Part shown: one piece after another, positions 1-64,000 of the stretch
Layout: each line of letters opens with the position of its first letter
Position numbering within the stretch: position 1 is the stretch's first letter
Assembly (NCBI GenBank): GCA_964454135.1
Contig: CAYVQL010000001.1
Location: forward strand, 84,977 to 148,976
Length of the DNA: 64,000 nucleotides
Source: an uncultured Enterobacterales bacterium
GTDB lineage: Bacteria; Myxococcota_A; UBA796; JAFGLY01
Direction: 5' to 3'
The notes under the pieces: generated by a model
Seen by the model: the letters and a program-made list of their open reading frames with translations, nothing else
What the model was told of the DNA's origin: nothing
Databases searched by the model: none
Position numbers and translations under genes: made by a program

Positions 1-1610
1 GTCACCAACCGGAAGCCACTATCGGCGAGCTGGCCGAGGGTCGCTACCTGCTGCGCCGCCAGCTCGGGGCGGGCGGCATGGCCACCGTCTACGAGGCCTG
101 GGACTCGCGCCTCAAGGTGACGCGCGCCATCAAGCTGCTGAATCCCGCCCTGACCGACAGCCAGTCGGTGAAGCTGCGCTTCGAGCGCGAGGCCCAGACC
201 ATGGCGCAGCTGCGTCATGCTGGCATCGTCACGGTCTACGACGTGGTGCAGGACGGTGGCCGCGTGTTCATCGTGATGGAGCTGCTGCAGGGCAGCCTGA
301 CGGACCTGGTTCGCAAAGAGGGCGCCCTGCTGCCGGGGCGATGCTGCGAGCTGGCGGACCGGGTCCTGGCGGCCCTGGCCTACGCGCACGACAAGGGCGT
401 GATCCACCGCGACATCAAGCCGCACAACATCCTCTTGGACGAGGTCGGGGATCCCAAGGTCACGGACTTCGGCATCGCGCGCGTCCTTCACCAGGACCAG
501 TCCCTGACACGCACCGGTGCCGTGCTGGGCACCTGGTCCTATATGGCGCCCGAGCTGCGCGTGGACGCCAAGAAGGCCTCGCCGGCCTCGGACATCTACG
601 CCGTGGGCACGGTGCTCTACGTGCTGCTCACCGCGGCGGAACCCTTCGATCTCTACGCCTCCAACCTACACGAAGAGCACTTCGGTGGTCTGCCCGCCGG
701 CCTGCGGGCCGTGCTGGTCGAGGCCACCCGCTATCACCCGGAGCGGCGCTACCAGAGCGCCGACCAGATGCGCCAGGCGCTGACTGCCGCGCTGGCAGAG
801 GCGGACGACAGCGGCGAGCGGCCCGCCGGCAGCCAAGGCACGGTCCCGGAGGGCGACGGCGAGACCTTCTCCCTCGACACGACCGCCGACCTGGGCCTGC
901 AGGACGGGGGAGCGGGCCTGGCGGCGGAAGCGGCCGAGCCCAGCCCGCAACGGGATCTGGCCCCTGTCCTGGAGGAGCCCTCCGATGGAGAGTCTTCCGC
1001 AGGCGACCTTCAAGAGGACGAGCCCTCCGCAGAGGCGTCCCCACCCTCCTACGGCACGATCAGCAAGGGTGCCGAGCTGCCGGCCAGGCCCGGGGGCCGT
1101 GCCTGGAAGCGCGTGCTGCTGGTCCTGTTCGCCCTGACGCTGCTCTGCGCGGGGCTGGGATCCCTGGGCTGGTCCTTCAAGCGATACCTGGCGTCGCCCC
1201 TGGCCAGGAAGCTGCGCGCGTTGCGCAGCTCTCTGCAGGAGGGCGGCGAGGCGGACGTCACCAGCAGCAGCGGCAGCGCCTCCAGCGCCGAGACCTCGAC
1301 CTCCAGCAGCCAGAAGACCGTCAGCGTGTCCAAGAGCGTCGACGAAGCTGAGGAAGAGGAAGAGCTGCAGACCGGGCCGCTCAGCGTGCGCCTGAGCGAC
1401 CAGACCTTCGTCTCTTCGGTGGAGGTGGTCTGCCCCTCGGGCTTCAGAATGCGCGGCCTGGTGGGCGAGGAGCGCAGCGTCTCCTTCGCGGACGTGCCCG
1501 TAGAGGACTGCACGCTGCACTTCAAGGGGGCCGCCACCCAGTTCTCCCCCGTCTCGGGCGGAGACGACATCTCCTGCCGCTTCGAGCTGCCCACGGCCAT
1601 CTGCGAGTGA
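1..1610 (+). CDS. Hanks-type Ser/Thr protein kinase, 5' truncated at the window edge (reading frame begins at nt 3). Kinase domain, acidic Ser-rich linker, one TM helix, and a C-terminal extracytoplasmic PEGA-like domain.
   Basis: Translation shows the glycine loop LGAGGMATVYEA, the catalytic HRDIKPHNILL, DFGIAR and APE motifs. The frame stays open to nt 1. TM segment WKRVLLVLFALTLLCAGLGSLGW. Confidence 0.9.
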   Translation, partial: HQPEATIGELAEGRYLLRRQLGAGGMATVYEAWDSRLKVTRAIKLLNPALTDSQSVKLRFEREAQTMAQLRHAGIVTVYDVVQDGGRVFIVMELLQGSLTDLVRKEGALLPGRCCELADRVLAALAYAHDKGVIHRDIKPHNILLDEVGDPKVTDFGIARVLHQDQSLTRTGAVLGTWSYMAPELRVDAKKASPASDIYAVGTVLYVLLTAAEPFDLYASNLHEEHFGGLPAGLRAVLVEATRYHPERRYQSADQMRQALTAALAEADDSGERPAGSQGTVPEGDGETFSLDTTADLGLQDGGAGLAAEAAEPSPQRDLAPVLEEPSDGESSAGDLQEDEPSAEASPPSYGTISKGAELPARPGGRAWKRVLLVLFALTLLCAGLGSLGWSFKRYLASPLARKLRALRSSLQEGGEADVTSSSGSASSAETSTSSSQKTVSVSKSVDEAEEEEELQTGPLSVRLSDQTFVSSVEVVCPSGFRMRGLVGEERSVSFADVPVEDCTLHFKGAATQFSPVSGGDDISCRFELPTAICE

Positions 1611-1670
1611 GATCGCAGCACGCGAAAGAGGCGGCCTGCAGGCCGCCTCCGGAGCTCGACGAGCGAGGTT

Positions 1671-2471
1671 CTAGTACAGATACCCCAGGTAGGCGCAGAC
1701 ATCCATCTCGCCGGACATGTCCTGGTAGGTGACGGTGGCCAGGCCGGTCTGGGGGGTGTCCTCGTGGAAGGTGATGGAGACCTCGAGGCCCTGCCAGGCC
1801 ACGCCCGCCGAGCCCCCGTCGGGCAGCGGGCAGGAGGACCAGATGTTGGCGTAGGTGTAGTGCACGGCGTCGACGTCGATCACGAATTCGTTGACCGGGT
1901 CCTGGTAGTCCAGCTGGCCGTCGGCCTCCAGGTAGGTGGTGCGCAGGTTCAGATACAGATCCTGCACCACCGTGGACTCGATGTTGTCGATGCTGAAGGT
2001 GAAGTCCATCTCTTCGTGGATGTCCACGCCTGTGCCGCCGCCCAGCAGGCTGTAGCTGGCCGTGACGTAGCCATCGACCGCCGCCGGACCGTAGACCAGC
2101 TCGTCGGCGGTGCCGGTCAAGGAGCGGGCGATGTAGTCGCGCTCCAGGGTGACCGAGCCCGAGACCTCGTAGGGCACCAGGCCGCTGTCGGGCACGCAGC
2201 CCTCGCCGTAGTCCAGGGTGATGGACGAGGTGGTGCTTGTGACCTCGGGGCAGTAGCCTTCGGCCTTGGCGTCCACGCTCTTGGCGGCGCCGTCGTCCTC
2301 GCTGGCCAGGGGATTCATCAGCTCGGCGGCCAACATGGAGGCGCTGGTGGCGTCGTTCCACGCCATGACCGCGGTCTCCATCTCCTCGGTAGGGGTGAAA
2401 TCCTCTTCCTTGTTGCAGGCGCTGAGCAGGACCGGAAGGATCAGGGCGTTGGCGGTGATGGTGCGGCGCAT
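1671..2471 (-). CDS. Acidic lipoprotein, function unknown.
   Basis: Signal peptide with lipobox LLSAC, D/E-rich mature region. The antisense ORFs are low-complexity. Confidence 0.7.
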   Translation of the reverse strand: MRRTITANALILPVLLSACNKEEDFTPTEEMETAVMAWNDATSASMLAAELMNPLASEDDGAAKSVDAKAEGYCPEVTSTTSSITLDYGEGCVPDSGLVPYEVSGSVTLERDYIARSLTGTADELVYGPAAVDGYVTASYSLLGGGTGVDIHEEMDFTFSIDNIESTVVQDLYLNLRTTYLEADGQLDYQDPVNEFVIDVDAVHYTYANIWSSCPLPDGGSAGVAWQGLEVSITFHEDTPQTGLATVTYQDMSGEMDVCAYLGYLY

Positions 2472-2601
2472 GATGGTCTCCTCTTGACTAGTGCCTTGTT
2501 CGGCTGTTTCCGGATTGTAGGCGATTTGGATTGGCTTGCGGTTTCTCGGGGGTACGGTCCCTGCTTGGCAGCCTATCGGCAGCAGCGACCGCAGACTGGA
2601 G

Positions 2602-3870
2602 CTAGATCTTGCAGAGCTCGCCCTGCAGCGCGTCCTGGATGGCGTCCTCGGCGGCCTGCTGCAGCTGCTCGTCCACCTCGACGGAGATGTCGCTGTCCAC
2701 GGCGTCCGCCAGCTCCTGGCAGGCGCGCTGCGCGGCGCGTCCGTCCAGCTCGGCGCACTGCGCCTCGATGGTCTCGCGCACAGCGTCGGCCGAGAGGCTC
2801 ACCTCGCCGATGGGCTCGGCCTCGACCTGGGCCTCGAACTCGCCGCACTCGCCGGTCATGCTGACGGTGACGGCGATGGAAACGCCGATGGGGTTGTCCA
2901 GCTCCAGGCTGACGGGCTCGAACCAGTCGGCGTCCTCGTCGCCCAGTTCGATGAATTCATCCAGGTCCACGGTCACGCGCTCCAGCAGGTACTCGGCGGT
3001 CGAGGCGGCATTGCCGGCGCTGGGGCAGGCGCAGTCCATGCCCAGGGGCCAGGTCAGGGGGTCGCCGTACTCGCCCTGTTCGTCCACGCCCAGCTCGTAG
3101 CTGGCGTCGGAGCTGCCGTAGGGCCCGCTCGTGGTCACGTCGCCCGTGCCCACCAGCTCGAGGGTCTCTTGGACGCTGTCCAGGCTGAGGATGCCCTCCA
3201 GGGTCAGGTCGCTGACGCGGTTGCCGTCGTCGCCGTGCACGCTGGCCTGGGGATCGCCGGCCTGACCCTGGGCGTCACTGGTGTACACAGAGAAGAGCGT
3301 CGTCTCCTCGTCGCGATCCTGGTACTGCAGCGCCACGTGGCCGGTGATGTCGGTCTCTCCCAGGACGAAGCTGTCTTGGAAGCCGAACACCAGCAGGCCG
3401 CTTTCCACGCGCTCCACCGTGACCTGGCCCTGAACGCCCTCGCACATGTCGAAGTCCAGCACCAGGGCGCTGCCTGGGCTGCGTTCGATACCCACGCAGT
3501 CCATGGCGGCGGGCGCAGGAGGCGCCAACAGGCCGGTCCCGGGGTGCAGGTCGTCGGGGATGGGTGCCAGATCGGCGCTGGTCTGCGCCATGGAGGCGTC
3601 CCAGAAGCGGTCATCCTCGTCCAGCAGCGCGCTCACCTCGGCGGGCTCGAGCACGGCCGACATGGAGGCGCCCAGGGCGTAGACGGCCTGGGTGGAGTCC
3701 AACTCCATCTCACGGCTGCTCTCGACGCTGGAGGCCGGGCCGCTCTCCAGCAGTGTGGCCATCAGCGGGTTGAGCGCGTCGCCGGTGTCGGTTGCTTCCT
3801 CGGAGTTCGCGCAAGCGCTGAGGCCGATGGCGGCGCTGAGGACTGCGAGCTGCGTGTGCGTGGCCTTCAT
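2602..3870 (-). CDS. Acidic lipoprotein, function unknown; possible distant paralogue of the 1671..2471 gene.
   Basis: Lipobox GLSAC, very acidic composition, 422 aa. It lies in tandem with the preceding lipoprotein gene on the same strand. Confidence 0.7.
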   Translation of the reverse strand: MKATHTQLAVLSAAIGLSACANSEEATDTGDALNPLMATLLESGPASSVESSREMELDSTQAVYALGASMSAVLEPAEVSALLDEDDRFWDASMAQTSADLAPIPDDLHPGTGLLAPPAPAAMDCVGIERSPGSALVLDFDMCEGVQGQVTVERVESGLLVFGFQDSFVLGETDITGHVALQYQDRDEETTLFSVYTSDAQGQAGDPQASVHGDDGNRVSDLTLEGILSLDSVQETLELVGTGDVTTSGPYGSSDASYELGVDEQGEYGDPLTWPLGMDCACPSAGNAASTAEYLLERVTVDLDEFIELGDEDADWFEPVSLELDNPIGVSIAVTVSMTGECGEFEAQVEAEPIGEVSLSADAVRETIEAQCAELDGRAAQRACQELADAVDSDISVEVDEQLQQAAEDAIQDALQGELCKI

Positions 3871-4265
3871 TTCATTCTCCTGCTGGCTGCTTCGGGGTTG
3901 GGGTCGCTGCCCGTTTCGCTCTGTGTTTCGCTGCGGGCCGCGTCTGTCTCCACAATAGCCCCGGGTCGGGGTGTGGTCATCAAAAAAAGTGGCTTGCTAA
4001 TTACCTTTTGCATAGCTTGCGAAAACCTTGAGGACCCTTGGCGGCTTGCTCGCGACCTATGGGGAAGCTCTAGGGCTCGAATGGGGGGGAAGCGGTATTG
4101 TCAAGCGATGAATCGCGCGATTTGCGCCTCTCTTCGGGCTTGCGTCGTTTCCTCCAGGTTTTCGCAAGCTTTGCCAAGAAGCACCCGACAGGGTGGTGAG
4201 CGCTTGCGTCGCGCCTTGGCGCAGCGCTACGCTCAAGGGGCCTCGCATCTCTTCGGAGGGAACCC

Positions 4266-4949
4266 GTGGCCAACATCCTGCTGATCGAAGATGACCTGGC
4301 CCTGGGCTCCCTGCTGCAGGCCGAGCTGCTGCGCGCGGGCTACCTCTGCGTCTGGAAGCAGAACGTCAGCGAGGGCCTGGCCGAGTTCCAGCGCCAGGAG
4401 CCCGACCTGCTGCTGCTGGACCTGATGCTGCCCGACGGCAGCGGTTTCCAGGTGCTCAAGCAGGTGCGTTCCCAGTCCCAGGTGCCGGTCATCATCCTGA
4501 CGGCGCGCAACCTGTCCGAGGACAAGGTGATGGGTCTGGACCTGGGGGCGGACGACTACGTCACCAAGCCCTTCTGGAACGACGAGCTCATAGCCCGCAT
4601 CCGAGCGCGGCTGCGGCGTCCCACCGCCGTGGCTGGGGAGGCCCAGAGCTTGACCATGGGGCGGGTGGAGGCGGACCTGGCGGCGCGCCGGGTGCTGGTG
4701 GATGGCGCGGAGAAGCGCCTGACGCCCACGGAGTTCAACATCCTGGAGTACCTGCTCAAGCGCCGCGGTCGCGCGGTGCGCCGCGAGCAGCTGCAGGCCG
4801 CCTTCCTCAAGGCCGAGGAATCGCCCGAGCAGTCGCTGCAGACCCATGTCTCGCGGTTGAGGCGCAAGCTGGGGCCCGACGGCAAGCTGATCCGCACGGT
4901 CTGGGGCATCGGCTACCGCATCGACGAGGAGGGGGAGAGCGGTGCTTAA
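4266..4949 (+). CDS. OmpR/PhoB-family response regulator (receiver plus winged-helix DNA-binding domain), GTG start.
   Basis: LLIEDD...LLLLDLMLPDGSG receiver motifs, conserved K in YVTKPF, and C-terminal RTVWGIGYRID wing. It overlaps the downstream kinase gene by 8 nt. Confidence 0.9.
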   Translation: MANILLIEDDLALGSLLQAELLRAGYLCVWKQNVSEGLAEFQRQEPDLLLLDLMLPDGSGFQVLKQVRSQSQVPVIILTARNLSEDKVMGLDLGADDYVTKPFWNDELIARIRARLRRPTAVAGEAQSLTMGRVEADLAARRVLVDGAEKRLTPTEFNILEYLLKRRGRAVRREQLQAAFLKAEESPEQSLQTHVSRLRRKLGPDGKLIRTVWGIGYRIDEEGESGA

Positions 4950-6321
4950 GCACCTGGGGCTGCGCCTGTTCTTGACCCTGGGCCTGCTGCTGATCTGCTT
5001 CGAGCTGCTGGTTTTCACGCAGAACACGCGCGCCGCCGATCGCATCCGGGTCAAGATCGTCGAGGCCGACCTGCAGTGGATGCTGCGCAGTGGCGACCTG
5101 GAGCGCTGCGACGCGGATCCGGCGGCCTGGGAGGCGCCCCTGTCCGGGCTGGGGATGGTGTACACCCTGGACGAGAGCGGCCGGCCCCACAATCCGCAGG
5201 CGCCCCTGCAGCAGGCCTTTGCCAACGACGTGGAGCCGGGCCAGCTGGTCAAGCAGGGCGCCAAGGTGCACTGGCTGGGTTGGACCGGGGTCTACGCCCT
5301 GGCACGGCAGGCGGCCGAGGCGCCCTGCCGCAGCTTCCTGATCGTGCAGCGACACATGATGGGGGTGGACACGCACCTGTTCTGGTGGATCGCCTTGCCG
5401 CGCTTCGTGCTGGGGCTGGCCATCGTCTGCCTGACCTGGTGGTTCGTGGTCCGTCCCTTGCTGCAGCGCATCCACGTGCTGGCCGGGCGCACCTCCACCA
5501 TCGTGGAGGCCGATTTCGAGGGGCAGCTGCCCGTGGGTCGCGGCGACGAGATCGACCAGCTGGCCGTGGCCTTCAACCGGGCGGCGGCCGCGGCCCGCGA
5601 GCGCCTGGAGCGGCTGCGCAAGCAGGACAAGCTGACCCGCGAGGTGATGGCCAACATCGCCCACGACGTGCGCACGCCCCTGGCGGCCCTCAAGCTGGGC
5701 ACAGGGCGGCTGTTGGCGGATCAGCCCCAGTCCGAGGTGGGGCCCACGGTGCGCTCCGAGCTCAACTACCTGGACAGCCTGATCGCCAACCTGGGCACCC
5801 TGGTGCAGCTGGAGGGCACGACCCTGCCCCTGGTGCGCCAGAAGCTGGACGCTTGCGCCCTGGTGAATCGCTGCCTGGCGCGCTTCGAGATGGTGGCCGC
5901 GGGGCGCGGCGTGGAGATCAACGGCGCCACGCCCGACGATCCGCTGCACTTCGCCGGCGATCCCCTGGCTGTGGAGCAGGCCCTGGGCAACCTGGTGCAG
6001 AACGCCACCGACTTCGCCAGCGGCAACGTGGCCCTGGTCTGCTTCGAGGAGCAAGGGAGCGTGGTCTTCTCGGTGCAGGACGACGGGCCCGGCCTTGAGA
6101 TCGGCGAGATCCCGCGCCTGTCCGAGCGCAGCTACCGCGGCATCGCCAGCCACTCGCGCGGCCGCAAGGGCCTGGGACTGGGCCTGGCCATCGCCGACGA
6201 GGTGGCGCGACGCCACGGAGGCGAGCTGATCTTCGACTGCCCCGCCGAAGGGGGAACGCGCATCCGCCTGCGCTTTCCGCGCGGGCTCTCGCTACGGATG
6301 GACACCTACCACTGGGAGTAG
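4942..6321 (+). CDS. Sensor histidine kinase (two TM helices, HAMP, HisKA and HATPase_c domains).
   Basis: H-box ANIAHDVRTPL, N-box GNLVQNATDFA, G-boxes DDGPGL and GLGLGLAI. Translationally coupled to the response regulator. Confidence 0.9.
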   Translation: MLKHLGLRLFLTLGLLLICFELLVFTQNTRAADRIRVKIVEADLQWMLRSGDLERCDADPAAWEAPLSGLGMVYTLDESGRPHNPQAPLQQAFANDVEPGQLVKQGAKVHWLGWTGVYALARQAAEAPCRSFLIVQRHMMGVDTHLFWWIALPRFVLGLAIVCLTWWFVVRPLLQRIHVLAGRTSTIVEADFEGQLPVGRGDEIDQLAVAFNRAAAAARERLERLRKQDKLTREVMANIAHDVRTPLAALKLGTGRLLADQPQSEVGPTVRSELNYLDSLIANLGTLVQLEGTTLPLVRQKLDACALVNRCLARFEMVAAGRGVEINGATPDDPLHFAGDPLAVEQALGNLVQNATDFASGNVALVCFEEQGSVVFSVQDDGPGLEIGEIPRLSERSYRGIASHSRGRKGLGLGLAIADEVARRHGGELIFDCPAEGGTRIRLRFPRGLSLRMDTYHWE

Positions 6322-6324
6322 TCG

Positions 6325-8136
6325 TCAGGAGCTCTCGGCGTTGAGCAGGCGCTGCTTGACCTGGGCGGCCATGCGCGCCGGGTCCGCCTCGTGGGTGGCG
6401 GTCCTTGCCAGGGCCTCCAGGATGGCGCGGGCGTTGCCCACGTTCTCGCTCGCGGCCAGCAGCCGTCGGAAGACCTGCAGGATGGTGACTCGCGGCAGGC
6501 GATCCAGGTCGCGGTAGACGGCGGGGCACTGGGCGCGCAGGGGATCCAGAGCCTGTTTCAGCTCTTCCAGGCCGTAGAGCTCGTGCCCCTGCTGGCGCAG
6601 CAGGCGGGCCAGGTGGGTGGCCAGCACGCCGGCTGGGTCCGTCACCTCGAAGCCCTGGGCCCGGGCCGCCAGCACGGCGGTAGCGGGGATCCACCAGGCA
6701 TGCTGGCCGAAGACCGGATCGCGGGCCTCTTCGCCCTGGGGAGGCTCGTGCTTGCAGCGGCCGGGCAGGGCAAGCCATCGATCGGATGGGATGCAGCCCG
6801 TTGCGCAGGGCTCGCCCCAGAGCAGCAGACGGTAGCAGTCGCCGGCCAGGTGCAGGTTGTCGCGCACGTGCAAGGGGGGCACCCGCAGGCCCCGCTCTCC
6901 GAGGATGCGGTCTCGCAGCGCGGCGACCCGTCCCAGCAGGGCGGCTTCCTTTTCCACCAGGCGCACCAGGTCCACGCCCAGCTCCATGGTCAGCGGCGGC
7001 ACCTCGGGCACGGTGGCCCGTTGCGGAGCTCGCTTCCTGGCGCGACCGCGCAGCGCTTGCTCCAGCTTGGAGCCGCTGGGGACGGTCACCGTGATGCCGG
7101 AGGAGCGCTGGCGGCTGCTGGGTGCGTGGGGGGCTGGCGGTGCGCTGGGATCCGGTACCAGGCCATCGGCGGTCAGCGTGCCCACGCGCTGCAGCTGGGC
7201 GTCGGGCAGCAGCTCGGCGGTGGAGAGAACGGTGATGTCGGGGTGGCAGCGGCGCACGGTGACGGCCAGCCGCCAGCGAGCCGGCGGGTCGCTGAGCAGC
7301 ACGGCCCGAGTCGGCAGCTCGGCCAGCGTCTCCAGTCCGTGGCAGATCCTTTCTCGTTCCTCCTCGCTCAGGGCCCCTCCGTCGGCCATGCGCAGGATGA
7401 TCGCCTTGGCTTCGTCGCTGAGCTCGGCGCAGTGAAGTACAGCCTTGTCGTCGCTGAAGCGGCTGGTGATGTGGCGGGCCAGCCCCTGCCGCACGCGCTC
7501 GGTGAGCGCCTCTTCGCTGGCTGGCCAGCCCATGAGCAGGGATTCCAGGATGGCCCGCGAGTTGCGGATGGTCAGCCCCTCGCGCAGCAGGTTGCGCAGC
7601 ACGGCCAGCAAGGTGGAGGGCGGCACGCCCTCGCGGTCCAGCTGGCGCACCAGCTCGGGCTCCCGGGCCGCGCAGCGGCGCAGCAGGTCTTCTACGTCGG
7701 CCAGGTCGTAGAGGTCGGGCAGCAGGGCCAGCTGCAGCTCGGTGCAGTGGGTCGTGAGCACGGTGGCCGGTTCGACCACGGTATAGCCCCTGGCTTGGGT
7801 GCTGAGGCGCTCCGACTCCGGGATCCACTGGGCCGGCAGGCCGAAGACCGGCTCCCTGATCACCTCACCTGTGATGGTTTCGTCGAGAGCGTCCGGATCG
7901 ATGGCCAGCCACATGTCCGCGCGCAGGCGGCCCCGACCCACCTCCATGCCCGCGATCAACAGGCGATAGCTGTCGTGGGGCAGGTGCGGGTCGCTGCGGA
8001 TGGCATTGCTGGGAAGCAGCACGCCCTCTCTGCGGGCGATGCTGCCGCGCATGCGCCGCAGCCTGTCCGCCAGGTCCTCCCCCTTCTCGAAGCTGGCCAG
8101 CAGGGCCTGTCCGAGCTCGATGTCGAGGGATTCCAC
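6325..8136 (-). CDS. Soluble protein made of two tandem FlhA/SctV (FHIPEP) C-terminal cytoplasmic domains, with no N-terminal membrane export-gate domain.
   Basis: Copy 1 (about aa 5-330) and copy 2 (about aa 405-603) each carry the FlhA-C signature blocks: V/IRDNLxL...YRLLIxG, FGLPAxWI, GYTVVEP...THxTEL, and VLRNLLREGLTIRNSRAILE / VFRRLLAASENVGNARAILE. The copies are joined by a Pro/Ser-rich linker. No hydrophobic segments. An AT-rich promoter lies upstream. Confidence 0.8.
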   Translation of the reverse strand: MESLDIELGQALLASFEKGEDLADRLRRMRGSIARREGVLLPSNAIRSDPHLPHDSYRLLIAGMEVGRGRLRADMWLAIDPDALDETITGEVIREPVFGLPAQWIPESERLSTQARGYTVVEPATVLTTHCTELQLALLPDLYDLADVEDLLRRCAAREPELVRQLDREGVPPSTLLAVLRNLLREGLTIRNSRAILESLLMGWPASEEALTERVRQGLARHITSRFSDDKAVLHCAELSDEAKAIILRMADGGALSEEERERICHGLETLAELPTRAVLLSDPPARWRLAVTVRRCHPDITVLSTAELLPDAQLQRVGTLTADGLVPDPSAPPAPHAPSSRQRSSGITVTVPSGSKLEQALRGRARKRAPQRATVPEVPPLTMELGVDLVRLVEKEAALLGRVAALRDRILGERGLRVPPLHVRDNLHLAGDCYRLLLWGEPCATGCIPSDRWLALPGRCKHEPPQGEEARDPVFGQHAWWIPATAVLAARAQGFEVTDPAGVLATHLARLLRQQGHELYGLEELKQALDPLRAQCPAVYRDLDRLPRVTILQVFRRLLAASENVGNARAILEALARTATHEADPARMAAQVKQRLLNAESS

Positions 8137-8364
8137 GGTGCTGCCCTCCTTGGAGGATGCCCGGTGGGGGTGCGCGGCGGATTGCAGGATTCCAGGCTAC
8201 CACCACTCGGTGGCCTTCGGGAGTCGGTGTCAATGAAAATGGTATCAAAAAAGGTAGAATCGTTGGATTTCCGTTGTCTTGAGCGGCCCATGGGAAAAAA
8301 AACCGGGGCGCGGGGAATGGATGCGAGCCTGTCCCGTACTGACGGGTGAAAGGAGCGTGGAACG
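8137..8364. promoter_or_regulatory. AT-rich divergent promoter region between the tandem-FlhA-C gene and the PLDc_N-like gene.
   Basis: Local GC drops sharply (caatgaaaatggtatcaaaaaaggtagaatcg, then an A8 run). No ORF. Confidence 0.5.
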
Positions 8365-8583
8365 ATGGAAACGCATCAAATTGCACTCATGGCCTGCGCT
8401 GGCGTCAGCGCCATCGCGGTTCTCTTCCTGCTGGTCAAGGCTGTACGCTGGACAGGCCGCGACGCCAGGAGGCGTGGCTTCCGCCCGGTCTGGCTGCTGC
8501 AGCTGCTGGTGGTGCTGGAGTTCCCCTGGCCCTGGCTGGTGTACTACCTGGTGACCCGCAACCTGGATCGGCAGCGGGCTTGA
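8365..8583 (+). CDS. Small two-TM membrane protein, PLD-nuclease N-terminal (PLDc_N)-like.
   Basis: 72 aa with two hydrophobic helices. The RPVWLLQLLVVLEFPWPWLVYYLVTRN segment resembles the PLDc_N consensus (KxLWLLVILLxPxIGPxLY). A promoter-like AT-rich region lies upstream. Confidence 0.5.
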   Translation: METHQIALMACAGVSAIAVLFLLVKAVRWTGRDARRRGFRPVWLLQLLVVLEFPWPWLVYYLVTRNLDRQRA

Positions 8584-8979
8584 GGGCCACTGGTTGGTTT
8601 CTTTTGGCCCCGACCAGATCAGCCGAGAGGGATGAGGACCAAAGGAGAGGATCTCTGCGCTCTCCGGTACGCCAGGACAAGCCTGGTGTCAGGCGGCGGC
8701 TCGCTGTTTCGGGAATTCGTTCCCTCGCAGTAGCGTTCCCCGCACTTGAGGTGGGGCCATTCGGGTGGAACCGGTCACAACTGCGCCAGTGGCGCCTCAC
8801 TGCCCGAGTTATGAGCGCCCCGCAGCGTTCACGCTCGCCGCAGGCTCTACGGCGGCACCAGCCGTGTACCCAGATCTGGGACTAGAGGTTTTTCTTCTCA
8901 TCCTGTAACAGTCCCCACCCCTGACGACTCTTGGGCGCTCAAGGGGCGGTTTCGTCCCCCAGCATCCAGGAAGTGCGCC

Positions 8980-9711
8980 ATGGCCCGCGCTCTGCTCGTC
9001 GCTCTGCTCTCTGTCGCCAGTGCGCCCTCGCTGGCCGATCCCGGTTCTGTAGGCTGTGAGCAGGGGGTAGCGCAGGCTGGGCCCATGGCGCTGGACAACG
9101 CGCTCGAGGCCTATGCCCAGCTGGACGGTGAGCTCTTCGCCGCCTCCTACGAGGTCGCGGTGCAGGGTATGGCCTGCCTGGATCGACCCCTCTCCACTGA
9201 CGAACAGGCCCAGCTCTGGCTGGTCCGAGGCCTGAAGGCCTGGCTGCGGCGGGATGAGGCCGACGTTGCGGCCTCGTTCGGCGAGCTCTTGGCGCTGCAG
9301 CCGGACTTCGCGCCCGATCCGGAGCTGGTGCCTCCCGGCAGCCGGCTGAACGACATCCTGGAGCAGGCGCGCCTCGATCGGGTTGCGGAGCCGCTGCCTG
9401 CACCGCCTGCCCTGTCGGAGCCAGACGCCTTCGTCGAGCTGGCGATGGATCCGGCCCCCGCCGTGGACAGCGCATCCCCGCTCAGCCGGCCCTCCCGGGC
9501 ACTGCTGGGCGCAGGTCTGGCCAGCGCTGCCGTGGGTGTGGCCTCGGCCGTTGTGGCCCAGCGCGCCCAGGACGGCTTCTGGTCCAGCGGGGCGCGGGAC
9601 GAGGCCGAGCGGGCCTACCAGCTGAACCGCCTGGCCGGTTTCACAGCCTACGGGGCGGCAGGGGTTTCGGCTGGCCTGGTGCTGGGCGCCGTGGTTGTGG
9701 GGAGGTGGTGA
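8980..9711 (+). CDS. Secreted/membrane-anchored hypothetical protein (signal peptide, C-terminal TM helix), in an operon with the downstream kinase.
   Basis: N-terminal signal ALLVALLSVASAPSLA, C-terminal hydrophobic helix. Its TGA stop overlaps the kinase ATG (TGATG). Confidence 0.6.
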   Translation: MARALLVALLSVASAPSLADPGSVGCEQGVAQAGPMALDNALEAYAQLDGELFAASYEVAVQGMACLDRPLSTDEQAQLWLVRGLKAWLRRDEADVAASFGELLALQPDFAPDPELVPPGSRLNDILEQARLDRVAEPLPAPPALSEPDAFVELAMDPAPAVDSASPLSRPSRALLGAGLASAAVGVASAVVAQRAQDGFWSSGARDEAERAYQLNRLAGFTAYGAAGVSAGLVLGAVVVGRW

Positions 9712-11351
9712 TGATGAGCGCCGAGCTGAACGAACGGAGTGCCACACCCACGGAAGCCCCCGAGCTGGTGGGGGCCCTGGGCGAAGGCCAGATCGTGGGT
9801 CGCTACGAAGTGATTCGGGTGCTGGGTCGGGGTGGCATGGCCACTGTCTACCTGGTGCGCCACCTGGCCCTGAGCACGCTGCACGCCCTCAAGGTGCTGG
9901 ACGTGAGCTCCCCGCAGGTGCGGGAGCGTCTGCTGCTGGAGGGTCGCGTGCAGGCGCGACTGCGTCACCCCAACCTGGTGTCGGTGACCGATGTGCTGGA
10001 CGTGCAAGGCGCGCCGGGCCTGCTGATGGAGTTCGTGGACGGTCCCGATCTCGAAGCCTGGATTCGCGGCACATTACCGGATCTGCAGACCGCCGCCCAG
10101 ATGTTCTGCGGCATCCTGTCGGCCATGGAGCAGGCCCACGCCCTGGGCTACGTCCACCGGGATCTCAAGCCAGGCAATGTGCTCTTGGTGCGGGATATCG
10201 GGCGTTGGACACCAAAGGTCACGGATTTTGGCATCGCCAAGGCCATCCATAGCGATACGCCGGGGCACAGCACCCAGGCCGGCTTTCCCATGGGCACGCC
10301 TTCGTATATGGCTCCCGAGCAGGTGAGCCGGGCTCAGGCCGTGGACGTGCGGGCCGACATCTTCTCGCTCGGCTGCATCCTGTACCAGCTGGTCACCCAC
10401 CAGGAGGCCTTCCCGGGCGACAGCGTGCTGGAGATCTTCAACGCGGCGGCCCAGGGGCGCTACCGGGATCCGCGGGAGCTGGTGCCCGACCTGCCCGAGG
10501 CCATGTTCCAGGGGCTGCGGGGCGCGCTGGAGCCCGATCTCGAGGCCCGCATCCCCGACTGTCATACGCTGCGTCTGGTGCTCTCGGGTCAGCTGCCATG
10601 GAGCGCAGAGACCACTTCTCCCCCCAACTTCCAGCTGCCAGCCTGCGCGCTGTCGCCCGTTCTGCTCGAGGAGGAGTCCACTGAACCTGCGCTGAGCGTT
10701 CCGCCCGTGCCCAGCGGGCTCTTCGAGGGCGCCGTGGCGGTTCCCCAGGCTGCGCCTGCGGACCAGGAGGGCACCCTGACAGTGGAGGCCTTCCAGGCCG
10801 CCGAGCGGCTCAACCGCGCTCGCGTGCGGCAGGCCGCCGTCTTCAGCGCCCTGGCCTCGGCGGCCCTGGTGGGCCTGGCCTGGATGGTCCTGGGGCGTCC
10901 CGACGCGGCTGTGATTCCGGAGGCCAGCGCGCCGGCAGCCGAGGTGCTCGTTGCGGAAGTGGCGGAGGTTGCACCCATAGTCGTGCAAGAGGAGGCCGCG
11001 ACCATTCCGGAGGAAGACGCAGCCCTGGCGGAGGAGCCGCCCGCTGCGGAGCTCGCTCCCGCGGTGTCGACGCCGCCCCCTGTGAAGGCCGAGGCGCAGC
11101 CTGCGCCAGCCGCCCGTGCGGCCGCCCGCCCCAGCACGGGCACGGTACGCGCCAGCGGGGATCACAGTGTCCTCTACCTGTTGGACAGCCAGGGGCAGCT
11201 CCACCAACCCGGTGCCCTGGCGCCCGGCAGCTACGACCTGGTGGCCGCCTTCCCCTCGGGGCGCAGCATCGAGCGCCCTGCCTTTTTGACGGTGGAGGCC
11301 GGGCACAGCTACAGCGTGCGCTGCAGCGCCCTGATGGAGAACTGCCGATGA
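9711..11351 (+). CDS. Hanks-type Ser/Thr protein kinase with one TM helix and a C-terminal extracytoplasmic domain.
   Basis: RVLGRGGMATVYLV, catalytic HRDLKPGNVLL, DFGIAK and APEQ motifs. A GGAGG RBS precedes the ATG at 9711-9714. TM segment AAVFSALASAALVGLAWMVLG. Confidence 0.9.
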   Translation: MMSAELNERSATPTEAPELVGALGEGQIVGRYEVIRVLGRGGMATVYLVRHLALSTLHALKVLDVSSPQVRERLLLEGRVQARLRHPNLVSVTDVLDVQGAPGLLMEFVDGPDLEAWIRGTLPDLQTAAQMFCGILSAMEQAHALGYVHRDLKPGNVLLVRDIGRWTPKVTDFGIAKAIHSDTPGHSTQAGFPMGTPSYMAPEQVSRAQAVDVRADIFSLGCILYQLVTHQEAFPGDSVLEIFNAAAQGRYRDPRELVPDLPEAMFQGLRGALEPDLEARIPDCHTLRLVLSGQLPWSAETTSPPNFQLPACALSPVLLEEESTEPALSVPPVPSGLFEGAVAVPQAAPADQEGTLTVEAFQAAERLNRARVRQAAVFSALASAALVGLAWMVLGRPDAAVIPEASAPAAEVLVAEVAEVAPIVVQEEAATIPEEDAALAEEPPAAELAPAVSTPPPVKAEAQPAPAARAAARPSTGTVRASGDHSVLYLLDSQGQLHQPGALAPGSYDLVAAFPSGRSIERPAFLTVEAGHSYSVRCSALMENCR

Positions 11352-12565
11352 AAGGCACCGTTCTGTCGATGTTCCTGCCGCTGCTGGCCGGTTGTCTGCT
11401 GGACACGGACGATTGGGACGCTTGGGAACAGGGGCTGGCTGTGGATGATTCCACTGAAGAGCAGCCCTCGGACACGGGTACGGCGCCCGCTGACAGCGCG
11501 CTGCCCCAGGACACGGGCCTGCAGGACAGCGGGACCTTCGACACCGCGCAGGCGGCCATCGAGCTGCTGGCGGTGGAGCCCGCCTTTGGGCCCAGAGGCG
11601 GCGGCAGCCCCGTTTCGCTGCTGGGAACGGGCTTCGACGAGACGGCCAGCGTGCTCTTCGACCAGGCCGGTGCAGAGCTGGTGGCCAGCAGCGAGGAGCG
11701 CCTGGAGGTGATCACTCCGGCTGCAGCGCAGGCGGGCTGGGCGGATGTGGTGGTTCAACAGGGCCAGACGCAGAGCCAGGCGTTGCAGAGCTTCCGCTAC
11801 CTGGATCTGGACGACGCCACGGGCCAGGCCGGGGCCATGGGCGCCCTGCAGCACTTCGAGTACGTGGGCAGCTACTGGGAGCCCGGAACCCTGGACTACG
11901 GCATGCTCCAGCTCTGGTTTCCCAGTGAGGCCAGCGACCAGCGCTACGGGGACTTCTTCGCCGACCAGGCGGAGAGCTGCCGCAGCAGCGCGGGCTTCGA
12001 GCTGGACAGCAGCGGAGGGATCGACCTCGAGGCCCCCCTCGCCAGGTTGGTGGGCTCCGGGGGTACGGAGCTCGCACCCAGCTGGAATGCGAAGCAGCGG
12101 CGCCTGGACCTGACCCTGGGCCCGACCGATTTCGAGGTCGGCGCCAGCTATGCCCTCTCCTTTTCGGGGCTCTGGGACCTGCCGGACTTCGAGATCGAGC
12201 AGATCCTGCGCACACCGGCTCCCTTGGTGCTCGAGAGTCCCTTGTTGGGAGGCAGCGAGCCGCCTGAGCTGGAGCGGGACGAGCTGAGCTTTGCCTGGCA
12301 GGAGATCGAGGCCGAGCAGGTCTTGGTGTACATGGTGCGTGTCTCCTCCGACGGGCGGCAGGGACTGGAGACGCTCACATGCCTGGCGGAAAACGACGGG
12401 GCCTTCGAGGTGCCCAGCAGCGCCTGGTCCGGCTGGCAGAGGGACCAGGTGCTCTACGTCTACGTGGGCGCTTTGCGCGAGAGCGACGCCCAGGTCCCGC
12501 TGAACAACGGTGACAGCCGGGTGGCGGGGATCTACTGGAATGTGGGTGTGGTGGTGGCGCGCTGA
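11348..12565 (+). CDS. Lipoprotein with an IPT/TIG-like beta-sandwich region, function unknown.
   Basis: Signal peptide plus lipobox LLAGC. Its start overlaps the kinase stop (ATGA). Confidence 0.65.
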   Translation: MKGTVLSMFLPLLAGCLLDTDDWDAWEQGLAVDDSTEEQPSDTGTAPADSALPQDTGLQDSGTFDTAQAAIELLAVEPAFGPRGGGSPVSLLGTGFDETASVLFDQAGAELVASSEERLEVITPAAAQAGWADVVVQQGQTQSQALQSFRYLDLDDATGQAGAMGALQHFEYVGSYWEPGTLDYGMLQLWFPSEASDQRYGDFFADQAESCRSSAGFELDSSGGIDLEAPLARLVGSGGTELAPSWNAKQRRLDLTLGPTDFEVGASYALSFSGLWDLPDFEIEQILRTPAPLVLESPLLGGSEPPELERDELSFAWQEIEAEQVLVYMVRVSSDGRQGLETLTCLAENDGAFEVPSSAWSGWQRDQVLYVYVGALRESDAQVPLNNGDSRVAGIYWNVGVVVAR

Positions 12566-12569
12566 GGGA

Positions 12570-15056
12570 TCAGGGCGAGCTCTGCTGGTACTGATCCCAG
12601 CCCCAGCACAGGATGCCGCCCACGCTGTCGATGCCGCAGTTGTGCTGGGCTCCGGCGCTCAGCTGCACGAAGCCATCCTTGGGGGGCGAGGCCTGGTCGT
12701 AGTGGTCGGCGCCCCAGCAGCGCACCCCGCCGGTGGTCTCCAGGCCGCAGGTGTGGGACTGGCCCGCGCTGACGTGGGAGTAGCTGCCGGACAGAGGCGT
12801 GGACTCGCCGTCGTCGTCGCTGCCCCAGCACTGCACGCCGCCTTTGCCGTCCACGGCGCAGCTGTGGTAGTGCCCGGCGCTGACCTGCACGAAGCTGCCA
12901 CCCGGCGGCGTGGACTCGCCGTAGCTGTCTCCGCCCCAGCAGTAGACGGTGCCGGAGCTGCCGATGGCGCAGCTGTTCCAGTCGCCGGCGCTGACCTGGG
13001 TGAAGCTCCCCTGGGGAGGCGTGGACTGACCCTGGTCGTCGGCGCCCCAGCAGCTGACGGCGCCCGTGTCGTCGACGGCGCAGCTGTGATCGTAGCCCGC
13101 GCTGACCTGGGTGAAGCTCCCCGAAGGAGGTGTGGACTGACCCGCGTCGTCGTTGCCCCAGCAGCGCAGGCTGCCGTTGACGGTCACGCCGCAGGTGTGG
13201 GCCTCGCCGGCGCTGATGTCTGTGAAGGCCTCGCTGGGCTCTTCGGTCTGGCCGTCGCTGTTGTCGCCCCAGCAGGCCACCCAGCCGTCGCTGTCGAGGC
13301 TGCAGGAATGACGGCCCCCGGCGCTGACGCTCTCCATGGTCGCGGGCAGGCCGGCGCAGCGGAAGCCGCGAGCGTTGCCGCGTCCCCAAGGATCGGCGTA
13401 GCAGCGGAACGAGACCCGCAGGGGATTCTCGTCGTTGCACCAGCTGCCCCCGCGGGTCACCCGGTACTCTTCGCCCTCGTCGGCGTAGGGGCTGGTGTCG
13501 GGACCGGTGGGGTCGGTGTTGGCGTCGTTTTCATTGGCCCACTGGTAGTAGTCGGGGTCGTAGTAGTCGGCGACCCACTCGTCGGCGTTGCCCGCCAGCT
13601 GGTAGAAGGCCCTGTCGGCGTCCCAGGCCGTCACGCCCTCCTCGAACTCGTCCACGTCCACCACCTCGCCGATCTCCTTGCCGTAGTTGGCGGGCGTGGG
13701 AGTGAGCGAGGCTGGCAGGTCGTCGCCCCAGGGATACTCGTAGTTGGGGCCGGTGGAGGGACCGCGCGCCGCGGCCTCCCACTGGGCCTCGGTGGGCAGC
13801 CAGCGGCTGGCCCAGCTGCAGTAGGCTTCGGCGTCGTACCAGGAGACGCCGGTGATGGGGCGGTCCTCGTGGCCGTGGTGCGGCGTGTAGATGCCGTCGG
13901 CGGCCTCCGCGATCTCCATCTGCGTCGAGTAGTAGCCAAGCGCACCGCCGGCGCTGCTGAGGAAGGCGGCGTAGGATGCCACGTCTACTTCGTACTGGTC
14001 GACGTCGAAGTCGCTGGTCAGGACTACCAGTCGCTGCGGCTCGCTCTCGGGCCAGGGCGTGCTGTCGGACTCGCGCCCCATGTAGTAGGAACCGGCCTCC
14101 AGCTCGATCAGCTTTCCGGCCACCACCCAGGTGCTCGTTGTGGAGGCGTAGGTGTCGTCCGAGACCTCGAGTGTCACCTGGTAGGCGCCCCGGGCCACGT
14201 AGTCGTGGGAGGTGGTTTTGTCCGTGCTGTACTCGGTCCAGCCGCTGCCGTCGCCGAAGTCCCAGCTGACCTCGAGCTCCTCCGTCGGGGTCTGCTGGTC
14301 GTAGCAGTCGATGGCCGAAAAAGAGAAGTTCTCACCCACCGGTCGGAAGCCGTGGGAGGCGGCGATGTCGCAGAGCGGGGCCTCGGTGTTGAGCGTGGTG
14401 CCGCTCACCACGTTGCTGCCGGTGCTGATGCCCCACTCGTCCTCGACGTAGACCCGGTAGTAATAGGTGGTGTTGGGGGTCAGGCCGGTGTCGGTGCGAT
14501 CCAGGACGTGCTGCTCGGCGGTGGTGTAGACCAGCGTGGCGGCCTGGTCCACATCTTCGCTCTCGGCCCGGTACAGGCGGTAGTAGGCGAAATCCGAGGC
14601 CTGGCTGGCCTGCCAGGACAAGGTCATCTCGGTGGCGGAGATGTCGGTGGGTTCTTCCAGGACCAGGCCCGCGGGGGCCGTGTCGTAGTCGGTGGTGGCG
14701 CTGACCTCGTTGGAGGGGGCGTTGTCTTCGACGCTGTTGAACACCCAGACACGGTAGAAGTACTGGTGGTAGGTCTGCAGGCCCTCGTCCGGGAAAGAGG
14801 TCTCGGTCCGATCGTAGAGCTCGGCCACCAGGGTGTCGTCCAGGGAGACATCCGCTTCTTCGGAGCGGTAGAGCTCGTAGCGGTCGAAGCTGCTGATGGA
14901 GCTCTCGAGCCAGGACAGGGAGATGGAGTCGAAGCCGATGTTGTAGGGGGGCCCCAGCAGCACGGGCTCGGCGGGCTCCACCTGCTCTTCGTCGTCCTTG
15001 CAGGCCATGGCCAGGGTGCAGAGGGATAAACAGAGGGGGAGGGTGAGTCTGGTCAT
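12570..15056 (-). CDS. Lipoprotein with two FN3 domains, a PKD domain, a formylglycine-generating-enzyme (FGE/SUMF1-type) domain and C-terminal RCC1-like repeats.
   Basis: Start set at the internal ATG giving the lipoprotein signal MTRLTLPLCLSLCTLAMAC. FGE block: GSYYMGRE...RVTRGGSW...GFRCAG. Seven or more repeats of SAGxxHxCxxxxxGxxxCWGxxxxGQ. The 537 nt in-frame extension upstream is Arg/Gly-rich and rejected. Confidence 0.8.
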   Translation of the reverse strand: MTRLTLPLCLSLCTLAMACKDDEEQVEPAEPVLLGPPYNIGFDSISLSWLESSISSFDRYELYRSEEADVSLDDTLVAELYDRTETSFPDEGLQTYHQYFYRVWVFNSVEDNAPSNEVSATTDYDTAPAGLVLEEPTDISATEMTLSWQASQASDFAYYRLYRAESEDVDQAATLVYTTAEQHVLDRTDTGLTPNTTYYYRVYVEDEWGISTGSNVVSGTTLNTEAPLCDIAASHGFRPVGENFSFSAIDCYDQQTPTEELEVSWDFGDGSGWTEYSTDKTTSHDYVARGAYQVTLEVSDDTYASTTSTWVVAGKLIELEAGSYYMGRESDSTPWPESEPQRLVVLTSDFDVDQYEVDVASYAAFLSSAGGALGYYSTQMEIAEAADGIYTPHHGHEDRPITGVSWYDAEAYCSWASRWLPTEAQWEAAARGPSTGPNYEYPWGDDLPASLTPTPANYGKEIGEVVDVDEFEEGVTAWDADRAFYQLAGNADEWVADYYDPDYYQWANENDANTDPTGPDTSPYADEGEEYRVTRGGSWCNDENPLRVSFRCYADPWGRGNARGFRCAGLPATMESVSAGGRHSCSLDSDGWVACWGDNSDGQTEEPSEAFTDISAGEAHTCGVTVNGSLRCWGNDDAGQSTPPSGSFTQVSAGYDHSCAVDDTGAVSCWGADDQGQSTPPQGSFTQVSAGDWNSCAIGSSGTVYCWGGDSYGESTPPGGSFVQVSAGHYHSCAVDGKGGVQCWGSDDDGESTPLSGSYSHVSAGQSHTCGLETTGGVRCWGADHYDQASPPKDGFVQLSAGAQHNCGIDSVGGILCWGWDQYQQSSP

Positions 15057-15127
15057 GGGCTCTGGTCCGCGGGAGGGCAGCTTGAGCTTAACATGGAGGG
15101 GACAGCGCATCGGGAGCCGGCCTGTGA

Positions 15128-17623
15128 TCAGGCCCTGCGGCGCCGAACGCCCAGCAGCGCCAGCCAGGCCAGCAGGGCGCCGGCCCCGGCGGCCCGCGCT
15201 CCCTGGCCGCAGCCTTCGCAGCGGCCCTCCTGGGCCGGGGGCACCCAGGGATCCCCGCCCGCGCCGGCGCCCGTGTCCGCCCCTGCAGCCGTGTCGTCGG
15301 GCTCGTCGGATTCGCGATCGTAGTCGTAGCCGGGCAGGCGCCAGACGCGGGCCGCGTCGGCCTGCACCCTGCCCTCGACCACCTCCAGCTCCAGCTGGTG
15401 CCAGCCATCCTCCAGGTCGCGCAGCTCCAGCACGACTTGCTGCCAGGCCCGCGTGCCCACCAGGGAGATCTCGCCCAGATCCTGGCCGTCCAGGCGGGCC
15501 AGCATGGTGCCGGCCTCGGCCCTGGTGGCGGCCATCAGGTCGAGCCCGATGCCCTGGAAGGTCAGCGTGGCGATGGAGCCCGGGACCGCGCATTCGCGGT
15601 ACTGGTGGTAGATCTGCCCGTCTGCGTGGAGCTCGACCCAGTCGCTGTCGAAGTCCCAGTATGCGTTGCGGTCGTCGATGGTCTCGAGCGCGTGGACGGC
15701 CTCCCAGGTCTGGCCCTGGTCGCGGCTGAGCCAGCCGCCATCGAAGCTGCCCAGGGCGATGGCATCGTCCTGGGCGAACTGCGGGGAGATGGCCAGGGTC
15801 ACGCCCAGCTCTTCCGAGGGGCGGGTGGTGGGCTGCCAGCTATCGCCGCCGTCTTCGCTGCGAAAGGGGCCTTCGTCCGCCAGCTGCGCGAAGGCCACCG
15901 GCTGCTGGTCCCACTGGGGCGAGGCCACTACCGACCAGACCGGCCGGTTCTCGAAGGCGTTCAGCTGCGGTTCGGCCCCGTCGATGGAGCGGAACAGGCC
16001 CAGGGGGCTGGCCAGCAAGAGAGTGTCCCCACCGGCGGCCATGGCGAAGATGGTGGTGTTCAGGCGGGCCACCTCGGACCAGCTGTCGCCGTGGTCGCTG
16101 GTGGTCCACAGCTGGCCCTCGCTGCCGCAGCCCACCCAGGCCTGGCCCCGCTCGGGGAAGTCGGCGGGCACGTGAGCCGAGGTGCAGGTCTGGGTGTAGT
16201 CGGTGGGCGTGTGGCAGGTGATGTCACCGAAATCGCCGCCGGCGTGGCACCAACCCCCGCCGTCGTCCACGTTCCCCGCCGCCAGCAGCCAAGGATAGCT
16301 GCTGTGATCCAGGGTCGTGGACATCTGCCAGAAATCTCCCATCTGTTCGTCGGCCCAGAGGGTCCAGCTGATGTCTCCGTCTGTGGTCAGCTGCAGGTCC
16401 TGCTGTTGGTACGAAAAGGCCGTGCAGTCGCGCCCCCAGTCGCCGGGCACCGTCAGCTCCTTGACGTAGCCGCCCACGGTGGAGGAACCCAGGGGCTGCA
16501 CCAGCCCCAGCTCGGGCGTGACTCGCTCGATGCCAGCGCCGTAGTTGCCCCCGAAGACCGACAGGAATCCCCGCGCGTCGTAGGCCAGGCCGATGCCCCG
16601 CCACATCTGGCTTTGCATCGACTCCATGTTGGCCCAAGTGACGCCCTGGTCATGGCTCCAGGCCACGCCCTCCCAGCTGGCCAGGTAGACCGCGCCGTCG
16701 CCCGCCTCGTGCAGCTGGTAGTAGTGCACGCCGTCCGCCGGTTGGCTGGTCTGCACCTCTTCCAGCCCGGCGCTGGACAGCTCCCAGGAGAGGCCTGTGT
16801 CGAAGGAGGCCCACATGGCCTCTTCGGGCAGGGCCGCCAGCACCACGCCGCTGGCGAGCTCCTCGACCACCACCACCGCGCTGTCCTCGAAGCCGGCGGG
16901 CTCGAAGCTCTGGCCCCCGTCCTCGGACAGCAGCAGCCCCTCTTCGGCCGTGGCCAGCCAGACCCGCCCCTCGCTGCCCGTGGCCAGCTGGATGATGGCG
17001 CTGTCCAGCTGGCCTGCGAGCTGCCAGCTGCCGCCGAAGTCCTCGCTGCGGTAGAGCTGGCCGATCTCGTCCAGGGCGAAGGCGCGGCCGCTGCTGGCGA
17101 AGTCGGGGGCCAGGGAGAGATCCTCCATGCTGACATCCGCCAGCTCCGAGACCACCTGCCAGGAGTCCCCCGCGTCCTGGCTGCGCCAGATGGCGCCCGT
17201 GATGTCCTTCCCATCGGGCAGGGTGCCCACGGCCAGGGCCAGGCCGTCGTCCAGCACCTGGGGAGAGGCTTCCAGTTGCTGGATGAGGGCGGTGGCGGGC
17301 AGGTCGGTGTGCACGGTGAAGCTGTCGCCCACGTCGTCGCTGAGCCACAGCCCCTGCCCGGCCGTGCCCACTGCCAGGCGCGTGGCCCCCAGCATGGCAG
17401 CGCAGAGCGCGCCGCTCTGGCTGGGGTACAGGTAGCGCACCTCCACGTCCTGGAGGTTCTGGGAGCGGATCAGCGAGGTGGCGTCCCTGAAGGCTTGCTG
17501 CACAGTGACGACCATCCACTGGGCCTCGGAGCCGGGGGAGACCGCCACCCAGAAGGTGGGGTCGTGGGGCTCGTGGGCCAGGGTGGCGGATGCCAGCAGC
17601 AGGGTGGCGAGGGCGGCGGACAT
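15128..17623 (-). CDS. Secreted BNR/Asp-box repeat protein with a C-terminal MYXO-CTERM-type sorting signal.
   Basis: Signal peptide MSAALATLLLASATLA. Eight or more SxDxGxTW/SW Asp-box motifs. C-terminus GCGQGARAAGAGALLAWLALLGVRRRRA (Cys motif, hydrophobic stretch, Arg run). Confidence 0.8.
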   Translation of the reverse strand: MSAALATLLLASATLAHEPHDPTFWVAVSPGSEAQWMVVTVQQAFRDATSLIRSQNLQDVEVRYLYPSQSGALCAAMLGATRLAVGTAGQGLWLSDDVGDSFTVHTDLPATALIQQLEASPQVLDDGLALAVGTLPDGKDITGAIWRSQDAGDSWQVVSELADVSMEDLSLAPDFASSGRAFALDEIGQLYRSEDFGGSWQLAGQLDSAIIQLATGSEGRVWLATAEEGLLLSEDGGQSFEPAGFEDSAVVVVEELASGVVLAALPEEAMWASFDTGLSWELSSAGLEEVQTSQPADGVHYYQLHEAGDGAVYLASWEGVAWSHDQGVTWANMESMQSQMWRGIGLAYDARGFLSVFGGNYGAGIERVTPELGLVQPLGSSTVGGYVKELTVPGDWGRDCTAFSYQQQDLQLTTDGDISWTLWADEQMGDFWQMSTTLDHSSYPWLLAAGNVDDGGGWCHAGGDFGDITCHTPTDYTQTCTSAHVPADFPERGQAWVGCGSEGQLWTTSDHGDSWSEVARLNTTIFAMAAGGDTLLLASPLGLFRSIDGAEPQLNAFENRPVWSVVASPQWDQQPVAFAQLADEGPFRSEDGGDSWQPTTRPSEELGVTLAISPQFAQDDAIALGSFDGGWLSRDQGQTWEAVHALETIDDRNAYWDFDSDWVELHADGQIYHQYRECAVPGSIATLTFQGIGLDLMAATRAEAGTMLARLDGQDLGEISLVGTRAWQQVVLELRDLEDGWHQLELEVVEGRVQADAARVWRLPGYDYDRESDEPDDTAAGADTGAGAGGDPWVPPAQEGRCEGCGQGARAAGAGALLAWLALLGVRRRRA

Positions 17624-17705
17624 GGGGGGCAGGGTAGCACGGGGGAATGAGGGCTTGGAGTGGCGCGGGGGAGTCCCTGAACCTCGGCCGGGAGGCGGCC
17701 GAAGA

Positions 17706-17969
17706 TCAGGCCCGGGAAGCTCCGACCACCTCGGCGAGGGCGAAGGCCTCGCGCTCGCCATCGACGCCTGGCGGGCTCTGCTCGAGCAGGCGCCAGCCCA
17801 GGTCGGCGACGTAGCCGGGGAGCTCCTCCCGGGTCTGGGAGGAGAGCCACGGCTCGCCGTACAGCCGCAGCGCCAGCAGCGCCAGGGCGCTCTCCCTGCT
17901 CAGGTCGAGCAGGTGCGGATGGGGGTCAGGATGGGGGTCAAGCTCCTGACCCCAGCTCCTGGCCTTCAT
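17706..17969 (-). CDS. Possible small hypothetical protein (87 aa).
   Basis: ORF with a non-low-complexity translation in the gap between two minus-strand genes. No recognisable domain. Confidence 0.25.
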   Translation of the reverse strand: MKARSWGQELDPHPDPHPHLLDLSRESALALLALRLYGEPWLSSQTREELPGYVADLGWRLLEQSPPGVDGEREAFALAEVVGASRA

Positions 17970-17999
17970 CGCTCCTCCGGGGCGGAGACGCTTTTCCGC

Positions 18000-20462
18000 T
18001 TATTCCGAATCGGCCGGCGCAAACAGGAAGGGGTAGCTCACGATCACGATCCCGCCGCCCTTGGGCTCGGGGAACTGCATGCGCTGGAAGCGCGCCACCA
18101 GGCATGACTCCACCGCCGCATTGGCGAGGCTGCTCGACTTGATGGATGCGCTGGCGACCGTTCCGTCCTTGGCGATGACGAACTTCAGCACCACCTTGCC
18201 CTGCAAGCTCGGTTCCTTGGTCAGCTGTCGCTGGTAGCAGTAGCGGATGGCGTTCAGGTTGCGCCGCACCACGGCATCGATCAGCGTGCGGTCCAGGGCG
18301 CCCAGGATGATGGGAGAGCCGGAGGAATAGCGAATCTGGCCCTCGGATTTGAAGCCGAAGCTGCCGCCACCGCTGCCGTAGCCGGAGCTCCCGGAGCCGC
18401 GCCCCTTTGTGCCAAGTCCGGCGAGGGATCCCGCGCTGCCGCCCCCACCCAGGCCGCTCCCGCGCGAAGCCCGACCCGCGGAGCCGAACTGAACGCCCTT
18501 GGCGCCGATCACGCCGCCGATGCCTCCGAGCACAGCGCCGTGCGCCAGCTGGGCACCCCCCACCATGGAGACCCCCGCCGGCGCCATGTTGGGAACGCTC
18601 AGCTTCATGGTCGCCGGGGCGCAGCGGGAGGGTTGGTCGTCGACCGCGATCAGGCTTGTGTACTTGGAGACCAGGTGATGCTCCAGGGCCACCTCGGTCA
18701 CCTCCTGCCGCACCAGCTCGCCGCTGCGACCGCGCGGATACCACTCGATGTCGCGGATCTTGCGCCGCGCCCAGATGGAGCGCAGGCCCTCGTGGCGGCG
18801 CTCCACCATGGGCACCTCCAGAGGCAGCTCCCAGGCCACCCGCTCGCGACCGAGCATGCCACGCACGGTGATCACGGTGTTCAGCGTGTCCTCCTCCTCA
18901 GCCGGTTCGGGCTGGTAGCGCGCCACCACCCGTAAAGGCTGACCAGCCCAGAGATCGGGGATCTCCTTGGGGAACTGCTCGCTCACCTGCAGCGCGCCCC
19001 AGTGGATCTCCAGGTCCGACAGGGCGGGGTGGGCGATGCGGCTGTAGAACGCGTCCACAGCCTCGCCGATCTGCTTCGACCCGTAGTGGTAGATCACGTC
19101 GCCGCGGCCCATCTCCGCCAGGCCCTCCAGCAGGTAACGGTTGACGCTGGAGCCCACGCCCAGCGAGAACATGCGCGCGTTGCCCAGGTGCTGGCGCACC
19201 AGCCGGAACATCCTCTCCTCGCCGCCCACGTAGCCGTCGGTCAGCATCAAGACCAAGCGCATGGCCTGCGGATCTCCGGGCAGGTTCAGGGAGTGGATGA
19301 TCCCCTGGTCCATGTTCGTGCCGCCCCCCCTGAAGTGGCGCAGCCACTCGCGGGCCTGGGCGCGGGTGGCGGGGGTGGAGGGCTGGGGCCTCCGGAAAAG
19401 AGAGGTGGCGGCCCCGCTGAAGCGCACCAGGTTGAAGCTGTCCTCCGGGCCCATCTCGTCCAGCGCCAGGAGCACGGCCGCGCGAGCGGACTCGTAGGGC
19501 CAGCCGCTCATGGAGCCGGAGCTGTCGATCACGAAGAGCAGCTCCCTGGGCCGGGCGACGAAGTGCTCCCCCAGGTCCGGTGGTTCGAAGGTCACGGCGA
19601 TGACACCGGGTTCGTCGTCGCTGGGGCGATGGGCCAGCACCGCGGAGCGGGTGCGCTCCGCAGCCAGGGTCCAGCTGAGCACGAAGTCGCGATCGGGGAC
19701 GAGGACCTCGTCGGCCGTGCTGATCTCGGCCCCCCAGGAGCCCTCCTCCTGGACTGCGATGTCGTGGCTGTCGCTCCACAGTCCGGAGACGGGCACGCCT
19801 TCGTCGATGTAGACCGTGATGTCGACGCCCCTGCTCGGCTCGGCGACGTAGGGGGTCACCAGACGCGTGGCGTCCTCCACCCAGGGGGGCGAGAAGCGCG
19901 GGCCGGGCGTCATGGGAAAAGCCAGCTCGTAGATGCCGTCTTCGTATTGCAGCTGCTGTACGTACTGCAGCGTGATCCGGACCTCTTCACCTGGGCAGAG
20001 GTTGGCGATGCTCTGGGTGAAGAGGTTGTCGCGCTCCTGCTCCAGCAAGGCCGCCTTGCGGCCGTCTTTCTTGGCCTGCTCGTAGACCTCGCGCGCTGCG
20101 GCGCGCTCCATGATCCGGCCCTCGATCAGCCGGTCGCCGCAGACCAGGTCCATGCGGTCCACGGCGGCCATGGAAGGCAGGGGGAAGAGGTAGGTGGCCT
20201 CGAGCGTCTCTTCGTAGGGGTTGTGGAACCACTGCACCATGGTGACGCGTGCCAGGCCTGCATGGACTTCGGCCACCACGGAGCTGTGTTCCAACACAAG
20301 GGCGCCCAGGTCTTGCCCGGCCTGCACGCGGATCTCGCCCGCGGTGACCGGATCGCTCGCCAGGACCTCTGGCGGGTAGATGATGGGGTCGCGAAGATAA
20401 GGGATTTCGTCGGGAGCCTGAGCCATCACGGCGCCCGCCAGGGCCAGCGTGGGAAGGAGCAT
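18000..20462 (-). CDS. Secreted VIT plus von Willebrand factor A domain protein with a Gly/Ser-rich linker and a TonB-C-like AgmX/PglI-type C-terminal domain.
   Basis: Signal peptide MLLPTLALAGAVMAQA. vWA MIDAS motif LFVIDSSGSMSG. C-terminal block LDRTLIDAVVRRNLNAIRYCYQRQL...GKVVLKFVIAKDGTV...VESCLVARFQRMQFPEP. Confidence 0.8.
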   Translation of the reverse strand: MLLPTLALAGAVMAQAPDEIPYLRDPIIYPPEVLASDPVTAGEIRVQAGQDLGALVLEHSSVVAEVHAGLARVTMVQWFHNPYEETLEATYLFPLPSMAAVDRMDLVCGDRLIEGRIMERAAAREVYEQAKKDGRKAALLEQERDNLFTQSIANLCPGEEVRITLQYVQQLQYEDGIYELAFPMTPGPRFSPPWVEDATRLVTPYVAEPSRGVDITVYIDEGVPVSGLWSDSHDIAVQEEGSWGAEISTADEVLVPDRDFVLSWTLAAERTRSAVLAHRPSDDEPGVIAVTFEPPDLGEHFVARPRELLFVIDSSGSMSGWPYESARAAVLLALDEMGPEDSFNLVRFSGAATSLFRRPQPSTPATRAQAREWLRHFRGGGTNMDQGIIHSLNLPGDPQAMRLVLMLTDGYVGGEERMFRLVRQHLGNARMFSLGVGSSVNRYLLEGLAEMGRGDVIYHYGSKQIGEAVDAFYSRIAHPALSDLEIHWGALQVSEQFPKEIPDLWAGQPLRVVARYQPEPAEEEDTLNTVITVRGMLGRERVAWELPLEVPMVERRHEGLRSIWARRKIRDIEWYPRGRSGELVRQEVTEVALEHHLVSKYTSLIAVDDQPSRCAPATMKLSVPNMAPAGVSMVGGAQLAHGAVLGGIGGVIGAKGVQFGSAGRASRGSGLGGGGSAGSLAGLGTKGRGSGSSGYGSGGGSFGFKSEGQIRYSSGSPIILGALDRTLIDAVVRRNLNAIRYCYQRQLTKEPSLQGKVVLKFVIAKDGTVASASIKSSSLANAAVESCLVARFQRMQFPEPKGGGIVIVSYPFLFAPADSE

Positions 20463-20584
20463 GAGTGCCTCTTTTCGGGTTGCGATCCACAAGGACCACG
20501 GCCGAAGAAACGGGTTCGCCCGACCCTGTGAGGAGATTGTCAACCTATGTCACGTCGGCAGGCCTGCCTTCGTACGGGGTGTCT

Positions 20585-20624
20585 GGCAGCAGAAACATAG
20601 AACTCCGACAGGGTGTCAGGCACC
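20585..20624. repeat. Second copy of the intergenic module GGCAGcAGAAACaTAGAACTCC followed by GGGTGTCAGGCACC.
   Basis: A 22-mer matches 23044..23066 at 20 of 22 positions. GTGTCAGGCACC matches the arm end of the 27-bp inverted repeat. Both copies sit immediately upstream of minus-strand gene starts flanking the DUF3604 gene. Confidence 0.8.
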
Positions 20625-20647
20625 CGAATAGACAACCGAATTGCGCC

Positions 20648-22810
20648 CTACTCATCGAACCAGATCGGGCTGGACCAGGCCGTATTGCCGTCTCGTTGGC
20701 GCACTCGCAGGTAGCAGAGCTGCCCGGGTCGGGCCCGTTCATCGGTGACTGAAAAGCTGAGATCCATGGTGGCTGCGGGATGCTCTTCCCAGAGTACGGC
20801 GAATTCTCCGTCCGCCAGCTTGAGGATCTGTACGGCGTCCAGCAGGTCGGTGCCGTGCACGCGGCCCTCCAGCAGCACGGCGCGGGCGCCGTCCAGGGGC
20901 AGCGCGCCGCCCATGGGCGTTCCGCGGGCGCTGAAGCGCAGCAGCATGCGCGCGCCCGTGGTGGCGTAGGTGTGACGCCCTCTCATGCCTGTCCAGATCC
21001 CCTGGCGCGTCAGCTCGCGGGCGAGGACCGCGGCCAAGCCGGGCTTGTAGGCCTGGTCGATGTGACTGAGGTAGTGCATGTCGCTCGAGCCGACGAAGCC
21101 CATGCGCCAGCCGGCCTTCAGGGCGTCTTGGGCGAAGTTGCCGGAGTCGGAGGGGGCCTGGCGGATGTCGTAGCTCATCAGCTTCTTGACCAGCCCGCTC
21201 TCGGTAGGGGCCTCGGGGCGACCCTGGTCCACTGCGTACTCGTTGTCGTGGTACTCGCTGGCACCGTGGGCGCTGTAGATCTCCAGCAGGCCCTGCTGGG
21301 ACCAGTCCGCTGGACCCCAGTGGAAGGACACGTCTCCCGTGGGCCAAGCCGGCGAGTGGGGGATGACCAGGTAGTCGCGTCCTGCGAGAGTGGCCACGAG
21401 CTCGCTGGGATCCTGCTCGTCGGGCTTGCCCATGGCCGAGGGCAGGTTGTGATGCACCAGGGGGAGATCATCCTCGCCTGGGGCGTAGTAGATATTGCGG
21501 TGGCCGTAGAAGTAGCTGGTCCACTCGTAGCCCTTCAGGGACACGAACACGCCCGGCTCGTAGACCTCGTCGGCCAAGCGCTTGGTGTAGTCCCACTCGT
21601 CGGCGCTCAGGCCCATGGTGCCCGTCTTGGGGGCGAAGGGCACCGCACCGATCATGTCGTGGTCGGTGAGGACGGCGAAGTCGAAGCGTTCCTGGTGCCT
21701 ATGGCGCCACCACACGGTCTCGGGCGGCCGATCCGCGTCGATGGAGAGGATGGAGTGGCTGTGGGTGTCGCCGAAGTAGACGTGGGGCTGGTCCGGAGCC
21801 AGGATCGCGATGGGATTCGAACGGACCGCAAACTGCCGCCCGTCGATCTCGGCATGCCCCCTGATTCGGTAGACCCCCGGCTCGCCCCGTGCGGTGACCC
21901 GCAGCTCCGTCAGGCAGCCCTGCCAGCTCTCATGGTCGCCGGCCAGGGAGATCTCCGCGGGGAATTCCAGGGCCTGCAGGGGATCGAGAACGACCCGCCC
22001 GCGCGTGAAGCGCGCCAGGTTGGGCAGGAAGTAGTCATCCTCCACCCGTAGCAGCAATCGGGCCCCCTCTCCCGGTGCCAGGCTGGCCGGTGCCAGCAGC
22101 GTCACCTGTGCCGGCCATGCCGAGAAGGCGTCAAAGCTGGGCGCGTCCTCCAGCAGGGCGAACTCGCCATCTCCATCCGCGTCCAGCCGTGTCAGGATAC
22201 GCATGCTGGCCTCACGCGAAGGCGCCTCGAATCCCCCGTTCGCCCCCAGGGTGATGTGCAGGCTGTCCCCGGGTTGCAGCTCGCCTTTCTCCACGGTGAT
22301 GCGTAGCAGGCGTTCGTTGTCCTGCTGCCGCTGCAAGGCGTCCCGCGAGGCCTGGCCCAGCTCGCTGCGCTTGTACTTGATGTAGCGGAACAGGTCCTTC
22401 AGAGCGCCCAGGCGGCGCGGCTCCTCCACGCGCAGCTGCACATCCTCGCGGCTGGCCTCCACCTGCGCGTCTTGCAGCAGGTCGATGCCGAAGAACACGG
22501 CCGAGGGCGCCGAGATGGAGAAGGGCGTGTAGGTGCGCTGTGCGGTGGGCAGCACATGGCCCAGCCCGATCTTCAGCCCCCCGCCCTGGGCCACCCCTGC
22601 CTGGCCGGCCTCGAAGACCAGCTCGATGCGGTTGTCGGCCAAGACCGACTGACCGGCGATACGCCAGTCACCTGACAAGAGCTCCAGCGAGCCGATCTTG
22701 TCGGCAGGCAGCTTGGAGAAGAGGATGGGCTCGTCGTAGGGACGGAGGAAGACACAGCTCGGCAGCAGCAGTGCGGCGAGCGCAGGCAGGGTGAGATGGG
22801 AAGGGACCAT
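20648..22810 (-). CDS. DUF3604-family (PHP-like metal-dependent phosphoesterase fold) lipoprotein.
   Basis: Lipobox LLLPSC. Conserved YFGDTHSHS motif and the surrounding DUF3604-like blocks. Confidence 0.7.
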   Translation of the reverse strand: MVPSHLTLPALAALLLPSCVFLRPYDEPILFSKLPADKIGSLELLSGDWRIAGQSVLADNRIELVFEAGQAGVAQGGGLKIGLGHVLPTAQRTYTPFSISAPSAVFFGIDLLQDAQVEASREDVQLRVEEPRRLGALKDLFRYIKYKRSELGQASRDALQRQQDNERLLRITVEKGELQPGDSLHITLGANGGFEAPSREASMRILTRLDADGDGEFALLEDAPSFDAFSAWPAQVTLLAPASLAPGEGARLLLRVEDDYFLPNLARFTRGRVVLDPLQALEFPAEISLAGDHESWQGCLTELRVTARGEPGVYRIRGHAEIDGRQFAVRSNPIAILAPDQPHVYFGDTHSHSILSIDADRPPETVWWRHRHQERFDFAVLTDHDMIGAVPFAPKTGTMGLSADEWDYTKRLADEVYEPGVFVSLKGYEWTSYFYGHRNIYYAPGEDDLPLVHHNLPSAMGKPDEQDPSELVATLAGRDYLVIPHSPAWPTGDVSFHWGPADWSQQGLLEIYSAHGASEYHDNEYAVDQGRPEAPTESGLVKKLMSYDIRQAPSDSGNFAQDALKAGWRMGFVGSSDMHYLSHIDQAYKPGLAAVLARELTRQGIWTGMRGRHTYATTGARMLLRFSARGTPMGGALPLDGARAVLLEGRVHGTDLLDAVQILKLADGEFAVLWEEHPAATMDLSFSVTDERARPGQLCYLRVRQRDGNTAWSSPIWFDE

Positions 22811-22930
22811 GGCCCGAGTCTAACCGGCGTGCTTGTCAGGATAGGGTGTCATTGGGTGCAGCCGTCGTCGGCGTGCACATTGGGATCGCGGTCGTCGCAA
22901 TCCAGGCCCAGGGCCGCGTAGCTCGGAAAG

Positions 22931-22988
22931 GGTGTCAGGCACTAGGAATTGATACCTAATCAGGTATCAATTCCTAGTGCCTGACACC
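22931..22988. repeat. Perfect 27-bp inverted repeat (hairpin with 4-nt loop), AT-rich relative to the genome.
   Basis: GGTGTCAGGCACTAGGAATTGATACCT aatc AGGTATCAATTCCTAGTGCCTGACACC. Both arms are exact complements. Confidence 0.9.
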
Positions 22989-23066
22989 TGAACCCTGTAC
23001 TGAACTTGACACCTGAACCCCATAGTGCCTGGCACCCCAGTCCGGGCAGTAGAAACCTAGAACTCC
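22982..23066. repeat. Cluster of short direct repeats (TGACACCTGAACC twice; GTGCCTG[A/G]CACC variants) plus the GGCAGtAGAAACcTAGAACTCC motif.
   Basis: Read directly from the sequence. The last motif recurs at 20585..20606 with two mismatches. Confidence 0.8.
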
Positions 23067-24118
23067 TGGCACCCTACCGCAACCTGGGGCAGCAGCAGCG
23101 TCGTGTCGGCGGAGTGCAGCCAGGTCTCCCTCAGCCGGATGCTCACGAGGCTCTCGGGGATCGTCGCTGCCTGCTCTTCGGCTCGCTGCACGGCGAACAC
23201 CGTGCCTTGCAGGATCCAACCCACCTGGGTCGGGTTGGTGCCTGCCGGCTGCGCGAACAGGGGCTGGCGATCCGAGCAGGCCTGCCAGCGCGGCTCCGGC
23301 CGCGGTCCCGTGCGACGCGCGCCCAGGCCGCCCACGCCGTAGGCCAGACCGGGGTCCTCGCGGCTCGCTGCGAGCCACCCCAGCCAGACGGTGCCGGTGT
23401 AGTGGTCTCCGAGCACCACGCGCAGCCAGCCCTCGCGTTCTTCGAGCACCTCCACGTCCTGCGCCTCCAGGCCCGGCTGCACATGGCCCAGGATCTCGCC
23501 CGCGGGACTGGCCCGCAGCGGCAGCGCGTCGGGGACCCGGATCCAGGCCCTGCGGATCGGCTCCAGCCCGAGGGAGGCCAGGCGTGCGTCGCCGCCGTCA
23601 GGCGCGCCTGCGGGGCGGATGAGCGACAGCGCGTCGCAGGAGACCTGCTGGTCCACCGAGCCCACGGGCTGGAAGACTGTGAAGGCATGGCTCGACGGGC
23701 GTACGACCACGCGGTCCCTCTCGCCACCGACCACCCGCAGGTCGGCATCCAGGGCCATGAAGCCCACCTGGCCCAGCGCGATGCGCTTGGCAGCGTAGAG
23801 CACCTCGCGCTCGGTGGCCTCGACGTCGGCCCACACCAGCAGCCCGTCGCCCGCAACCACCACTTCGAGCCAGGCCGACCCCCGCCACACCAGATCGGCG
23901 TCCACCTGGGGCCAGCTCGACGCTCCGTAGCCAGTCTGCGCGAACACCGGTCCTCCGCCCGGCAGGCGGAGCTCCAGGGATCGCGGGTGCACCGGGGCGC
24001 TGAAGCGACACAGGAGAGATCCCGCTTTCGCGCGATCCTCCATGGTCGGGAGCGCTGCCTGGCGGACGCTGGCGCAGGCGATGCCCAGGATCGCGGACGC
24101 TGCCAGGATGCGGTGCAT
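23057..24118 (-). CDS. Secreted hypothetical protein.
   Basis: Internal ATG gives the signal peptide MHRILAASAILGIACASV. The competing overlapping frame is Pro/Arg-rich. Confidence 0.55.
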   Translation of the reverse strand: MHRILAASAILGIACASVRQAALPTMEDRAKAGSLLCRFSAPVHPRSLELRLPGGGPVFAQTGYGASSWPQVDADLVWRGSAWLEVVVAGDGLLVWADVEATEREVLYAAKRIALGQVGFMALDADLRVVGGERDRVVVRPSSHAFTVFQPVGSVDQQVSCDALSLIRPAGAPDGGDARLASLGLEPIRRAWIRVPDALPLRASPAGEILGHVQPGLEAQDVEVLEEREGWLRVVLGDHYTGTVWLGWLAASREDPGLAYGVGGLGARRTGPRPEPRWQACSDRQPLFAQPAGTNPTQVGWILQGTVFAVQRAEEQAATIPESLVSIRLRETWLHSADTTLLLPQVAVGCQEF

Positions 24119-24313
24119 GGTTGCTCCGGCGTTGGAGAATTCGCCCTGGTGCATAGGCCGCTCCCGAACCCCGGGCCAGCCCACCTCGGATGTCGACCCT
24201 CCCAGGCAGTGTTGGGCAAGCTTGCGGGGCGAGACCTGCTTGCATCGAGGTCACCCGAACGCACGGGTTTGCAGAATGTGGGGGAGGGGGGGCGCCTTTC
24301 TGCGTCCGGCTCG

Positions 24314-26326
24314 CTAGAGCCCCCAGTCCAGCTTCAACCGCGGCTGCCGCTCGGGCAGCCAGGCCAGGGACGAGGCGAAGCGCCAGCCCTGCTCGAAGCC
24401 ACGTTGGAACGCCGCCTCGTCGGACTGGGTGACGCGGATGCTCAGCCGTCGCAGCCGGCCGCCGTGCAGCTCGGCCAGGGCGGCACCCAGACCCCAGCCG
24501 GCGTGCTCCGCAGGCAGGTCCTCGTGCCAGACCTCGCAGTCTGGGCCCCAGGCCAGGCTCATGTCCTCGGCGCTCTGGGGCACGCCGGGCGCCTGGCAGA
24601 TGCGGCTGGCCAAGGCCCCGCGGCCCAGGGCCAGCAGCGCCCCGACGGTCTCGGCTTCTGCGGGGGGCAGGGCGTCCAGCCCGTCCAGGGCCAGCTCGCC
24701 CTGCAGCCCGCCGCTGGCGAAGAGCAGCCCGCGGCCATGGCACCAGCAGCTCTCGCGCAGCGCGGCCGGGGTGCTGGCCTGCAGCGGCAGCCCTTGGGCC
24801 ACGCCCTCCAGCCAGGGCCCGAAGCGCTGCCCGCTCTGCTCGCGCTGCAGCGCGACCACGCCGGCGGCCTGACCACGTTGCCAGGCGTGGCGTGCGGCGC
24901 CCTCGGCGGGCAGGGGGATCTGCTTGAAGGCGGCTCCGGCCGTGCGGTCGCCGGCCGTCACCACGTAGCTGGGATCGCCTGCCAGCAGGCCGGCGGTGAA
25001 GGGCACCAGGGGCAGGGGCGTGGCCCTGCTGATGCGCTCCAGCAGCTCGCGATCGCCTCGCAGGCGCTCCAGCTGGAAACACCAGTCGGGCGCCAAGCGG
25101 CGCTGGGGCAGGGACCAGGCGGCTTCAGACAGGAAGCGGGCGCGGCTCAGGCCCCCGGGTAGCAGCAGCAGGGCCAGGGCCAGCAGGCCCGCCGCGCGCC
25201 ACCAGCCTCTCCGGCGCCAGAGCGCCCCGGCGCCCACACCTCCCAGCAGCAGGGCGGCCGGCGCTACGACGCCCAGGTAGCGCAGCTGTTGGGGGAAGGG
25301 CACCGAGCTGCCGTCCATCCAGACCCCCAACCGGAAGCTGCAGTACAGCAGCAGGAAGAGCGCTGGCGCGGCCAGGGCCAGCAGCGCGCTGCGGCGGTCT
25401 CGCAGCCCGTCTTTCGTCGGCCCCTCTCTCTTCAGCGCCAGGGCGCAGCCCGCTGCCAGCAGCAGCCAGCCAGCAAAGGCCGGCAGCCCCAGCCAGCTGG
25501 GGCCGCCCACGTCCCCCCAGATGCCCCGCAGCTGCAGCGGATGCAGCAGCGAGCTTACGTTGCGCAGCGTCCAGTCCAGGGAGAGCCGCCACTCCTCGGC
25601 CTGGTAGATGGGCTCGATGGGCCAGGCGCCGGTCAGCAGGCGGATGCGGTACAGCGGTGCGGCCCCGGCCAGCAGCGCAGCGGGCAGCAGCAGGGCTCGC
25701 AGGCCCCAAAGGCGCAGGCCGCCCCGGGCCAGCAGCAGGGTCAAGAGCAGCAGCGGCGGGCCCAGCACCAGGGAGCGCAGGAAGTAGAGCCCGAAGCCCG
25801 CCAGCAGGGCCTGCAGCAGCAGCAGCAGCTCTCGCAGGGCGGGTCGCCGCACCCCCAGCGCCAGGGCGGCCAGGGCCAGTTGAGCTGCCAGCAGGGCGCC
25901 CCCCTCGGGGTGATTGCCGTTGCTCACCAGCGCCAGCTCCTGGTAGCAGGGAGGCGCCAGGGCGAAGAACAGGGCGCAGCAGGTGGCCCCCGCGCGGCCG
26001 GCGGCGCGCCAGGCCACCAGCGTGCAAGCTGCCAGGGCCAGCGCGAACCAGAACAGCCCCACCAGGCGCCAGGCCAGGATGCTGGGTCCCAGGAGGGAGA
26101 AAAAGCCCGTCCCCAGCAGGGCGTCCGCCGCGCAGCCACCGCAGAAGGGCTGGTACTGCAGGGGCAGGGCCAGGTCCGGACCGGTGCTGCGCAGGATCCA
26201 GGCATGGGCTGCGTTGTAGAGCTCTTCCTTTTCGTGCATGCCCGGCGCGCGGGCCATGGCCGCCAGCAGCTGCAGCAGCAGCGCTGCAAGGGCGGTGAAC
26301 AGGGGGATGAGCCGGCGGGGGCGCAT
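24314..26326 (-). CDS. Polytopic integral membrane protein (about 10 TM helices) with a C-terminal soluble domain; putative membrane glycosyltransferase (GT39/GT83-like).
   Basis: Long run of hydrophobic helices over the first roughly 400 aa, then a soluble region of about 270 aa. The antisense ORF is Gln/Gly-rich garbage. Confidence 0.55.
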   Translation of the reverse strand: MRPRRLIPLFTALAALLLQLLAAMARAPGMHEKEELYNAAHAWILRSTGPDLALPLQYQPFCGGCAADALLGTGFFSLLGPSILAWRLVGLFWFALALAACTLVAWRAAGRAGATCCALFFALAPPCYQELALVSNGNHPEGGALLAAQLALAALALGVRRPALRELLLLLQALLAGFGLYFLRSLVLGPPLLLLTLLLARGGLRLWGLRALLLPAALLAGAAPLYRIRLLTGAWPIEPIYQAEEWRLSLDWTLRNVSSLLHPLQLRGIWGDVGGPSWLGLPAFAGWLLLAAGCALALKREGPTKDGLRDRRSALLALAAPALFLLLYCSFRLGVWMDGSSVPFPQQLRYLGVVAPAALLLGGVGAGALWRRRGWWRAAGLLALALLLLPGGLSRARFLSEAAWSLPQRRLAPDWCFQLERLRGDRELLERISRATPLPLVPFTAGLLAGDPSYVVTAGDRTAGAAFKQIPLPAEGAARHAWQRGQAAGVVALQREQSGQRFGPWLEGVAQGLPLQASTPAALRESCWCHGRGLLFASGGLQGELALDGLDALPPAEAETVGALLALGRGALASRICQAPGVPQSAEDMSLAWGPDCEVWHEDLPAEHAGWGLGAALAELHGGRLRRLSIRVTQSDEAAFQRGFEQGWRFASSLAWLPERQPRLKLDWGL

Positions 26327-26335
26327 GGGTGGGGA

Positions 26336-26863
26336 CTAACCGTCAGGGCGCAGGCGGGGCCCCGCACAGCGCCAAGCCGCCAGATCCAGCTCCAGGTACA
26401 CCACGTCGTTCAGGGGATTCTCGCGGTAAGGCGCGATGGGCTGAAAGCCCATGGAGCGGTAGAGCTCCAGCGCCGGCGCCAGGCGCGCCAGGCTGTCCAG
26501 GCGCATGCGGCGATAGCCGGCCCGCTGCGCCCGTGCGACGCTCAGCTCGGCCAGCTGTCGGCCCAGCCCGTTCCCCAGCCAGCGCGGCCGCACGTACAGG
26601 CGCTTCATCTCGCAGGTGGCGCCTGCGGATTCTTCGGGGGATCCCCAGGGGCGCATGGCCACGCAGCCCGCCGCCTCTCCCCCTTCGCTGGCCAGCAGCA
26701 GGCAGCCCTGGGGCGGTGCGTAGCGCCCGGGCAGCTCCGCCAGTTCGCGATCGAAGTCCTGGAATCCCAGGTCGAAGCCCAGCAGCTGCTGGTATTCGCG
26801 AAACAGCGCGCGCAGCTGCCGCAGCTGCGCGGTCGAGGTGGCGTCTGCGATGCCCAAGCTCAC
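26336..26863 (-). CDS. GNAT-family N-acetyltransferase.
   Basis: GTG start overlapping the upstream stop (GTGA). Acetyl-CoA binding block RPRWLGNGLGRQL. Confidence 0.75.
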   Translation of the reverse strand: MSLGIADATSTAQLRQLRALFREYQQLLGFDLGFQDFDRELAELPGRYAPPQGCLLLASEGGEAAGCVAMRPWGSPEESAGATCEMKRLYVRPRWLGNGLGRQLAELSVARAQRAGYRRMRLDSLARLAPALELYRSMGFQPIAPYRENPLNDVVYLELDLAAWRCAGPRLRPDG

Positions 26864-27696
26864 CCCTCGCCGTCCAACACGCCGGCTTCGCGCAGGAAGC
26901 CCAGCACGGTCGCCCAGTAGCCCGCGTCCATGGGCATGTCGTTGTGGCCAGCGTCGTAGCTCACCAGGCGCCCTTGCTTGGCCGCCTGGGCCAGGGCCTG
27001 GCCGTGGGCGTAGGGGATGATCTCGTCGTGCCGGCCGTGCAGCACCAGGGTGGGGCAGTCCAGCTCCTGCAGAGCGACCAGGTTGTCGAAGGGATCCAGC
27101 ACCAGAAAGCGCGGCACGAGGGCCGTGCGCCAGGCCATGTCGGCCACGCTGGTGAAGCTGGACTGCAGGATCATGGCGGCCGGCGCGCAGTCGCCGGCCG
27201 CGGCGCAGTCGCGGGCCAGGGCGCAGGCCGCGCCCCCGCCCAGGGAGCGGCCGTGCAGCACCAGGCGCGCGGGATCCACCTCGGGGCGCTGCAGCGCCCG
27301 CAAGAGCAGCGCGTGCAGGTCGGCGCGGATGGCGCGCTCCGAGGGCGAGCCGGCCGAGCGGCCGTAGCCGCGGTACTCGGGCAGCACCAAGCTGATCCCC
27401 TGGGCCAGGTAGGGCTTCAGATCCCAGGGCAGGTAGTCGATCAGCTCGGCGTTGCCGTGAGCCATCAGCGCCAGCGGCCCGGGGCGCTGGGCCGAGACCC
27501 CGGCACCGGGGATGAAGAAGGCCTCGACGCGCCCCTGGGGCGTGTCGAGCCACCAGGACTCCAGGCCGGGCAGGTCCGGCGGCTGTGAGGAGAAGGGCCG
27601 CGCCGCGTAACGCGGGAAGAGCATGGGCCTCTGAAGCAGGAGCACGGCGGCCAGGGCAATCAGCCCGCAGACGACGGCCAGCAGGATCCACTTCAT
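26860..27696 (-). CDS. Alpha/beta hydrolase (membrane-anchored by an N-terminal helix).
   Basis: Nucleophile elbow GRSLGG, and the catalytic Asp/His region LHGRHDEIIPYAHG. Confidence 0.8.
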   Translation of the reverse strand: MKWILLAVVCGLIALAAVLLLQRPMLFPRYAARPFSSQPPDLPGLESWWLDTPQGRVEAFFIPGAGVSAQRPGPLALMAHGNAELIDYLPWDLKPYLAQGISLVLPEYRGYGRSAGSPSERAIRADLHALLLRALQRPEVDPARLVLHGRSLGGGAACALARDCAAAGDCAPAAMILQSSFTSVADMAWRTALVPRFLVLDPFDNLVALQELDCPTLVLHGRHDEIIPYAHGQALAQAAKQGRLVSYDAGHNDMPMDAGYWATVLGFLREAGVLDGEG

Positions 27697-27990
27697 GCTT
27701 CGCTCCCAAGGGGCAGACGGCACTGAACAAGAACACGTCTATCCTGCCGACGATTCGAGGAGCTTCCGTAGTGCTGTTTCAGGGCTGCGTATGCAGCGCT
27801 GCGCCGCCCATCAAGCGGCGAAGATGGCGGGGAGAGGCGGTGTCCGCCTCGGATAGGGGGGGAGAAGAATCTGTCTTCCCCCCAAAAAAACGCGGGCTGT
27901 CAATCTTCCGACAGGTGAGGTTCCTCGCTGTGTCGGTCCAGGTATTACCTGGTATCTGTATAGTCCGGATCGCATGAGACATTCACCCTG

Positions 27991-29523
27991 GTGACATCGG
28001 AGAACTGGCGGATGTTGTCGGCACCTGCCTTTGGACCTCGAAACCTGGCGCTGGCGGCCCTCTTGGGCGTGACCGGCTGCGCGGCGCCAGAGGTCAGCTT
28101 CACCTGCGCCGAGGACGAGGGTTTCTGCGAGTTGGCCGAGATCATGAAAGACGATCGCCCCCAGGCCTCGGGTGCGGACGTGCAGAAGGTCTACCTCTAC
28201 CAGGGCGTGGAGATCCCCCTGATGGAGAACCTGCAGGCCGTGGACGAGATCAACGCCACGGTGGTGGCGGGCCGCGACACCCTGCTGCGCGTCTTCGTGG
28301 ATCTGAACGACGACTGGGTCGACCGCAACATCTTCGCCCGCATCTGGTACTACCGCAACGGGGTGGCCTTCGACGCCGACCAATCCGAGGAGCGCTTCAT
28401 GTCCGTCTCGTCCACGGACGAGACGCTGGATTCCAGCTTCAACTTCTTCCCCCCGCCCAGCTACATCTCGCCCGATATCGGTTGGTCCGTGGAGCTGGTG
28501 GAGGGCGACGCCGCCGCGGCCACGGGCATGCCGGGCTACGCCCAGTGGCCCACCAGCAGCTACCAGCCCTTCCCGGCCACCGAGGGCGCCGACATGCTGC
28601 GCATCCTGCTGATCCCGGTGCGCTACGACGCCGACGGGTCGGGCCGGCTGCCCCCCACCGACGAGTCTACGGTGGAGTTCTACCGGCAGTACATGCACAA
28701 GGTCTACCCCGCCGCCGAGGTCCAGGTGGACGTGGGCGACGAGTTCCCCTGGAGCCAGCAGGTGGGCGCCTCCGACACGGGCGGTTGGGCGGCGCTCTTG
28801 TCCGCCATCACCGACAGCCGCGAGTCCCAGGGTGCCGATCCCGACCAGTACCTCTACGGCGTCTTCAACGCGGCCGATACCTTCGGCGAGTTCTGCGCCG
28901 CGGGCTGCATCGCCGGCTTGAGCAATATGGCCACTGGCGCCAACGACAGCTGGAACCGCGCCTCCATCGGCGTGGGCTTCGGCGGCGAGACCACGGCCAG
29001 CACCATGATCCACGAGGTGGGCCATGCCCACGGCCTGGACCACGTGGACGGCGGCTGCTACTCCGGCGGCGGCGAGGCGGGATACCCCTACAAGGGCGGC
29101 TACATCGGCTCGCGGGGCTACGACATGGTCAAGGGGACCCTGCTGGATCCCGACGCCTACTGGGACATGATGACCTACTGCGAGCCGACCTGGATCAGCG
29201 ACTATATGTACGACAAGCTGCACACCCGGGTGAAGGGCGTCTGCGACTCCTTCTGGGCCGATGGCGTGCTCTCGGACTGGAGCTCGGTGTGGGTCTACCC
29301 CGACGGCAGCCTGGCCTGGGGCGCCGAGCGCCACTTGCTGGGGCCCCCCGAGGGCCCGACGCGCGAGCTGGAGCTGCTGGGGCGCGACGGCCAGCTGTTG
29401 GACGTGGTGCAGGCGGTCTTTACGCCCTTCGACGCCGCGGACGGCGGCTCGCTGGTCTTCCCGCAGCAGCCGCGCGACGTGGTGGCCGCGCGCTACGGCG
29501 GTCGGGTGGCGCACCGCCGCTGA
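27991..29523 (+). CDS. Secreted zinc metalloprotease lipoprotein (HExxHxxGxxH zincin).
   Basis: Lipobox LLGVTGC. Zinc-binding motif MIHEVGHAHGLDH. Confidence 0.8.
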   Translation: MTSENWRMLSAPAFGPRNLALAALLGVTGCAAPEVSFTCAEDEGFCELAEIMKDDRPQASGADVQKVYLYQGVEIPLMENLQAVDEINATVVAGRDTLLRVFVDLNDDWVDRNIFARIWYYRNGVAFDADQSEERFMSVSSTDETLDSSFNFFPPPSYISPDIGWSVELVEGDAAAATGMPGYAQWPTSSYQPFPATEGADMLRILLIPVRYDADGSGRLPPTDESTVEFYRQYMHKVYPAAEVQVDVGDEFPWSQQVGASDTGGWAALLSAITDSRESQGADPDQYLYGVFNAADTFGEFCAAGCIAGLSNMATGANDSWNRASIGVGFGGETTASTMIHEVGHAHGLDHVDGGCYSGGGEAGYPYKGGYIGSRGYDMVKGTLLDPDAYWDMMTYCEPTWISDYMYDKLHTRVKGVCDSFWADGVLSDWSSVWVYPDGSLAWGAERHLLGPPEGPTRELELLGRDGQLLDVVQAVFTPFDAADGGSLVFPQQPRDVVAARYGGRVAHRR

Positions 29524-31607
29524 TCCGCGGGCTGGACGAAGCCGCGGTCCAGCAAGAGGTGCAGCAGCCCTTCTCCTTCGCCCATGTCCTCCAGGGCTGC
29601 GACCAGCTCTGAGAGAGCCATGCCCCGACGCAATGGGCCCGCAAGCAGCGCCTGCAGGGCGGGGCGCAGGCCCAGCACCGTGGGGGATGGGCCGCGGAGC
29701 TGGGGTGCCAGGGGCTCGTTGGAGAGGGCGGGCACCGGGGCTGGATGGGCCTGATCAGGCCGGGAGGGGTTGAAGAGGAAGGGACGGGCCCGCAGCCAGG
29801 CCGGCGCCTGCAGCAGCGGATCGTCGGCCGCCCAGTCGCGCCAGGCGGCCGTGCCCGGTTGCGGCCAGCGGGGCAATGGGATGGGGGCCGATGCCTCGAA
29901 GTCCTGGGCCTGCAGCAGGTGGCGGTGCAGCACGCGGTGGCTGCGGCTCAACTCGTCCGTCTGCCAGGTGGAGAGTCGCAGCTGGGGCTCGGCCTGCAGG
30001 GCCGCGTGCCAGAGCTGGGCCGCTGTCTGCGCCGTGAGTCCGTCGTCCGTACGGAACTCGTGGTCCAGGCTGAGGTCGCCCGGGGGCTTGTCCTCGACCT
30101 GCAGCCCCGCCTCCCCGGCCTGCAGGGGCGAGCCTGCGGGCAGGTTGAAGGGGAAGATGGCCAGCAGGTCGGCGCGCCGGCGCAGACGCGCGGCCAGGGC
30201 CAGGCTGCGTCGGCGCTGCGCCGGGGTCTCGCCGGGGTAGCACAGGATGAAGTTGAGCTTGAGGGGGATGCCTGCCCTGTGGCATCGCTCGACGCAGCGC
30301 GTGACGGCCGCCAGGTCTCCGCCACGGCCCATGGCGTTTCGCAGCTGCTCGTCGCCGGATTCCACGCCTAGGAAGAGCATGGCCAGGCCGGCCCGCGCCA
30401 GCTCGGAGACCAGGCCGGCCTGGTCGAGGTCTTCGGGTCGGGCGTCGCCGTACCAGGCTGGGCGGGCTTCGACGGACAGACCGAGCAGGAGCCGCCCGAA
30501 GCGGCGCAGGAAGGCGGGGCTCAGGCTGTCGTCCGTCAGGTAGAAGCAGCGGGCGCCGTAGCGGCGCCCCAGCTCCTGCAGCTCCTGGAACACCTCTTCT
30601 GCACGGCGCGGCTGAAAGGCGGTGCGGCCATGATGGGCGCAGTAGCGGCAGCGCCCCCAGTAGCAGCCGCGGGAGGCCATGGTGGGCAGCACGGGCTCGG
30701 GACAGAGGTAGCGAGGCAGATCCCGGCGCTCGAAGACCGGCATGGCCTCGTGGGAGGGGGGAGGTCCCGCTGCGCGCAGGCCGTGGGGTGCCTGGCCCTG
30801 CCCAAGCTCGCTCAGCAGCTCGTCCAGGGCTCCCTCACCTGGTCCGGCCACGACCACGTCCAGGGAGGGGAAGGCCCGCAGCAACTCGGCGGCCCTGGGA
30901 CCAAGGTGGCTGGGATAGGTTCCGCCCAGGCAGACGCAGCAGCCGGGCGCCCGCGCCTTGCAGGCGCGGGCCAGCAGCAGGGCGGGCAGCAGCTGATCGG
31001 CGAACATGACCGAGATGCCCAGCAGGTCCGGGGCTCCGTCTTCCAGGCTGCGCTCCAGCTCCGCGCGGATGGCCTCGTCGAAGAGACTGCGCGCTGCGCT
31101 GCCTGCCGCCAGCTGGCGCTGGAGGAGCGCGACGCTCAGCCGCTCTCCAAGCTGCAAGCCGTGGAAGCGTAGCGCCAGCGGGGCATGGCGGGCGCTCAGG
31201 ATCTCCAGGGCCAGGCGCAGGATGTGGGCGGCTTGGGCGTAGTCCTGCAGGTCGTCGAAGCGGCTGCGTTGACGCATCACTGCCAGGGCGTCCTGCACCC
31301 CATGCAGCACGGCCGGGCCGCAGAGCAGGCAGCGGGCCAGCCGCTGGTAGCGGGCTTGCTGCGATGGCGCGGACGAGGGGCGCGGCGCGGCGGACAGCGC
31401 GCGCTCGAGCGCTCGCAGCTCTTCCTCCAGCTGTTCCAGGGCTCGCTGCAGGACCTCGCGGTGCAGAACTCCGAGGAAGAAGCGCAGGTTGCCGTCGAGC
31501 TGCCGGACATCGTGGCCTTGGCTGCGCAGGTGACCTGTCAGCCTGGCCAGCCCATGGGGGGGCAGGGTGGGATCGGCCACCGGGGGGAAGTGCAGGCGGA
31601 TCTTCAT
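29493..31607 (-). CDS. B12-binding-domain radical SAM protein with a roughly 200 aa Pro-rich C-terminal extension.
   Basis: N-terminal cobalamin-binding-like fold (MKIRLHFPPV...). Radical SAM cluster motif CYWGRCRYC. Start verified at the ATG at 31607. A 17 nt gap separates it from the upstream PilZ gene. Confidence 0.8.
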   Translation of the reverse strand: MKIRLHFPPVADPTLPPHGLARLTGHLRSQGHDVRQLDGNLRFFLGVLHREVLQRALEQLEEELRALERALSAAPRPSSAPSQQARYQRLARCLLCGPAVLHGVQDALAVMRQRSRFDDLQDYAQAAHILRLALEILSARHAPLALRFHGLQLGERLSVALLQRQLAAGSAARSLFDEAIRAELERSLEDGAPDLLGISVMFADQLLPALLLARACKARAPGCCVCLGGTYPSHLGPRAAELLRAFPSLDVVVAGPGEGALDELLSELGQGQAPHGLRAAGPPPSHEAMPVFERRDLPRYLCPEPVLPTMASRGCYWGRCRYCAHHGRTAFQPRRAEEVFQELQELGRRYGARCFYLTDDSLSPAFLRRFGRLLLGLSVEARPAWYGDARPEDLDQAGLVSELARAGLAMLFLGVESGDEQLRNAMGRGGDLAAVTRCVERCHRAGIPLKLNFILCYPGETPAQRRRSLALAARLRRRADLLAIFPFNLPAGSPLQAGEAGLQVEDKPPGDLSLDHEFRTDDGLTAQTAAQLWHAALQAEPQLRLSTWQTDELSRSHRVLHRHLLQAQDFEASAPIPLPRWPQPGTAAWRDWAADDPLLQAPAWLRARPFLFNPSRPDQAHPAPVPALSNEPLAPQLRGPSPTVLGLRPALQALLAGPLRRGMALSELVAALEDMGEGEGLLHLLLDRGFVQPADQRRCATRPP

Positions 31608-31624
31608 GGGGGCGGCGCGGGCTG

Positions 31625-32821
31625 CTAGGCCCCCCGCTCGGCCTCCGTGGCCAGCTCGGCACGCATGCGTTGGTCCATGCTGAAGGCCAGCCCGGCCCCT
31701 ACGGGCAAGGGGGCCACCACCACGGCCTTGCAGCGCAGCCGCGCCCCCGAGGGAAGCTGGAACTCCACGTCGAGCCTCATGCGCGGCTGATCCAGGCCCC
31801 TGGCCTTGACGAAGAGACCCCCATTGCGCAGGTGGCTCTGGTAGTCCTTGACGAAGTTGCTCTGCCGGCCGTAGCGGATCACGATCCACGTGGCGCCGTC
31901 GCGCTTGTCCACGCTCACCAGGGGATCGAGCTGGCGCGTGCGGAGCCCGTTGCGCGAGGAGCTGGCTGCGCCGGGCTGCGCTCCCTGGGAGGCGGCGTCA
32001 GGCCCGGGTGCCGTCGGGGCGGGCGTGGGCGCGGCCCGGGGCGGCGCTGGCTGGGGAGGAGCGGTGGCGGCCCGGGGCGGCGCCGGCGTGGGAGGAGCCG
32101 GGGCGGCCTGGGGCGGCGCCGGCTCGACAGCGGAGGGCGCTGGCTGGGGAGGCGGGGGTGCTGGGGGCGATCGGCCCTCGATGGTGACCTTCGCGCCGGA
32201 TTCCGTCCAGGAGGCGGGTTTGCTGGGTGCCGCGGGTGCCCCCGACTGGGAGCTCAACCCCCGACCCAGGGCCGCCGAGATGGCGGAACGCACGCCGCTG
32301 TGAGCCGAGCCGCCGCTGCCACCCTCGGTGGACAGCCCGAAATCGCCGCCGATGCCCTTCTTCTTCTTCTTGAAGAGCTGCTCGCGACGGGCGCGGCGTT
32401 CGTTGATGCGCTCGATGGCCAGCTTGGTCTCGGCCTCGCTGGCCGTGCCCGCCTTGTCTGCGAACATGTCGCGGATGTATTTCTCCGGGTTGCGCTCTAC
32501 GCGCTGGGATGTGCCTCCCAGCTTCTGGTCTTCCATCCAGCCGCGCATGATCTCGAGGTCGGCCTCGGGCATGCTGCTGATGGAGCCTATGAAGGTCTGC
32601 ATGGCCTCGCCCCGGTAGGGCGTGACGGTGCGCACGGTCAGCATGCCCATGATGGTCTCTTCGTAGCCCTTCAGCTCCATGCGCCAGGCCATGGTCTCTC
32701 CGACCTGCAGAACGGAGGCGATCTGGAAGGTGATCTCCCGCTCGTTCATGTCGATGACGTAGCCGAAGGCCAGCCCGTGGGGAGACTGCAGCGCAAACAT
32801 GACGTTCAGGGGTTCGGCCAT
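31625..32821 (-). CDS. Protein with two PilZ-like domains (N- and C-terminal) separated by a Pro/Ala-rich linker.
   Basis: Both ends show a PilZ-like beta-barrel pattern. A lysine run and a PAPP-repeat linker sit between them. Strong RBS GGAGAGGA. Confidence 0.65.
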   Translation of the reverse strand: MAEPLNVMFALQSPHGLAFGYVIDMNEREITFQIASVLQVGETMAWRMELKGYEETIMGMLTVRTVTPYRGEAMQTFIGSISSMPEADLEIMRGWMEDQKLGGTSQRVERNPEKYIRDMFADKAGTASEAETKLAIERINERRARREQLFKKKKKGIGGDFGLSTEGGSGGSAHSGVRSAISAALGRGLSSQSGAPAAPSKPASWTESGAKVTIEGRSPPAPPPPQPAPSAVEPAPPQAAPAPPTPAPPRAATAPPQPAPPRAAPTPAPTAPGPDAASQGAQPGAASSSRNGLRTRQLDPLVSVDKRDGATWIVIRYGRQSNFVKDYQSHLRNGGLFVKARGLDQPRMRLDVEFQLPSGARLRCKAVVVAPLPVGAGLAFSMDQRMRAELATEAERGA

Positions 32822-32869
32822 GATCCTCTCCTGGACGCTATGATACCACCAACCGCTGCAGGGAGGAGA

Positions 32870-33958
32870 TCAACCCTGGCGCGCCTGGATGGCCATCAGC
32901 TCGTCATCGCGCGTTTGGGCCGAGATGGCCCGCTGGGCGTAGAGCTGTTGCAGGTGCTCGCGGTAGGTCACACCTGCTTCCGACTTGCTGGTGTAGATAT
33001 TGAGCTTGCCCAGCTCGCCGGCGCGCAGCACCGTGCGGATGGCCGTGGTGGGGAAGATCACCTCGGCGCCCAGCACGCGGCCGCCCCGAATGCCCGGCAG
33101 CAGGCGCTGTGTGATGATGGCCGAAAGCCCCGAGGCCAGCGAGTAGCGGATGCGCGCCTGGTGGTCGCTGTGGATCGAGCCGATGACCCGCGCCATGGTG
33201 GAGATGGTGTCGTCGGCGTGCATCGTGCTGATCACCAGGTGCCCCATCTCGGCGGCCTTCAGCACCTGCTCGATGGTCTCGGGATCGCGCATCTCCCCTA
33301 CGTAGACCACGTCCAGGTTCTCGCGCAGGGCGGCGCGCACGCCGCCGGAGAAGGAGTCCACGTGCATGCCCACCTCGCGCTGGATGAACATGCCCTTGTG
33401 ATCGTGGAAGATGTACTCGATGGGATCTTCCAGGGTGAGCAGGGTGGCCGGGCGCGTGCGGGCGATGTGGTCCAGCAGGGCCACGGCGGTGACGGTCTTG
33501 CCCTGGCCCGTGGCGCCGGAGATCAGCACCAGGCCGTGCTTGAGCGACATCAGCCGCGGCAGCAGCTTGGGCGGCAGACCCAGCTCCTCCAGGGGCATGA
33601 TGTCCTGGGCGATGCGGCGGATCACGGCGTAGATGCCGTTGTTGGCCATGCCCACGTGCACGCGGTAGCGATTGGTCGCCTCGGCGTGCACCAGGTCCAC
33701 CTCCCGCTTGACCCGGAAGCGGTCCAGATCGCTCTGAGTGAAGAAACAGGCCATGAAGTGGCGCAGGTGCTGGTCGGTCAGCGGGTCGGTCTTGATGCGG
33801 GTGATCTGGCCGTCGATCTTGAAGATCACCGGCTCGCCGACCTTGAGGTAGAAATCGGCGGCGTTGGCCTCTTCCATCCAGAGCAGGGTGTCGCGGACAC
33901 TGACCGTGCGTTCGGCCGAGCGGAGGAAGGGCTTTCTGTAGGCTTTCATGTTGGCCAT
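32870..33958 (-). CDS. PilT/PilU-family type IV pilus retraction-type ATPase paralogue.
   Basis: Walker A GATGQGKT, LTLEDPIEY, Walker B and Asp box VVYVGEMRD, His box HLVISTMHA. GGAGG RBS ahead of the ATG at 33958. The rest of the 1337-aa ORF is rejected. Confidence 0.85.
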   Translation of the reverse strand: MANMKAYRKPFLRSAERTVSVRDTLLWMEEANAADFYLKVGEPVIFKIDGQITRIKTDPLTDQHLRHFMACFFTQSDLDRFRVKREVDLVHAEATNRYRVHVGMANNGIYAVIRRIAQDIMPLEELGLPPKLLPRLMSLKHGLVLISGATGQGKTVTAVALLDHIARTRPATLLTLEDPIEYIFHDHKGMFIQREVGMHVDSFSGGVRAALRENLDVVYVGEMRDPETIEQVLKAAEMGHLVISTMHADDTISTMARVIGSIHSDHQARIRYSLASGLSAIITQRLLPGIRGGRVLGAEVIFPTTAIRTVLRAGELGKLNIYTSKSEAGVTYREHLQQLYAQRAISAQTRDDELMAIQARQG

Positions 33959-34054
33959 CTCACCCTCCGACGAATTGGCTGCGAAGCGATCTGCTATCAC
34001 GAAACGGGGTCCTGTCGCTCCGGTTATGGGGGCCGTCCTTCCCAGGGGTTGCCC

Positions 34055-35488
34055 ATGCCCGAGACCATTCTTCGTCGTTTTCGCCAGGTCGCGCCCACGG
34101 TCGATTATTGCGCGCTGCGGCTGGTGGAGGAGCAGGGCGAGGCCCTCACCGTGCGGCGCGATGTGCTGCAGCCTGTCCGCAGCGCACAAGAACGGGGCGC
34201 CATGATCACGGTCCACCACGGCGCAGGTGCTGGCTACGCGGCCACCAGCGATCTGAGCGTCGCCGGGCTGCGGCGGGCGGCGCAGCGGGCCGCCGAGTGG
34301 GCGCAACGCAGCGCAGCGCACTCGGTGATCGACTTCTCGGCCATTGAGATGCCGCGACCCGTGGGCTCGTACCAAGCAAGCGAGGAGCAGCCCTGGTCGG
34401 ACCAGCCCCTGGCCGAGCGCGTGGCCATGTTGCTGCAGCGCAGCCGCAGCCTGCGCATCGACGAACGCATCGTGGACTGGTCGGTCTCGCTCTGGCGCGT
34501 GCGCCACGAGACCCTCTTCGCCACGGCCGATGGCGGACTGGCCCAGCAGGGCTTGAACCTGGTCACGCCGGAGATCCGGGCCGTGGCCAGCGCCGGCGGC
34601 GACGTGCAGAAGCGCACGCTGGGGGGCTCGGGCATCTCGCAGCAGGGCGGGCTGGAGGTGCTGGACCGCGTGGGCTTCCATCGGGCTGGGCCCGAGCTGG
34701 CCCAGCAGGCTCTGGAGCTGCTCTCGGCGCCCGATTGCCCCTCGGGCACCATGGACCTGTTGCTGGCCCCGGACCAGATGATGCTGCAGGTGCACGAGTC
34801 CATCGGCCACCCCCTGGAGCTGGATCGCATCCTGGGCGACGAGCGCTCCTACGCCGGCACCAGCTTCGTCAGCCTGGACATGTTCGGCAGCTACCGCTAC
34901 GGCAGCCGGCTGCTGAACATCACCTTCGATCCTGGCGACCCCCACGAATTTGCCAGCTACGCCTTCGACGACGAGGGCAGCCAGGCGCGGCGGGTGCACA
35001 TCATCCGCGACGGCCTGCTGGAGCGCCCCCTGGGCGGCGTCATCAGCCAGGCCAGGGCCGGCCTGCCCGGCACGGCCAACAGCCGAGCCCAGAGCTGGTA
35101 TCGCCCACCCATCGACCGCATGGCCAACCTGAACCTGGAGCCGGGCGATTCCAGCTTCCAGCAGCTGGTCTCGCAGGTGGAGCGCGGCGTCTTCATGCGC
35201 ACCAACGCCTCCTGGTCCATCGACGACTCGCGCAACAAGTTCCAGTTCGGCTGCCAGCGGGCGCGCCTGATCCGCGACGGCCAGCTGGGCCAGGTCGTGA
35301 AGAATCCCAACTACCGCGGCATCTCCGCCACCTTCTGGCGCAACCTGAAGGGCGTGGGCGACCGCAGCACCTACGAAGCCCACGGCACGCCCTGGTGCGG
35401 CAAGGGCGAGCCCAACCAGATCATTCGCGTGGGGCACGCCGCGCCGGTGGCGCTCTTCGGCGCTGTCGATGTCTTCGGGGGGGCCTGA
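34055..35488 (+). CDS. tldD: TldD-family metalloprotease.
   Basis: HESIGHPLELD zinc motif and overall TldD/PmbA fold signature. Start at the ATG at 34055. Confidence 0.85.
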   Translation: MPETILRRFRQVAPTVDYCALRLVEEQGEALTVRRDVLQPVRSAQERGAMITVHHGAGAGYAATSDLSVAGLRRAAQRAAEWAQRSAAHSVIDFSAIEMPRPVGSYQASEEQPWSDQPLAERVAMLLQRSRSLRIDERIVDWSVSLWRVRHETLFATADGGLAQQGLNLVTPEIRAVASAGGDVQKRTLGGSGISQQGGLEVLDRVGFHRAGPELAQQALELLSAPDCPSGTMDLLLAPDQMMLQVHESIGHPLELDRILGDERSYAGTSFVSLDMFGSYRYGSRLLNITFDPGDPHEFASYAFDDEGSQARRVHIIRDGLLERPLGGVISQARAGLPGTANSRAQSWYRPPIDRMANLNLEPGDSSFQQLVSQVERGVFMRTNASWSIDDSRNKFQFGCQRARLIRDGQLGQVVKNPNYRGISATFWRNLKGVGDRSTYEAHGTPWCGKGEPNQIIRVGHAAPVALFGAVDVFGGA

Positions 35489-35491
35489 GCC

Positions 35492-36820
35492 ATGCAGAAT
35501 TCCCAAGAGCGTTTCTACGAGCTCTTCGAGCAGCTCCAGGGTCGGCTGCGCGGCGACGAGGTGCTGCTGGCCAGCCACTACGGCGAGGACTCGGAATTCG
35601 TGCGGCTCAACCGCGGTGCGGTGCGCCAGGCGGGCCACGTGGCCCAGGCCACCATGGACCTGCGCTTGATCCAGGGTAAGCGGCATGCCTCGGCCGAGCT
35701 CAGCCTGGGCGGCGATGCGGCCGACGGATCGCGCCTGGCTGCCCTGCTGGAGCGCCTGCGGGGCCAGCTGCCCCATTTGCCCGAGGATCCGCACCTGCTC
35801 TACGCCCAAGAGCCTCGCTCCAGCGAGCGCCGCGGCCAGGATCGCCTGCCACCGGCCGCCGATGCGGTGGACGGGCTGTTGGACGCCGCCCAGGGCCTCG
35901 ACCTGGTGGGCATCCTGGCTGCGGGCGCCATCCGCCGCGGCTTTGCCAGCTCCCTGGGCCAGCGCAACTGGTTCACCTCCCACCCCTTCTCCCTGGACTA
36001 CTGCCTCTACCACCAGGGCGACAAGGCCGTGAAGTGCAGCTACGCCGGCTTCCATTGGCGCATCGAGGAGCTGGAGCGCCAGCTGGGGCAGGCCCGCCAG
36101 CAGCTGATGGCCCTGGCGCGGCCGGCGCGGCGCATCGAGCCCGGGCGCTACCGGGCCTACCTGACCCCAGCCGCCCTGCAGGAGATCACCACCTTGCTGG
36201 CCTGGGATGGCTTCGGCGCCCGCGCCCAGCAGACGGGCGATACCCCGCTGTTGCGCCTGGCTCGGGGCGAGGACCAGCTGCACGAGTCGGTGTCTCTCCG
36301 CGAGAACACGGCCGATGGCATCGCCCCGGACTTCGGCGAAGAGGGCTTCATCAAGCCCCATAGCGTGCCCCTGGTGGAGAAGGGGCGCTGGGCCGGGGCC
36401 TTGATCTCGCCGCGCTCGGCCCGCGAGTTCGGCCTGCGGACCAACGGGGCGTCCGAGAGCGAGTTCCCCGTCTCGCTGGACATGGCCCCCGGCGATCTGC
36501 CCCGGGAACAGGCCCTGGAGCGCCTGGGCACGGGCATCTGGATCGGCAACCTGTGGTATCTCAACTACTCGGACCGCCCGGCCTGCCGCATCACGGGCAT
36601 GACCCGCTTCGCCACCTTCTGGGTGCAGGACGGCCGTATCGAGGCCCCCATCGAGGTGATGCGCTTCGACGACACCGTCTACCGCATGCTGGGCAGCCAG
36701 CTGGAGGCCCTGAGCTCTGAGCGCGACTTCATGCCCAGCCCCGAGACCTACTTCCGGCGTTCCTCGGACAGCGCGCGGCTGCCGGGCGCCCTGCTGCGGG
36801 AGATCGTCTTCACCCTGTGA
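35492..36820 (+). CDS. pmbA: TldE/PmbA-family protein (partner of TldD).
   Basis: TldD/PmbA family blocks without the HExxxH motif. Starts 3 nt after the tldD stop. Confidence 0.8.
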   Translation: MQNSQERFYELFEQLQGRLRGDEVLLASHYGEDSEFVRLNRGAVRQAGHVAQATMDLRLIQGKRHASAELSLGGDAADGSRLAALLERLRGQLPHLPEDPHLLYAQEPRSSERRGQDRLPPAADAVDGLLDAAQGLDLVGILAAGAIRRGFASSLGQRNWFTSHPFSLDYCLYHQGDKAVKCSYAGFHWRIEELERQLGQARQQLMALARPARRIEPGRYRAYLTPAALQEITTLLAWDGFGARAQQTGDTPLLRLARGEDQLHESVSLRENTADGIAPDFGEEGFIKPHSVPLVEKGRWAGALISPRSAREFGLRTNGASESEFPVSLDMAPGDLPREQALERLGTGIWIGNLWYLNYSDRPACRITGMTRFATFWVQDGRIEAPIEVMRFDDTVYRMLGSQLEALSSERDFMPSPETYFRRSSDSARLPGALLREIVFTL

Positions 36821-37352
36821 GCAGGCCCTCGGCGTGCGCCCGGCGCAGTGCCTGGGCCACGAAGTCCGACTTGGCGTCGGCATAGGCGTTCACGTCCTGG
36901 CGGTGGCGCTGGGCCAACTCCTGCTTCAGCTCCCAGTAGGCCTGGCGCAGCTCGGCGTGGCTGCGCAGCATGTCCCGGAAGGCCAGCTGGGCGTGCCACT
37001 GGCCCTCGCCCACCGCGTACATGTGCACGTGCACGCGGCGCAGCTCTCGGAAGTAGTGGCGCCGGGCGAGCCCGTACTCGCCCAGGTACTCGAAGCCCAG
37101 CACCTGCAGGGGCGCTACGCAGCGCAGCCCGTCCTCGAAGCGCGCCAGGCCGGGCATGACGTCGATAGTGGGCTTGGCGCCCAGGCCGGGCACCGAGGTG
37201 GAGCCGATGTGCTCCACGGTTCGCAGCCAGGGGCAGGCGCGCTGCAGCTGGGCGCGGATTCCGGCGAAGCGCGCCGGCCAGGCGGGGTCGTAGGGCACCA
37301 GGCGCACGGGGCCAGGAGTGGGACGCGATCCCGCTGGGGGAAGCTCGGTCAT
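36810..37352 (-). CDS. GrpB-family (UPF0157) nucleotidyltransferase-fold protein.
   Basis: HIGSTSVPGLGAKPTIDV motif. Confidence 0.75.
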   Translation of the reverse strand: MTELPPAGSRPTPGPVRLVPYDPAWPARFAGIRAQLQRACPWLRTVEHIGSTSVPGLGAKPTIDVMPGLARFEDGLRCVAPLQVLGFEYLGEYGLARRHYFRELRRVHVHMYAVGEGQWHAQLAFRDMLRSHAELRQAYWELKQELAQRHRQDVNAYADAKSDFVAQALRRAHAEGLLTG

Positions 37353-37502
37353 GGCCGGGAACCTAGCATGAAGATCAGCGGCTTGTCATTTTCTGGTGAC
37401 GCCCCTCGGTCCGCCCGGTGTCGGAAAGGGTGATTCGAGAAACGACCGCCTGCCGCCTGCCGCGCAGAACCGGTCACACCCTCACCGAGACGGGGTTCCA
37501 TC

Positions 37503-38051
37503 ATGCGCTACGCTCTTCCCTTCCTGGCCTTCTCCCTCTCCCTCTCCGCCTGCGAGTACCACGAGTGTGGGCCCTGCGACGACGGTTTCTGGGAGGACTG
37601 CGACCACAACGACTGCCACGACTGGGACGACGACGAGGACCACGAGTGGGCCGACAACGACGACGACGACGGCGGCGGCGAGGACACCGGCGAGGAGCAG
37701 GAGCCCGAGGAGCCCGAGTACAGCTACAGCCTGAGCCCGGCCGAGGCCGAGCCTGGCGACAGCTTCATCGGCTCGCTGGTCGCCGAGGGCGAAGAAGCTC
37801 CTGGCTATGACGCCATCACCAGCATCGAGTTCTACGGCGATGTGCAGGTGCTGGCCAGCGAGGTGCGGGGCGACGAGCTGCTGCTGTCGCTCTCCGTGGA
37901 CTTCGACGCCGAGCTGGGCGCGGTTGACCTGCTGGTGGAGTTCGACGACGGCGACGCCGCCTGGGTGGAGAGCGTGCTGGTGATCTACGAGGTCGGCTCC
38001 GGCCACTCCTCGGACAGCGGCGACGGCGGCGAGACCGATCCCTGCGAGTAG
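37503..38051 (+). CDS. Extremely acidic lipoprotein (Cys/His/Asp-rich N-terminal region).
   Basis: Lipobox LSLSAC. D/E runs encoded by GAC/GAG repeats. Confidence 0.65.
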   Translation: MRYALPFLAFSLSLSACEYHECGPCDDGFWEDCDHNDCHDWDDDEDHEWADNDDDDGGGEDTGEEQEPEEPEYSYSLSPAEAEPGDSFIGSLVAEGEEAPGYDAITSIEFYGDVQVLASEVRGDELLLSLSVDFDAELGAVDLLVEFDDGDAAWVESVLVIYEVGSGHSSDSGDGGETDPCE

Positions 38052-38091
38052 TCGAGACCGACAACCCTTCCGCTTCTTGACGAGGTGCGCC

Positions 38092-39117
38092 ATGACCCCG
38101 CTGCCCATCCTGCTCCTCTCCGCGGCCCTTGCTCCCCAGGCCGGAGCGACCTCCGAGGCCGCCCCTGCCGCGGATGCCAGCGAGCTGGTGGAGCTGCACC
38201 TGGGCGCCTCGTCTCCCGGTGTGCGCCTGGTCTGCAAGCCGCCCCTGGCCCCGGATGCCGATCCGGCCACGGCGCCGCAGCCCTATGTGATCGAGGTACG
38301 CGTGCTGCCCTGGGCCGAGGGCGCTGCCGGGCCGGCGGTCTCTGCGGTGGCCATGGCTGCGCCCACCTACGCCTCCGCGGCACCCGGGGCCGGCGCGGCG
38401 GCCCTGACGGAGATGCCGGTGGAGGCACCACCCACGGGGGTGCAAGCGGCCTTCTTGCGCCACGCCCCGCCCCCCGAGGAGGCGGTGGGCGCCGCAGATC
38501 CCCTGCAGCCGCTGGAGGACGAGCAGCCCGGCTCGGCCCTCTCCGAGGACGAGCAAGCCGCCCTGGACAACTATGGCAAGGCCTGCGACGCGGGTTACGG
38601 CCCCAGCTGCATGGCCCTGGGCCAGCTCTACCAGCAGGGCGAGCTGGTGGCCCAGGACGATGCCAGGGCCCAGGAGTACCTGCAGCGAGCCTGCGACCTG
38701 GGAGAGAGCCAGGCCTGCGAGGCGCTGGCCCCGCCAGCCGCCACCGGGAGCGCCGGTGCGCCGACCGGCGCAGCCCCCCTGGCCGTGGCCGTGACTCCGG
38801 CCGCAGCGCCCCAGCAAGCCCCTGATCCCTTGGAGCAGCTGAAGCAGGGCTGTCGGGAGAACGATCCGGTGGCCTGCAACGGCCTGGGCGAGCGCTACGC
38901 CCATGGCCAGGGCGTGGAGCGCGACTACGGCGTGGCGGCCAAGCTCTTCAAGCAGGCCTGCTCCGAGGGCCAGATGTCCGGCTGCACCAACCTGGGCATC
39001 CTGTACCGGGTGGGCGAGGGTGTCTCCAAGGACGAGCAGCGGGCCCGGCGGCTCTTCATGCTGTCCTGCAACGGCGGGGCCGGGGAGCAGCTGGCTTGTG
39101 ATTTGCTGGAGGAGTGA
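38092..39117 (+). CDS. Secreted Sel1-repeat (TPR-like) protein.
   Basis: Signal peptide MTPLPILLLSAALA. Four or more Sel1 units, each with paired Cys (ACDAGYGPSCMALGQLY..., ACDLGESQAC, ACNGLGERYAHGQGV, GCTNLGILY). Confidence 0.75.
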   Translation: MTPLPILLLSAALAPQAGATSEAAPAADASELVELHLGASSPGVRLVCKPPLAPDADPATAPQPYVIEVRVLPWAEGAAGPAVSAVAMAAPTYASAAPGAGAAALTEMPVEAPPTGVQAAFLRHAPPPEEAVGAADPLQPLEDEQPGSALSEDEQAALDNYGKACDAGYGPSCMALGQLYQQGELVAQDDARAQEYLQRACDLGESQACEALAPPAATGSAGAPTGAAPLAVAVTPAAAPQQAPDPLEQLKQGCRENDPVACNGLGERYAHGQGVERDYGVAAKLFKQACSEGQMSGCTNLGILYRVGEGVSKDEQRARRLFMLSCNGGAGEQLACDLLEE

Positions 39118-39155
39118 GGAAGCGCTTGGCGTAGAATGGTCCGCAAGGAGTGACC

Positions 39156-39980
39156 ATGTCTACGCCTCTGTTCTCGCTCTTGATCGGCCCCACCCTGGCA
39201 GCCCAGGACCTCTCTTCCTTCGCGTGGCTGGCCGGCACCTGGCGCGGTGAGCAGGGCGAGGTGCTGATGGAGGAGACCTGGTCCCAGCCCCAGGCCGGCA
39301 ACATGGTGGGCATGTTCCGCATGCTGCAGGGCGAAGAGGTGGCCTTCTACGAGCTGATGGTCATCGAGCAGGACGAGGGCGGCCCGGTGCTGCGGCTCAA
39401 GCACTTCGACGCCGGCCTGGTGGGCTGGGAGCGCAAAAAACGCTGCGTTTCCTTTCCGCTGCGTGAGAGCGCGGAGGGGCTGGCGGTCTTCGAGAACCCC
39501 GAAGAAGGGGAGCGCCTGCGCTACGAGCTGGGGGAGGGCGGCCTGCAGGTGGATTTGAGTACGCCCGAGGGCGAGAGCGCCTTTTCTTTCCAGCGCGTAC
39601 CACCCTCTGCGGACGAGCCCGCAGCGGCCCAGCCCGGCCTCCTGCAGGGCCTGCGCACGGCCGCCTACCAAGCCCAGGATCTGCAGGCGGCCAAGGCCTT
39701 CTACAGCCAGGTGCTGGGCGAGGAGCCCTACTTCGACCAGCCCTTCTACGTGGGCTACGACGTGGCGGGCTTCGAGCTGGGGCTGACCCCTGTCGAGGGC
39801 GAGGCCGCCGAAGGCGTGACCGCCTACTGGCGCGTGGCCGACATCGACGCGGCCTGGCAGCGCCTGCTGGAGCTGGGTGCCACGGCCCACCGCCCGCCCC
39901 AGGACGTGGGCGACGGCATCCGTGTTGGCACGTTGCAGGATCCCCAGGGCAACCTGCTGGGGATCATCCAGCAGCCCTGA
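39156..39980 (+). CDS. DUF6265-like N-terminal domain fused to a VOC (glyoxalase/bleomycin-resistance fold) domain.
   Basis: AAGGAG RBS 5 nt before the ATG. C-terminal VOC-like betaalphabetabetabeta pattern. Confidence 0.6.
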   Translation: MSTPLFSLLIGPTLAAQDLSSFAWLAGTWRGEQGEVLMEETWSQPQAGNMVGMFRMLQGEEVAFYELMVIEQDEGGPVLRLKHFDAGLVGWERKKRCVSFPLRESAEGLAVFENPEEGERLRYELGEGGLQVDLSTPEGESAFSFQRVPPSADEPAAAQPGLLQGLRTAAYQAQDLQAAKAFYSQVLGEEPYFDQPFYVGYDVAGFELGLTPVEGEAAEGVTAYWRVADIDAAWQRLLELGATAHRPPQDVGDGIRVGTLQDPQGNLLGIIQQP

Positions 39981-41002
39981 TGCGCTGGAAGCTGCGCCTG
40001 GCGGTCTACAGCGGCCTGGCCGGGCTGCCCCTGCTGGCGACATGCGGCTGGTGGCTGCGCTACGGCGCCATGGCGCCCGCTGGCTGCTGCGACCAAGGCG
40101 ACAACGGCCTGTGGATGCGTCGCCACTGGATCCACGGCGGCGGCGACAGCGACCCCCAGGCCCTGGTGCCGGCCCTGAGAACGCTGGGCATCCGGCGCCT
40201 CTACCCCTTCCTGGGGCCCATGGACAGCCAAGGCTGGCCCGGCTGGCGCGACGGCAAGAACATCCGCCGCTACGAGCCGCAGCGGGCCGCCGCCTTCTTT
40301 GCCGAGCTGGAGGCCCTGGACCCCGAGCTGCGGGTGCTGCCCTGGACCGGGGGCGTGCTGCGGCGCGACGTGCGGCCGCAGGACGAGGTGCAGCGTGCGG
40401 CCTATGCCGGCCATTTGGCTGGCCTCTGCGCGGCCGGGGCTGCTGGCGTGCACATCAACGTGGAGCCCTTGCCGCCTTGGGAGCCTGGCTACCTGGACCT
40501 GCTGGCCGAGGTCAAGGCCGCCATCGGCCCCAAAAAGCTGCTCTCCGTGGCGGCCTATCCGCCCCCCAGCGTGCTGCACCCCTACGACGAGGTGCACTGG
40601 GACCTGGATTTCGCGCAGCAGGTCTGCCGCGTGGCCGACGAGCTGGTCTTCATGGCCTACGACACGGGCTTGCGCTTCGCGCCGCTGTACGAGGCCCAGG
40701 TGGCCCACTGGACCCGCGAGCTGACCAGCGCCCTGCCGCCGCCCGAGGAAGGGGGCTGCCAGTGGTCCATGGGGCTCTCCGCCTACGAGGACGACGAACC
40801 CTGGCACGATCCGGACGTGGAGACCATGGCCCATAGCCTGCGCGGCCTGCTGCGCGGCCTGGCGCCGCTGGAGGTCCCGGCCCACTTCACGGGTGTGGCC
40901 GTCTACGCCTCCTGGACCACGGACGCGGCCGAGTGGGCCAGCTACGAGCGCCTGTGGCGCGGGCGTCAGCCCAGCGGCGTGGTGGTGCCCGACGGGGGCT
41001 GA
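39980..41002 (+). CDS. Hypothetical lipoprotein.
   Basis: Lipobox LLATCGW. TGATG coupling to the upstream gene. Confidence 0.55.
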   Translation: MRWKLRLAVYSGLAGLPLLATCGWWLRYGAMAPAGCCDQGDNGLWMRRHWIHGGGDSDPQALVPALRTLGIRRLYPFLGPMDSQGWPGWRDGKNIRRYEPQRAAAFFAELEALDPELRVLPWTGGVLRRDVRPQDEVQRAAYAGHLAGLCAAGAAGVHINVEPLPPWEPGYLDLLAEVKAAIGPKKLLSVAAYPPPSVLHPYDEVHWDLDFAQQVCRVADELVFMAYDTGLRFAPLYEAQVAHWTRELTSALPPPEEGGCQWSMGLSAYEDDEPWHDPDVETMAHSLRGLLRGLAPLEVPAHFTGVAVYASWTTDAAEWASYERLWRGRQPSGVVVPDGG

Positions 41003-41038
41003 GCGGCCGGAGGTTATGCCTGGGCCCTGGAGGTGCCC

Positions 41039-41599
41039 ATGCCCCTGGCCTTCGCGTCCCGCAGCCACGGAACTGTGGCCTTCGGCTTCTTCAACATCGC
41101 CAGCGACATGCTGCTGCTGGAGCGGCTCTTCTTCTTCGCGGATGGCTTCTGCCGGGCCATGGAGGCGCTGGCCGAGGCGGAGCAGGGGATCGAGCTGCCC
41201 GGCTGGCGCATCGACCGGGCCGGGGCGGTGGGCAACCTGCACGGGGCCATCGCGGGCTTCGACCTGTCCGGCTTCATCGGCGCCACCTACCGGCGCTGGC
41301 CCTTTCCAGCGCTGCCCCAGGACTTCAAGCAGCACCCCGAGGGCTGGCGCAGCCAGGAAGAGGTGGCGGGTATGATCGAGGGCTTCGGGAGCGCGCTGGC
41401 CATTCCCGTCAGCTGGGACGGGCGGGAGGCCGGCATTGGAGACTACCGCTTCGACCGGGAGGGGCTGCGCGAGCTGCTGCGCTACGTGGATCGCGGGGGC
41501 TACCCGCGCTGGAAAGGGGAGCGGCGGCCGGAGTACGTGGCGGGGATGATGGAGCGGCTGCGCGGGCAGGGGGAGGGCGTGTTTGCGGGATTGGGGTGA
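41039..41599 (+). CDS. Hypothetical protein.
   Basis: Natural-looking translation. The competing overlapping frame is Pro/Ser/Arg-rich. Confidence 0.45.
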   Translation: MPLAFASRSHGTVAFGFFNIASDMLLLERLFFFADGFCRAMEALAEAEQGIELPGWRIDRAGAVGNLHGAIAGFDLSGFIGATYRRWPFPALPQDFKQHPEGWRSQEEVAGMIEGFGSALAIPVSWDGREAGIGDYRFDREGLRELLRYVDRGGYPRWKGERRPEYVAGMMERLRGQGEGVFAGLG

Positions 41600-41608
41600 G
41601 GGGCTCCC

Positions 41609-42424
41609 CTACACCTCCCACCAAACCAAGGCCGACCGCACCGTCGGCGGCCAGCGCAGCCGCCCCTCCCAGGGCTCCAGCCGCTCCTCCAAGAGCGCCA
41701 GCAACGCTTCATCCCGCTCATCCGGCCCCTCCAGACCCAGACGGCTCTTCACCTCGGCCAGGGCCTCCTCCAGCGAGCCGTGGCTCCAGCGCCCCCACGG
41801 CCCGGCGTCTTCCATCTGCACATGCGCGTAGATGCCCAGCTGCAAGAGCGCGTTGTAGAACACCGCGAAGTTGGGGCTGTCGTGGGGCTGGCCCAGCACC
41901 ATGCGAGCGGCCTGGGCCATGATGCTGTCCTGGGGTGGCACGCGCAGCACCACGGCGCAGGTGTGGCGGGCCTTCTGCTGCATGCGCTCCACGAAGGCCC
42001 GCAGGTCCGGACAGTCGTACAGGGCGTGGGAGCAGAACAGGTAGTCGTGGGGCTGCACCTCCAACTCGGGCCAGCGCCCGCGCAGGATGGGGATGTCCAG
42101 GCCCTGCTCGCGGAAGTTCTTCTCCATCGCACCGATCATGGCGTCCGAGGGATCCAGTGCCGTCACCTGCGCCCCGGTGCCGGCGAAGAGCGCCGCCCAG
42201 TCGCCGGTGCCGGCGCCGATGTCCAGGATCGAGCGGCCCGGGCCCAGCCAGGAGCAGACCGTGCGGCGGGTGGAGTCGGGCTGCCGCCAGCGGCGCTTCA
42301 CGCGGGCGCGGAAGTCCGCTGCGCGTCCGGCCCAGGGATCGCGCGGCGCGCGCTTGGCCCGACGCAGGCGCTGCAGCTGGGCCAGCTCGGCCCACAGGGC
42401 GATCCAGTCGGTCTCGCGGTGCAT
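41609..42424 (-). CDS. Class I SAM-dependent methyltransferase.
   Basis: Motif I ILDIGAGTGDWA. ATG at 42424. The remainder of the 975-aa ORF is rejected. Confidence 0.8.
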   Translation of the reverse strand: MHRETDWIALWAELAQLQRLRRAKRAPRDPWAGRAADFRARVKRRWRQPDSTRRTVCSWLGPGRSILDIGAGTGDWAALFAGTGAQVTALDPSDAMIGAMEKNFREQGLDIPILRGRWPELEVQPHDYLFCSHALYDCPDLRAFVERMQQKARHTCAVVLRVPPQDSIMAQAARMVLGQPHDSPNFAVFYNALLQLGIYAHVQMEDAGPWGRWSHGSLEEALAEVKSRLGLEGPDERDEALLALLEERLEPWEGRLRWPPTVRSALVWWEV

Positions 42425-42498
42425 CGTTTCTCTCCAGGGGCCCATCAGACCATAGCCAAGCGCCGCCGAGCGGGCTGCGTGGCGAATGGGATCCCGCC

Positions 42499-42834
42499 TC
42501 ACACCCCGCCCGTGATCGCCACCAGCGCCACTCCGCAGATCACGAAGAGCACGGGCAAGCAGCCGCAGCCGATGGGCACCAGGGGCAGCAGCTTGCCCGA
42601 GCCCTTGCGGAAGAAGGCCGCAATCCCCAGGATCGATGAAAGGAAGCAGACGAAGAAGCCCGCCATCCAGATGCCTCCGAACAGGTGCCAGAGCGGATCC
42701 TGGTCGTCGATGATGCCCGGCGGCTTCTTGATCTCCCAGAGCATGCCCGTGCACAGGCCGAAGAAGAACAAGAACCAGCCCAGCGCCACGACCAGCAGCG
42801 CGATCTTGCCGAGCTTGGAGCTGTTTTCGCTCAT
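42499..42834 (-). CDS. Small integral membrane protein (3-4 TM helices).
   Basis: Hydrophobic helices. Start at the ATG giving MSENSSKLGKIALLVV. Confidence 0.55.
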   Translation of the reverse strand: MSENSSKLGKIALLVVALGWFLFFFGLCTGMLWEIKKPPGIIDDQDPLWHLFGGIWMAGFFVCFLSSILGIAAFFRKGSGKLLPLVPIGCGCLPVLFVICGVALVAITGGV

Positions 42835-42874
42835 ATAGGGTCTCCTGGTGCTCGAGCCTACCACGGAGACCCCC

Positions 42875-45397
42875 ATGCGCGTCGCCATCGTCCCGGCAAT
42901 GCTGCAGCTCGCTGGCTGCTGCGCCCTCTCCTCCGAGCCGGCCTGGGTGGGCCTGCCCGATCTCGTGCTGGGCGAAGAGCAGACCGAGATCGACCTGCTG
43001 CCCTGGGTCGTGGGCGGCCGGGGCAGCCTCGTCTTCGAGGCGGAATCCGCGGACGAGGCCCTGGTGGCCTGGGCCGAAGACGATCGCCTGGTGCTGGTGC
43101 CTCAGGAAGACGCGCAGGGCGAGACCGAGCTGACGCTGACCGCGCTCGATGCCTGCGACCGCAGCGCCAGCACCAGCCTGACGGTCAGCTACGGCCAGGC
43201 AGGGGCCAGCGCCTCCGGATCCAGCGGCGACGACCGCCAGTTCTTCAGCGATCCCTGCGCCGTCAGCTTCGAGTACGAGGAGCAGGGCTCGCCAAGCGCC
43301 GTCTACCTGGCGGGCGAGTTCAACGACTGGAGCGCCAGCGCCCACCCCATGACCGACGCTGGAGGCGGGCTGTGGACCCTGTCTCTCTCTCGGGACGAGC
43401 TGCCCGACGGCGCCTTCGTCTACAAGTTCGTGGAGGAGAGCGGAGGCAGCGAGCACTGGACCTGCGATCCGCGCGCCACGCTGATCCACTGCGAAGAGGG
43501 CTACATCCCGGCCGGCACCTACGCCTACGAGCACGACTGCGGCCTGGACGCCGGCAGCTGCAACTCCATGCTGCTGCTGGAGGACGCGGACACGCCGCGG
43601 CTGTGGACCGACAGCTTCACCGTGGATGCGGTGGCAGGCGAGCTGAGCGTGCAGGCCTCGTTCACGGCCGGCTGCGCCGGCGATGCCCTCTCGTCCTGGA
43701 GCGCCAGCCTGGACGGCGAAGCCATCGACAACCAGGGTTCGGGCGACAGCTTCGAGTACAGCGCCACGGGCCTGGCCGACGGGCGCCACACCCTGCGCCT
43801 GCAGGCCACGGACGCCGCCGGCCACCAGAGCGAGGAGACCTACCTGCCCTTCTGGGTGGAGGCCCAGGAGGGCTGGCGCTCGGGCGTGCTCTACTTCGCC
43901 TTCGTGGACCGCTTCGCCCGCGGCGCCGTGGGCGACACCACCGACGGGGCCTCCGCAGCGCTGGCGGACTGGGAGGGCGGCGACCTGGACGGCGTGATCC
44001 AGTCGCTGGACTACCTGCAGCAGCTGGGCGTGACCGCCATCTGGCTGTCCAACCTGCAGGACAACGCCGCGGGCACCTACGACGGCGACTGCGGCAGCTA
44101 CTCGGCCTACCACGGCTACTGGCCCGTCAGCGCCTTCGAGGTGGAGGAGCACTTCGGCGACGCTGACACCGTGCGCCAGCTGGTAGACGAGGCCCACGCG
44201 CGCGGCATGCGGGTGCTGATGGACTGGGCCGCCAACCACGTGCACCAGGATCACCCCTACACCACCGAGCATGCCGACTGGTTCGCCGACTACGACGAGG
44301 GCTTGCTCTGCGACAACTACGACAACTGGAACGACATCCCCGAGACCTGCTGGTTCGACCCCTTCCTGCCCGACATCCTCTACTACGAGCCCGAGCCCCT
44401 GGCCGTGATGGTGGAGGACGGCCTGTGGTGGGCCAAGGAGTACCAGCTGGACGGCTTCCGCGTGGACGCCGCCAAGCACATGCCCCACAGCGTGGTCTGG
44501 AACATGAGCGCGCGCATCGACCAGGAGCTGGAGCACACCTACGCCGGCGGCGACCAGGACTTCTACACCATCGGCGAGACCTTCTCCGGGGCCGACGTGG
44601 TCTCCTGCTACGTCAGCGAGGACGAGCTGGATGGCCAGTTCGACTTCGACATCTACTGGGCGCTACGGGCCGTGCTGCTGGGCTCCAGCTGGTTCTCCGA
44701 CCTGGAGGGCGCCGTGGCAAACGGCCAGTCCGTCTACGGCGACGCCCTGATGGGCACCTTTTTGGGCAACCACGACGTGTCGCGCTTCATCTCCTACGGC
44801 GAGACGGGCGGTGGCTCCGACGGCATCTTCTGCGAGCAGGCCTACCTGCCCGGCAGCGAGGGCGACGACAGCTTCGCCCGCCTGCGCCTGGCCTGGACCT
44901 TCCTGCTGACCCACCCCGGCATCCCCCTGATCTACTACGGCGATGAGCTGGGCCTGCCCGGCAACCACGACCCCGACAACCGCCACCCCCTGTGGTGGTA
45001 CGCGCCGGCCTTCGACGACGCCGGCGCTGTGGACATGGACGACGTGATCGCCGACGGCTTCGCCGACCAGCGGCAGCGCGACGTGCTGGAGCACGTGGCT
45101 GCGCTGGCGCCCCTGCGCCAGGAGCATCCCGCCTTCTGGCAGGGAGAGCAGGCCCAATGGTGGCTCGAGGAGGATGTCTACGCCTACGCGCGCGTCTTTG
45201 AGGGCGACGAGCTGCTGGTGATCCTCAACGGCGACACCCAGGAGCGGGTCTTCATCAACGCCCTGGCGTTTGCCGGCCTGTCCAGCGACGCCGAGTTCGA
45301 GGACGTGCTGACCGGGCAGCGCTTCAACGCCAGCGGCGACAGCATCACGGTGGACGTGCCGGCGCTGGGCTCGCGGGTGCTGGTGTTGGCGGAGTGA
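42875..45397 (+). CDS. GH13 alpha-amylase-family glycoside hydrolase lipoprotein with an N-terminal Ig/CBM48-like domain.
   Basis: Lipobox LQLAGC. GH13 regions GFRVDAAKH, catalytic EHTYAGGDQDFYTIGETF, FLGNHD. Confidence 0.85.
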   Translation: MRVAIVPAMLQLAGCCALSSEPAWVGLPDLVLGEEQTEIDLLPWVVGGRGSLVFEAESADEALVAWAEDDRLVLVPQEDAQGETELTLTALDACDRSASTSLTVSYGQAGASASGSSGDDRQFFSDPCAVSFEYEEQGSPSAVYLAGEFNDWSASAHPMTDAGGGLWTLSLSRDELPDGAFVYKFVEESGGSEHWTCDPRATLIHCEEGYIPAGTYAYEHDCGLDAGSCNSMLLLEDADTPRLWTDSFTVDAVAGELSVQASFTAGCAGDALSSWSASLDGEAIDNQGSGDSFEYSATGLADGRHTLRLQATDAAGHQSEETYLPFWVEAQEGWRSGVLYFAFVDRFARGAVGDTTDGASAALADWEGGDLDGVIQSLDYLQQLGVTAIWLSNLQDNAAGTYDGDCGSYSAYHGYWPVSAFEVEEHFGDADTVRQLVDEAHARGMRVLMDWAANHVHQDHPYTTEHADWFADYDEGLLCDNYDNWNDIPETCWFDPFLPDILYYEPEPLAVMVEDGLWWAKEYQLDGFRVDAAKHMPHSVVWNMSARIDQELEHTYAGGDQDFYTIGETFSGADVVSCYVSEDELDGQFDFDIYWALRAVLLGSSWFSDLEGAVANGQSVYGDALMGTFLGNHDVSRFISYGETGGGSDGIFCEQAYLPGSEGDDSFARLRLAWTFLLTHPGIPLIYYGDELGLPGNHDPDNRHPLWWYAPAFDDAGAVDMDDVIADGFADQRQRDVLEHVAALAPLRQEHPAFWQGEQAQWWLEEDVYAYARVFEGDELLVILNGDTQERVFINALAFAGLSSDAEFEDVLTGQRFNASGDSITVDVPALGSRVLVLAE

Positions 45398-45417
45398 GCG
45401 GCGTCGGGAGCGCCCGA

Positions 45418-46209
45418 TCAGGCCAGGCGCTCGCGCAGGAGCTGGGCCGTGCGTTCGGGTGCCTCCGTTCCGAAGTCATGGCCTGCGCCTGCAAGCCACG
45501 CCAGCCGCGCGTCCGGGATCAGCTGCGCGAGGATGCGTGAGTTCTCAGGTGGAATCACCTGGTCCGCGTCGCCGCTGAGCACGAGCGTCGGAATCCGCAG
45601 GTCGCCGAGCCGATGGCTGGCGTCGTATCGCAGCGCCGCCCCGACCTGCCACAGAAAGCCCCGGCGACTGGCGGGCCAGCGGCGCGCGATGGCCAGCCAG
45701 CGCTGCACGATCTCCGGGTGGGCCGCCAGGTAGCCGGGCGACAGGAGCCGCGGGGCCGCGCGGCGCAGGGCGACCTCGGCGGGCAGCGCCACCGAGCCAA
45801 CGAGTCCGCAGAGGCGCCGCGCCGCCGGTCGCTGCGCGTGCGGGCCCCCGGCACTGCTGGCGCCGATGGCCAGGCGGCTCACCAGGCTGGGGTGGCTCAT
45901 AGCCAGCTCCTGGGCGATCATGCCGCCCAGCGAGAGCCCGAAGACGGCGACGGGCCCCAGGTCCAGCGCCCGCAGCAGGGCTGCCGTGTCCTGCGCCATG
46001 TCCGCCACCGACCACGGCCCCCGCGGCCGCGAGGAGCCGCCCACGCCTCGGTTGTCCATCAAGACCACCTGGAAGTGGGCGGCCAGGCAGGGGACCAGGT
46101 CCAGCCAGTACTCCAGGCAGCGCCCCAGGCCGCGGATCAGCAGCAGGGCGGGGCCTTGGCCGACGATGCGGTAGCGCAGGGTCAGGCCGTTGGCGGAGAG
46201 GGTGGGCAT
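45418..46209 (-). CDS. Alpha/beta hydrolase.
   Basis: GLSLGGMIA nucleophile elbow and HG oxyanion region. Confidence 0.8.
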   Translation of the reverse strand: MPTLSANGLTLRYRIVGQGPALLLIRGLGRCLEYWLDLVPCLAAHFQVVLMDNRGVGGSSRPRGPWSVADMAQDTAALLRALDLGPVAVFGLSLGGMIAQELAMSHPSLVSRLAIGASSAGGPHAQRPAARRLCGLVGSVALPAEVALRRAAPRLLSPGYLAAHPEIVQRWLAIARRWPASRRGFLWQVGAALRYDASHRLGDLRIPTLVLSGDADQVIPPENSRILAQLIPDARLAWLAGAGHDFGTEAPERTAQLLRERLA

Positions 46210-46232
46210 GGGGAATCGATAACGCGGAAGTT

Positions 46233-49142
46233 GTGCGGGATAGGCTGCTCCTTCACCCTGGATCTTCCGTGCCCTCCTCCCCCTCCCCAGAGCACCCCCG
46301 CACCTGGCCCCAGCTGCTGGCCCTGGCCGCCAGCGTCGCAGCGGCCGTGGGCGTCTACCTGGCGGACGAGCGCCTGTTCCACGGCGGCCACAGCGGCGCG
46401 GTGGACCTGCTGCCCCTGTACCTGGGGGCCAAGGCCCTGCTGGCGGGGTCCATGCCCAACGACGCCGCAGCGCTGCAGGCCATCTACCAGGCGCAGCCCG
46501 CAGCCGATCTCATCGTGCACGGCTTCGAGAACTACTACCCGCCCACGGCTTCGATTCTGTTCACCCCCTTCAGCCTGCTGCCCTTCGATCTGCTGGCCGG
46601 GGGCTTCTATTGGGCGGCTGTTCTGGCCCTGCTGCTCACAGCGGCCCTGGCGGCCAACGCGGGCCCCTCCCGCGGTCCCGTAGCGGCGCTGGCCGCCGCC
46701 ATCGCCGTGGGCGCGGTCTTCCTGCAACTGCGCCTGGCGCGGGTGGTGCTGCCCGCCGGTCAGGTCAGCCCCTTCATCACCTGCGCCACGGCCCTGGCGC
46801 TCTTCGGCCTGGCCCGCGGCCGGCACCGGCTGGGCGCTGGCGCCCTCTTGCTGGGCGCCCTGGTCAAGTATTTCCCGCTGGTCCTGCTGCCAGCCGCCCT
46901 GGCAGGACGCCGCTGGCGCTACGTGGGCGCCGCCGGCGTGGCCGTGCTGGCCTTCCTGGCCTGCCTGGCCTTCTGGTGGGATGCACCAGGGGGTCTGCAC
47001 GGCCAGTGGCTGCTGGGCGCCGGGCGCTTCCTGGCCGCGCCTGAAGGGGGCCTGGTGCCCTGCGATGCACTGGGCGGCTGTCTGCAAGCGCTGCCCATTC
47101 GCCTGCTGCTGCGCGCGCGGCTGCTGGGCTTGGGTGGGGCCACGCTGGCCCTGGTGGCGCTGGCGGGCTGGCAGCGGCAGAGCCGGGAGATCACGGTGGC
47201 CTCGGCGGCCCTGCTGGTGGCCTGGGGCGGCGCGGTGATGGCGGGCGGGGCTCTCTACCACCAGGCCATCCTGGTCCTGCCCGCCCTGGGCTTCGTGCTG
47301 GGCTGGCCCGCCCAGCGCGGCCCCGCCTGGCTGCAGTGGCTGGTGGCCGCGGCCGCTCTGGCCGCGCTGCTGCACTTCGGCGTCTTCTCGCGCTTTCTGC
47401 CCCCGGATACGCCCTACTGGCTGCCTGTGTCCTACGTGGTCTGGGGGCTCTGCCTGGTGCGCCTGGCCTGGGCTTGGCGAGTCGACCATCGGCGCGGCGA
47501 TCCCCTGCTGCCACCGTCGCTGCGGCGGTTGTGGCCGCTGCTGCTGGCCGTCCTGCTGCTGGTGGCGGGCTTGCTGGCCTGGCGCGAGGCGCGCGCGCCG
47601 CTGCCCCTAGGTGTGCTGGTGGCCGTGGAGGGTTGGGAGGAAGGCGCTCTGGATGCCGCGTTGGTCGGCGAGCTGGAGGAGTTGGGCTTCGAGCCGGTGT
47701 TGGCCAGCGACGCCGAGCAGACGCAGCTGCTGGAGGGCGCCTCGCCTGCCGAGGCGGCGCGCAGGCTGCGGGCGGCCTTCACCCTGCACATCCAGCTCGA
47801 GTCCGAGCTCTCCGCGCTGCCCGGCGAGGATGGCTTCGCGGAGCTGCGTTTGCAGGGGCAGCTGCAGCTGCTCCACCTGGGCCAGGCCGAGCCCGTGGCC
47901 GCGCAGGCGCTGCGCATCTGCGAGGGTGCCGCGTCCAGCCAGCAGGCCGTGGCCCAGGCCAGCGAGGCCGCAGCGCGGCTGACCCTCGACACCGCGCTGC
48001 CGGCCCTGCTCACCCACTCCAGCGTCCAGGCCGTCCTCCGTGGTTCCGACGCCGCGCTGCGCGTCGGGCTGGCTCCGGCCGTCGCGCGGCAGCGAGCCCA
48101 CCAGGCCGAGCGCGACGGATTCGCCCAGGACTTCGGCGAGCTGGAGGCCGCGCGCCTCGCCAGCGAGCAGGGATCCCACGATCTTCGCTTCCACAGCGCG
48201 CCCGGCGCCCACGATCGGCTGGTCGCCATGGGAACGCAGGGTCTTCTGGTGGCGAGCGCGGCAGGGGATGGCGCGGCCGAGATCCTGGCCTGGCGCAGGC
48301 TGGATGCGCTCGCCGGCGATGATGACCAGGTCCTCTGGTTCGGCTGGAAGATCGACGGCTACCCCGCGGCTTCGCGGGCCGGGCGCCCCGTGGCGCTGGC
48401 AGAGGATCTCTTCGGAGAGGCCTGCGCGCTCAGCCTGTTGCCCGCAGACGGGCCTGACCGCCGGCTGCGGGTGGCGCGTGAGCGCAGCTTCCGCGAGCCG
48501 CGCCTGTCCCCACACGGCGGCTCCGTCGCCCTGACAGAGCGCGCTTGCCCGCGCTGCCCGCGGGAGCTGGTCGTGCTGGACGCGGCCAGCGCCCAGGAGC
48601 GCTGGCGCCTGGACGCCAGCGCTGCCGATGACATCGGCGACTTCGCCTGGCTGGACGAAGAGCGCCTGCTGGTGGCCTACCGCCCCGAGCAGGGCCAGGG
48701 GGGCCTGTGGAGCTTCGACTCGGCCGGGCAGGGGGAGATCTTGATGCGAGCTGTGGGCGACGGCCGCCTGGCGCAGCCCGCCGCCGGCCCGGATGCCCGT
48801 ACAGTGGTGGCGGTGCACAAGGGAGCCCATGTCATCTTGAGCCTGGACCTGGACAGCCGCGCGCTGCGCAGCCACGAGGTGGGTGGCCGCGCCAGCGCGC
48901 CGAGCTTCTCGCCCGACGGCCAGCGCATCGTCTTCGAGCTGGTGGGGCGGCGCAGCCCCCACCCCGACATCGCCCAGCTCGATCTGGTCAGCTCCCAGCT
49001 GTCGGCCGTCACCCGCAACCTCGCGCCCGACCGGCGCCCGCTCTGCTCCCCGGACGGCCAGCGCATCTTCTTCGAGGCGCACGACCGGGATCCCGCCTCC
49101 GGGCGCGCCATCGCGCGCATCGCCTCCGTGCGCGCTCCCTGA
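46233..49142 (+). CDS. Polytopic membrane protein of the DUF2029/GT87-like glycosyltransferase type fused to a C-terminal TolB-like (PD40) beta-propeller. The exact start is uncertain.
   Basis: About 12 TM helices with LVKYFPLVLLP. The C-terminal region carries FSPDGQRIVF and SPDGQRIFF PD40 motifs. A GTG start 23 nt from the divergent gene start means the true start may lie downstream. Confidence 0.65.
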   Translation: MRDRLLLHPGSSVPSSPSPEHPRTWPQLLALAASVAAAVGVYLADERLFHGGHSGAVDLLPLYLGAKALLAGSMPNDAAALQAIYQAQPAADLIVHGFENYYPPTASILFTPFSLLPFDLLAGGFYWAAVLALLLTAALAANAGPSRGPVAALAAAIAVGAVFLQLRLARVVLPAGQVSPFITCATALALFGLARGRHRLGAGALLLGALVKYFPLVLLPAALAGRRWRYVGAAGVAVLAFLACLAFWWDAPGGLHGQWLLGAGRFLAAPEGGLVPCDALGGCLQALPIRLLLRARLLGLGGATLALVALAGWQRQSREITVASAALLVAWGGAVMAGGALYHQAILVLPALGFVLGWPAQRGPAWLQWLVAAAALAALLHFGVFSRFLPPDTPYWLPVSYVVWGLCLVRLAWAWRVDHRRGDPLLPPSLRRLWPLLLAVLLLVAGLLAWREARAPLPLGVLVAVEGWEEGALDAALVGELEELGFEPVLASDAEQTQLLEGASPAEAARRLRAAFTLHIQLESELSALPGEDGFAELRLQGQLQLLHLGQAEPVAAQALRICEGAASSQQAVAQASEAAARLTLDTALPALLTHSSVQAVLRGSDAALRVGLAPAVARQRAHQAERDGFAQDFGELEAARLASEQGSHDLRFHSAPGAHDRLVAMGTQGLLVASAAGDGAAEILAWRRLDALAGDDDQVLWFGWKIDGYPAASRAGRPVALAEDLFGEACALSLLPADGPDRRLRVARERSFREPRLSPHGGSVALTERACPRCPRELVVLDAASAQERWRLDASAADDIGDFAWLDEERLLVAYRPEQGQGGLWSFDSAGQGEILMRAVGDGRLAQPAAGPDARTVVAVHKGAHVILSLDLDSRALRSHEVGGRASAPSFSPDGQRIVFELVGRRSPHPDIAQLDLVSSQLSAVTRNLAPDRRPLCSPDGQRIFFEAHDRDPASGRAIARIASVRAP

Positions 49143-49181
49143 GGGTGTAGACTGGGGCCCGCCCGCTGAGAGGAGAGAGGC

Positions 49182-50693
49182 ATGAGAACCAGCGCCCTGC
49201 TCGTGTTCGTCGGCGCCGCCTGCGCCAGCTGCGACAACCTGGCCGAGGCGCCGGTGGCCGGCAGCCTGCTCGATGACCTGGGAATGCTGCCGCCTGCCAG
49301 CTCGACCTCCAGCGCCGAGCTGAGCGCACCGCCCGCGCGCCAGGGCAACCGCGTGCGCCTGCTCTACAACGGCGAGGCGGCTTTCGAGGCGCGCATGCAG
49401 CTGCTGGAGGAGGCGCAGCGCTCCATCTACGTCCAGGCGCTGATCTTCAAGGCCGACCAGACCGGCCGCGCCCTGGGGGACGCGCTGATCGCCCGCAAGC
49501 GCGCCACGCCGGAGCTGGACATTCGGGTGATCGTGGACGCCTACTCCAACGTGCAGGACGCCAAGGCCCAGCTGATGTACTTCGAGCTGAAGAACGCCGG
49601 CATCGAGGTGGAGGGCTTCGAGACGCTCTACCTGCACTGGTTGAACGAGATCAACCTGGCGGACTGGCTGGCGGGCAACAAGCGCTACCACGAGAAGTAC
49701 TTCGTGACGGATGGCAGCCGCGCCGTGGTGGGCGGCATGAACATCGGCGACGAGTACGCCCGCTGCTCGGCCGATCCCATCATGCGCTGGCGGGACCAGG
49801 ACGTGTACCTGGAGGGGGCCGTCGCCAGGGACGTGGAGCTGGCCTTTCTGGACAACTACGCCCAGTTCAAGGGCGTCAAGGACGCCAAGCCGACCCTCTT
49901 CAACACCGACGCCTACTGGAAGCTCTGGCTGGAGCTGAACCCGGGCATGGACGAGCTGTTGCAGCAGTCCCTGGACGCGGGCCGAGCCGTCAAGGAGCGG
50001 CTGCCCTGGTCCGAGCACGCGGTCTGCGTTGGCCAGCCCCTGCCGAGCGAGGTCCACGAGGACGTGGCCGTGCGCTTCATCCGCAATCGGCCCCGGCTGG
50101 GTGAGAGACACATCCCCCAGCTCTACCTGGACTTGATCGGTGCGGCCCAGCGGAGCGTGCTGGTCGAGAACGCCTACTTCGTGCCCAATCCGGACCTGCG
50201 CGCCGCTCTGATCGCCGCGGCCCAGCGTGGCGCGGCCGTCCAGGTGGTGACCAATAGCGCCGAAACCAACGACATCCCCATGATTACCCAGGCCGGCCGG
50301 GCGCACTACCTGGAGCTGCTCGACGGGGGCGTGCAGGTCTTCGAGTGGCACGGGGAGCGCCACGGCGAGGGCACGCTGCACGCCAAGCTGGCCGTCTTCG
50401 ATGAGCGCGTCGCCATAGTGGGTTCCTACAACCTGGACCCGCGCAGCGAGGGCCTCAACTCCGAGGACGTGGTGGTGATCACCGATCCGGCCGTGGCCAG
50501 CGAGCTGGCCCGCTTCGGGCGCGACAAGGATCTGCCCATGGCCGAGGCCATCAGCCGCATCGACGCGCTGCGCTGGGCCGACCCCATGAGCCTGCCCCAG
50601 CCGCCCGAAAAGCTGCCGCTGTGGTCCGATCCGCGCTTCGACCGCAAGGCCTTCGAGTTCATGCTGTTGCGGCAGATCGAGGGCAGCTTGTAG
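49182..50693 (+). CDS. Phospholipase D-family lipoprotein (two HKD motifs; cardiolipin-synthase-like).
   Basis: Lipobox GAACASC. HKD motifs YHEKYFVTDG and LHAKLAVFDERVAIVGSYNLDPRS. RBS AGGAGAGAGG. Confidence 0.85.
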   Translation: MRTSALLVFVGAACASCDNLAEAPVAGSLLDDLGMLPPASSTSSAELSAPPARQGNRVRLLYNGEAAFEARMQLLEEAQRSIYVQALIFKADQTGRALGDALIARKRATPELDIRVIVDAYSNVQDAKAQLMYFELKNAGIEVEGFETLYLHWLNEINLADWLAGNKRYHEKYFVTDGSRAVVGGMNIGDEYARCSADPIMRWRDQDVYLEGAVARDVELAFLDNYAQFKGVKDAKPTLFNTDAYWKLWLELNPGMDELLQQSLDAGRAVKERLPWSEHAVCVGQPLPSEVHEDVAVRFIRNRPRLGERHIPQLYLDLIGAAQRSVLVENAYFVPNPDLRAALIAAAQRGAAVQVVTNSAETNDIPMITQAGRAHYLELLDGGVQVFEWHGERHGEGTLHAKLAVFDERVAIVGSYNLDPRSEGLNSEDVVVITDPAVASELARFGRDKDLPMAEAISRIDALRWADPMSLPQPPEKLPLWSDPRFDRKAFEFMLLRQIEGSL

Positions 50694-50761
50694 GCGCAGG
50701 TATCGCTCGATGTGCAGCGGCTGCGGAGGAGAGCGGGAAGGCCGCCCGCGAGGGTGAACGC

Positions 50762-53374
50762 TCAGTGCTCCCCGAGGGCAACGAGGGGAGCCAGAGGCGC
50801 CGGTTCGTGCCGGAGTGGCTGCAGGCGGAGCTCCAGCGGCACAGGCAGCGTGGCGAGGTGCAGCTCGGGCGGACCGGGGAGGCCGGGCCTCAAGGGTGCT
50901 TCACCGTGCCCCGACTCCGGCTCTTCTAGGGTCAGGTACAGACTGAACTCATCCCCGCAGGTGGCGTAGTCGAAGCTGGGGCAGAACTCCACCTTCGAGC
51001 TGAATTCCTCCCCATCGTAGCCGTCGGGTGGCGTCTCGCAGTCCCCGCCTTGCATCACGAGGTCCACGGCGTTGTCCGCATAGCTGTTGCCTGAGAGTAG
51101 GGCCGAGGCCTTGTCCAGGAACAGGCCCGCGCCCAGACCGTCCAAGAGCTCGTTGTTCTCCAGCAAGAGGCCCGAGCTTCCGTCCCAGGCCGTCACGCCT
51201 TCCCCGGCGTAGACCGCGTCGCCGCACTTGGTCAGGCTCTGCCGGGTCCAGCCCTCTCCGCCTTGGATGGTGTTGTCGGTGAGTGAGTAGTTGCCTTCAC
51301 CGGAGAGCCAGACGCCGGCGATGGGATTGTCTTTGATCACGGTGTCGGTGACCGACAGGGATGGAGGGCCTCCCAACCAGGGCTCGGCGTAGATACCGAC
51401 GCCGCCACCGAGGTTCTCCTGCTCGGTGGTGCCTTCGATGTGGCACTCGGCGAGCTGGAGGACCGAATCGACCACCAGGACCGCTCCTGCGAACTGGTTG
51501 CTCTTGATCTCGCAACCCGAGCAGGTGAACTGGGTGCCTTCTCTCGTGACGTATATCCCGGGTCCGTCGTTCAAGGAGGCCTCGACGCCCGTCGCCACCA
51601 CAGATGCCCCGGACTCGGCGAATATGCCGGTGCCGACGGTGAAGAGCTCTCCGCGCTTCGTGGAGACGACCCTCGTATCCTGGAGGGTGACCGTGGTGTA
51701 TGAGCCGAATGCGATCACGCCCGAGGTGGTGTTCCCGATGACCTCGCAGGCCTCCGCTTCGAGGTTCGCGCCGAGGTAGACATCGATACCGTAGCCATGC
51801 TGCCCCTTCTCGTCTGGCTGAGTGTCCTCGATGGTGGTCTCTCTCAGAGTGACCGAGGTGCCGAGGTCATCTGCGACCACGCCCGCAGCGGTGTTCCTGG
51901 TGACCTCGCAGGCCTCCGCGTCCAAGCTCGCGCCGTTGTGGACGTAGATGCCGAGACCGAGCGAGCTTGTCTCGTCTGGCAGGGTGTCCTCGATGACAGT
52001 CTCTCTCAGGGTGACCGAGGTAGTGGAGTCGGATGCGGCCACTCCGGTAGTGGCGTTCCCTCTGACCTCGCAGCCTTCCGCGTCCAGGCTGGCACCATCG
52101 TAGACATAGATGCCGAGACCGAGCGAGCCGGTATCGTTGGGTCGGGTGTCCTCGATGGCGGTCCGCAAAAGGGTGATCGAGGTGCCGGAGTCGTACGCGA
52201 GCACACCCGCAGCGGTGTTCCCCTTCACCTCGCAGGCCTCCGCGTGCAGACACGCTCCCTCCTTGACTCGGATGCCATATCCGCCATCCTGGTTTCCATC
52301 GGGCTGGGTGTCCTCGATGGTGGTCTCCCTCAGGGTGACCGCGGTGCCGGAGTCGTACGCGAGCACACCCGCAGAGGTGTTCCCCCTCAGCTGGCAGGCC
52401 TCCGCGTCCAGGCTCGCGCCCTCCGTGGCCGTGATGCCGTATCCGTACGTTCCATCATCGTCGGGCTTGGTATCCACGATGGCGGTCCGCCGGAGGGTGA
52501 CCGAGGTGTCGGAGCCGACCGCGATCACGCCCCCTGCGGTGTTCCCCGTCAGCTCGCAGGCCTCCGCGTCCAGGCTCGCGCCATTGGTGATCTGGACTCC
52601 GTTCCCGTAGCCGCCTTTTTCGTCAGGCCGAGTGTCCTCGATGGTGGTCTGACGGAGGGTGATCGATGCGCCGGAGCCCTGTACGGCTGCACCCGCCGTG
52701 GTGTTCCCCTTCAGCTCGCAGCCCTCCATCGTGAGCGCGGCCGCATGGATCCCTGCCTGGTAGGCCCAGACACCGACGAACTCGTTCTCTACAACCTTCG
52801 AATCACGAAATGCCACGTTCCCCGATTCGACCAGCACCCCGATGTACGACGACCCGGTCACTGTCACGCCAGAGACCTCCACCTCCGAAGTGACGATGTT
52901 CGCAGCGATCCCCGGCGTGCTCTCGTTCCCTGAGCTGGCGTCGATGACGACCAGCTCGCTGCAGCGTCCAGCCAGGTGCACGCCGCCATGACCACGGCCC
53001 AGCTCCAGCGTCTCCGGGTAGGCCCCCGCCGCCACCGCCACCAGTCCGCCGTCCGCGTCACCCGCCACATCCAGTCCCGCCTGGATGGAGGTGAAGGGCG
53101 CGGACTCGCTGCCATCGCCACCTGCCGCAGCGGCGATGTCCACGTAGATCGTGCTCTCGTCCAGCTCCAGGTTCCCCCATGTGCCGGTTCCGCAGGCGGC
53201 GGGAACGCACACGCCGTCGTCGTCGAGGTGGCCGGTGTCGCAGCCGGGATCGCTGTCGGGCGCGGGGCCGGTGTCTTGGGTGGTGCCGCTGTCCTCCGTC
53301 GAGGGCCTCCCGCGCTTGTCCTTGTCACAGGCGAGGAGGTGGAGCGGGACGATGAGGGCGAGGGCGTGGCGCAA
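50762..53374 (-). CDS. Right-handed parallel beta-helix repeat lipoprotein.
   Basis: Seven or more tandem 53-54-aa units (GASLDAEACEVxGNTxAGVxAxDSGTSVTLRETTIEDTxPD...). Putative TTG start gives the lipoprotein signal (M)RHALALIVPLHLLAC. Confidence 0.7.
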   Translation of the reverse strand: MRHALALIVPLHLLACDKDKRGRPSTEDSGTTQDTGPAPDSDPGCDTGHLDDDGVCVPAACGTGTWGNLELDESTIYVDIAAAAGGDGSESAPFTSIQAGLDVAGDADGGLVAVAAGAYPETLELGRGHGGVHLAGRCSELVVIDASSGNESTPGIAANIVTSEVEVSGVTVTGSSYIGVLVESGNVAFRDSKVVENEFVGVWAYQAGIHAAALTMEGCELKGNTTAGAAVQGSGASITLRQTTIEDTRPDEKGGYGNGVQITNGASLDAEACELTGNTAGGVIAVGSDTSVTLRRTAIVDTKPDDDGTYGYGITATEGASLDAEACQLRGNTSAGVLAYDSGTAVTLRETTIEDTQPDGNQDGGYGIRVKEGACLHAEACEVKGNTAAGVLAYDSGTSITLLRTAIEDTRPNDTGSLGLGIYVYDGASLDAEGCEVRGNATTGVAASDSTTSVTLRETVIEDTLPDETSSLGLGIYVHNGASLDAEACEVTRNTAAGVVADDLGTSVTLRETTIEDTQPDEKGQHGYGIDVYLGANLEAEACEVIGNTTSGVIAFGSYTTVTLQDTRVVSTKRGELFTVGTGIFAESGASVVATGVEASLNDGPGIYVTREGTQFTCSGCEIKSNQFAGAVLVVDSVLQLAECHIEGTTEQENLGGGVGIYAEPWLGGPPSLSVTDTVIKDNPIAGVWLSGEGNYSLTDNTIQGGEGWTRQSLTKCGDAVYAGEGVTAWDGSSGLLLENNELLDGLGAGLFLDKASALLSGNSYADNAVDLVMQGGDCETPPDGYDGEEFSSKVEFCPSFDYATCGDEFSLYLTLEEPESGHGEAPLRPGLPGPPELHLATLPVPLELRLQPLRHEPAPLAPLVALGEH
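51300..52700. repeat. Roughly 160-bp tandem DNA repeats (seven or more units) inside the beta-helix gene.
   Basis: Recurring CGCAGCGGTGTTCC...CTCGCAGGCCTCCGCGTCCAGGCTCGCGCC blocks at about 51886, 52046, 52206, 52366 and 52526. Confidence 0.8.
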
Positions 53375-53610
53375 GTTCCTGGCCTGGACGACGAGCGAAC
53401 GAAGGAGAAGGTCGAAGTATGGCAGGCCCGAGAGGCGGAGTCGAGGTGCGCGGAGTGCCCTGAGAGTGCTGTGACCTGGAGGCCTCGGCGGCTGCCGCCT
53501 GTGGTCCGAGACGCGCTTCGACCGCAAGACCCTTGAGTTCATGCTGCTGTTGCGGACCGATGGCAACCAATAAGCCCCTGGCATCCCGGGGGATGCCAGG
53601 GGCCATCCGC

Positions 53611-54699
53611 TCAACCTTCACCCAGCGAGATCTTCCCCAGCAGCTCAGCCGGGCTGGCCACCAGGGTGATCTGACCGACGTTCTCGGCCATCTCCTTCAT
53701 GGCCTCCAGCTCCTTGAGGCGCATCAGGACCGGGCTGGACTGCAGCATGCGGGCCGTGTTCGCCAGGGAGCGCGTGGCCGCGGTCTCTTCGCGGCGGGCG
53801 ATCACGTTGGCGGCGGCGCGCTTCTCAGCCTCGATCACCTGGTTCAGGATGAGCTTCATCTCGCCGGGCAGCACCACGTCCTTCAGGTCCAGGGCCAGCA
53901 CCTCCACGCCCCAGCCCTGGGCGCGCTGGGCCAGCTCCTGGCTCATGGCGCCGGCCGCCTCCACGCGGCGCTCCAGCAGCTCGTCGACCTTGGCGCCGGC
54001 CACGGTGCGGCGGGCGATCAGCTGGGCCTCGGAGTACAGGGCGTCGCGCAGGTCGGCCACCGCGTGGGTGCTGGCCACGGGATCGGTGACGCGGAACTTG
54101 ACGATCAGGTTGACGCGCAGGCTGACCTTGTCGCCGGTCATCACCTCCTGGCCGGTGATCTGCAGCTCCTGCTCGCGCAGGTCCGCCAGCTCGAAGCGCA
54201 GCTGGCGGTCCAGGGCGTTCAGGGCGTGGACGCCCTCTTCCAGCTGGTCGGCCAGCTGGCCGTCCACGTAGACCAGGCAGCGCTCGTGGGGCTTGACGCG
54301 CAGCACCTGCAGGTGGGAGCGCGGCACCAGGGGCTGGAAGGCCGCCGGGATCTCGGAGCGCAGGGCGCCGGTGTCGTGCAGCTGAACCTGCACCTGACGG
54401 CGCAGCTGCCAGATCAGGTAGCGACCCGGCAGCAGGCAGTGGGCCGGCAGGCCGTCGCAGCGCAGCAGGGCCAGCTGCTCGGCGGTCACGTCCAGCAGCT
54501 CGGCGGCGCCTTCCGGCAGGATGGCCTGCAGCTCAGGGGTCCAGGGCGCGTAGCCCAGGTCCAGGTCGAAGTGCTCCACCTGGACGCGAGGGCCGGCGAA
54601 CCACAGGCGGTGCAGGCCGGGCTCGAGCCAGCGGATCAGCTGGCCGTTCTTCTTGACGACTGCGCGCTGGTGCGGGGCGACGATGACTTCGCGGTACAT
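53611..54699 (-). CDS. SPFH/band-7 (stomatin/prohibitin-like) domain protein with a roughly 140-aa N-terminal extension and no obvious TM helix.
   Basis: SPFH core LRVNLIVKFRV...ALDLKDVVLPGEMKLILNQVIEAEKRAAANVIARREETAATR. AGGAG RBS ahead of the ATG at 54699. The upstream part of the 946-aa ORF is rejected. Confidence 0.8.
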   Translation of the reverse strand: MYREVIVAPHQRAVVKKNGQLIRWLEPGLHRLWFAGPRVQVEHFDLDLGYAPWTPELQAILPEGAAELLDVTAEQLALLRCDGLPAHCLLPGRYLIWQLRRQVQVQLHDTGALRSEIPAAFQPLVPRSHLQVLRVKPHERCLVYVDGQLADQLEEGVHALNALDRQLRFELADLREQELQITGQEVMTGDKVSLRVNLIVKFRVTDPVASTHAVADLRDALYSEAQLIARRTVAGAKVDELLERRVEAAGAMSQELAQRAQGWGVEVLALDLKDVVLPGEMKLILNQVIEAEKRAAANVIARREETAATRSLANTARMLQSSPVLMRLKELEAMKEMAENVGQITLVASPAELLGKISLGEG

Positions 54700-55168
54700 G
54701 GGGAGCTCCTGATGAAGATGGGCCCGGGGGCCGAGGTCCGAAGGAGGCGCGCTGCGGGCCGGAGCCTGCTGCGCTGCCCTCCGGGTCGGCGGGGCGGGGC
54801 GGCCGGCGTGGAGGCCCGGTCCGAGGACGGGGACCCCGGCGGGCGCGGGGCCGTGCGGCGATGGGCATCGCCGCGGTGGCCTGCTCCGCCGCGGGCCGGC
54901 TGCTGTCACAGATCCGGGCCCGTCGGGCGTCTGTTGGGGTTTCCTTAGGGGGGAAGGTTCGGGTTTCAGCCGAATGAGCATCCACGCTCTCTCCAAAAGA
55001 GATCCAGGAGTCGAACCTGGGATTGTGCATGGGCCGAGACGCGGGACCCTTCCTTCGACGAGCCGAGCTTTGGCGAAGCAGCCGGTACCCGGTGACCCGA
55101 CCGGAGCTCCGACGCTGGCGCGGGAGTCCCTGGGGTCGCGTTCGAAAGAGCCGCTGGGTGACCATGCG
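54700..55168 (-). ncRNA. Candidate structured leader or ncRNA transcribed from the sigma-54 promoter, containing a tRNA T-arm-like element (possible Y-RNA/YrlA-like module).
   Basis: Minus-strand sequence tCCCAGGTTCGACTCCTGGatctctt (plus coordinates 55005..55021) matches the tRNA T-stem-loop consensus GGTTCGANTCC within a 5-bp stem. There is no convincing coding frame between the promoter and the SPFH start. Confidence 0.2.
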
Positions 55169-55180
55169 CCCCCCGTAGAA

Positions 55181-55196
55181 GCAAGCCGCGTGCCAG
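55181..55196 (-). promoter_or_regulatory. Sigma-54 (RpoN) -24/-12 promoter TGGCACGcggcTTGCT, oriented toward the SPFH gene and divergent from rtcR.
   Basis: Reverse complement of 55181..55196 reads TGGCACGCGGCTTGCT. GG and GC are separated by exactly 10 nt, as in the TGGCACG-N4-TTGCW consensus. Confidence 0.6.
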
Positions 55197-55324
55197 GGGC
55201 GCGAATAGACGGGAATTCTGTGGTGGAACCGCCGAAAGAGTTGGGAGAAGGTGCTGAAGGCTCGTTCTGTGAAGCTGGCGGGGCTTCCGCTCTCCCTGCC
55301 TCTTTCGCTTCCTGGTGATATATC

Positions 55325-55342
55325 TGTATCGTAAACGATACA
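55325..55342. promoter_or_regulatory. 18-bp AT-rich palindrome TGTATCGtaaaCGATACA immediately upstream of the rtcR start; candidate operator or activator-binding site.
   Basis: Perfect 7-bp arms with a 4-bp spacer. It sits in an unusually AT-rich 40-bp patch (GATATATC also present) 15 nt before the rtcR ATG. Confidence 0.35.
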
Positions 55343-55356
55343 TCTGGATAGTGTCC

Positions 55357-57006
55357 ATGTCCGTACGCAAGCCCCTGGTCGTCTTCGGCATGCTGGGCAC
55401 GCGCCTGGATCAGGGGCGACGGGCGCGCCGCTGGACCAAGTGGCGTCCCACCGTCTGCGCCGTGCAGCAGCCCGAGCTGCCCGTGGCGCGCTTCGAGCTG
55501 CTCTTTCCGCCCGACCACCAGGGCCTGGCCAAGGGCGTGGCCGACGACATGCTGCAGCTGCGCCCCCATATGGAGCTGCAGCTGCATCCCTTCCCGCTGC
55601 GGGATCCCTGGGACTTCGAGGAGGTCTTCGGCGCGCTGCTGGACTTCGCCCAGGCCACGGACTTCCAGCCCGAGCGCGAGGACTACCTGCTGCACATCAC
55701 CACGGGGACCCACGTCTTTCAGATCTGCTGCTTCCTGCTGGCCGAGTCGGGGCATTTCCCGGCCCGCTTGCTGCAGACCGAGCCCCTGCGCCCCCCACGC
55801 GGGCCCGATGGCAAGCGCCAACCCGATCCCGGCCGCGCGCGCGTGATCGACCTGGATCTTTCGCGCTACGACGCCATCGCCGCCCGCTTCTCCGAGCAGC
55901 GGCGCGACGCCCTGTCCTTCCTCAAGGCCGGCATCGACACCCAGAACAAGGCCTTCAACGCGCTCATCGAGCGCATCGAGCGCGTGGCGCGCGCCTCGCG
56001 CGATCCCATCCTGCTGATGGGCCCCACCGGGGCGGGCAAGACGCGCCTGGCCAGCCGCATCGCCGAGCTGAAGCTGCGCCTGCAGCAAGGGGCCAGCGGC
56101 CAGTTCGTGCAGGTCAACTGCGCCACGCTGCGGGGCGACGCCGCCATGTCGGCCCTGTTCGGCCATGTGCGCGGCGCCTTCACGGGCGCGCTGCAGGAGC
56201 GAGCCGGCCTGCTGCGCAGCGCCGACGGCGGCGTGCTCTTCCTGGACGAGATCGCCGAGCTGGGGCCGGACGAGCAGGCCATGCTGCTGCGGGCCATCGA
56301 GAGCGGGCGCTTCACGCCCCTGGGCAGCGACCGCGAGGTGCGCAGCCGTTTTCAGCTGATCGCTGGCACCAACCGCGACTTGCAGCGCGCCGTGGCCGAG
56401 GGGCGCTTCCGCGACGACCTGCTGGCGCGGCTGGACCTGTGGACCTTTCACCTGCCCGGCCTGCGGCAGCGGCCCGAGGACATCCCCCCAAACCTGGACT
56501 ACGAGCTGAACCGCATCACGCGCGAGACGGGCCGGCGCGTGACCATGAACGCCGAGGCCCGGGCGCGCTTTCTGGAATTCGCCTGCTCCGCCCAGGCCAG
56601 CTGGAGCCGCAACTTCCGCGACCTGAACGGCGCCATGCGCCGCATGGCCACCCTGGCCGAGGGCGGACGCATCGACCAGGGACAGGTGGAGGAGGAGATG
56701 GCGCGGCTGCTGCGCGCTTGGACGGTGCCCGGCGCCAGCGCGCAGCCGGATGTCCTGCGCCGGCTGCTGGGCGCGGAGCGCCTGGCGCAGCTTGACCGCG
56801 TCGAGCAGGTGCAGCTGGCCGAGGTGGTGGCCGTCTGCGGCCGCAGCGCGAGCCTGGCGGCCGCCGGACGAGCCCTCTTCGCCGCCTCGCGCCAGCAGCG
56901 CCGCAGCGTCAATGACGGCGATCGCCTGCGCAAGTACCTGGCGCGCTACGGGCTGAGCTGGGCTGGGCTCAATCCGGAGGCTCCCTCAGCGCCGACGTCA
57001 CCGTGA
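55357..57006 (+). CDS. rtcR: RtcR-family sigma-54-dependent transcriptional activator (N-terminal CARF-like sensor domain, AAA+ sigma-54 interaction domain, C-terminal HTH).
   Basis: N-terminus VVFGMLGTRLDQGRRARRWTKWRPTV (RtcR/CARF-type). Walker A GPTGAGKT. Sigma-54 contact motif GAFTGA. Walker B LFLDEI. C-terminal DRLRKYLARYGLSW. Confidence 0.85.
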   Translation: MSVRKPLVVFGMLGTRLDQGRRARRWTKWRPTVCAVQQPELPVARFELLFPPDHQGLAKGVADDMLQLRPHMELQLHPFPLRDPWDFEEVFGALLDFAQATDFQPEREDYLLHITTGTHVFQICCFLLAESGHFPARLLQTEPLRPPRGPDGKRQPDPGRARVIDLDLSRYDAIAARFSEQRRDALSFLKAGIDTQNKAFNALIERIERVARASRDPILLMGPTGAGKTRLASRIAELKLRLQQGASGQFVQVNCATLRGDAAMSALFGHVRGAFTGALQERAGLLRSADGGVLFLDEIAELGPDEQAMLLRAIESGRFTPLGSDREVRSRFQLIAGTNRDLQRAVAEGRFRDDLLARLDLWTFHLPGLRQRPEDIPPNLDYELNRITRETGRRVTMNAEARARFLEFACSAQASWSRNFRDLNGAMRRMATLAEGGRIDQGQVEEEMARLLRAWTVPGASAQPDVLRRLLGAERLAQLDRVEQVQLAEVVAVCGRSASLAAAGRALFAASRQQRRSVNDGDRLRKYLARYGLSWAGLNPEAPSAPTSP

Positions 57007-57403
57007 AGCTGCCGCTGCCCGTGGCCACCAGCCGGCCACGCTCGTTCCGCACCTCCATCTCGGCCGTGCTCAGGCGCCTGCCCAGGTTCACCAGCCTGCC
57101 GCGCGCCACCAGCTCCTGCTTTGCGACCGGGCGGTGCAGGCGCACGTGGAACTCCACGGTGGCGATCCAGGTCTCGAAGTAGGGTGCCACGGTGAACCAG
57201 CCGGCGTTGTCCAGCATGGTGGCGATGGCGCCGCCGTGGGTCTGGCCCAGGGCGTGGTCCAGGGCCGGGTTGTAGGGCATGCGGAAGACGGCCTGCGCGC
57301 CCTCGTAGGAGAGGCGCATGCCGAAGTGGCGGCCGATGGGGGCGTGTTGGTTGAAGAGCTCCAGCAGCTCTGCCCGGCGCGCGGCGTGATCCCTCGCAGT
57401 CAT
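56969..57403 (-). CDS. PaaI-family hotdog-fold thioesterase.
   Basis: GQTHGGAIATMLDNAGW motif. AGGAGAG RBS. Confidence 0.75.
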   Translation of the reverse strand: MTARDHAARRAELLELFNQHAPIGRHFGMRLSYEGAQAVFRMPYNPALDHALGQTHGGAIATMLDNAGWFTVAPYFETWIATVEFHVRLHRPVAKQELVARGRLVNLGRRLSTAEMEVRNERGRLVATGSGSFTVTSALREPPD

Positions 57404-57427
57404 GGACTCTCCTGGCTCTGCAGCAGC

Positions 57428-58288
57428 CTACCAGGCCGCGCTCAGGCCCATCATGGGGGTGCCGTCCGTCGAGACCGCGCTGCTGACGACCAGGCGCTCG
57501 CTGCGGTGCAGCTCGGGCACCAGGATGCCCACGCCGGCCCCCAGCAGGCCGCCCACCATGACGTCCGTGGGGAAGTGCTTGTGGGCTCGCACCCGCAGGG
57601 CGCCGGTCCAGACGGTGATGCCCGCCGCTCCCAGGTAGGGCAGCGCCTCCAGCTGCCAGGCCCAGTCCTGGGTGATGCCCAGCGTATGGGCCAGGGCGAA
57701 GGACCAGGCGCCGGCGGTGGAGGTGTGGCCCGAGGGGAAGGAGAGCTGGGCTTCGCAGTCCACGGGTTGGTCGTTGGCGACGGCTTCGTCGTAGGCGGCG
57801 CGCCACTCCTCACTGTAGGCGAAGGGCCGCGGGCGGCGCACGGCGTGCTTGACGAGGTGGGTGATGTTCTGGCTGATGGTGATGGCCTCCAGGCCCACCA
57901 CGGCGTAGGTGCCGGAGCGGGCCAGCCGGGCCCGGCCGCTGTCCGCAGTCCGCAGCAGGCCGTAGGCGCCCAGCACCAGGGGCAGGGCGTAGCTGGGGTA
58001 GATGCCCGTGATGTCCGAGAGCAGATCCGGCCCTTCGCCGTCGATCTCGGACAGCCCGGCGTAGCGCGCGTCCAGCCCCAGCTCGGGCTCTCCCGGGGGG
58101 TTCTGCTCCACCCAGGGCGACTCGCCGCCGAACATGGTGGCGAAAGTGTAGGCGCCGGAAAACAGCGCCACCGGGGCGTCCGTCCAAGGATTCAGGCGCA
58201 GGTCGGGCTCGGGCTCGCTCGCGGGCTCGGCCGCCATGGCCAGGGCAGGACAGAGCAGGAGGGCGAGTGAAAGAAGGAGAAGAGGCAT
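57428..58288 (-). CDS. Secreted PAP2-superfamily phosphatase.
   Basis: Signal peptide MPLLLLSLALLLCPALAMA. PAP2 motifs KHAVRRPRP, PSGH, SRVRAHKHFPTD. Confidence 0.8.
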   Translation of the reverse strand: MPLLLLSLALLLCPALAMAAEPASEPEPDLRLNPWTDAPVALFSGAYTFATMFGGESPWVEQNPPGEPELGLDARYAGLSEIDGEGPDLLSDITGIYPSYALPLVLGAYGLLRTADSGRARLARSGTYAVVGLEAITISQNITHLVKHAVRRPRPFAYSEEWRAAYDEAVANDQPVDCEAQLSFPSGHTSTAGAWSFALAHTLGITQDWAWQLEALPYLGAAGITVWTGALRVRAHKHFPTDVMVGGLLGAGVGILVPELHRSERLVVSSAVSTDGTPMMGLSAAW

Positions 58289-58429
58289 GGCACACCTTGG
58301 AGGGGCGTCGAGCCGCGCCGCCATGGACACCGGCGGCTCGAGCGACACCAACGTAGCGCGGCCGTCCAGCCGAATCCCGGGGTCTGCTACACTCGTTCTC
58401 CCCTCCTGGCCCATCCCGAGGTCAACGCC

Positions 58430-59878
58430 ATGCTCGCCCTGTCCGCCCTGCTCGCGCTCTCCCTCGTCCCCGACGCCGCGGCCCTGGAGGACGAGTCGCT
58501 GCGGGCCCGCAGCTCTTTCGGCTTGTTCCGCGATCCCTACGACTATTTCGCCCAATCCGCCTGGCTGGTGCGCCAGCCCGGGCGTCACCTGTACACCGTG
58601 CTGGCCGAGCCCGGCGAGCAGGGCTGGCTGGGCGGCGGCTACCTGGGCCCGGTGGGCTTCGGCGTGCTGGCGACCCGCGTGGGCGGCGCGCTGAGCAGCC
58701 AGCGCGTGATCGACAGCCAGGTGGCGCCCAAGCGCGAGTCCTTCACCGAGAGCTATCTGGAGCACCGCCAGCTGCAGGCCTCCCTGGGGTGGGGCATCCC
58801 GGTCAACGAGCGCCTGGCCGTGGGCGTCGGCCTGGACGCCGCCTTCCTGCGGGAGCGCTACTCCCTGGCCGCCGATGCCGAGTCCGGCGTGAGCCTGCTG
58901 GGCGACACCCACGAGAGCCTGGAGGAGGGCGTGCAGGTGGCGCTTGATGGGGGCTCGGCCACGTTGGACATGCGGCGCATCGGCGGGTCGGTGGGCCTGG
59001 CCCTGGGCAGCCCCGAGGAAGGGGGCGTGGAGATCGGCGTCACGCTGGCGCAGCGCAGCGCGGTCCCCACCGCAGAAGCCGGGGTCGCGGACCAGGACGA
59101 GGAGAGCGGCGAGTTCACGAACTCCTACGCCTACGAGGGCTACTACCCGGATGCGGGCCTACAGGTGAACCATGTCATCTGGCTGCCCGGTCTGCGGGCG
59201 GACGGCTTGGTCCCGGTGGGCGAGCGGGCGGGCTTGAGGCTGATGGCCGAAGCCCAGGGAGGCAAGGGCCGACCGGCGCTCTACTCGGCCACCGAGGCCT
59301 TCCTGCAGGACGGCGCCTGGCTGGTGCGCGAGGAGCGCATCGAGAACCCCTGGCTGGGCGTGCTGGACATGAACCTCCTCGTGGCGCTGCAGCTGCAGCG
59401 CGAGGCGCTGGCCTTGCGCGTAGGCCTGCAGGGGCGGGCCGATCTGACCACCTGGTGGCTGGACAGGATCGTCTACGAAGACGAGGAGCTGCAGCAGAAC
59501 GACAGCTACCAACAGCTGCAGGCCGACGATCGCTGGAGCATGAGCCTGCCCCTGGTACTGGAGAGCGCGCTGACCGAGCGCTGGACCCTGCGCTGCGGCG
59601 CCCGCTTCACCTTTCTCTACGACTACTGGGAGGATCGTGACGGCAGCGCCGAGGGCGACGTCATCGTCGAGCAGAGCGCCACCAGCTCCTACGCCGACCT
59701 GGCCCTGGGCCTGCGCTTCCAGCCCCACGAGGCGGTCACCCTGGAGACGGCCTTTGCCGGGCGCGGATCGGCCTGCGATCCGGACGCCGAGAACCTGCAG
59801 CTGGGAGAGATCTGCCAGGGCCAAGCCCTGCAGCTGGATCTCTCCAGCGTCTCCATCAGCGCCGTCTTCCACCTCTGA
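58430..59878 (+). CDS. Secreted protein, probably an outer-membrane beta-barrel.
   Basis: Signal peptide. Alternating amphipathic beta-strand pattern. C-terminal ...SISAVFHL. Confidence 0.5.
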   Translation: MLALSALLALSLVPDAAALEDESLRARSSFGLFRDPYDYFAQSAWLVRQPGRHLYTVLAEPGEQGWLGGGYLGPVGFGVLATRVGGALSSQRVIDSQVAPKRESFTESYLEHRQLQASLGWGIPVNERLAVGVGLDAAFLRERYSLAADAESGVSLLGDTHESLEEGVQVALDGGSATLDMRRIGGSVGLALGSPEEGGVEIGVTLAQRSAVPTAEAGVADQDEESGEFTNSYAYEGYYPDAGLQVNHVIWLPGLRADGLVPVGERAGLRLMAEAQGGKGRPALYSATEAFLQDGAWLVREERIENPWLGVLDMNLLVALQLQREALALRVGLQGRADLTTWWLDRIVYEDEELQQNDSYQQLQADDRWSMSLPLVLESALTERWTLRCGARFTFLYDYWEDRDGSAEGDVIVEQSATSSYADLALGLRFQPHEAVTLETAFAGRGSACDPDAENLQLGEICQGQALQLDLSSVSISAVFHL

Positions 59879-59898
59879 TCCTCCCCGGGGAGCGGATC

Positions 59899-62800
59899 AT
59901 GCCTGCCCTCGCCGCCTTCATCGCGTCCAGCCTGGCCTTTCTGGCCGGCAGCGCCCACGCCCAGGACGCCGACCCCTTCGTCTGTGGCCAGGTCAGCGGC
60001 ATGCAGACGGAGCTGGATGAGGGCTTCGAGTACCGCATCTCGGCCTTCCTCTGGTACGAGCCGGCCGGCGCCTCCACCCGCGTGGAGCTGGCCACCCTGG
60101 ACGCCGAGCAGGGCCTGGCTCTCAACCCCACGGCCTGGGGCGAGCTGCTGGACGGGGATTTCGGCCTGCAAGGCGACCAGGGCCTGGACTACGACCCCGA
60201 GCATGAGGGCCCGCTCTTCGTGGCCACGCTGCCGGCCCCGGCCCACGACCTGCGGCTGGAGACCGATCGCGGCGAGCTGACCGTCCGCCTGCCCGACACC
60301 CGCGACCTGCGCTTCGGCGCGGCCTTCGCGGTGGCCGACGACGGCGCCACCTACTGGGCGGAGCAGGACCACGACGGCCTGTCCGTCGAGGACCGCCTGG
60401 ACTGGGACGACGCCCTGGCGGACGAGCACCTGGCGCGCGCCGCCCATGAGGCAGCCGGCGACCCGGGCGCCCCCGACGACGCTCAGCCCCTGGAGCTGGC
60501 GGCCGCCAAGCGCTCCACCTGGGCCTACGCCGCCGATCCCGCGGGCGCCTCTCTGCGCCTGGGCAAGCCCGACGGCAGCTCCATCGAGCCCGAGGAGGTG
60601 CCCGCGCTCTTCGGCACGTACTTCGACGTGCTGGACGAGGGCGTGTCCGTGGGCTCATCCCGCTGGCAGGGCGCCACGGGGCGCGCCTTCCCCTTGTCTG
60701 CGCAGTTCCAGGATCTGTCGGACTGCAGCGGCTGGCCCGAGGTGGAGGTCAAGCCCGGCGTGCTGGCGGTGGATCCGCGCTACGGGCGCTTCGCCTTCTC
60801 CCAGGGGCGGCCCGAGCAGGATCCCGAGCTGGCAGGTCACTTCCACCAGCACTGGAACGCCCCCAACTCGCTGCAGGTCTACGGCGATCGCGCCTGGTTC
60901 ACCCTCGGCGAGAGCGACGCCTCTTTCGTGATGGTCGACATCTCCGACCCCGCGGCGCCCCAGCTGGCGGGCATGGCCGACGCCGGCTGGGCCTACGGAT
61001 CCGTGCTGGCGGAGGGCTGCGCCCATGTCTGGGGCAAGAGCGGCATCGTCAGCTTCGACATCAGCGACGAGTCCGCCCCGCGCGCCACCCAGTGGCTGGA
61101 GCACGACTGGGGCGTGCCCGGCGCCGTCTGGCAGGACGGCGAGCTGCTGGTGGCCAGCTACGCCGAGGGCCTGGTGGTCTTCGACATCACCAACCCCGCC
61201 CATCCGCGGGTGCTGGACGATGCGCGCCTGCGCATCAACGACGAGCTGCAGGCCTGGAGCAACACGACCTGTTGGCCCGTCTCCACCAACCTGGCCATCG
61301 CGCCCGTCTCCGAGCCCGAGAAGGAGCACAGCCACGAGGCGCTGCGCCTGTACGACATCAGCGATCCCTTCAGTCCCCAGCTGCTCTCCACCATCCACTA
61401 CGCCGACAAAGAGGTGGAGCTGGGGCCCGTCTGGGTGGATCGCACCGAGAACGCCATGTTCCTGGGCACGGTGGGCGACGGGCTCAAGCTGGTGGATCTG
61501 AGAGATCCTACCGAGCCCCTGGTGGAGACGCTGCGGCGCGAGTACGACGTGGACAGCGAGGACGAGATCCAGTGGGTCGACCGCAGCACGGGCCTGGGCG
61601 AGGTGGGCGGCGTGCTCTACGAGTCGGGCAGCTACGGCTGGCTGGATGCGAACCGCGTGCCCCCCTGGGACGGGCGCAGCATCTCCTACCTGCGGGCTTG
61701 GGACATCAGCGATCCCCTCAACCCGGAGCTCTTGCAGGTCAGCACCGACGCCTCCACGGTGGGCTGGCTGGGCTCGCTGGCCGAGGCCGATGAATTCGCC
61801 GTCGCCGCGGAGTCGGGCTACGGCCTGCGCCTGCTGGATCCGGCCGCCGAGGATCCCTTCGACTACATGGGCGGCTACCTGGCGGCGGGCCAGACCACCG
61901 ACGTGGAGGTGGCTGGGGACATCGCCCACATCAGCGGCTACCTGGGGGGCGGCATCACCGCCGTGGACATCTCGGATCCCAGCCAGCCCGTGCAGGTGGG
62001 CTACGCCCACCACGGGCTCGACACCTACGGCATCGCCCTGAAGAGCACGGGGGAGGGCAGCTGGGTCTACGCCTCGGGCAAGTCCAGGTTGCCCTGGTTC
62101 GAGGGCGAGAGGTGGCGCTACACCGAGGTCACGGTCCACGACTTCGCCGATCCCGGCGCGCCGGTGGAGCTGGGTCAGGGCACGGGTGACTTCCACCTCG
62201 TGGCGGACAGCTCCGGCGATCTGCTGTGGGCCGACTGCAACCTGTGGGACATCTCGGATCCGGCGGATCCCATCCAGCTCAATGAGAAATGTGTCCTGGG
62301 AGGCCAGGCTGCGGCCTTCATGGACGGCGTGCTGGTCTATGGCGGCGGTGGCACCGAGCTGTCTGGCGGCTACCTGGACGAGGGCAAGGCCATCCGGGCC
62401 TTGGTGATCTACGACGTGGGCATCCCGGCGGCCTCGCTGCTGCTCTCGCTGCAGGAGGTGCCCGACTCCGTGGGCGGCGTGCTCTCCACCAACGTCGCCC
62501 TCCGCGGCGAGAAGGCCTACTTCGTCAACGGCGTGGGCGTGGTCGAAGCGGACGTGAGCGATCCCCGTGAGCCGGTCCGGACCGACTACCTGGTCATCGA
62601 CTCCTGCCCCGAGGGCGACCCCGAGTCCCTGGACGTGGCGGGCGATCATCTCTACGTGCAGTGCCAGCATTGGACCGTGCTGGTCTACGACATCAGCCAG
62701 GGCCTGGCCGAGGCCGTGGAGCTGGGCGCCCTGGAGAGCCATGTCGGGGAGATCACCAAGCTGAGCGGCTACCAGCTGCTCTCGGCCACCGCCAACGGAC

Positions 62801-63414
62801 TCTATCTCTACGACGTGCCCCGCTCACCGGACGAGCCCGTGGGACCCGTGACCGTCAGCTACTACGAGGCCGACGCCCCGGCCGGCGATCCGGCCGAGTG
62901 CGGCTCCCAGGGCGTGACGGGCTGTAGTTGCGCAGCCGGGCCGCGCGCGCCAAGGGCCTTGGGGCTGGCGCTGCTGGGCCTGGCAGCCCTGGCCGTCGGA
63001 CGGCGCGGGCGCGGCGGGGTGGCGCTGCTGAGCCTGGCGCTCCTGGCGCTGCCCGGCACGGCCTGGGCCAATAGCTTCGCGGGGCTGGGGGTCTTCATCG
63101 CCGGGGTGGGGGTGGCCGCGCCAGCGGCCGTGCTGCTGCTGCTGCTCTCCATCGTCTCCGCGGTCTTCCGCCTGCGCTCCCGGCCCAGCCGCGGGCGCGT
63201 CATCTACGGCAAGGTCACCATGGTGGCCGCGCCCGTCCTGGCGCTGGCCTTTCCCGTGACCGCCATGGTGCTGGAGCTGATGGACGGGCGCCTGGACGGA
63301 GCGGAGCCGGTCCTCTCCTTGCTGGCCGTGATCGGCCTGCCCCTGTTCTTGCTGGGGGCGGCCTGCTTTGGGCTGGCCCAGTCGGTGGTGCGGCGTTGCG
63401 GGGTGCAAGCGTGA
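59899..63414 (+). CDS. Secreted LVIVD-repeat beta-propeller protein carrying a MYXO-CTERM-type motif that is followed in-frame by a roughly 130-aa hydrophobic extension.
   Basis: Signal peptide. Ten or more DISDPxxPxxL LVIVD-type repeats. GCSCAAGPRAPRALGLALLGLAALAVGRRGR at aa 1008-1040. The frame then continues through the VALLSLALLALPGTAWA-like segment plus three TM helices to the stop at 63414. Confidence 0.75.
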   Translation: MPALAAFIASSLAFLAGSAHAQDADPFVCGQVSGMQTELDEGFEYRISAFLWYEPAGASTRVELATLDAEQGLALNPTAWGELLDGDFGLQGDQGLDYDPEHEGPLFVATLPAPAHDLRLETDRGELTVRLPDTRDLRFGAAFAVADDGATYWAEQDHDGLSVEDRLDWDDALADEHLARAAHEAAGDPGAPDDAQPLELAAAKRSTWAYAADPAGASLRLGKPDGSSIEPEEVPALFGTYFDVLDEGVSVGSSRWQGATGRAFPLSAQFQDLSDCSGWPEVEVKPGVLAVDPRYGRFAFSQGRPEQDPELAGHFHQHWNAPNSLQVYGDRAWFTLGESDASFVMVDISDPAAPQLAGMADAGWAYGSVLAEGCAHVWGKSGIVSFDISDESAPRATQWLEHDWGVPGAVWQDGELLVASYAEGLVVFDITNPAHPRVLDDARLRINDELQAWSNTTCWPVSTNLAIAPVSEPEKEHSHEALRLYDISDPFSPQLLSTIHYADKEVELGPVWVDRTENAMFLGTVGDGLKLVDLRDPTEPLVETLRREYDVDSEDEIQWVDRSTGLGEVGGVLYESGSYGWLDANRVPPWDGRSISYLRAWDISDPLNPELLQVSTDASTVGWLGSLAEADEFAVAAESGYGLRLLDPAAEDPFDYMGGYLAAGQTTDVEVAGDIAHISGYLGGGITAVDISDPSQPVQVGYAHHGLDTYGIALKSTGEGSWVYASGKSRLPWFEGERWRYTEVTVHDFADPGAPVELGQGTGDFHLVADSSGDLLWADCNLWDISDPADPIQLNEKCVLGGQAAAFMDGVLVYGGGGTELSGGYLDEGKAIRALVIYDVGIPAASLLLSLQEVPDSVGGVLSTNVALRGEKAYFVNGVGVVEADVSDPREPVRTDYLVIDSCPEGDPESLDVAGDHLYVQCQHWTVLVYDISQGLAEAVELGALESHVGEITKLSGYQLLSATANGLYLYDVPRSPDEPVGPVTVSYYEADAPAGDPAECGSQGVTGCSCAAGPRAPRALGLALLGLAALAVGRRGRGGVALLSLALLALPGTAWANSFAGLGVFIAGVGVAAPAAVLLLLLSIVSAVFRLRSRPSRGRVIYGKVTMVAAPVLALAFPVTAMVLELMDGRLDGAEPVLSLLAVIGLPLFLLGAACFGLAQSVVRRCGVQA

Positions 63415-63956
63415 GGACTCGCAGCGCCGCCTTGGCGATCCTGCTGGCTGCGGGTTGCGGATCCCGCTGTCAGCGGGAGCCCGCGCGCTGCACCGAGGGC
63501 TGCCCGCAGGGCGCCTATTGCCAGTGCGACGCCCAGGGGCGCGTGGCCGTGGAGAGCTACGACCACGAGGATGATGGCACCGTGGACCTGATCCGCTGGC
63601 GCCGCTACGACGCCCGGGATCGCTGCGTGCGCGTCGACGACGACGAGGACGCCGACGGCCGCGTCGACCTGCGCACGAGCCACAGCTACGACGCGGCAGG
63701 CAGGCTGGTGGCAGAGGAGCGCATCGAGTGGGCGGATGGATCCATCGATGGGCGCAAGCGCTACGAGTATGACGAGGCGGGGAACCTGGTGAAGAAGCTG
63801 GTGGAGGAAGAGGACGCAGGCACTGCGGTGGAGACCCGCTACCACTACGACGAGCAGGGCCGGCGCGTCAGCAGGGAGAGCCATTGCCAAGGAGAATGCG
63901 ATCCTGGCGTGCAGCGCTGTGTGTTCGATCCGCCCTGCCCGCGGCCCCATCCGTGA
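63411..63956 (+). CDS. Lipoprotein with YD-repeat-like motifs.
   Basis: GTG start overlapping the upstream TGA (GTGA). Lipobox ILLAAGC. RYEYDEAGNL and YHYDEQGRRV motifs. Confidence 0.55.
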   Translation: MRTRSAALAILLAAGCGSRCQREPARCTEGCPQGAYCQCDAQGRVAVESYDHEDDGTVDLIRWRRYDARDRCVRVDDDEDADGRVDLRTSHSYDAAGRLVAEERIEWADGSIDGRKRYEYDEAGNLVKKLVEEEDAGTAVETRYHYDEQGRRVSRESHCQGECDPGVQRCVFDPPCPRPHP

Positions 63957-64000
63957 TCGGATAGCGGCTTACAACCTGCAATATCGGCCGCCAGGCGCAG

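Follow-up and report, generated by a model that had tools for sequence, protein, structure and literature searches.

The 64,000-nucleotide stretch of DNA analysed here (the window) carries a gene for an RtcR-type activator. Divergent from it, a sigma-54 promoter precedes a structured leader and a gene encoding a soluble SPFH/Band-7 protein (Table 1).

Table 1. Features of the rtcR-SPFH locus, in window coordinates.
Feature	Position	Strand	Basis or remark
rtcR; CARF + sigma-54 AAA+ (GAFTGA) + C-terminal DNA-binding activator	55357..57006	+	NCBIfam, Pfam, PADLOC, identity to E. coli RtcR
Candidate RtcR upstream activating site; perfect palindrome GTATCG-TTTA-CGATAC	55326..55341	.	read from sequence
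Sigma-54 promoter TGGCACG-CGGC-TTGCT (TGGCACGCGGCTTGCT)	55180..55195	-	sole exact consensus match; conserved in relatives
5' domain of predicted transcript, ~146 nt	55024..55169	-	blocks common to L073 and L130
Circularly permuted tRNA-like core	54955..55023	-	covariance model R1 match + covariation
T-arm of core, CCAGG-TTCGACT-CCTGG	55020..55004	-	
Closed acceptor hairpin of core, TCTCTT-ttg-GAGAGA	55002..54988	-	
Short D-arm of core, GCG-tgga-TGC	54987..54978	-	
Anticodon-like hairpin of core, TTCGG-ctgaaac-CCGAA	54974..54958	-	
GC-rich spacer, RNA core to SPFH start	54700..54954	-	read from sequence
Soluble SPFH/Band-7 ('slipin family') protein, 362 aa	53611..54699	-	Pfam Band_7, fold match
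Terminator-like 14-bp GC-rich hairpin + T-rich tail	53573..53604	-	7 nt past SPFH stop codon

With the NCBIfam RtcR equivalog NF038308 (cutoff 650), the product of rtcR reached 745 bits over residues 5-538 of 549. Pfam matched RtcR/CARF at residues 6-192 (E = 2.5e-68) as well as Sigma54_activat, and the PADLOC model RtcR--CARF_AAA_HTH gave 776 bits. The translation contains GAFTGA, Walker A (GPTGAGKT) and Walker B (LFLDEI) motifs; its identity with E. coli RtcR is 56%, and with the RtcR proteins of two related loci, L073 and L130, 71%. These matches bear out the assignment of the gene to RtcR in an earlier note on this DNA. In Salmonella and E. coli, the CARF domain of RtcR is activated by damaged or nicked tRNAs with 2',3'-cyclic phosphate ends (PMC7790460, PMC10159003, PMC9650030), and activation in E. 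coli requires RtcA/RtcB (PMC9650030). In agreement with the earlier note, which reported neither rtcB nor rtcA in the window, tblastn searches at E ≤ 1 with E. coli, Holophagae-type and Planctomycete-type queries found no RtcA, RtcB or TROVE/Ro60 in the 64 kb. The input to RtcR at this locus may therefore differ from that in E. coli or rest on unlinked genes.

The exact sequence TGGCACG-N4-TTGCW occurs once in the window, compared with 0.01 matches expected from shuffled sequences, and transcription is predicted to start at ~55169. The sigma-54 promoter proposed earlier is genuine, divergent from rtcR and phylogenetically conserved, but its coordinates had been given one base off, as 55181..55196. 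In 12 relatives and L130-132, the form TGGCACG-N4-yTGCw is kept 105-175 nt 5' of the T-arm. At the homologous position, at least 15 relatives retain the promoter, some of them with no RtcR within 6 kb. The palindrome listed in Table 1 is a candidate RtcR binding site. It lies ~130-145 bp 5' of the −24 element, inside an AT-rich island adjoining the rtcR start codon, and comparable islands rich in TATCG/CGATA occupy the matching position in both L073 and L130 and between rtcR and rtcB in E. coli. The window shares with the E. coli rtcR/sigma-54/rtcBA system an orthologous activator, an AT-rich TATCG/CGATA region at the rtcR start and a divergent promoter of the TGGCACG-N4-TTGC form found at E. 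coli rtcBA. Unlike the E. coli operon, the window promoter is predicted to drive an RNA and an SPFH protein rather than a ligase and a cyclase.

The predicted transcript runs 470 nt from its start to the SPFH ATG (54699). Two ORFs listed in this leader are not conserved in relatives (L130, for example, has no ATG). The leader, described earlier as having no credible ORF, is not empty: it holds a tRNA-like RNA that is circularly permuted, conserved and covarying, with the arm order T-arm, closed acceptor hairpin, D-arm and anticodon-like hairpin. Covariance model R1, built from 8 relatives with the window left out, gave its only real match in the 64 kb at this core (26.6 bits, E ~2e-6), in an alignment that is confident for the T and anticodon arms only. 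The acceptor (6 bp with a 3-nt loop) and the D-arm (3 bp) are short in the window. The structure finds its support in covariation: paired cells made up 94% in sets of 29 and 41 homologous elements, with 169 and 260 two-sided changes respectively as compared to 50 and 74 in shuffles, and sliding the structure along the alignment reduced the paired cells to <49%. The closed acceptor hairpin exhibited two-sided changes in 7 of 7 pairs, with 95% of cells paired, and relative to L073 and L130 the window has compensatory changes in three stems (acceptor, D and anticodon). Relatives keep the T loop and D-loop GG of the tRNA elbow even where GNRA-type tetraloops take the place of the anticodon-like loop. 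The window RNA received no ARAGORN call and no Rfam match, and single-sequence folding was no better than shuffles. No second T-arm able to complete a second tRNA was found downstream. Model R1 also scores tandem-tRNA junctions in arrays, a noted false-positive class in YrlA searches, and at one relative's locus, L007, ARAGORN can be forced to call a tRNA-Arg over the 5' part.

The 5' domain shares the blocks CTTCTACGGGG.G.GCATGG, GTCGGAGC and GTCCCGCG..TCGGCCC with L073 and L130, and a GTCC(C/T)G...TCGG motif is present in most close relatives. Inside the domain lies a conserved small hairpin motif, GGGTCCCGCGTCTCGGCCC (55049..55031). A long-range helix between GCATGG (~55157..55152) and CCATGC (~55033..55028) is possible; a test for statistical support of this helix found none. 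Between core and SPFH gene, the spacer begins with a C-rich tract, also present after the RNA core in L073 and L130, and carries AGGAG 9 nt before the ATG. The spacers of relatives are of similar length (230-380 nt) and poorly conserved in sequence. Apart from the T-arm itself, no terminator-like site was found between the RNA and the SPFH ORF. The hairpin just past the SPFH stop codon is likely to be the end of the operon. A beta-helix gene (Pfam Beta_helix; real start ~53374, lipobox LLAC) starts 237 nt past the SPFH stop, beyond this hairpin, and is absent from all relatives. On both counts the suggestion that this lipoprotein belongs to the unit falls away.

As proposed earlier, the first protein gene downstream of the sigma-54 promoter encodes an SPFH/Band-7 protein (Pfam Band_7, 98 bits). 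Three beta modules of ~45-60 aa lead into an SPFH core, which is followed by a long helix at the C-terminus (AF2 model, pLDDT 88). The best PDB match was stomatin, both by sequence and by fold (Foldseek E = 5e-15; MVP, E = 4e-11); the N-terminal 134 residues had no significant structural match, MVP repeats included. An alpha/beta core with a long helix after it also occurs in stomatin/slipin, HflK/C, QmcA and major vault protein (MVP), of which stomatin, HflK/C and MVP form rings or cages. Unlike stomatin/slipin, HflK/C and QmcA, the window protein has no membrane hairpin, transmembrane segment or NfeD gene: two extra beta modules occupy the position of the stomatin hairpin, a search for hydrophobic or transmembrane segments found none (maximum 19-residue Kyte-Doolittle mean, 1.23), and no NfeD partner was present among the genes called on identical-context contigs. 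The description of the protein as membrane-scaffold-type is not upheld. Homologues at E ≤ 1e-20 numbered 1384, with the source names slipin or HflC-like.

A same-strand tRNA T-arm motif lies upstream of the SPFH gene at 100 of 108 homologous loci, as compared to 0/108 on the opposite strand and 13/97 downstream, and these loci come from at least 7 phyla by record title. The RNAs fall into three classes: permuted (n = 43), ordinary tRNA (n = 42) and T-arm-only (n = 18). In the close clade the RNA is permuted; in the distant clade (Planctomycetota/Verrucomicrobiota) its place is taken by ordinary tRNAs that ARAGORN can call, with a variety of anticodons, or by whole large tRNA arrays. SPFH is the sole protein family common to all 124 loci. 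The combination of rtcR, promoter, RNA and SPFH without rtcBA occurs in the window, L073 and L130-132, representing three lineages; L073 and L130-132 conserve the rtcR-SPFH synteny. The gene that follows in L130 is convergent, so that the operon there has no protein gene other than SPFH. In other relatives the RNA and SPFH pair directly follows rtcB, or follows rtcR-rtcB-rtcA, and some SPFH relatives sit inside 10-30-gene tRNA arrays with rtcB and an HNH endonuclease.

An association of Band-7 proteins, a tRNA-like RNA (b7a-tRNA) and RtcB was predicted by Burroughs & Aravind (NAR 2016, as relayed by bioRxiv 10.1101/312249); b7a-tRNA was described as strongly resembling authentic tRNA, and as of 2018 the prediction still lacked experimental validation. 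The rtc locus of P. aeruginosa contains an SPFH gene (PMC13086221). Given these reports, the first of them taken from the preprint's account, the earlier view of an undescribed module does not stand: the association has been described before, and the window probably adds a member with no ligase or cyclase nearby. As in the Band-7 and b7a-tRNA module, the SPFH gene lies immediately downstream of a tRNA-like RNA on the same strand, and the Rtc link is provided by RtcR and the sigma-54 promoter, with homologous SPFH genes adjoining rtcB/rtcA elsewhere. The window differs in the absence of rtcB/rtcA within 64 kb and, as far as b7a-tRNA is described second-hand, in having a permuted mimic; the b7a-like standard form is seen in the distant clade.

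The closest analogue of the RNA is YrlA, a stable protein-bound RNA (PMC4201824; 10.1101/312249) that is encoded in the rsr-yrlBA-rtcBA operon of Salmonella, occurs in other bacteria too and occasionally lies beside Band-7 genes (10.1101/312249). Both have the order T stem-loop, closed acceptor-like hairpin and D stem-loop (for YrlA, from the description of its crystal structure, PMC4201824), and both keep the T loop and D-loop GG, RtcR/sigma-54 control and the absence of a free CCA end. In YrlA the 5' and 3' ends make up the anticodon-stem equivalent, which extends into a Ro60-binding module, whereas the window RNA has a local anticodon-like hairpin after the D-arm and a 146-nt 5' domain before the T-arm, with no Rfam match and no Ro60 gene in the window. 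The Rsr motif GNCGAAN0-1G occurs once in the window as GTCGAAGG; it is of the GTCGGAG type or absent in L073 and L130 and is not conserved.

Because the leader encodes a conserved permuted tRNA look-alike, we consider it probable that the locus is a minimal Band-7 and tRNA-like RNA accessory module of RNA-repair systems, stripped down to a YrlA-like permuted RNA and its SPFH gene with no rtcBA in cis, and not a new membrane-stress circuit. The latter takes up the earlier reading of a rewired, undescribed module, with the CARF sensor driving a membrane-scaffold SPFH protein and the lipoprotein through a long leader that would be functionless or merely regulatory. RtcR, the promoter and the SPFH gene are real, rtcBA is absent from the window, and membrane proteins (stomatin, HflK/C, QmcA) are the nearest relatives of the SPFH core among solved structures. 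Yet the missing anchor, the absence of an NfeD partner among the genes called on identical-context contigs, the tRNA-like RNA, the lipoprotein behind its hairpin and missing from relatives, the SPFH family's proximity to rtcB, tRNAs and tRNA arrays elsewhere, and the prior account relayed by 10.1101/312249 make this reading very improbable. Similarly little credence can be given to a decayed tandem tRNA pair, a pseudogene whose model match would reflect tRNA ancestry only. The scoring of tandem-tRNA junctions by R1, the forced call in L007 and the small conserved upstream hairpin, which could be a relic anticodon arm, are in its favor; the covarying acceptor hairpin, a position and strand relative to SPFH and promoter that are kept across phyla, and the missing second T-arm argue against decay.

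Of greater weight, though still unlikely, is that the element controls SPFH expression in cis instead of acting as a stable partner RNA, by processing, by Rho-dependent attenuation at the C-rich tract, or through a tRNA-recognising factor or RtcB gating read-through or translation. This would suit its place on the predicted SPFH transcript, 255 nt 5' of the start codon, with the C-rich tract 3' of it in the window, L073 and L130 and no intrinsic terminator before the ORF, and a closed acceptor stem that, by the reasoning used for YrlA, offers no RNase P release site. The ordinary tRNAs and arrays at this position in the distant clade are, however, trans-acting products, the exchange of the anticodon-like loop for tetraloops with the elbow kept is expected of a protein-recognised mimic, and YrlA itself is stable and protein-bound. 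The cis-acting and partner-RNA readings are not exclusive.

Under the accessory-module reading, the locus would be a sigma-54-dependent operon under RtcR control that yields two products: the soluble SPFH/Band-7 protein and a structured noncoding RNA containing the permuted tRNA mimic. As reported for RtcR elsewhere (PMC7790460, PMC10159003, PMC9650030), damaged or nicked tRNAs with 2',3'-cyclic phosphate would activate the CARF domain, and by analogy with known RtcR work the activator at the AT-rich palindrome would open the sigma-54 promoter for transcription from ~55169. The strict co-occurrence of RNA and SPFH gene, together with the Ro60-YrlA analogy, suggests that the mimic may bind the oligomeric SPFH protein in a ribonucleoprotein that acts in response to damage of tRNA or translation. 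Such a particle might assist an RNA ligase encoded elsewhere, as its scaffold or cofactor, or it might draw off nucleases that target tRNA, as a decoy or sink. The TrcR translational-stress regulon of Anabaena includes a slipin gene, induced together with rtcB and a tRNA array (PMC8421152, PMC10272220). The L-arrays of cyanobacteria and other phyla, which are co-regulated with rtcB under translational stress, resemble the locus through this slipin gene and the SPFH relatives embedded in tRNA arrays, but the window has one permuted mimic in place of an array and RtcR rather than TrcR control. On a variant contig, L125, an identical SPFH gene stands with the RNA and rtcR missing; this could be a chimeric assembly, or the SPFH protein could exist without RNA and rtcR.

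The window encodes an RtcR regulator and, divergent from its gene, a sigma-54 promoter whose predicted transcript contains a permuted tRNA-like RNA and an SPFH (Band-7) gene; the coordinates are collected in the table. The 549-aa regulator matches the NCBIfam RtcR equivalog NF038308 with 745 bits against a cutoff of 650 (residues 5–538 on profile positions 2–527 of 530) and is 56% identical to E. coli RtcR. Profile matches predict a divergent N-terminal CARF domain (Pfam PF06956, residues 6–192, E = 2.5e-68) and a sigma-54 interaction AAA+ domain (PF00158, Sigma54_activat, E = 7.8e-47). The GHVRGAFTGA loop, Walker A GPTGAGKT and Walker B LFLDEI are all read in the translation, and the PADLOC RtcR CARF_AAA_HTH model matches as well. 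The identification of a true RtcR with both CARF and GAFTGA, made in the earlier note, is borne out. In the gene calls for the identical contigs L126 and L127, a 4HBT thioesterase gene (56969..57403, minus strand) is convergent with rtcR, with an overlap of about 38 nt at the rtcR 3' end.

Features of the rtcR–SPFH locus (window coordinates)
Feature	Coordinates	Strand	Description
rtcR	55357..57006	+	549-aa product, CARF-AAA+-HTH sigma-54 activator
Candidate RtcR binding site	55341..55326		perfect palindrome GTATCGTTTACGATAC in AT-rich island, adjoins rtcR start codon
Sigma-54 promoter	55195..55180	-	TGGCACGCGGCTTGCT, exact TGGCACG-N4-TTGCW
T-arm	55020..55004	-	CCAGG-TTCGACT-CCTGG, read from sequence
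Closed acceptor hairpin	55002..54988	-	TCTCTT-ttg-GAGAGA, by comparison with relatives
D-arm	54987..54978	-	GCG-tgga-TGC, by comparison with relatives
Anticodon-like hairpin	54974..54958	-	TTCGG-ctgaaac-CCGAA, aligned by covariance model R1
SPFH/Band-7 gene	54699..53611	-	362 aa, first conserved ORF downstream of promoter
Terminator-like hairpin	53604..53573	-	14 bp, GC-rich, T-rich tail, 7 nt past SPFH stop codon

Targets of RtcR are marked by a divergently placed sigma-54 promoter, as is present here. The promoter agrees with the consensus at 12 of 12 positions, with GG at −24, GC at −12 and the correct spacing, and is the single exact match to TGGCACG-N4-TTGCW in 64 kb, where 0.01 is expected by chance. 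It lies one base from the position assigned to it earlier, and its position predicts a start site near 55169. Twelve relatives and the loci L130–132 have TGGCACG-N4-yTGCw 105–175 nt upstream of the T-arm, and the promoter is kept also at loci lacking RtcR within 6 kb. Because it is conserved at the orthologous position, the RNA and SPFH gene are predicted to form a sigma-54-dependent unit throughout the window clade. The palindrome next to the rtcR start codon is a candidate RtcR binding site; islands rich in TATCG/CGATA occupy the equivalent place in L130, L073 and the E. coli rtcR–rtcB intergenic region. At the other end of the unit, the beta-helix lipoprotein gene that had been suggested as a downstream member is indeed present (lipobox LLAC, start about 237 nt past the SPFH stop), and it lies behind the terminator-like hairpin with no counterpart in any relative locus examined; it is outside the unit.

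The leader, in which the earlier note saw no credible ORF, contains a tRNA-like RNA. A canonical tRNA T-arm is visible on the minus strand, and in the window clade (SPFH proteins mostly at least 43% identical, some more distant, from Myxococcota and Holophagae) it is followed by a closed "acceptor" hairpin, a 2-nt linker, a D-arm with the loop GG kept and a further hairpin, an arm order permuted relative to the standard cloverleaf. The final hairpin has a 7-nt anticodon-like loop, with a GNRA-type tetraloop instead in some Holophagae. Rfam gave nothing relevant (gathering thresholds on the whole window; E ≤ 10 on 54500..55500), ARAGORN called no tRNA in the window, and single-sequence folding of the leader was uninformative (z-scores −1.45 and +0.49). 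Upstream of the T-arm is a 146-nt 5' domain, which with the core would make a 5' RNA of 215 nt. Most close relatives share a small hairpin motif of this domain, GTCC(C/T)G...TCGG (55049..55031 in the window). A long-range helix, GCATGG:CCATGC, pairing the transcript 5' end with the nucleotides before the T-arm, plausibly closes this domain; it occurs at consistent positions in several relatives, with duplex energies no better than those of shuffles. Directly 3' of the tRNA-like core is a C-rich, G-poor tract (54930..54957, minus strand), a feature shared by the three closest lineages (window, L073 and L130). The L073 tract continues into a poly-C/poly-G stretch and an assembly gap. The tract may serve as a site of Rho utilisation or of processing, or may just be a linker.

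Support for the permuted structure comes from a covariance model, R1, built from eight relatives (alignment A3) with the window left out and the permuted structure imposed. Across the 64 kb the window element is the only real match of R1 (26.6 bits, E ~2e-6), with a high posterior only for the T and anticodon arms, and the model also recovers the homologous elements at other close loci. The short acceptor and D arms of the window element rest on direct comparison with the two closest relatives, L073 and L130: the acceptor stem is TCTCTT/GAGAGA in the window, CCTCA/TGAGG in L073 and CCTCAT/ATGAGG in L130, and the anticodon stem is TTCGG/CCGAA, CACGG/CCGTG and TCGA/TCGA, respectively. Among 29 SPFH-proximal elements, in an alignment fitted to the covariance model, 93.9% of cells were paired, as compared to 61% when shuffled and at most 44% with the structure slid, and there were 169 two-sided changes versus 50 in shuffles. 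A second-round alignment of 41 elements, fitted in the same way, was 94.1% paired with 260 two-sided changes versus 74, and every pair of the closed acceptor stem showed a compensatory change. A second model, R2, was trained with the window included, so that its window score of 41 bits is not independent.

R1 also scores the junctions of tandem tRNAs in arrays, a false-positive class known from YrlA searches; the match hints at a tRNA-dimer origin of the permuted RNA. At L017, L020 and L070 (positions ~5370..5610) an ARAGORN-callable tRNA is followed about 75 nt later by a second T-arm, the anticodons differ (one is the "stop" TTA), and R1 scores the junction at 42–45 bits. These elements may be intermediates between a tandem tRNA and the permuted mimic.

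To survey the association of RNA and protein, we collected 80 genomic and 43 metagenomic loci with SPFH homologues of 30–62% identity, which by record title span at least seven phyla (Myxococcota, Acidobacteriota, Planctomycetota, Verrucomicrobiota, Bdellovibrionota, Gemmatimonadota and Riflebacteria), and searched 1.3 kb either side of the SPFH gene for the T-arm motif GGTTCRANTCC. Where enough upstream sequence was available, the motif lay upstream on the same strand in 100/108 loci and on the opposite strand in 0/108; downstream it was found in 13/97. The SPFH protein is the only family common to all 124 loci, and no other constant protein partner was found among them. RtcB is adjacent in 16 of the 124 and sigma-54 activators in 11; the other recurrent neighbours are shadow ORFs, Ser/Thr kinases at inconsistent positions and, at seven array loci, HNH. 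A distant SPFH clade (~33–41% identity, mostly Planctomycetota and Verrucomicrobiota) has an ordinary ARAGORN-callable tRNA about 415 nt upstream, with many different anticodons and often as the last member of a 10–30-gene tRNA array, whereas ARAGORN calls nothing in the window clade, where the RNA has the permuted form. The survey ties the SPFH family to tRNAs in at least seven phyla, and in some loci to large tRNA arrays that also hold rtcB and HNH genes; it joins Rtc RNA repair to stress-induced tRNA arrays, two literatures mostly kept apart so far.

SPFH homologues sit within such 10–30-gene arrays in Holophagae/Geothrix (L003, L004, L012, L015, L083) and in Planctomycetota/Verrucomicrobiota (L033, L036, L037, L048, L052, L053, L057, L059, L074, L080). 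The Holophagae order is tRNA array, rtcB, permuted tRNA-like RNA, SPFH, three to four tRNAs and an HNH endonuclease. In Pseudobacteriovorax and Oligoflexus (L029, L072), rtcB (minus strand) is followed by rtcR and SPFH (both plus strand), and the T-arm motif is absent upstream of SPFH; these loci are possibly an exception to the rule, or their RNA is too divergent for the motif.

The arrangement of rtcR, divergent promoter, RNA and SPFH gene occurs without rtcBA, in the available sequence, in three lineages. These are the window with the identical-context contigs L126, L127 and L129; L073, whose RtcR is 71% identical to that of the window; and L130–132 (RtcR 71%, SPFH 63% identical). The synteny of rtcR and SPFH noted earlier therefore extends to relatives, and the absence of rtcB and rtcA from the 64 kb also stood: tblastn with three kinds of query gave no RtcA or RtcB match at E ≤ 1, and neither gene was found in the available sequence of L073 and L130–132. 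Within the window, the Band-7 and tRNA-like module is linked to RtcR and not to RtcB. The gene after SPFH in L130 is convergent, which makes SPFH the sole protein gene of that operon. The same RNA+SPFH pair directly follows rtcB in Holophagae loci and follows rtcR-rtcB-rtcA in L017, L020 and L070. Minicystis rosea DSM 24000 (L002) likewise has promoter, RNA and SPFH gene. The contig L125 (ENA scaffold_1587) encodes an identical SPFH protein, with unchanged genes downstream, but its upstream side differs: DHOR and two further Band_7 genes stand there, and rtcR, promoter and tRNA-like RNA are absent. The junction falls within the GC-rich spacer, about 220 nt ahead of the ATG (region 9780..10000); L125 may represent a genuine rearrangement or an assembly chimera. 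Contig L128 begins 187 nt before the SPFH gene.

The earlier note had called the SPFH protein membrane-scaffold-type. The family assignment holds (Pfam Band_7 PF01145, 98 bits against a cutoff of 23.6), and the membrane part does not: the protein has no hydrophobic segment or transmembrane anchor (maximum 19-residue hydropathy 1.23), whereas stomatin and slipin have an N-terminal hydrophobic hairpin or anchor. NfeD, their operon partner, is absent from the genes called on the identical-context contigs L125–L129; the neighbours of the window gene are rtcR and the beta-helix lipoprotein. An AF2 model (pLDDT 88) has beta modules of ~45–60 aa at residues 2–52, 66–109 and 130–173, then the SPFH core and a long helix (279–340). 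Stomatin aligns only from query residue 134 onward. Foldseek with the full-length model gave stomatin as the best match (E = 5e-15) and major vault protein (MVP) at E = 4e-11. The full-length MVP alignments are long, but the N-terminal 134 residues alone (pLDDT 93) gave no MVP match and no significant PDB match, and a vault-like reading by MVP-repeat homology is therefore not supported. Judging from a repeat motif in the family consensus, the N-terminal region appears to consist of two additional copies of the beta module with which SPFH itself begins. Public sources name the family "slipin" or "HflC-like", and no PADLOC defence-system model matches the SPFH or the beta-helix protein. A longer subfamily of ~480–495 aa, about 120 aa extra (L006, L013, L014, L096, L097; proteins P0003–P0014), has a further N-terminal duplication judged from overlapping tblastn segments, and its tRNA-like element is 830–1140 nt upstream of the aligned start.

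The module had been thought undescribed. Burroughs & Aravind (2016, as cited in 10.1101/312249) had, however, predicted that Band-7 proteins are associated with a tRNA-like RNA and the Rtc system, and on that account of it the locus belongs to this association. The window shares with the predicted b7a-tRNA ("band 7-associated tRNA") module an SPFH/Band-7 protein and an adjacent tRNA-like RNA gene. As that source summarizes it, b7a-tRNA strongly resembles an authentic tRNA in standard cloverleaf order, a description that fits the standard-order tRNA of the distant clade, whereas the window RNA is permuted and ARAGORN-negative. This arm of the bacterial RNA-repair systems has stood on purely computational grounds since 2016, and the same source, in its 2018 summary, gives its RNA as being without experimental validation (10.1101/312249). 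The particular features here are a YrlA-like permuted RNA with a local anticodon-like arm, the lack of rtcBA in cis in three lineages, and a soluble SPFH protein whose N-terminal module is triplicated; the 2016 catalogue, known to us through that citation, may already list such variants. We know of no function for the Band-7 protein of this arm.

The closest RNA is YrlA, the Y RNA of the Salmonella RtcR-controlled rsr-yrlBA-rtcBA operon (PMC4201824; 10.1101/312249), whose tRNA-like domain has the same order of T stem-loop, closed acceptor-like hairpin and D stem-loop with tRNA-like T and D loops, and which occasionally adjoins Band-7 genes in bioinformatic searches (10.1101/312249). In YrlA the equivalent of the anticodon stem is formed by both RNA ends and leads to the Ro60/Rsr-binding module, while in the window RNA it is a local hairpin after the D-arm. 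YrlA neighbours a Ro60/TROVE gene, and the window has no such homologue (tblastn, E ≤ 1). The YrlA Rsr motif GNCGAAN0-1G was considered and set aside: a lone GTCGAAGG in the window is not kept in the closest relatives L073 and L130.

In Salmonella, RtcR is activated through its CARF domain by tRNA halves or nicked tRNAs that end in a 2',3'-cyclic phosphate (PMC7790460, PMC10159003). By established RtcR biology, such damaged tRNA ends would activate the CARF domain of the window protein, and its AAA+ domain would remodel sigma-54 RNA polymerase. The induced transcript would yield the tRNA mimic, which an oligomeric SPFH protein may bind in parallel to Ro60–YrlA, and the resulting particle might act in the response to tRNA damage or translational stress, as the scaffold of a ligase whose gene lies elsewhere or as a decoy that draws off tRNA-targeting nucleases. 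Activation of E. coli RtcR requires RtcA/RtcB (PMC9650030), neither of which is encoded nearby in the window. Of this scheme, the analysis itself shows which components are present and in what order, that the promoter is conserved, that the RNA structure covaries, and that RNA and SPFH gene occur together. Independent experiments support the functional neighbourhood: an SPFH gene lies inside the P. aeruginosa rtc locus (PMC13086221), and the Anabaena TrcR regulon includes a slipin gene whose induction accompanies that of rtcB and a tRNA array (PMC10272220). The cyanobacterial stress-induced L-arrays (PMC8421152) have rtcB and HNH neighbours resembling those at the Holophagae SPFH loci.

A more far-reaching reading, which we think improbable, is that RtcR controls a self-sufficient RNP without a ligase in cis, in which a soluble SPFH ring or cage loads the permuted mimic (in other phyla, real tRNAs of the neighbouring arrays). 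The particle would then divert tRNA-targeting nucleases as a decoy, shut them away in a compartment, or provide a platform for tRNA repair. If this reading were true, it would parallel, in bacteria, vaults and other RNA-carrying SPFH assemblies, and the RNA, with its anticodon-like arm intact and its ends at the variable-arm position, would form a class of tRNA mimic apart from YrlA and b7a-tRNA. The window, L073 and L130 are the simplest natural version of the system, with one RtcR sensor, one sigma-54 promoter, one tRNA mimic, one soluble SPFH protein and zero enzymes, so that binding of the mimic by SPFH and the role of the particle under tRNA damage are directly testable.

Beyond rtcR, the genes from 57428 on (57428..63414 and further) encode a PAP2 phosphatase, an unannotated 482-aa protein and a 1171-aa LVIVD-repeat protein, with an RHS/YD-repeat fragment on the identical contig; as far as seen, they seem unrelated to the RtcR–SPFH locus. 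In L130 a Ro60/TROVE+vWA gene (1174..2790, also in L131) lies two genes beyond rtcR, and R1 reports only the SPFH-proximal element there. In this lineage a single genome may carry both arms of the RtcR-linked RNP systems, Ro60 and SPFH.

Follow-up and report, generated by a model that had tools for sequence, protein, structure and literature searches.

A predicted circularly permuted tRNA-like RNA in the RtcR-associated sigma-54 leader of a Band-7 gene

Introduction

Which kind of RNA, if any, is encoded by a leader that carries a mimic of the tRNA T arm behind an RtcR-associated sigma-54 promoter, at a locus that has no Ro gene? In Salmonella, Y RNAs are located behind an RtcR-dependent sigma-54 promoter (PMC7790460); the elements of YrlA follow each other in the order V-T-AS-D, and its tRNA-like domain is defined by the T stem-loop, a closed acceptor-like stem-loop (AS) and the D stem-loop (Chen et al. 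2014, PMC4201824). Binding by Rsr/Ro60, modification by TruB/DusA and being a substrate of RNase P are further traits of YrlA-type Y RNAs. [quoted passage not shown] A first-pass annotation of the DNA analysed here (the window, i.e. the whole stretch of 64 kb) had interpreted the T-arm mimic as a possible YrlA-like module without an Rsr/Ro gene or, alternatively, as a tRNA 3'-fragment scar of an old integration site.

Results

The rtcR gene (55357..57006, plus strand) encodes a sigma-54 enhancer-binding activator with an N-terminal RtcR/CARF domain (Pfam RtcR, 2.5e-68; Sigma54_activat, 7.8e-47), whose score of 745 bits with the NCBIfam equivalog model RNA_repair_RtcR passes the cut-off of 650. 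Divergent from this gene and on the minus strand, the sequence TGGCACGCGGCTTGCT (55195..55180) is a perfect sigma-54 consensus (GG at −24, GC at −12) and the sole exact match to it in the window; transcription would start at approximately 55169, as judged by the standard spacing from the −12 element. The promoter is kept in the alignment with the relatives L086 and L089, as is the arrangement of an RtcR (CARF and AAA+) that diverges from a −24/−12 promoter, and in these two closest relatives the order of divergent rtcR, RNA and Band-7 gene is retained as well. The T-arm mimic was thus correctly assigned to a leader 3' of an RtcR-associated sigma-54 promoter: it is positioned approximately 150 nt downstream of the latter, and in seven related loci a sigma-54-like site is found 119–175 nt 5' of the T arm, with 0–5 of 200 shuffles scoring equally.

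Neither rtcB nor rtcA is part of the promoter's output at the window locus. tblastn searches revealed no homologue of TROVE/Ro (query: the TROVE protein of L086, E<=1e-6) or of RtcB in the 64 kb window, which bears out the earlier statement on the missing Ro gene, and no RtcA was found in this stretch either. RtcRs of 60–62% identity adjoin rtcB instead, the promoter being followed by RtcB (and RtcA) in L155 and L156; the unusual point of the locus is therefore that, as far as gene order can tell, RtcR drives an RNA and a Band-7 gene where the nearest RtcR homologues drive rtcB. Since no RtcR was detected near other Band-7 loci (tblastn of RtcR, 80 genome loci), this linkage is specific to the clade and no trait of the family. 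It is represented by three independent sequences only (the window, L086 and L089): P0121, the fourth RtcR of the 71% group, was left out, and L087 (a run of N) and L083 (an assembly chimera at a poly-G/poly-C run) were not counted as independent evidence.

According to the comparative alignments, the leader encodes a predicted structured RNA of approximately 230 nt that consists of two parts, a 5' domain and a permuted tRNA-like domain (all parts on the minus strand). In the 5' domain, a predicted long-range helix (P1) encloses a bulged helix with the motifs CAGCGG and GUCCCGCR-NN-UCGG. The 5' strand of P1, GCAUGG (55167..55162), pairs with the 3' strand CCAUGC (55032..55027), which closes the domain, in the RNAalifold structure of the window, L086 and L089; the pairing is kept by differing sequences in L089 (GUGCAUGG/CCAUGCGC), L106 (CGCGGACGA/UCGUCCGCG) and L001 (GCUGG/CCAGC). 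The GCGG of the CAGCGG motif (55156..55151) pairs with the CCGC of the GUCCCGC motif: GCGG does not vary among the 18 seed sequences, RNAalifold pairs columns 35–38 with columns 145–148, and L002 possesses a double change at this helix (GUGG/CCAC). The P2 arm (55150..55048), the outer stem of which (CUUUCGA/UCGAAGG) is present in the MFE fold, is of variable length and holds in the window a lineage-specific insertion of approximately 33 nt in comparison with L086 and L089 (alignment A2). The 3' strand of the bulged helix and the UCGG make up the motif GUCCCGCG-UC-UCGG (55047..55034), for which alignment A7 has invariant G-U-(C)-C-C-G-C and U-(C)-G-G columns and which is aligned with high posterior probability by the covariance model R2 (see below). 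The alternative that P1 and P2 belong, as D and anticodon arms, to an initial tRNA-like element of standard order was dropped because P1 closes before the T arm, a topology that does not fit; the vertebrate Ro site GGUCCGA resembles GGUCCCGC too weakly for the likeness to be used.

The second part of the RNA is, in its predicted succession of T arm, closed acceptor-like hairpin, D arm, anticodon-like arm and small variable-like hairpin, a circularly permuted tRNA-like domain. Its first element is the T arm CCAGG-UUCGACU-CCUGG (55020..55004) with a 5-bp stem and the canonical T loop; the corresponding DNA, CCAGG-TTCGACT-CCTGG followed by ATCTCTT (55003..54997), is indeed present on the minus strand as originally reported. 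Taken alone, the motif is only modestly improbable (GGTTCGANTCC has one copy in the 64 kb window versus 0.07 expected, and at least one copy occurred in 7 of 100 shuffles); the comparative data lift it far above chance. The T arm is invariant in the alignment with L086 and L089 and identical between loci whose proteins share only 62% identity, and the T helix (helix 1 of alignment A6) is paired in 98% with covariation of three of its five pairs. The heptamer ATCTCTT had been considered an acceptor-like 3' strand; instead, it supplies the 5' strand of a closed hairpin (UCUCU/GGAGA or UCUCU/AGAGA) that covaries in relatives. This acceptor-like hairpin, UCUCU-UUU-GGAGA (55002..54990; in the other register UCUCU-UUUGG-AGAGA, ending at 54988), is both the local MFE structure and the centroid, and covaries in the subgroup (L086: CCUCAU/AUGAGG; L089: CCUCA/UGAGG) as well as family-wide (7/7 pairs, 98% of cells paired); because the window stem is short (5 bp versus 7), it is deleted by the covariance model R1 in its alignment.

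The earlier claim that no D or anticodon arm can be formed holds true for the sequence upstream of the T arm, but both are present downstream of it. The D arm GAGC-GUGGAU-GCUC (54989..54976) carries the GG of the D loop, is the local MFE structure and is aligned by R1 to the D arm of the model; in the family the D helix is paired in 88%, and all four pairs covary. The anticodon-like arm UUCGG-CUGAAAC-CCGAA (54974..54958) has 5 bp and a 7-nt loop with U33, a purine at position 37 and the "anticodon" GAA; all five pairs covary in alignment A6 (e.g. L089: CACGG/CCGUG; L003: CUCGA/UCGAG; L005: UCGGA/UCCGA). The weakest part, which was read from the sequence, is the small variable-arm-like hairpin CCUU-CCCCCCU-AAGG with its A/C-rich tail (54957..54943): a hairpin and an A-rich tract are situated 3' of the anticodon-like arm in many relatives (L012, L018, L024, L039, L023, L005, L002 and L089), and the hairpin is absent in L086. 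The local MFE structure of the window segment consists of exactly the four hairpins T, acceptor-like, D and anticodon-like, with a weak local z of −0.87. The window copy is degenerate in that its acceptor-like stem has 5 bp only and both the linker at positions 8–9 and the CCA are missing; judged by its short acceptor stem and the lack of CCA, the window RNA is a diverged member of its family. The remainder of the leader (54942..54700) is GC-rich and ends in the ribosome-binding site AGGAG (54710..54706).

Both domains were evaluated by covariance models from whose seeds the window was left out. Model R1 comprises the T, acceptor-like, D and anticodon-like elements of 12 other loci; an alignment of all 24 elements by MAFFT had misplaced the members with a reduced D arm, with three seeds off by 1–2 columns, hence the 12-sequence seed to which the remaining elements were realigned by the model. 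R1 matches 54956..55025 (minus strand) over its full length with 30.2 bits (E approximately 3.5e-8), the next best match in the window reaching 13.9 bits; as tandem tRNA genes in arrays also score, R1 is not specific by itself. Model R2 (5' domain and T arm) matches 55004..55095 with 32.9 bits (E approximately 6e-5) and, in addition, the non-seed relatives L006, L086, L089, L003 and L009. Among 31 aligned homologues, 92.8% of the cells are paired, compared with 60% in shuffles and 34–49% with slid partners, and double changes occur in 19 of 21 pairs, i.e. the comparative alignment called for by the first-pass annotation revealed a covarying structure in relatives. RNAalifold on the window, L086 and L089 independently gives P1, the GCGG/CCGC helix and the T, acceptor-like and anticodon-like helices. 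When the elements were computationally un-permuted, ARAGORN recognized a full-length tRNA in 17 of 26 (5 of 130 shuffled controls); the un-permuted RtcR-linked relative L086 was called Phe-GAA, and the un-permuted window copy obtained no call. About half of the family loci examined are permuted (24 permuted versus 25 standard forms).

The absence of a significant covariance-model match, which had been named beforehand as an argument against a Y-RNA-like module, was indeed found with Rfam: cmscan of the whole window, of 6 kb and of a 321-nt slice (E<=10 on the slice) yielded no tRNA, Y RNA or other relevant match, in distinction from the clear match of the purpose-built R1. The tRNA model cannot accommodate the order of a permuted tRNA, and the Rfam result is for this reason not evidence of absence. 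ARAGORN predicted no tRNA gene in the window, so that the element is not a tRNA gene by either program, as had been stated. A sequence-only search proved too weak, since nhmmer with the core of the window, L086 and L089 reached RtcR-linked loci only. MFE folding of the whole leader was uninformative (473 nt, z = −1.68; 230 nt, z = +0.85, i.e. no more stable than shuffles) and failed to reproduce the tRNA-like fold.

The conserved partner of the RNA is a Band-7/SPFH (slipin/stomatin-like) gene (54699..53611, minus strand) with a product of 362 aa (Pfam Band_7, 6.6e-28; 1387 homologues) for which no membrane segment was predicted and which is taken to be cytosolic. Its AF2 model (pLDDT 85) consists of two N-terminal beta repeats, the SPFH domain and a long helix; with Foldseek matches to stomatin, HflK/C, prohibitin and major vault protein, the predicted structure is akin to those of cage-forming SPFH proteins and of major vault protein. 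The window RNA is co-oriented with this gene and located 259..470 nt upstream of its start (54699), no conserved terminator being found between the two. In loci fetched by Band-7 protein homology alone, the T-arm motif was present on the same strand at −750..−100 in 69 of 77, compared with 1/77 on the opposite strand and 5/73 in the downstream region. Conversely, a DNA-only scan of metagenomes gave 27 R2-positive loci, with Band-7 in all 24 that had room downstream. The distance from the RNA to the co-oriented Band-7 gene is 182–647 nt in the family, and the place of the RNA with respect to the promoter and the gene does not change between Myxococcota, Planctomycetota, Gammaproteobacteria, Acidobacteriota and others.

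In the window, Band-7 is followed by the gene of a secreted beta-helix protein. RtcB adjoins 11 of 80 family loci, e.g. L043 with the order two tRNA-likes, Band-7, RtcB. TROVE was encountered among 151 loci on the contig of L086/L088/L094 only, where two RNA-plus-scaffold modules (Y-like RNAs with Rsr; permuted RNA with Band-7) flank rtcR and no rtcB is present. Many related loci lie beside arrays of tRNA genes; the acceptor loop starts with N-C-C-(A) in 13 of 30 family members, as if a tRNA 3' end were followed by the 5' end of the next tRNA, and the tRNA-like genes of the gammaproteobacterial loci resemble ordinary, separately processed tRNAs.

Discussion

Based on the covariation, the R1 match and the Band-7 linkage, the window RNA is placed in the Band-7-associated tRNA-like class (b7a-tRNA/YrlA-like, the former as cited in 10.1101/312249) and not among the Ro-type Y RNAs. 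The complete reading, a permuted tRNA-like RNA that forms a module with Band-7 and would act as a ribonucleoprotein (RNP) in tRNA repair, is given a probability of roughly 0.7. In common with the b7a-tRNA system as outlined in that text, a tRNA-like non-coding RNA immediately precedes a Band-7/SPFH gene in the same orientation, and the window Band-7 protein is homologous to Band-7 proteins encoded next to RtcB (e.g. in L043); the window RNA differs from this outline by its circular permutation, the closed acceptor stem, the extra conserved 5' domain, and the lack of RtcB in the operon and the 64 kb window. The likeness to YrlA (PMC4201824; Wang et al. 2018, 10.1101/312249) concerns the order of T arm, closed acceptor-like stem-loop and D arm, the canonical T loop, the GG of the D loop and the RtcR/sigma-54 operon context known from Salmonella. 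The proposal of a YrlA-like module can therefore be retained for topology and promoter, but not in the sense of a Ro-type Y RNA that merely lacks Rsr: the partner gene is Band-7, with no Ro60/TROVE gene within approximately 4 kb on the same strand, and the 5' bulged-helix domain (CAGCGG ... GUCCCGCR-NN-UCGG) is distinct. Moreover, the 5' and 3' ends of YrlA pair as a substitute of the anticodon stem, whereas the window RNA has a local, covarying hairpin of 5 bp and 7 nt at this place and its 5' end is engaged in P1 with the sequence just upstream of the T arm.

Compared with the RtcR operon described in 2020 (PMC7790460), the locus shares the equivalog-level RtcR, the divergent sigma-54 promoter, an RNA-plus-scaffold output and, presumably, the response to damaged tRNA; it differs in that the output consists of RNA and Band-7 only. 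The combination of a small structured RNA with a protein of N-terminal beta repeats, a "shoulder"-like SPFH domain and a long helix recalls the vault (major vault protein and vault RNA), and Foldseek aligns 390–450 columns of the Band-7 model to the major vault protein; this likeness is one of the predicted model, the Band-7 protein being much smaller (362 aa, two repeats) and similar in sequence to stomatin. Cyanidioschyzon merolae and some archaea possess permuted tRNA genes, in which the T arm and the 3' strand of the acceptor (the 3' half) come before the acceptor 5' strand, the D arm and the anticodon arm (the 5' half); functional tRNAs arise from them via a circular intermediate and the splicing endonuclease. 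The window RNA has its two halves in this order as well, but its breakpoint is at the variable/T junction, its acceptor is degenerate and there is no sign of decoding. It possesses all four arms of an authentic tRNA in permuted order, in contrast to the succession acceptor-D-anticodon-variable-T-acceptor with a 7-bp acceptor (5 bp in the window) that is expected by Rfam RF00005 and ARAGORN, neither of which called it. A functional permuted gene for a decoding tRNA-Phe(GAA), matured by circularisation or trans-assembly, would account for the full set of arms and for the many un-permuted relatives that are valid to ARAGORN, some of which encode NCCA; given the 5-bp acceptor stem and the missing CCA and nucleotides 8–9 of the window copy, together with "anticodons" that vary freely among close relatives (GAA, GAG, GUA, GUU, CGA and others), it is most improbable, and to our knowledge no bacterial maturation pathway for a permuted pre-tRNA exists.

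A genuine Ro-type YrlA, with Rsr/Ro60 encoded elsewhere in the genome and Band-7 as a passenger, is an unlikely explanation. The order of T arm, closed acceptor and D arm is common to both RNAs, the RtcR/sigma-54 control corresponds to that of the Salmonella rsr-yrlBA-rtcBA operon, a TROVE/vWA_Ro60 gene is located approximately 1 kb beyond rtcR in L086, and the window RNA contains GUCGAAGG, which fits the putative Ro-binding motif GNCGAAN0-1G found near the 5' end of YrlA. This motif is, however, present in 2 of 19 family members, the rate of chance (6.6% expected), and kept neither in L086 nor in L089; because the anticodon equivalent is a closed hairpin, a terminal stem for a Ro site is missing. 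The Ro gene of L086 has its own sigma-54 promoter and two tRNA-like RNAs of its own directly upstream, and the family tracks Band-7 rather than TROVE, which is restricted to the one contig among the 151 loci and is not encoded in the window.

The T arm was the only site flagged by a simple terminator scan, so that the hairpin with its U-rich tail (CCAGGUUCGACUCCUGG AUCUCUUUUG) might be taken for an intrinsic terminator or attenuator; with a stem of 5 bp only, a 7-nt loop that is the canonical T loop conserved family-wide, and a U tract that is missing in L086 (CCUCAUGUUG) and L089 (ACCUCACCCC) next to an invariant hairpin, this is scarcely credible. Hardly more can be said for a functionless relic, be it a tRNA 3' fragment that an integration event once left behind, as suggested by the first-pass annotation, or a decayed tandem tRNA pair. 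Attachment sites often are tRNA 3' ends, and the N-C-C-(A) of 13/30 members and the neighbouring tRNA arrays would suit such a descent; but all four helices are maintained by compensatory changes across 31 sequences, the position towards promoter and gene is fixed across phyla, and the T arm is identical despite a protein identity of 62%. Tandem-tRNA ancestry is plausible as the origin of the element, not as its present state.

Of low probability, and compatible with the RNP reading, is a predominantly cis-acting role of the leader, which would control the Band-7 mRNA as a sensor or decoy instead of yielding a stable trans-acting RNA: an anticodon nuclease that cuts the anticodon-like loop, for example, or a tRNA-recognising factor that binds to the leader would alter the stability or translation of the mRNA or return a cyclic-phosphate fragment to RtcR. 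The RNA is always part of the leader 5' of Band-7 and has the orientation of this gene, no conserved terminator separates the two, and a cut in the loop would release a 3' end of the shape "acceptor 5' strand-D arm-anticodon 5' half", the known RtcR ligand shape. Against this, operon-embedded tRNA-like RNAs coexist with protein genes in Salmonella and L086 and are processed to stable RNAs in the former, the gammaproteobacterial tRNA-like genes look like ordinary, separately processed tRNAs, and covarying alternative structures that sequester the ribosome-binding site are not in evidence.

In the favoured reading of a tRNA-like RNA that cooperates with Band-7 as an RNP, tRNA damage would generate 5' tRNA halves ending in a 2',3'-cyclic phosphate; the ligand of RtcR has the shape of acceptor 5' strand, D arm and anticodon 5' half (PMC7790460). 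The RNA and the Band-7 mRNA would be produced as one transcript, from which the tRNA-like RNA is probably excised by tRNA-processing enzymes, by analogy with the Y RNAs of rsr-yrlBA-rtcBA. Together with the oligomeric Band-7 protein of the vault/stomatin type it would then form an RNP which, displaying a tRNA shape, may recruit or organise tRNA-handling or repair enzymes on damaged tRNA in the manner of Ro60-Y RNA; RtcB encoded elsewhere, CCA-adding enzyme, RNase P and PNPase are candidates. In the window lineage, this predicted module of RNA and Band-7 occupies the position of rtcB next to the closest other RtcRs. An extension of this scheme, itself quite improbable, is that the permuted leader serves beyond its role as scaffold partner as a cis-encoded signal generator, i.e. 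a built-in damage sensor and amplifier: a tRNA-shaped bait would be cut in its anticodon-like loop by the anticodon nucleases that attack the cellular tRNAs, and the order T-acceptor-D-anticodon implies that the 5' cleavage product would end in acceptor 5' strand, D arm and anticodon 5' half with a 2',3'-cyclic phosphate. Such a product would have the ligand shape recognised by the CARF domain of RtcR and could exert positive feedback on the sigma-54 promoter; the same cut would sever the Band-7 mRNA, which religation by RtcB would restore.

Modules of b7a-tRNA and Band-7 were predicted about a decade ago and are still predictions in the literature searched. The present locus and approximately 50 relatives provide a concrete secondary structure supported by covariation, and roughly half of the family is permuted like YrlA, yet with a closed anticodon arm and a 5' domain of its own that looks suited to protein binding. 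Should the module turn out to be ordinary, the practical gain would be a search model for an RNA class that is missed by Rfam and tRNA finders. In the window lineage, RtcR, which senses broken tRNAs, appears to drive the pair of RNA and Band-7 only; this naturally occurring two-gene system allows one to ask whether a tRNA mimic and a cage of the stomatin/vault type assemble into an RNP in response to tRNA damage, and which role such a particle may have without an adjacent ligase.

Sequence context of the T arm

On the minus strand, the leader between the sigma-54 promoter and the Band-7/SPFH gene contains GGGTCCCGCGTCTCGGCCCATGCACAATC, followed by CCAGG TTCGACT CCTGG (a 5-bp stem closing the TTCGACT loop, 55020..55004) and by ATCTCTTTTGGAGAGAGCGTGGATGCTCATTCGGCTGAAACCCGAACC; GGTTCGANTCC occurs once in the window (expected: 0.07). 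The promoter upstream of the T arm is a perfect sigma-54 -24/-12 consensus (TGGCACGCGGCTTGCT, 55195..55180) and the sole match in the window. Its neighbors are the divergent rtcR (55357..57006, plus strand; Pfam RtcR and Sigma54_activat), whose product passes the NCBIfam equivalog cut-off (745 versus 650 bits), and, as next minus-strand gene, the Band-7/SPFH gene (54699..53611; 362 aa). ARAGORN called no tRNA in the window, Rfam searches gave no relevant match for the T-arm region at any threshold used, and RtcB and TROVE homologues were not detectable within the 64 kb. The T arm, the sigma-54 promoter and the RtcR association had been correctly described in the first-pass annotation.

The leader possesses an extra hairpin at 54892-54922 (minus strand; CGGGCC(C)GG ... 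CCGGCCCG, loop AUCUGUGACAGCAG), the GACAG loop sequence of which is kept in the comparison locus L086, too. The gene following Band-7 (50762-53614, minus strand) encodes a protein of approximately 870-950 aa with right-handed beta-helix repeats (Pfam Beta_helix, NosD) and TLRETTIEDT-like repeats; since it is not conserved beside Band-7 in relatives, it is probably unrelated to the RNA and Band-7 module. Positions 46911-63999 are 100% identical over 17,089 bases to the JGI metagenome contig Ga0105000_1002328, and the locus is absent from the species-representative genomes of the genome collection, where the best Band-7 match is 54% identical.

A permuted tRNA-like domain

The two closest Band-7 homologues (62-63% identity; loci L086/L088 and L089) retain the arrangement of rtcR, divergent leader and Band-7. 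An alignment of three leaders (window, L086, L089) revealed a conserved sigma-54 promoter, conserved GCGG and GUGUCCCGCGnUUCGGCCC blocks and an invariant T arm; the hairpin directly 3' of the latter varied in sequence with its pairing maintained (closed acceptor-like hairpin, AS: UCUCU/AGAGA in the window, CCUCAU/AUGAGG in L086, CCUCA/UGAGG in L089), and was succeeded by a small arm whose loop reads GUGGAU/GUGGAA and by a 5-bp stem with 7-nt loop (UUCGG-CUGAAAC-CCGAA in the window, CACGG-CUGAGAA-CCGUG in L089). Folded in isolation, a 71-nt window segment gave an identical MFE and centroid structure of exactly four consecutive minus-strand hairpins: the T arm (CCAGG-UUCGACU-CCUGG, 55020..55004), AS (UCUCU-UUU-GGAGA, 55002..54990), a D arm (GAGC-GUGGAU-GCUC, 54989..54976) and an anticodon-like arm (UUCGG-CUGAAAC-CCGAA, 54974..54958); thermodynamic folding of the whole leader lent no support to the proposed structure. 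Relative to a tRNA, these elements (T arm, closed acceptor, D arm, anticodon arm) are circularly permuted. The D and anticodon arms, which the first-pass annotation considered impossible to construct, are both found downstream of the T arm; its claim is correct for the upstream side only.

A covariance model of this structure (R1; 12 seed loci excluding the window and its two closest relatives) matched the window over its full length at 54956..55025 (minus strand; 30.2 bits, E ~3.5e-8), nearly coinciding with the site of the first-pass annotation, with 13.9 bits for the second-best match across 64 kb. In the alignment of 31 elements, which was fitted to R1 and from which the covariation counts derive, standard pairs made up 92.8% of pair cells (60.0 ± 1.4% with shuffled partners, 34-49% with slid partners), both-sided changes occurred in 19 of 21 pairs, and the closed acceptor stem covaried at each of its seven pairs (pairing 98%). 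R1 also scores junctions between a T arm and the next tRNA within tRNA gene arrays and, thus, cannot alone tell permuted elements from tandem tRNAs; these are separated by the tetraloop- or short-loop-capped closed acceptor stems and by the missing upstream 5' half and missing downstream T arm. When elements were un-permuted (acceptor 5' strand, D and anticodon arm joined to T arm and acceptor 3' strand), ARAGORN called 17 of 26 as full-length tRNA compared with 5 of 130 controls with shuffled D/anticodon arms; the L086 element became tRNA-Phe(GAA), and the window copy was not called because its acceptor-like stem comprises only 5 bp.

In the R1-based alignment, the acceptor-hairpin loop starts with N-C-C-(A) in 13 of 30 permuted elements (e.g. 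L009:3645, L005:3701, L018:2041). By its sequence, this start corresponds to an encoded discriminator plus CCA, a feature that the window copy lacks; RNase P and 3' trimming of such elements could yield two-piece, nicked tRNA-like molecules.

Linkage to Band-7

Of 80 genomic loci fetched solely via alignment of Band-7 homologues, 77 extended far enough upstream to be scored. The T-arm motif (5-bp stem/TTCRANN) was present on the same strand 100-750 nt upstream of Band-7 in 69 of these (median 409 nt), compared with 1/77 on the opposite strand, 5/73 in a downstream and 8/65 in a far-upstream window. At this upstream site, approximately one half of the loci have an ordinary-looking tRNA according to ARAGORN or Rfam, the anticodons being assorted (L043: two tRNA-likes, Band-7, RtcB). 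The remaining loci are chiefly from Myxococcota, among them the window's nearest relatives, and have no tRNA called upstream of Band-7; inspection of their sequences revealed the permuted order seen in the window. Their usual features are a closed acceptor stem of 6-7 bp without mismatches, U8-R9, a D arm of canonical form and an anticodon arm of 5 bp and 7 nt in which U33 and a purine 37 are present.

In many loci, some 10-25 tRNA genes are arrayed immediately ahead of the tRNA-like RNA and Band-7, upstream of position ~3500 (L011, L017, L042, L044, L057, L066, L076; also L051, L060, L063, L073), which suggests joint movement of the module and such arrays, possibly as part of mobile elements. 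Some related contigs contain assembly artefacts (L083:7780-8001; L089:5690-5760; L087:2325-2335): the identity of L083 to the window ends 156 nt before the Band-7 start, where the sequence switches at a poly-G/poly-C run, and the leaders of L089 and L087 are interrupted by homopolymer and N runs.

The 5' domain

A second module upstream of the T arm is common to the window and its relatives: a long-range helix (P1), (C)AGCGG, a variable-length arm, and G-UC-CCGC-R-NN-UCGG. In the window, P1 pairs GCAUGG (55167..55162) with CCAUGC (55032..55027, minus strand); its counterparts are GUGCAUGG/CCAUGCGC in L089, CGCGGACGA/UCGUCCGCG in L106 and GCUGG/CCAGC in L001. The GCGG-CCGC pairing, replaced by GUGG/CCAC in L002 (a double change), leaves a conserved two-nucleotide bulge. 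RNAalifold, supplied with the three RtcR-linked leaders and no structure, recovered P1, GCGG/CCGC, T, AS and the anticodon-like arm.

When metagenome contigs were scanned at the DNA level alone for GTCCCGCRNNTYGG-N(8-38)-GGTTCGANTCC, 60 loci were obtained. Of these, 27 were accepted as true members by R2, a further model that covers the 5' domain and T arm and was built from 18 seeds without the window. All 24 R2-positive loci with downstream room possess a same-strand Band-7 homologue 200-400 nt further on (the remaining three stop at a contig edge); the linkage is obligate. R2 also matched the window (55004..55095; 32.9 bits, E ~6e-5) and the non-seed relatives L006, L086, L089, L003 and L009. 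In the distant Band-7 clade represented by L092, one long hairpin comes after the 5' domain and T arm, and neither a D nor an anticodon arm is present; the most widely kept core thus appears to consist of 5' domain and T arm. In this clade (L092, L099, L107, L120, L135, L136, L140, L151, and L097, L103, L113, L143), the hairpin runs straight into the RBS and Band-7 identity is 31-36% over the SPFH domain only. The 5' domain could not be assigned to a known motif; in appearance, its bulged helix between invariant flanks suggests a site of protein binding.

Regulation by RtcR and sigma-54

The window, L086, L089 and L001-L004 each have a sigma-54-like site that precedes the T arm by 119-175 nt (score equalled by 0-5 of 200 shuffles). 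RtcR adjoins the RNA only in the window, L086 and L089, i.e. in three independent sequences; only three RtcR homologues reach 71% identity, two being those of L086 and L089. The RtcRs of the next tier (60-64%; Archangium, Hyalangium, others) are divergent beside rtcB, in Archangium also rtcA; in the small clade of the window, the RNA and Band-7 module therefore holds the rtcB position. Examples with 60-62% identity are a metagenome contig (L155:3664-6650) and Archangium minus CP043494 (L156:2378-7638; order rtcB-x-rtcA).

In L086, the other flank of rtcR carries a second perfect sigma-54 promoter (CCTGGCACACCCCTTGCAAT) and two tRNA-like RNAs (L086:2750-3060, minus strand), then a TROVE/vWA_Ro60 (Rsr) gene (L086:1128-2744, minus strand); this Ro module has RNAs of its own. 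One is a standard-order tRNA-like whose anticodon arm carries a ~50-nt insertion (Rfam tRNA, 43 bits); the other has the T arm GTGGCGTTCGAATCGCCAC. rtcR thus lies between two RNA-plus-scaffold modules, and rtcB is absent from the 13 kb contig.

Relation to Y RNAs and other readings

YrlA, the bacterial Y RNA type proposed in the first-pass annotation, is defined by a 5' GNCGAAN0-1G motif preceding the stem-loops V, T, AS (closed acceptor) and D and by ends that pair into a stem in place of the anticodon stem, and is encoded at most 4 kb from Ro60 (Chen et al. 2014, PMC4201824). The window RNA shares the T-AS-D topology and the RtcR/sigma-54 regulation of the proposed module; in contrast, its partner is Band-7 instead of a neighboring Ro gene, the Ro motif is no more frequent in the family than expected by chance (2 of 19 members), and no terminal stem is formed by its ends, so that the reading as a true Ro Y RNA retains topology and regulation but not the partner. 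According to Wang et al. (10.1101/312249), YrlA occasionally adjoins Band-7, this and related predictions being given there as not validated. With the Band-7-associated tRNA-like RNA (b7a-tRNA; predicted by Burroughs & Aravind in 2016) as described there, the window RNA has the defining Band-7 linkage in common, but differs in lacking authentic tRNA order and an adjacent RtcB; a literature search found no later work on b7a-tRNA or on SPFH with RtcB. The T-arm finding is real and explained: the RNA is a variant of a class known from prediction.

Further rival readings, all less probable, are a cis-acting sensor or decoy, a relic, a terminator and a functional permuted tRNA. The window copy is degenerate (acceptor stem of 5 bp, CCA and 8-9 linker absent). 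The identity of the window RNA as a permuted tRNA-like partner of Band-7 is assigned a probability of approximately 0.85.

The Band-7 protein and a possible mechanism

Inspection of the Band-7 protein revealed no hydrophobic segment; its nearest sequence relative is stomatin. The AlphaFold model (pLDDT 85) comprises two N-terminal beta repeats, the SPFH domain and a long helix, and Foldseek retrieved SPFH proteins that form cages (stomatin, HflK/C, prohibitin and erlin) together with the major vault protein (390-450 aligned columns). In residues 1-133 (54301-54699, minus strand), the N-terminal 130 form two beta-strand repeats resembling the first SPFH-region strands; in the model, repeats, SPFH domain and long helix would be arranged like a miniature major vault protein. 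These features are compatible with, though no proof of, an oligomeric scaffold in the cytosol that carries the RNA, and the predicted scaffold can be likened to vaults and Ro as RNA-carrying scaffolds.

The analysis establishes the type of promoter, which regulator is present, how the RNA is built and conserved, and that it is linked to Band-7. A function as RNP cofactor is proposed tentatively, and with somewhat less than even confidence, from established RtcR biology (Hughes et al., PMC7790460, for the RtcR ligand) and the analogy to rsr-yrlBA-rtcBA. Cyclic-phosphate tRNA halves would induce the module, and the RNA would be co-transcribed with Band-7 and then processed; a Band-7-RNA particle would assemble, in which the tRNA mimicry may engage tRNA-handling or repair enzymes.
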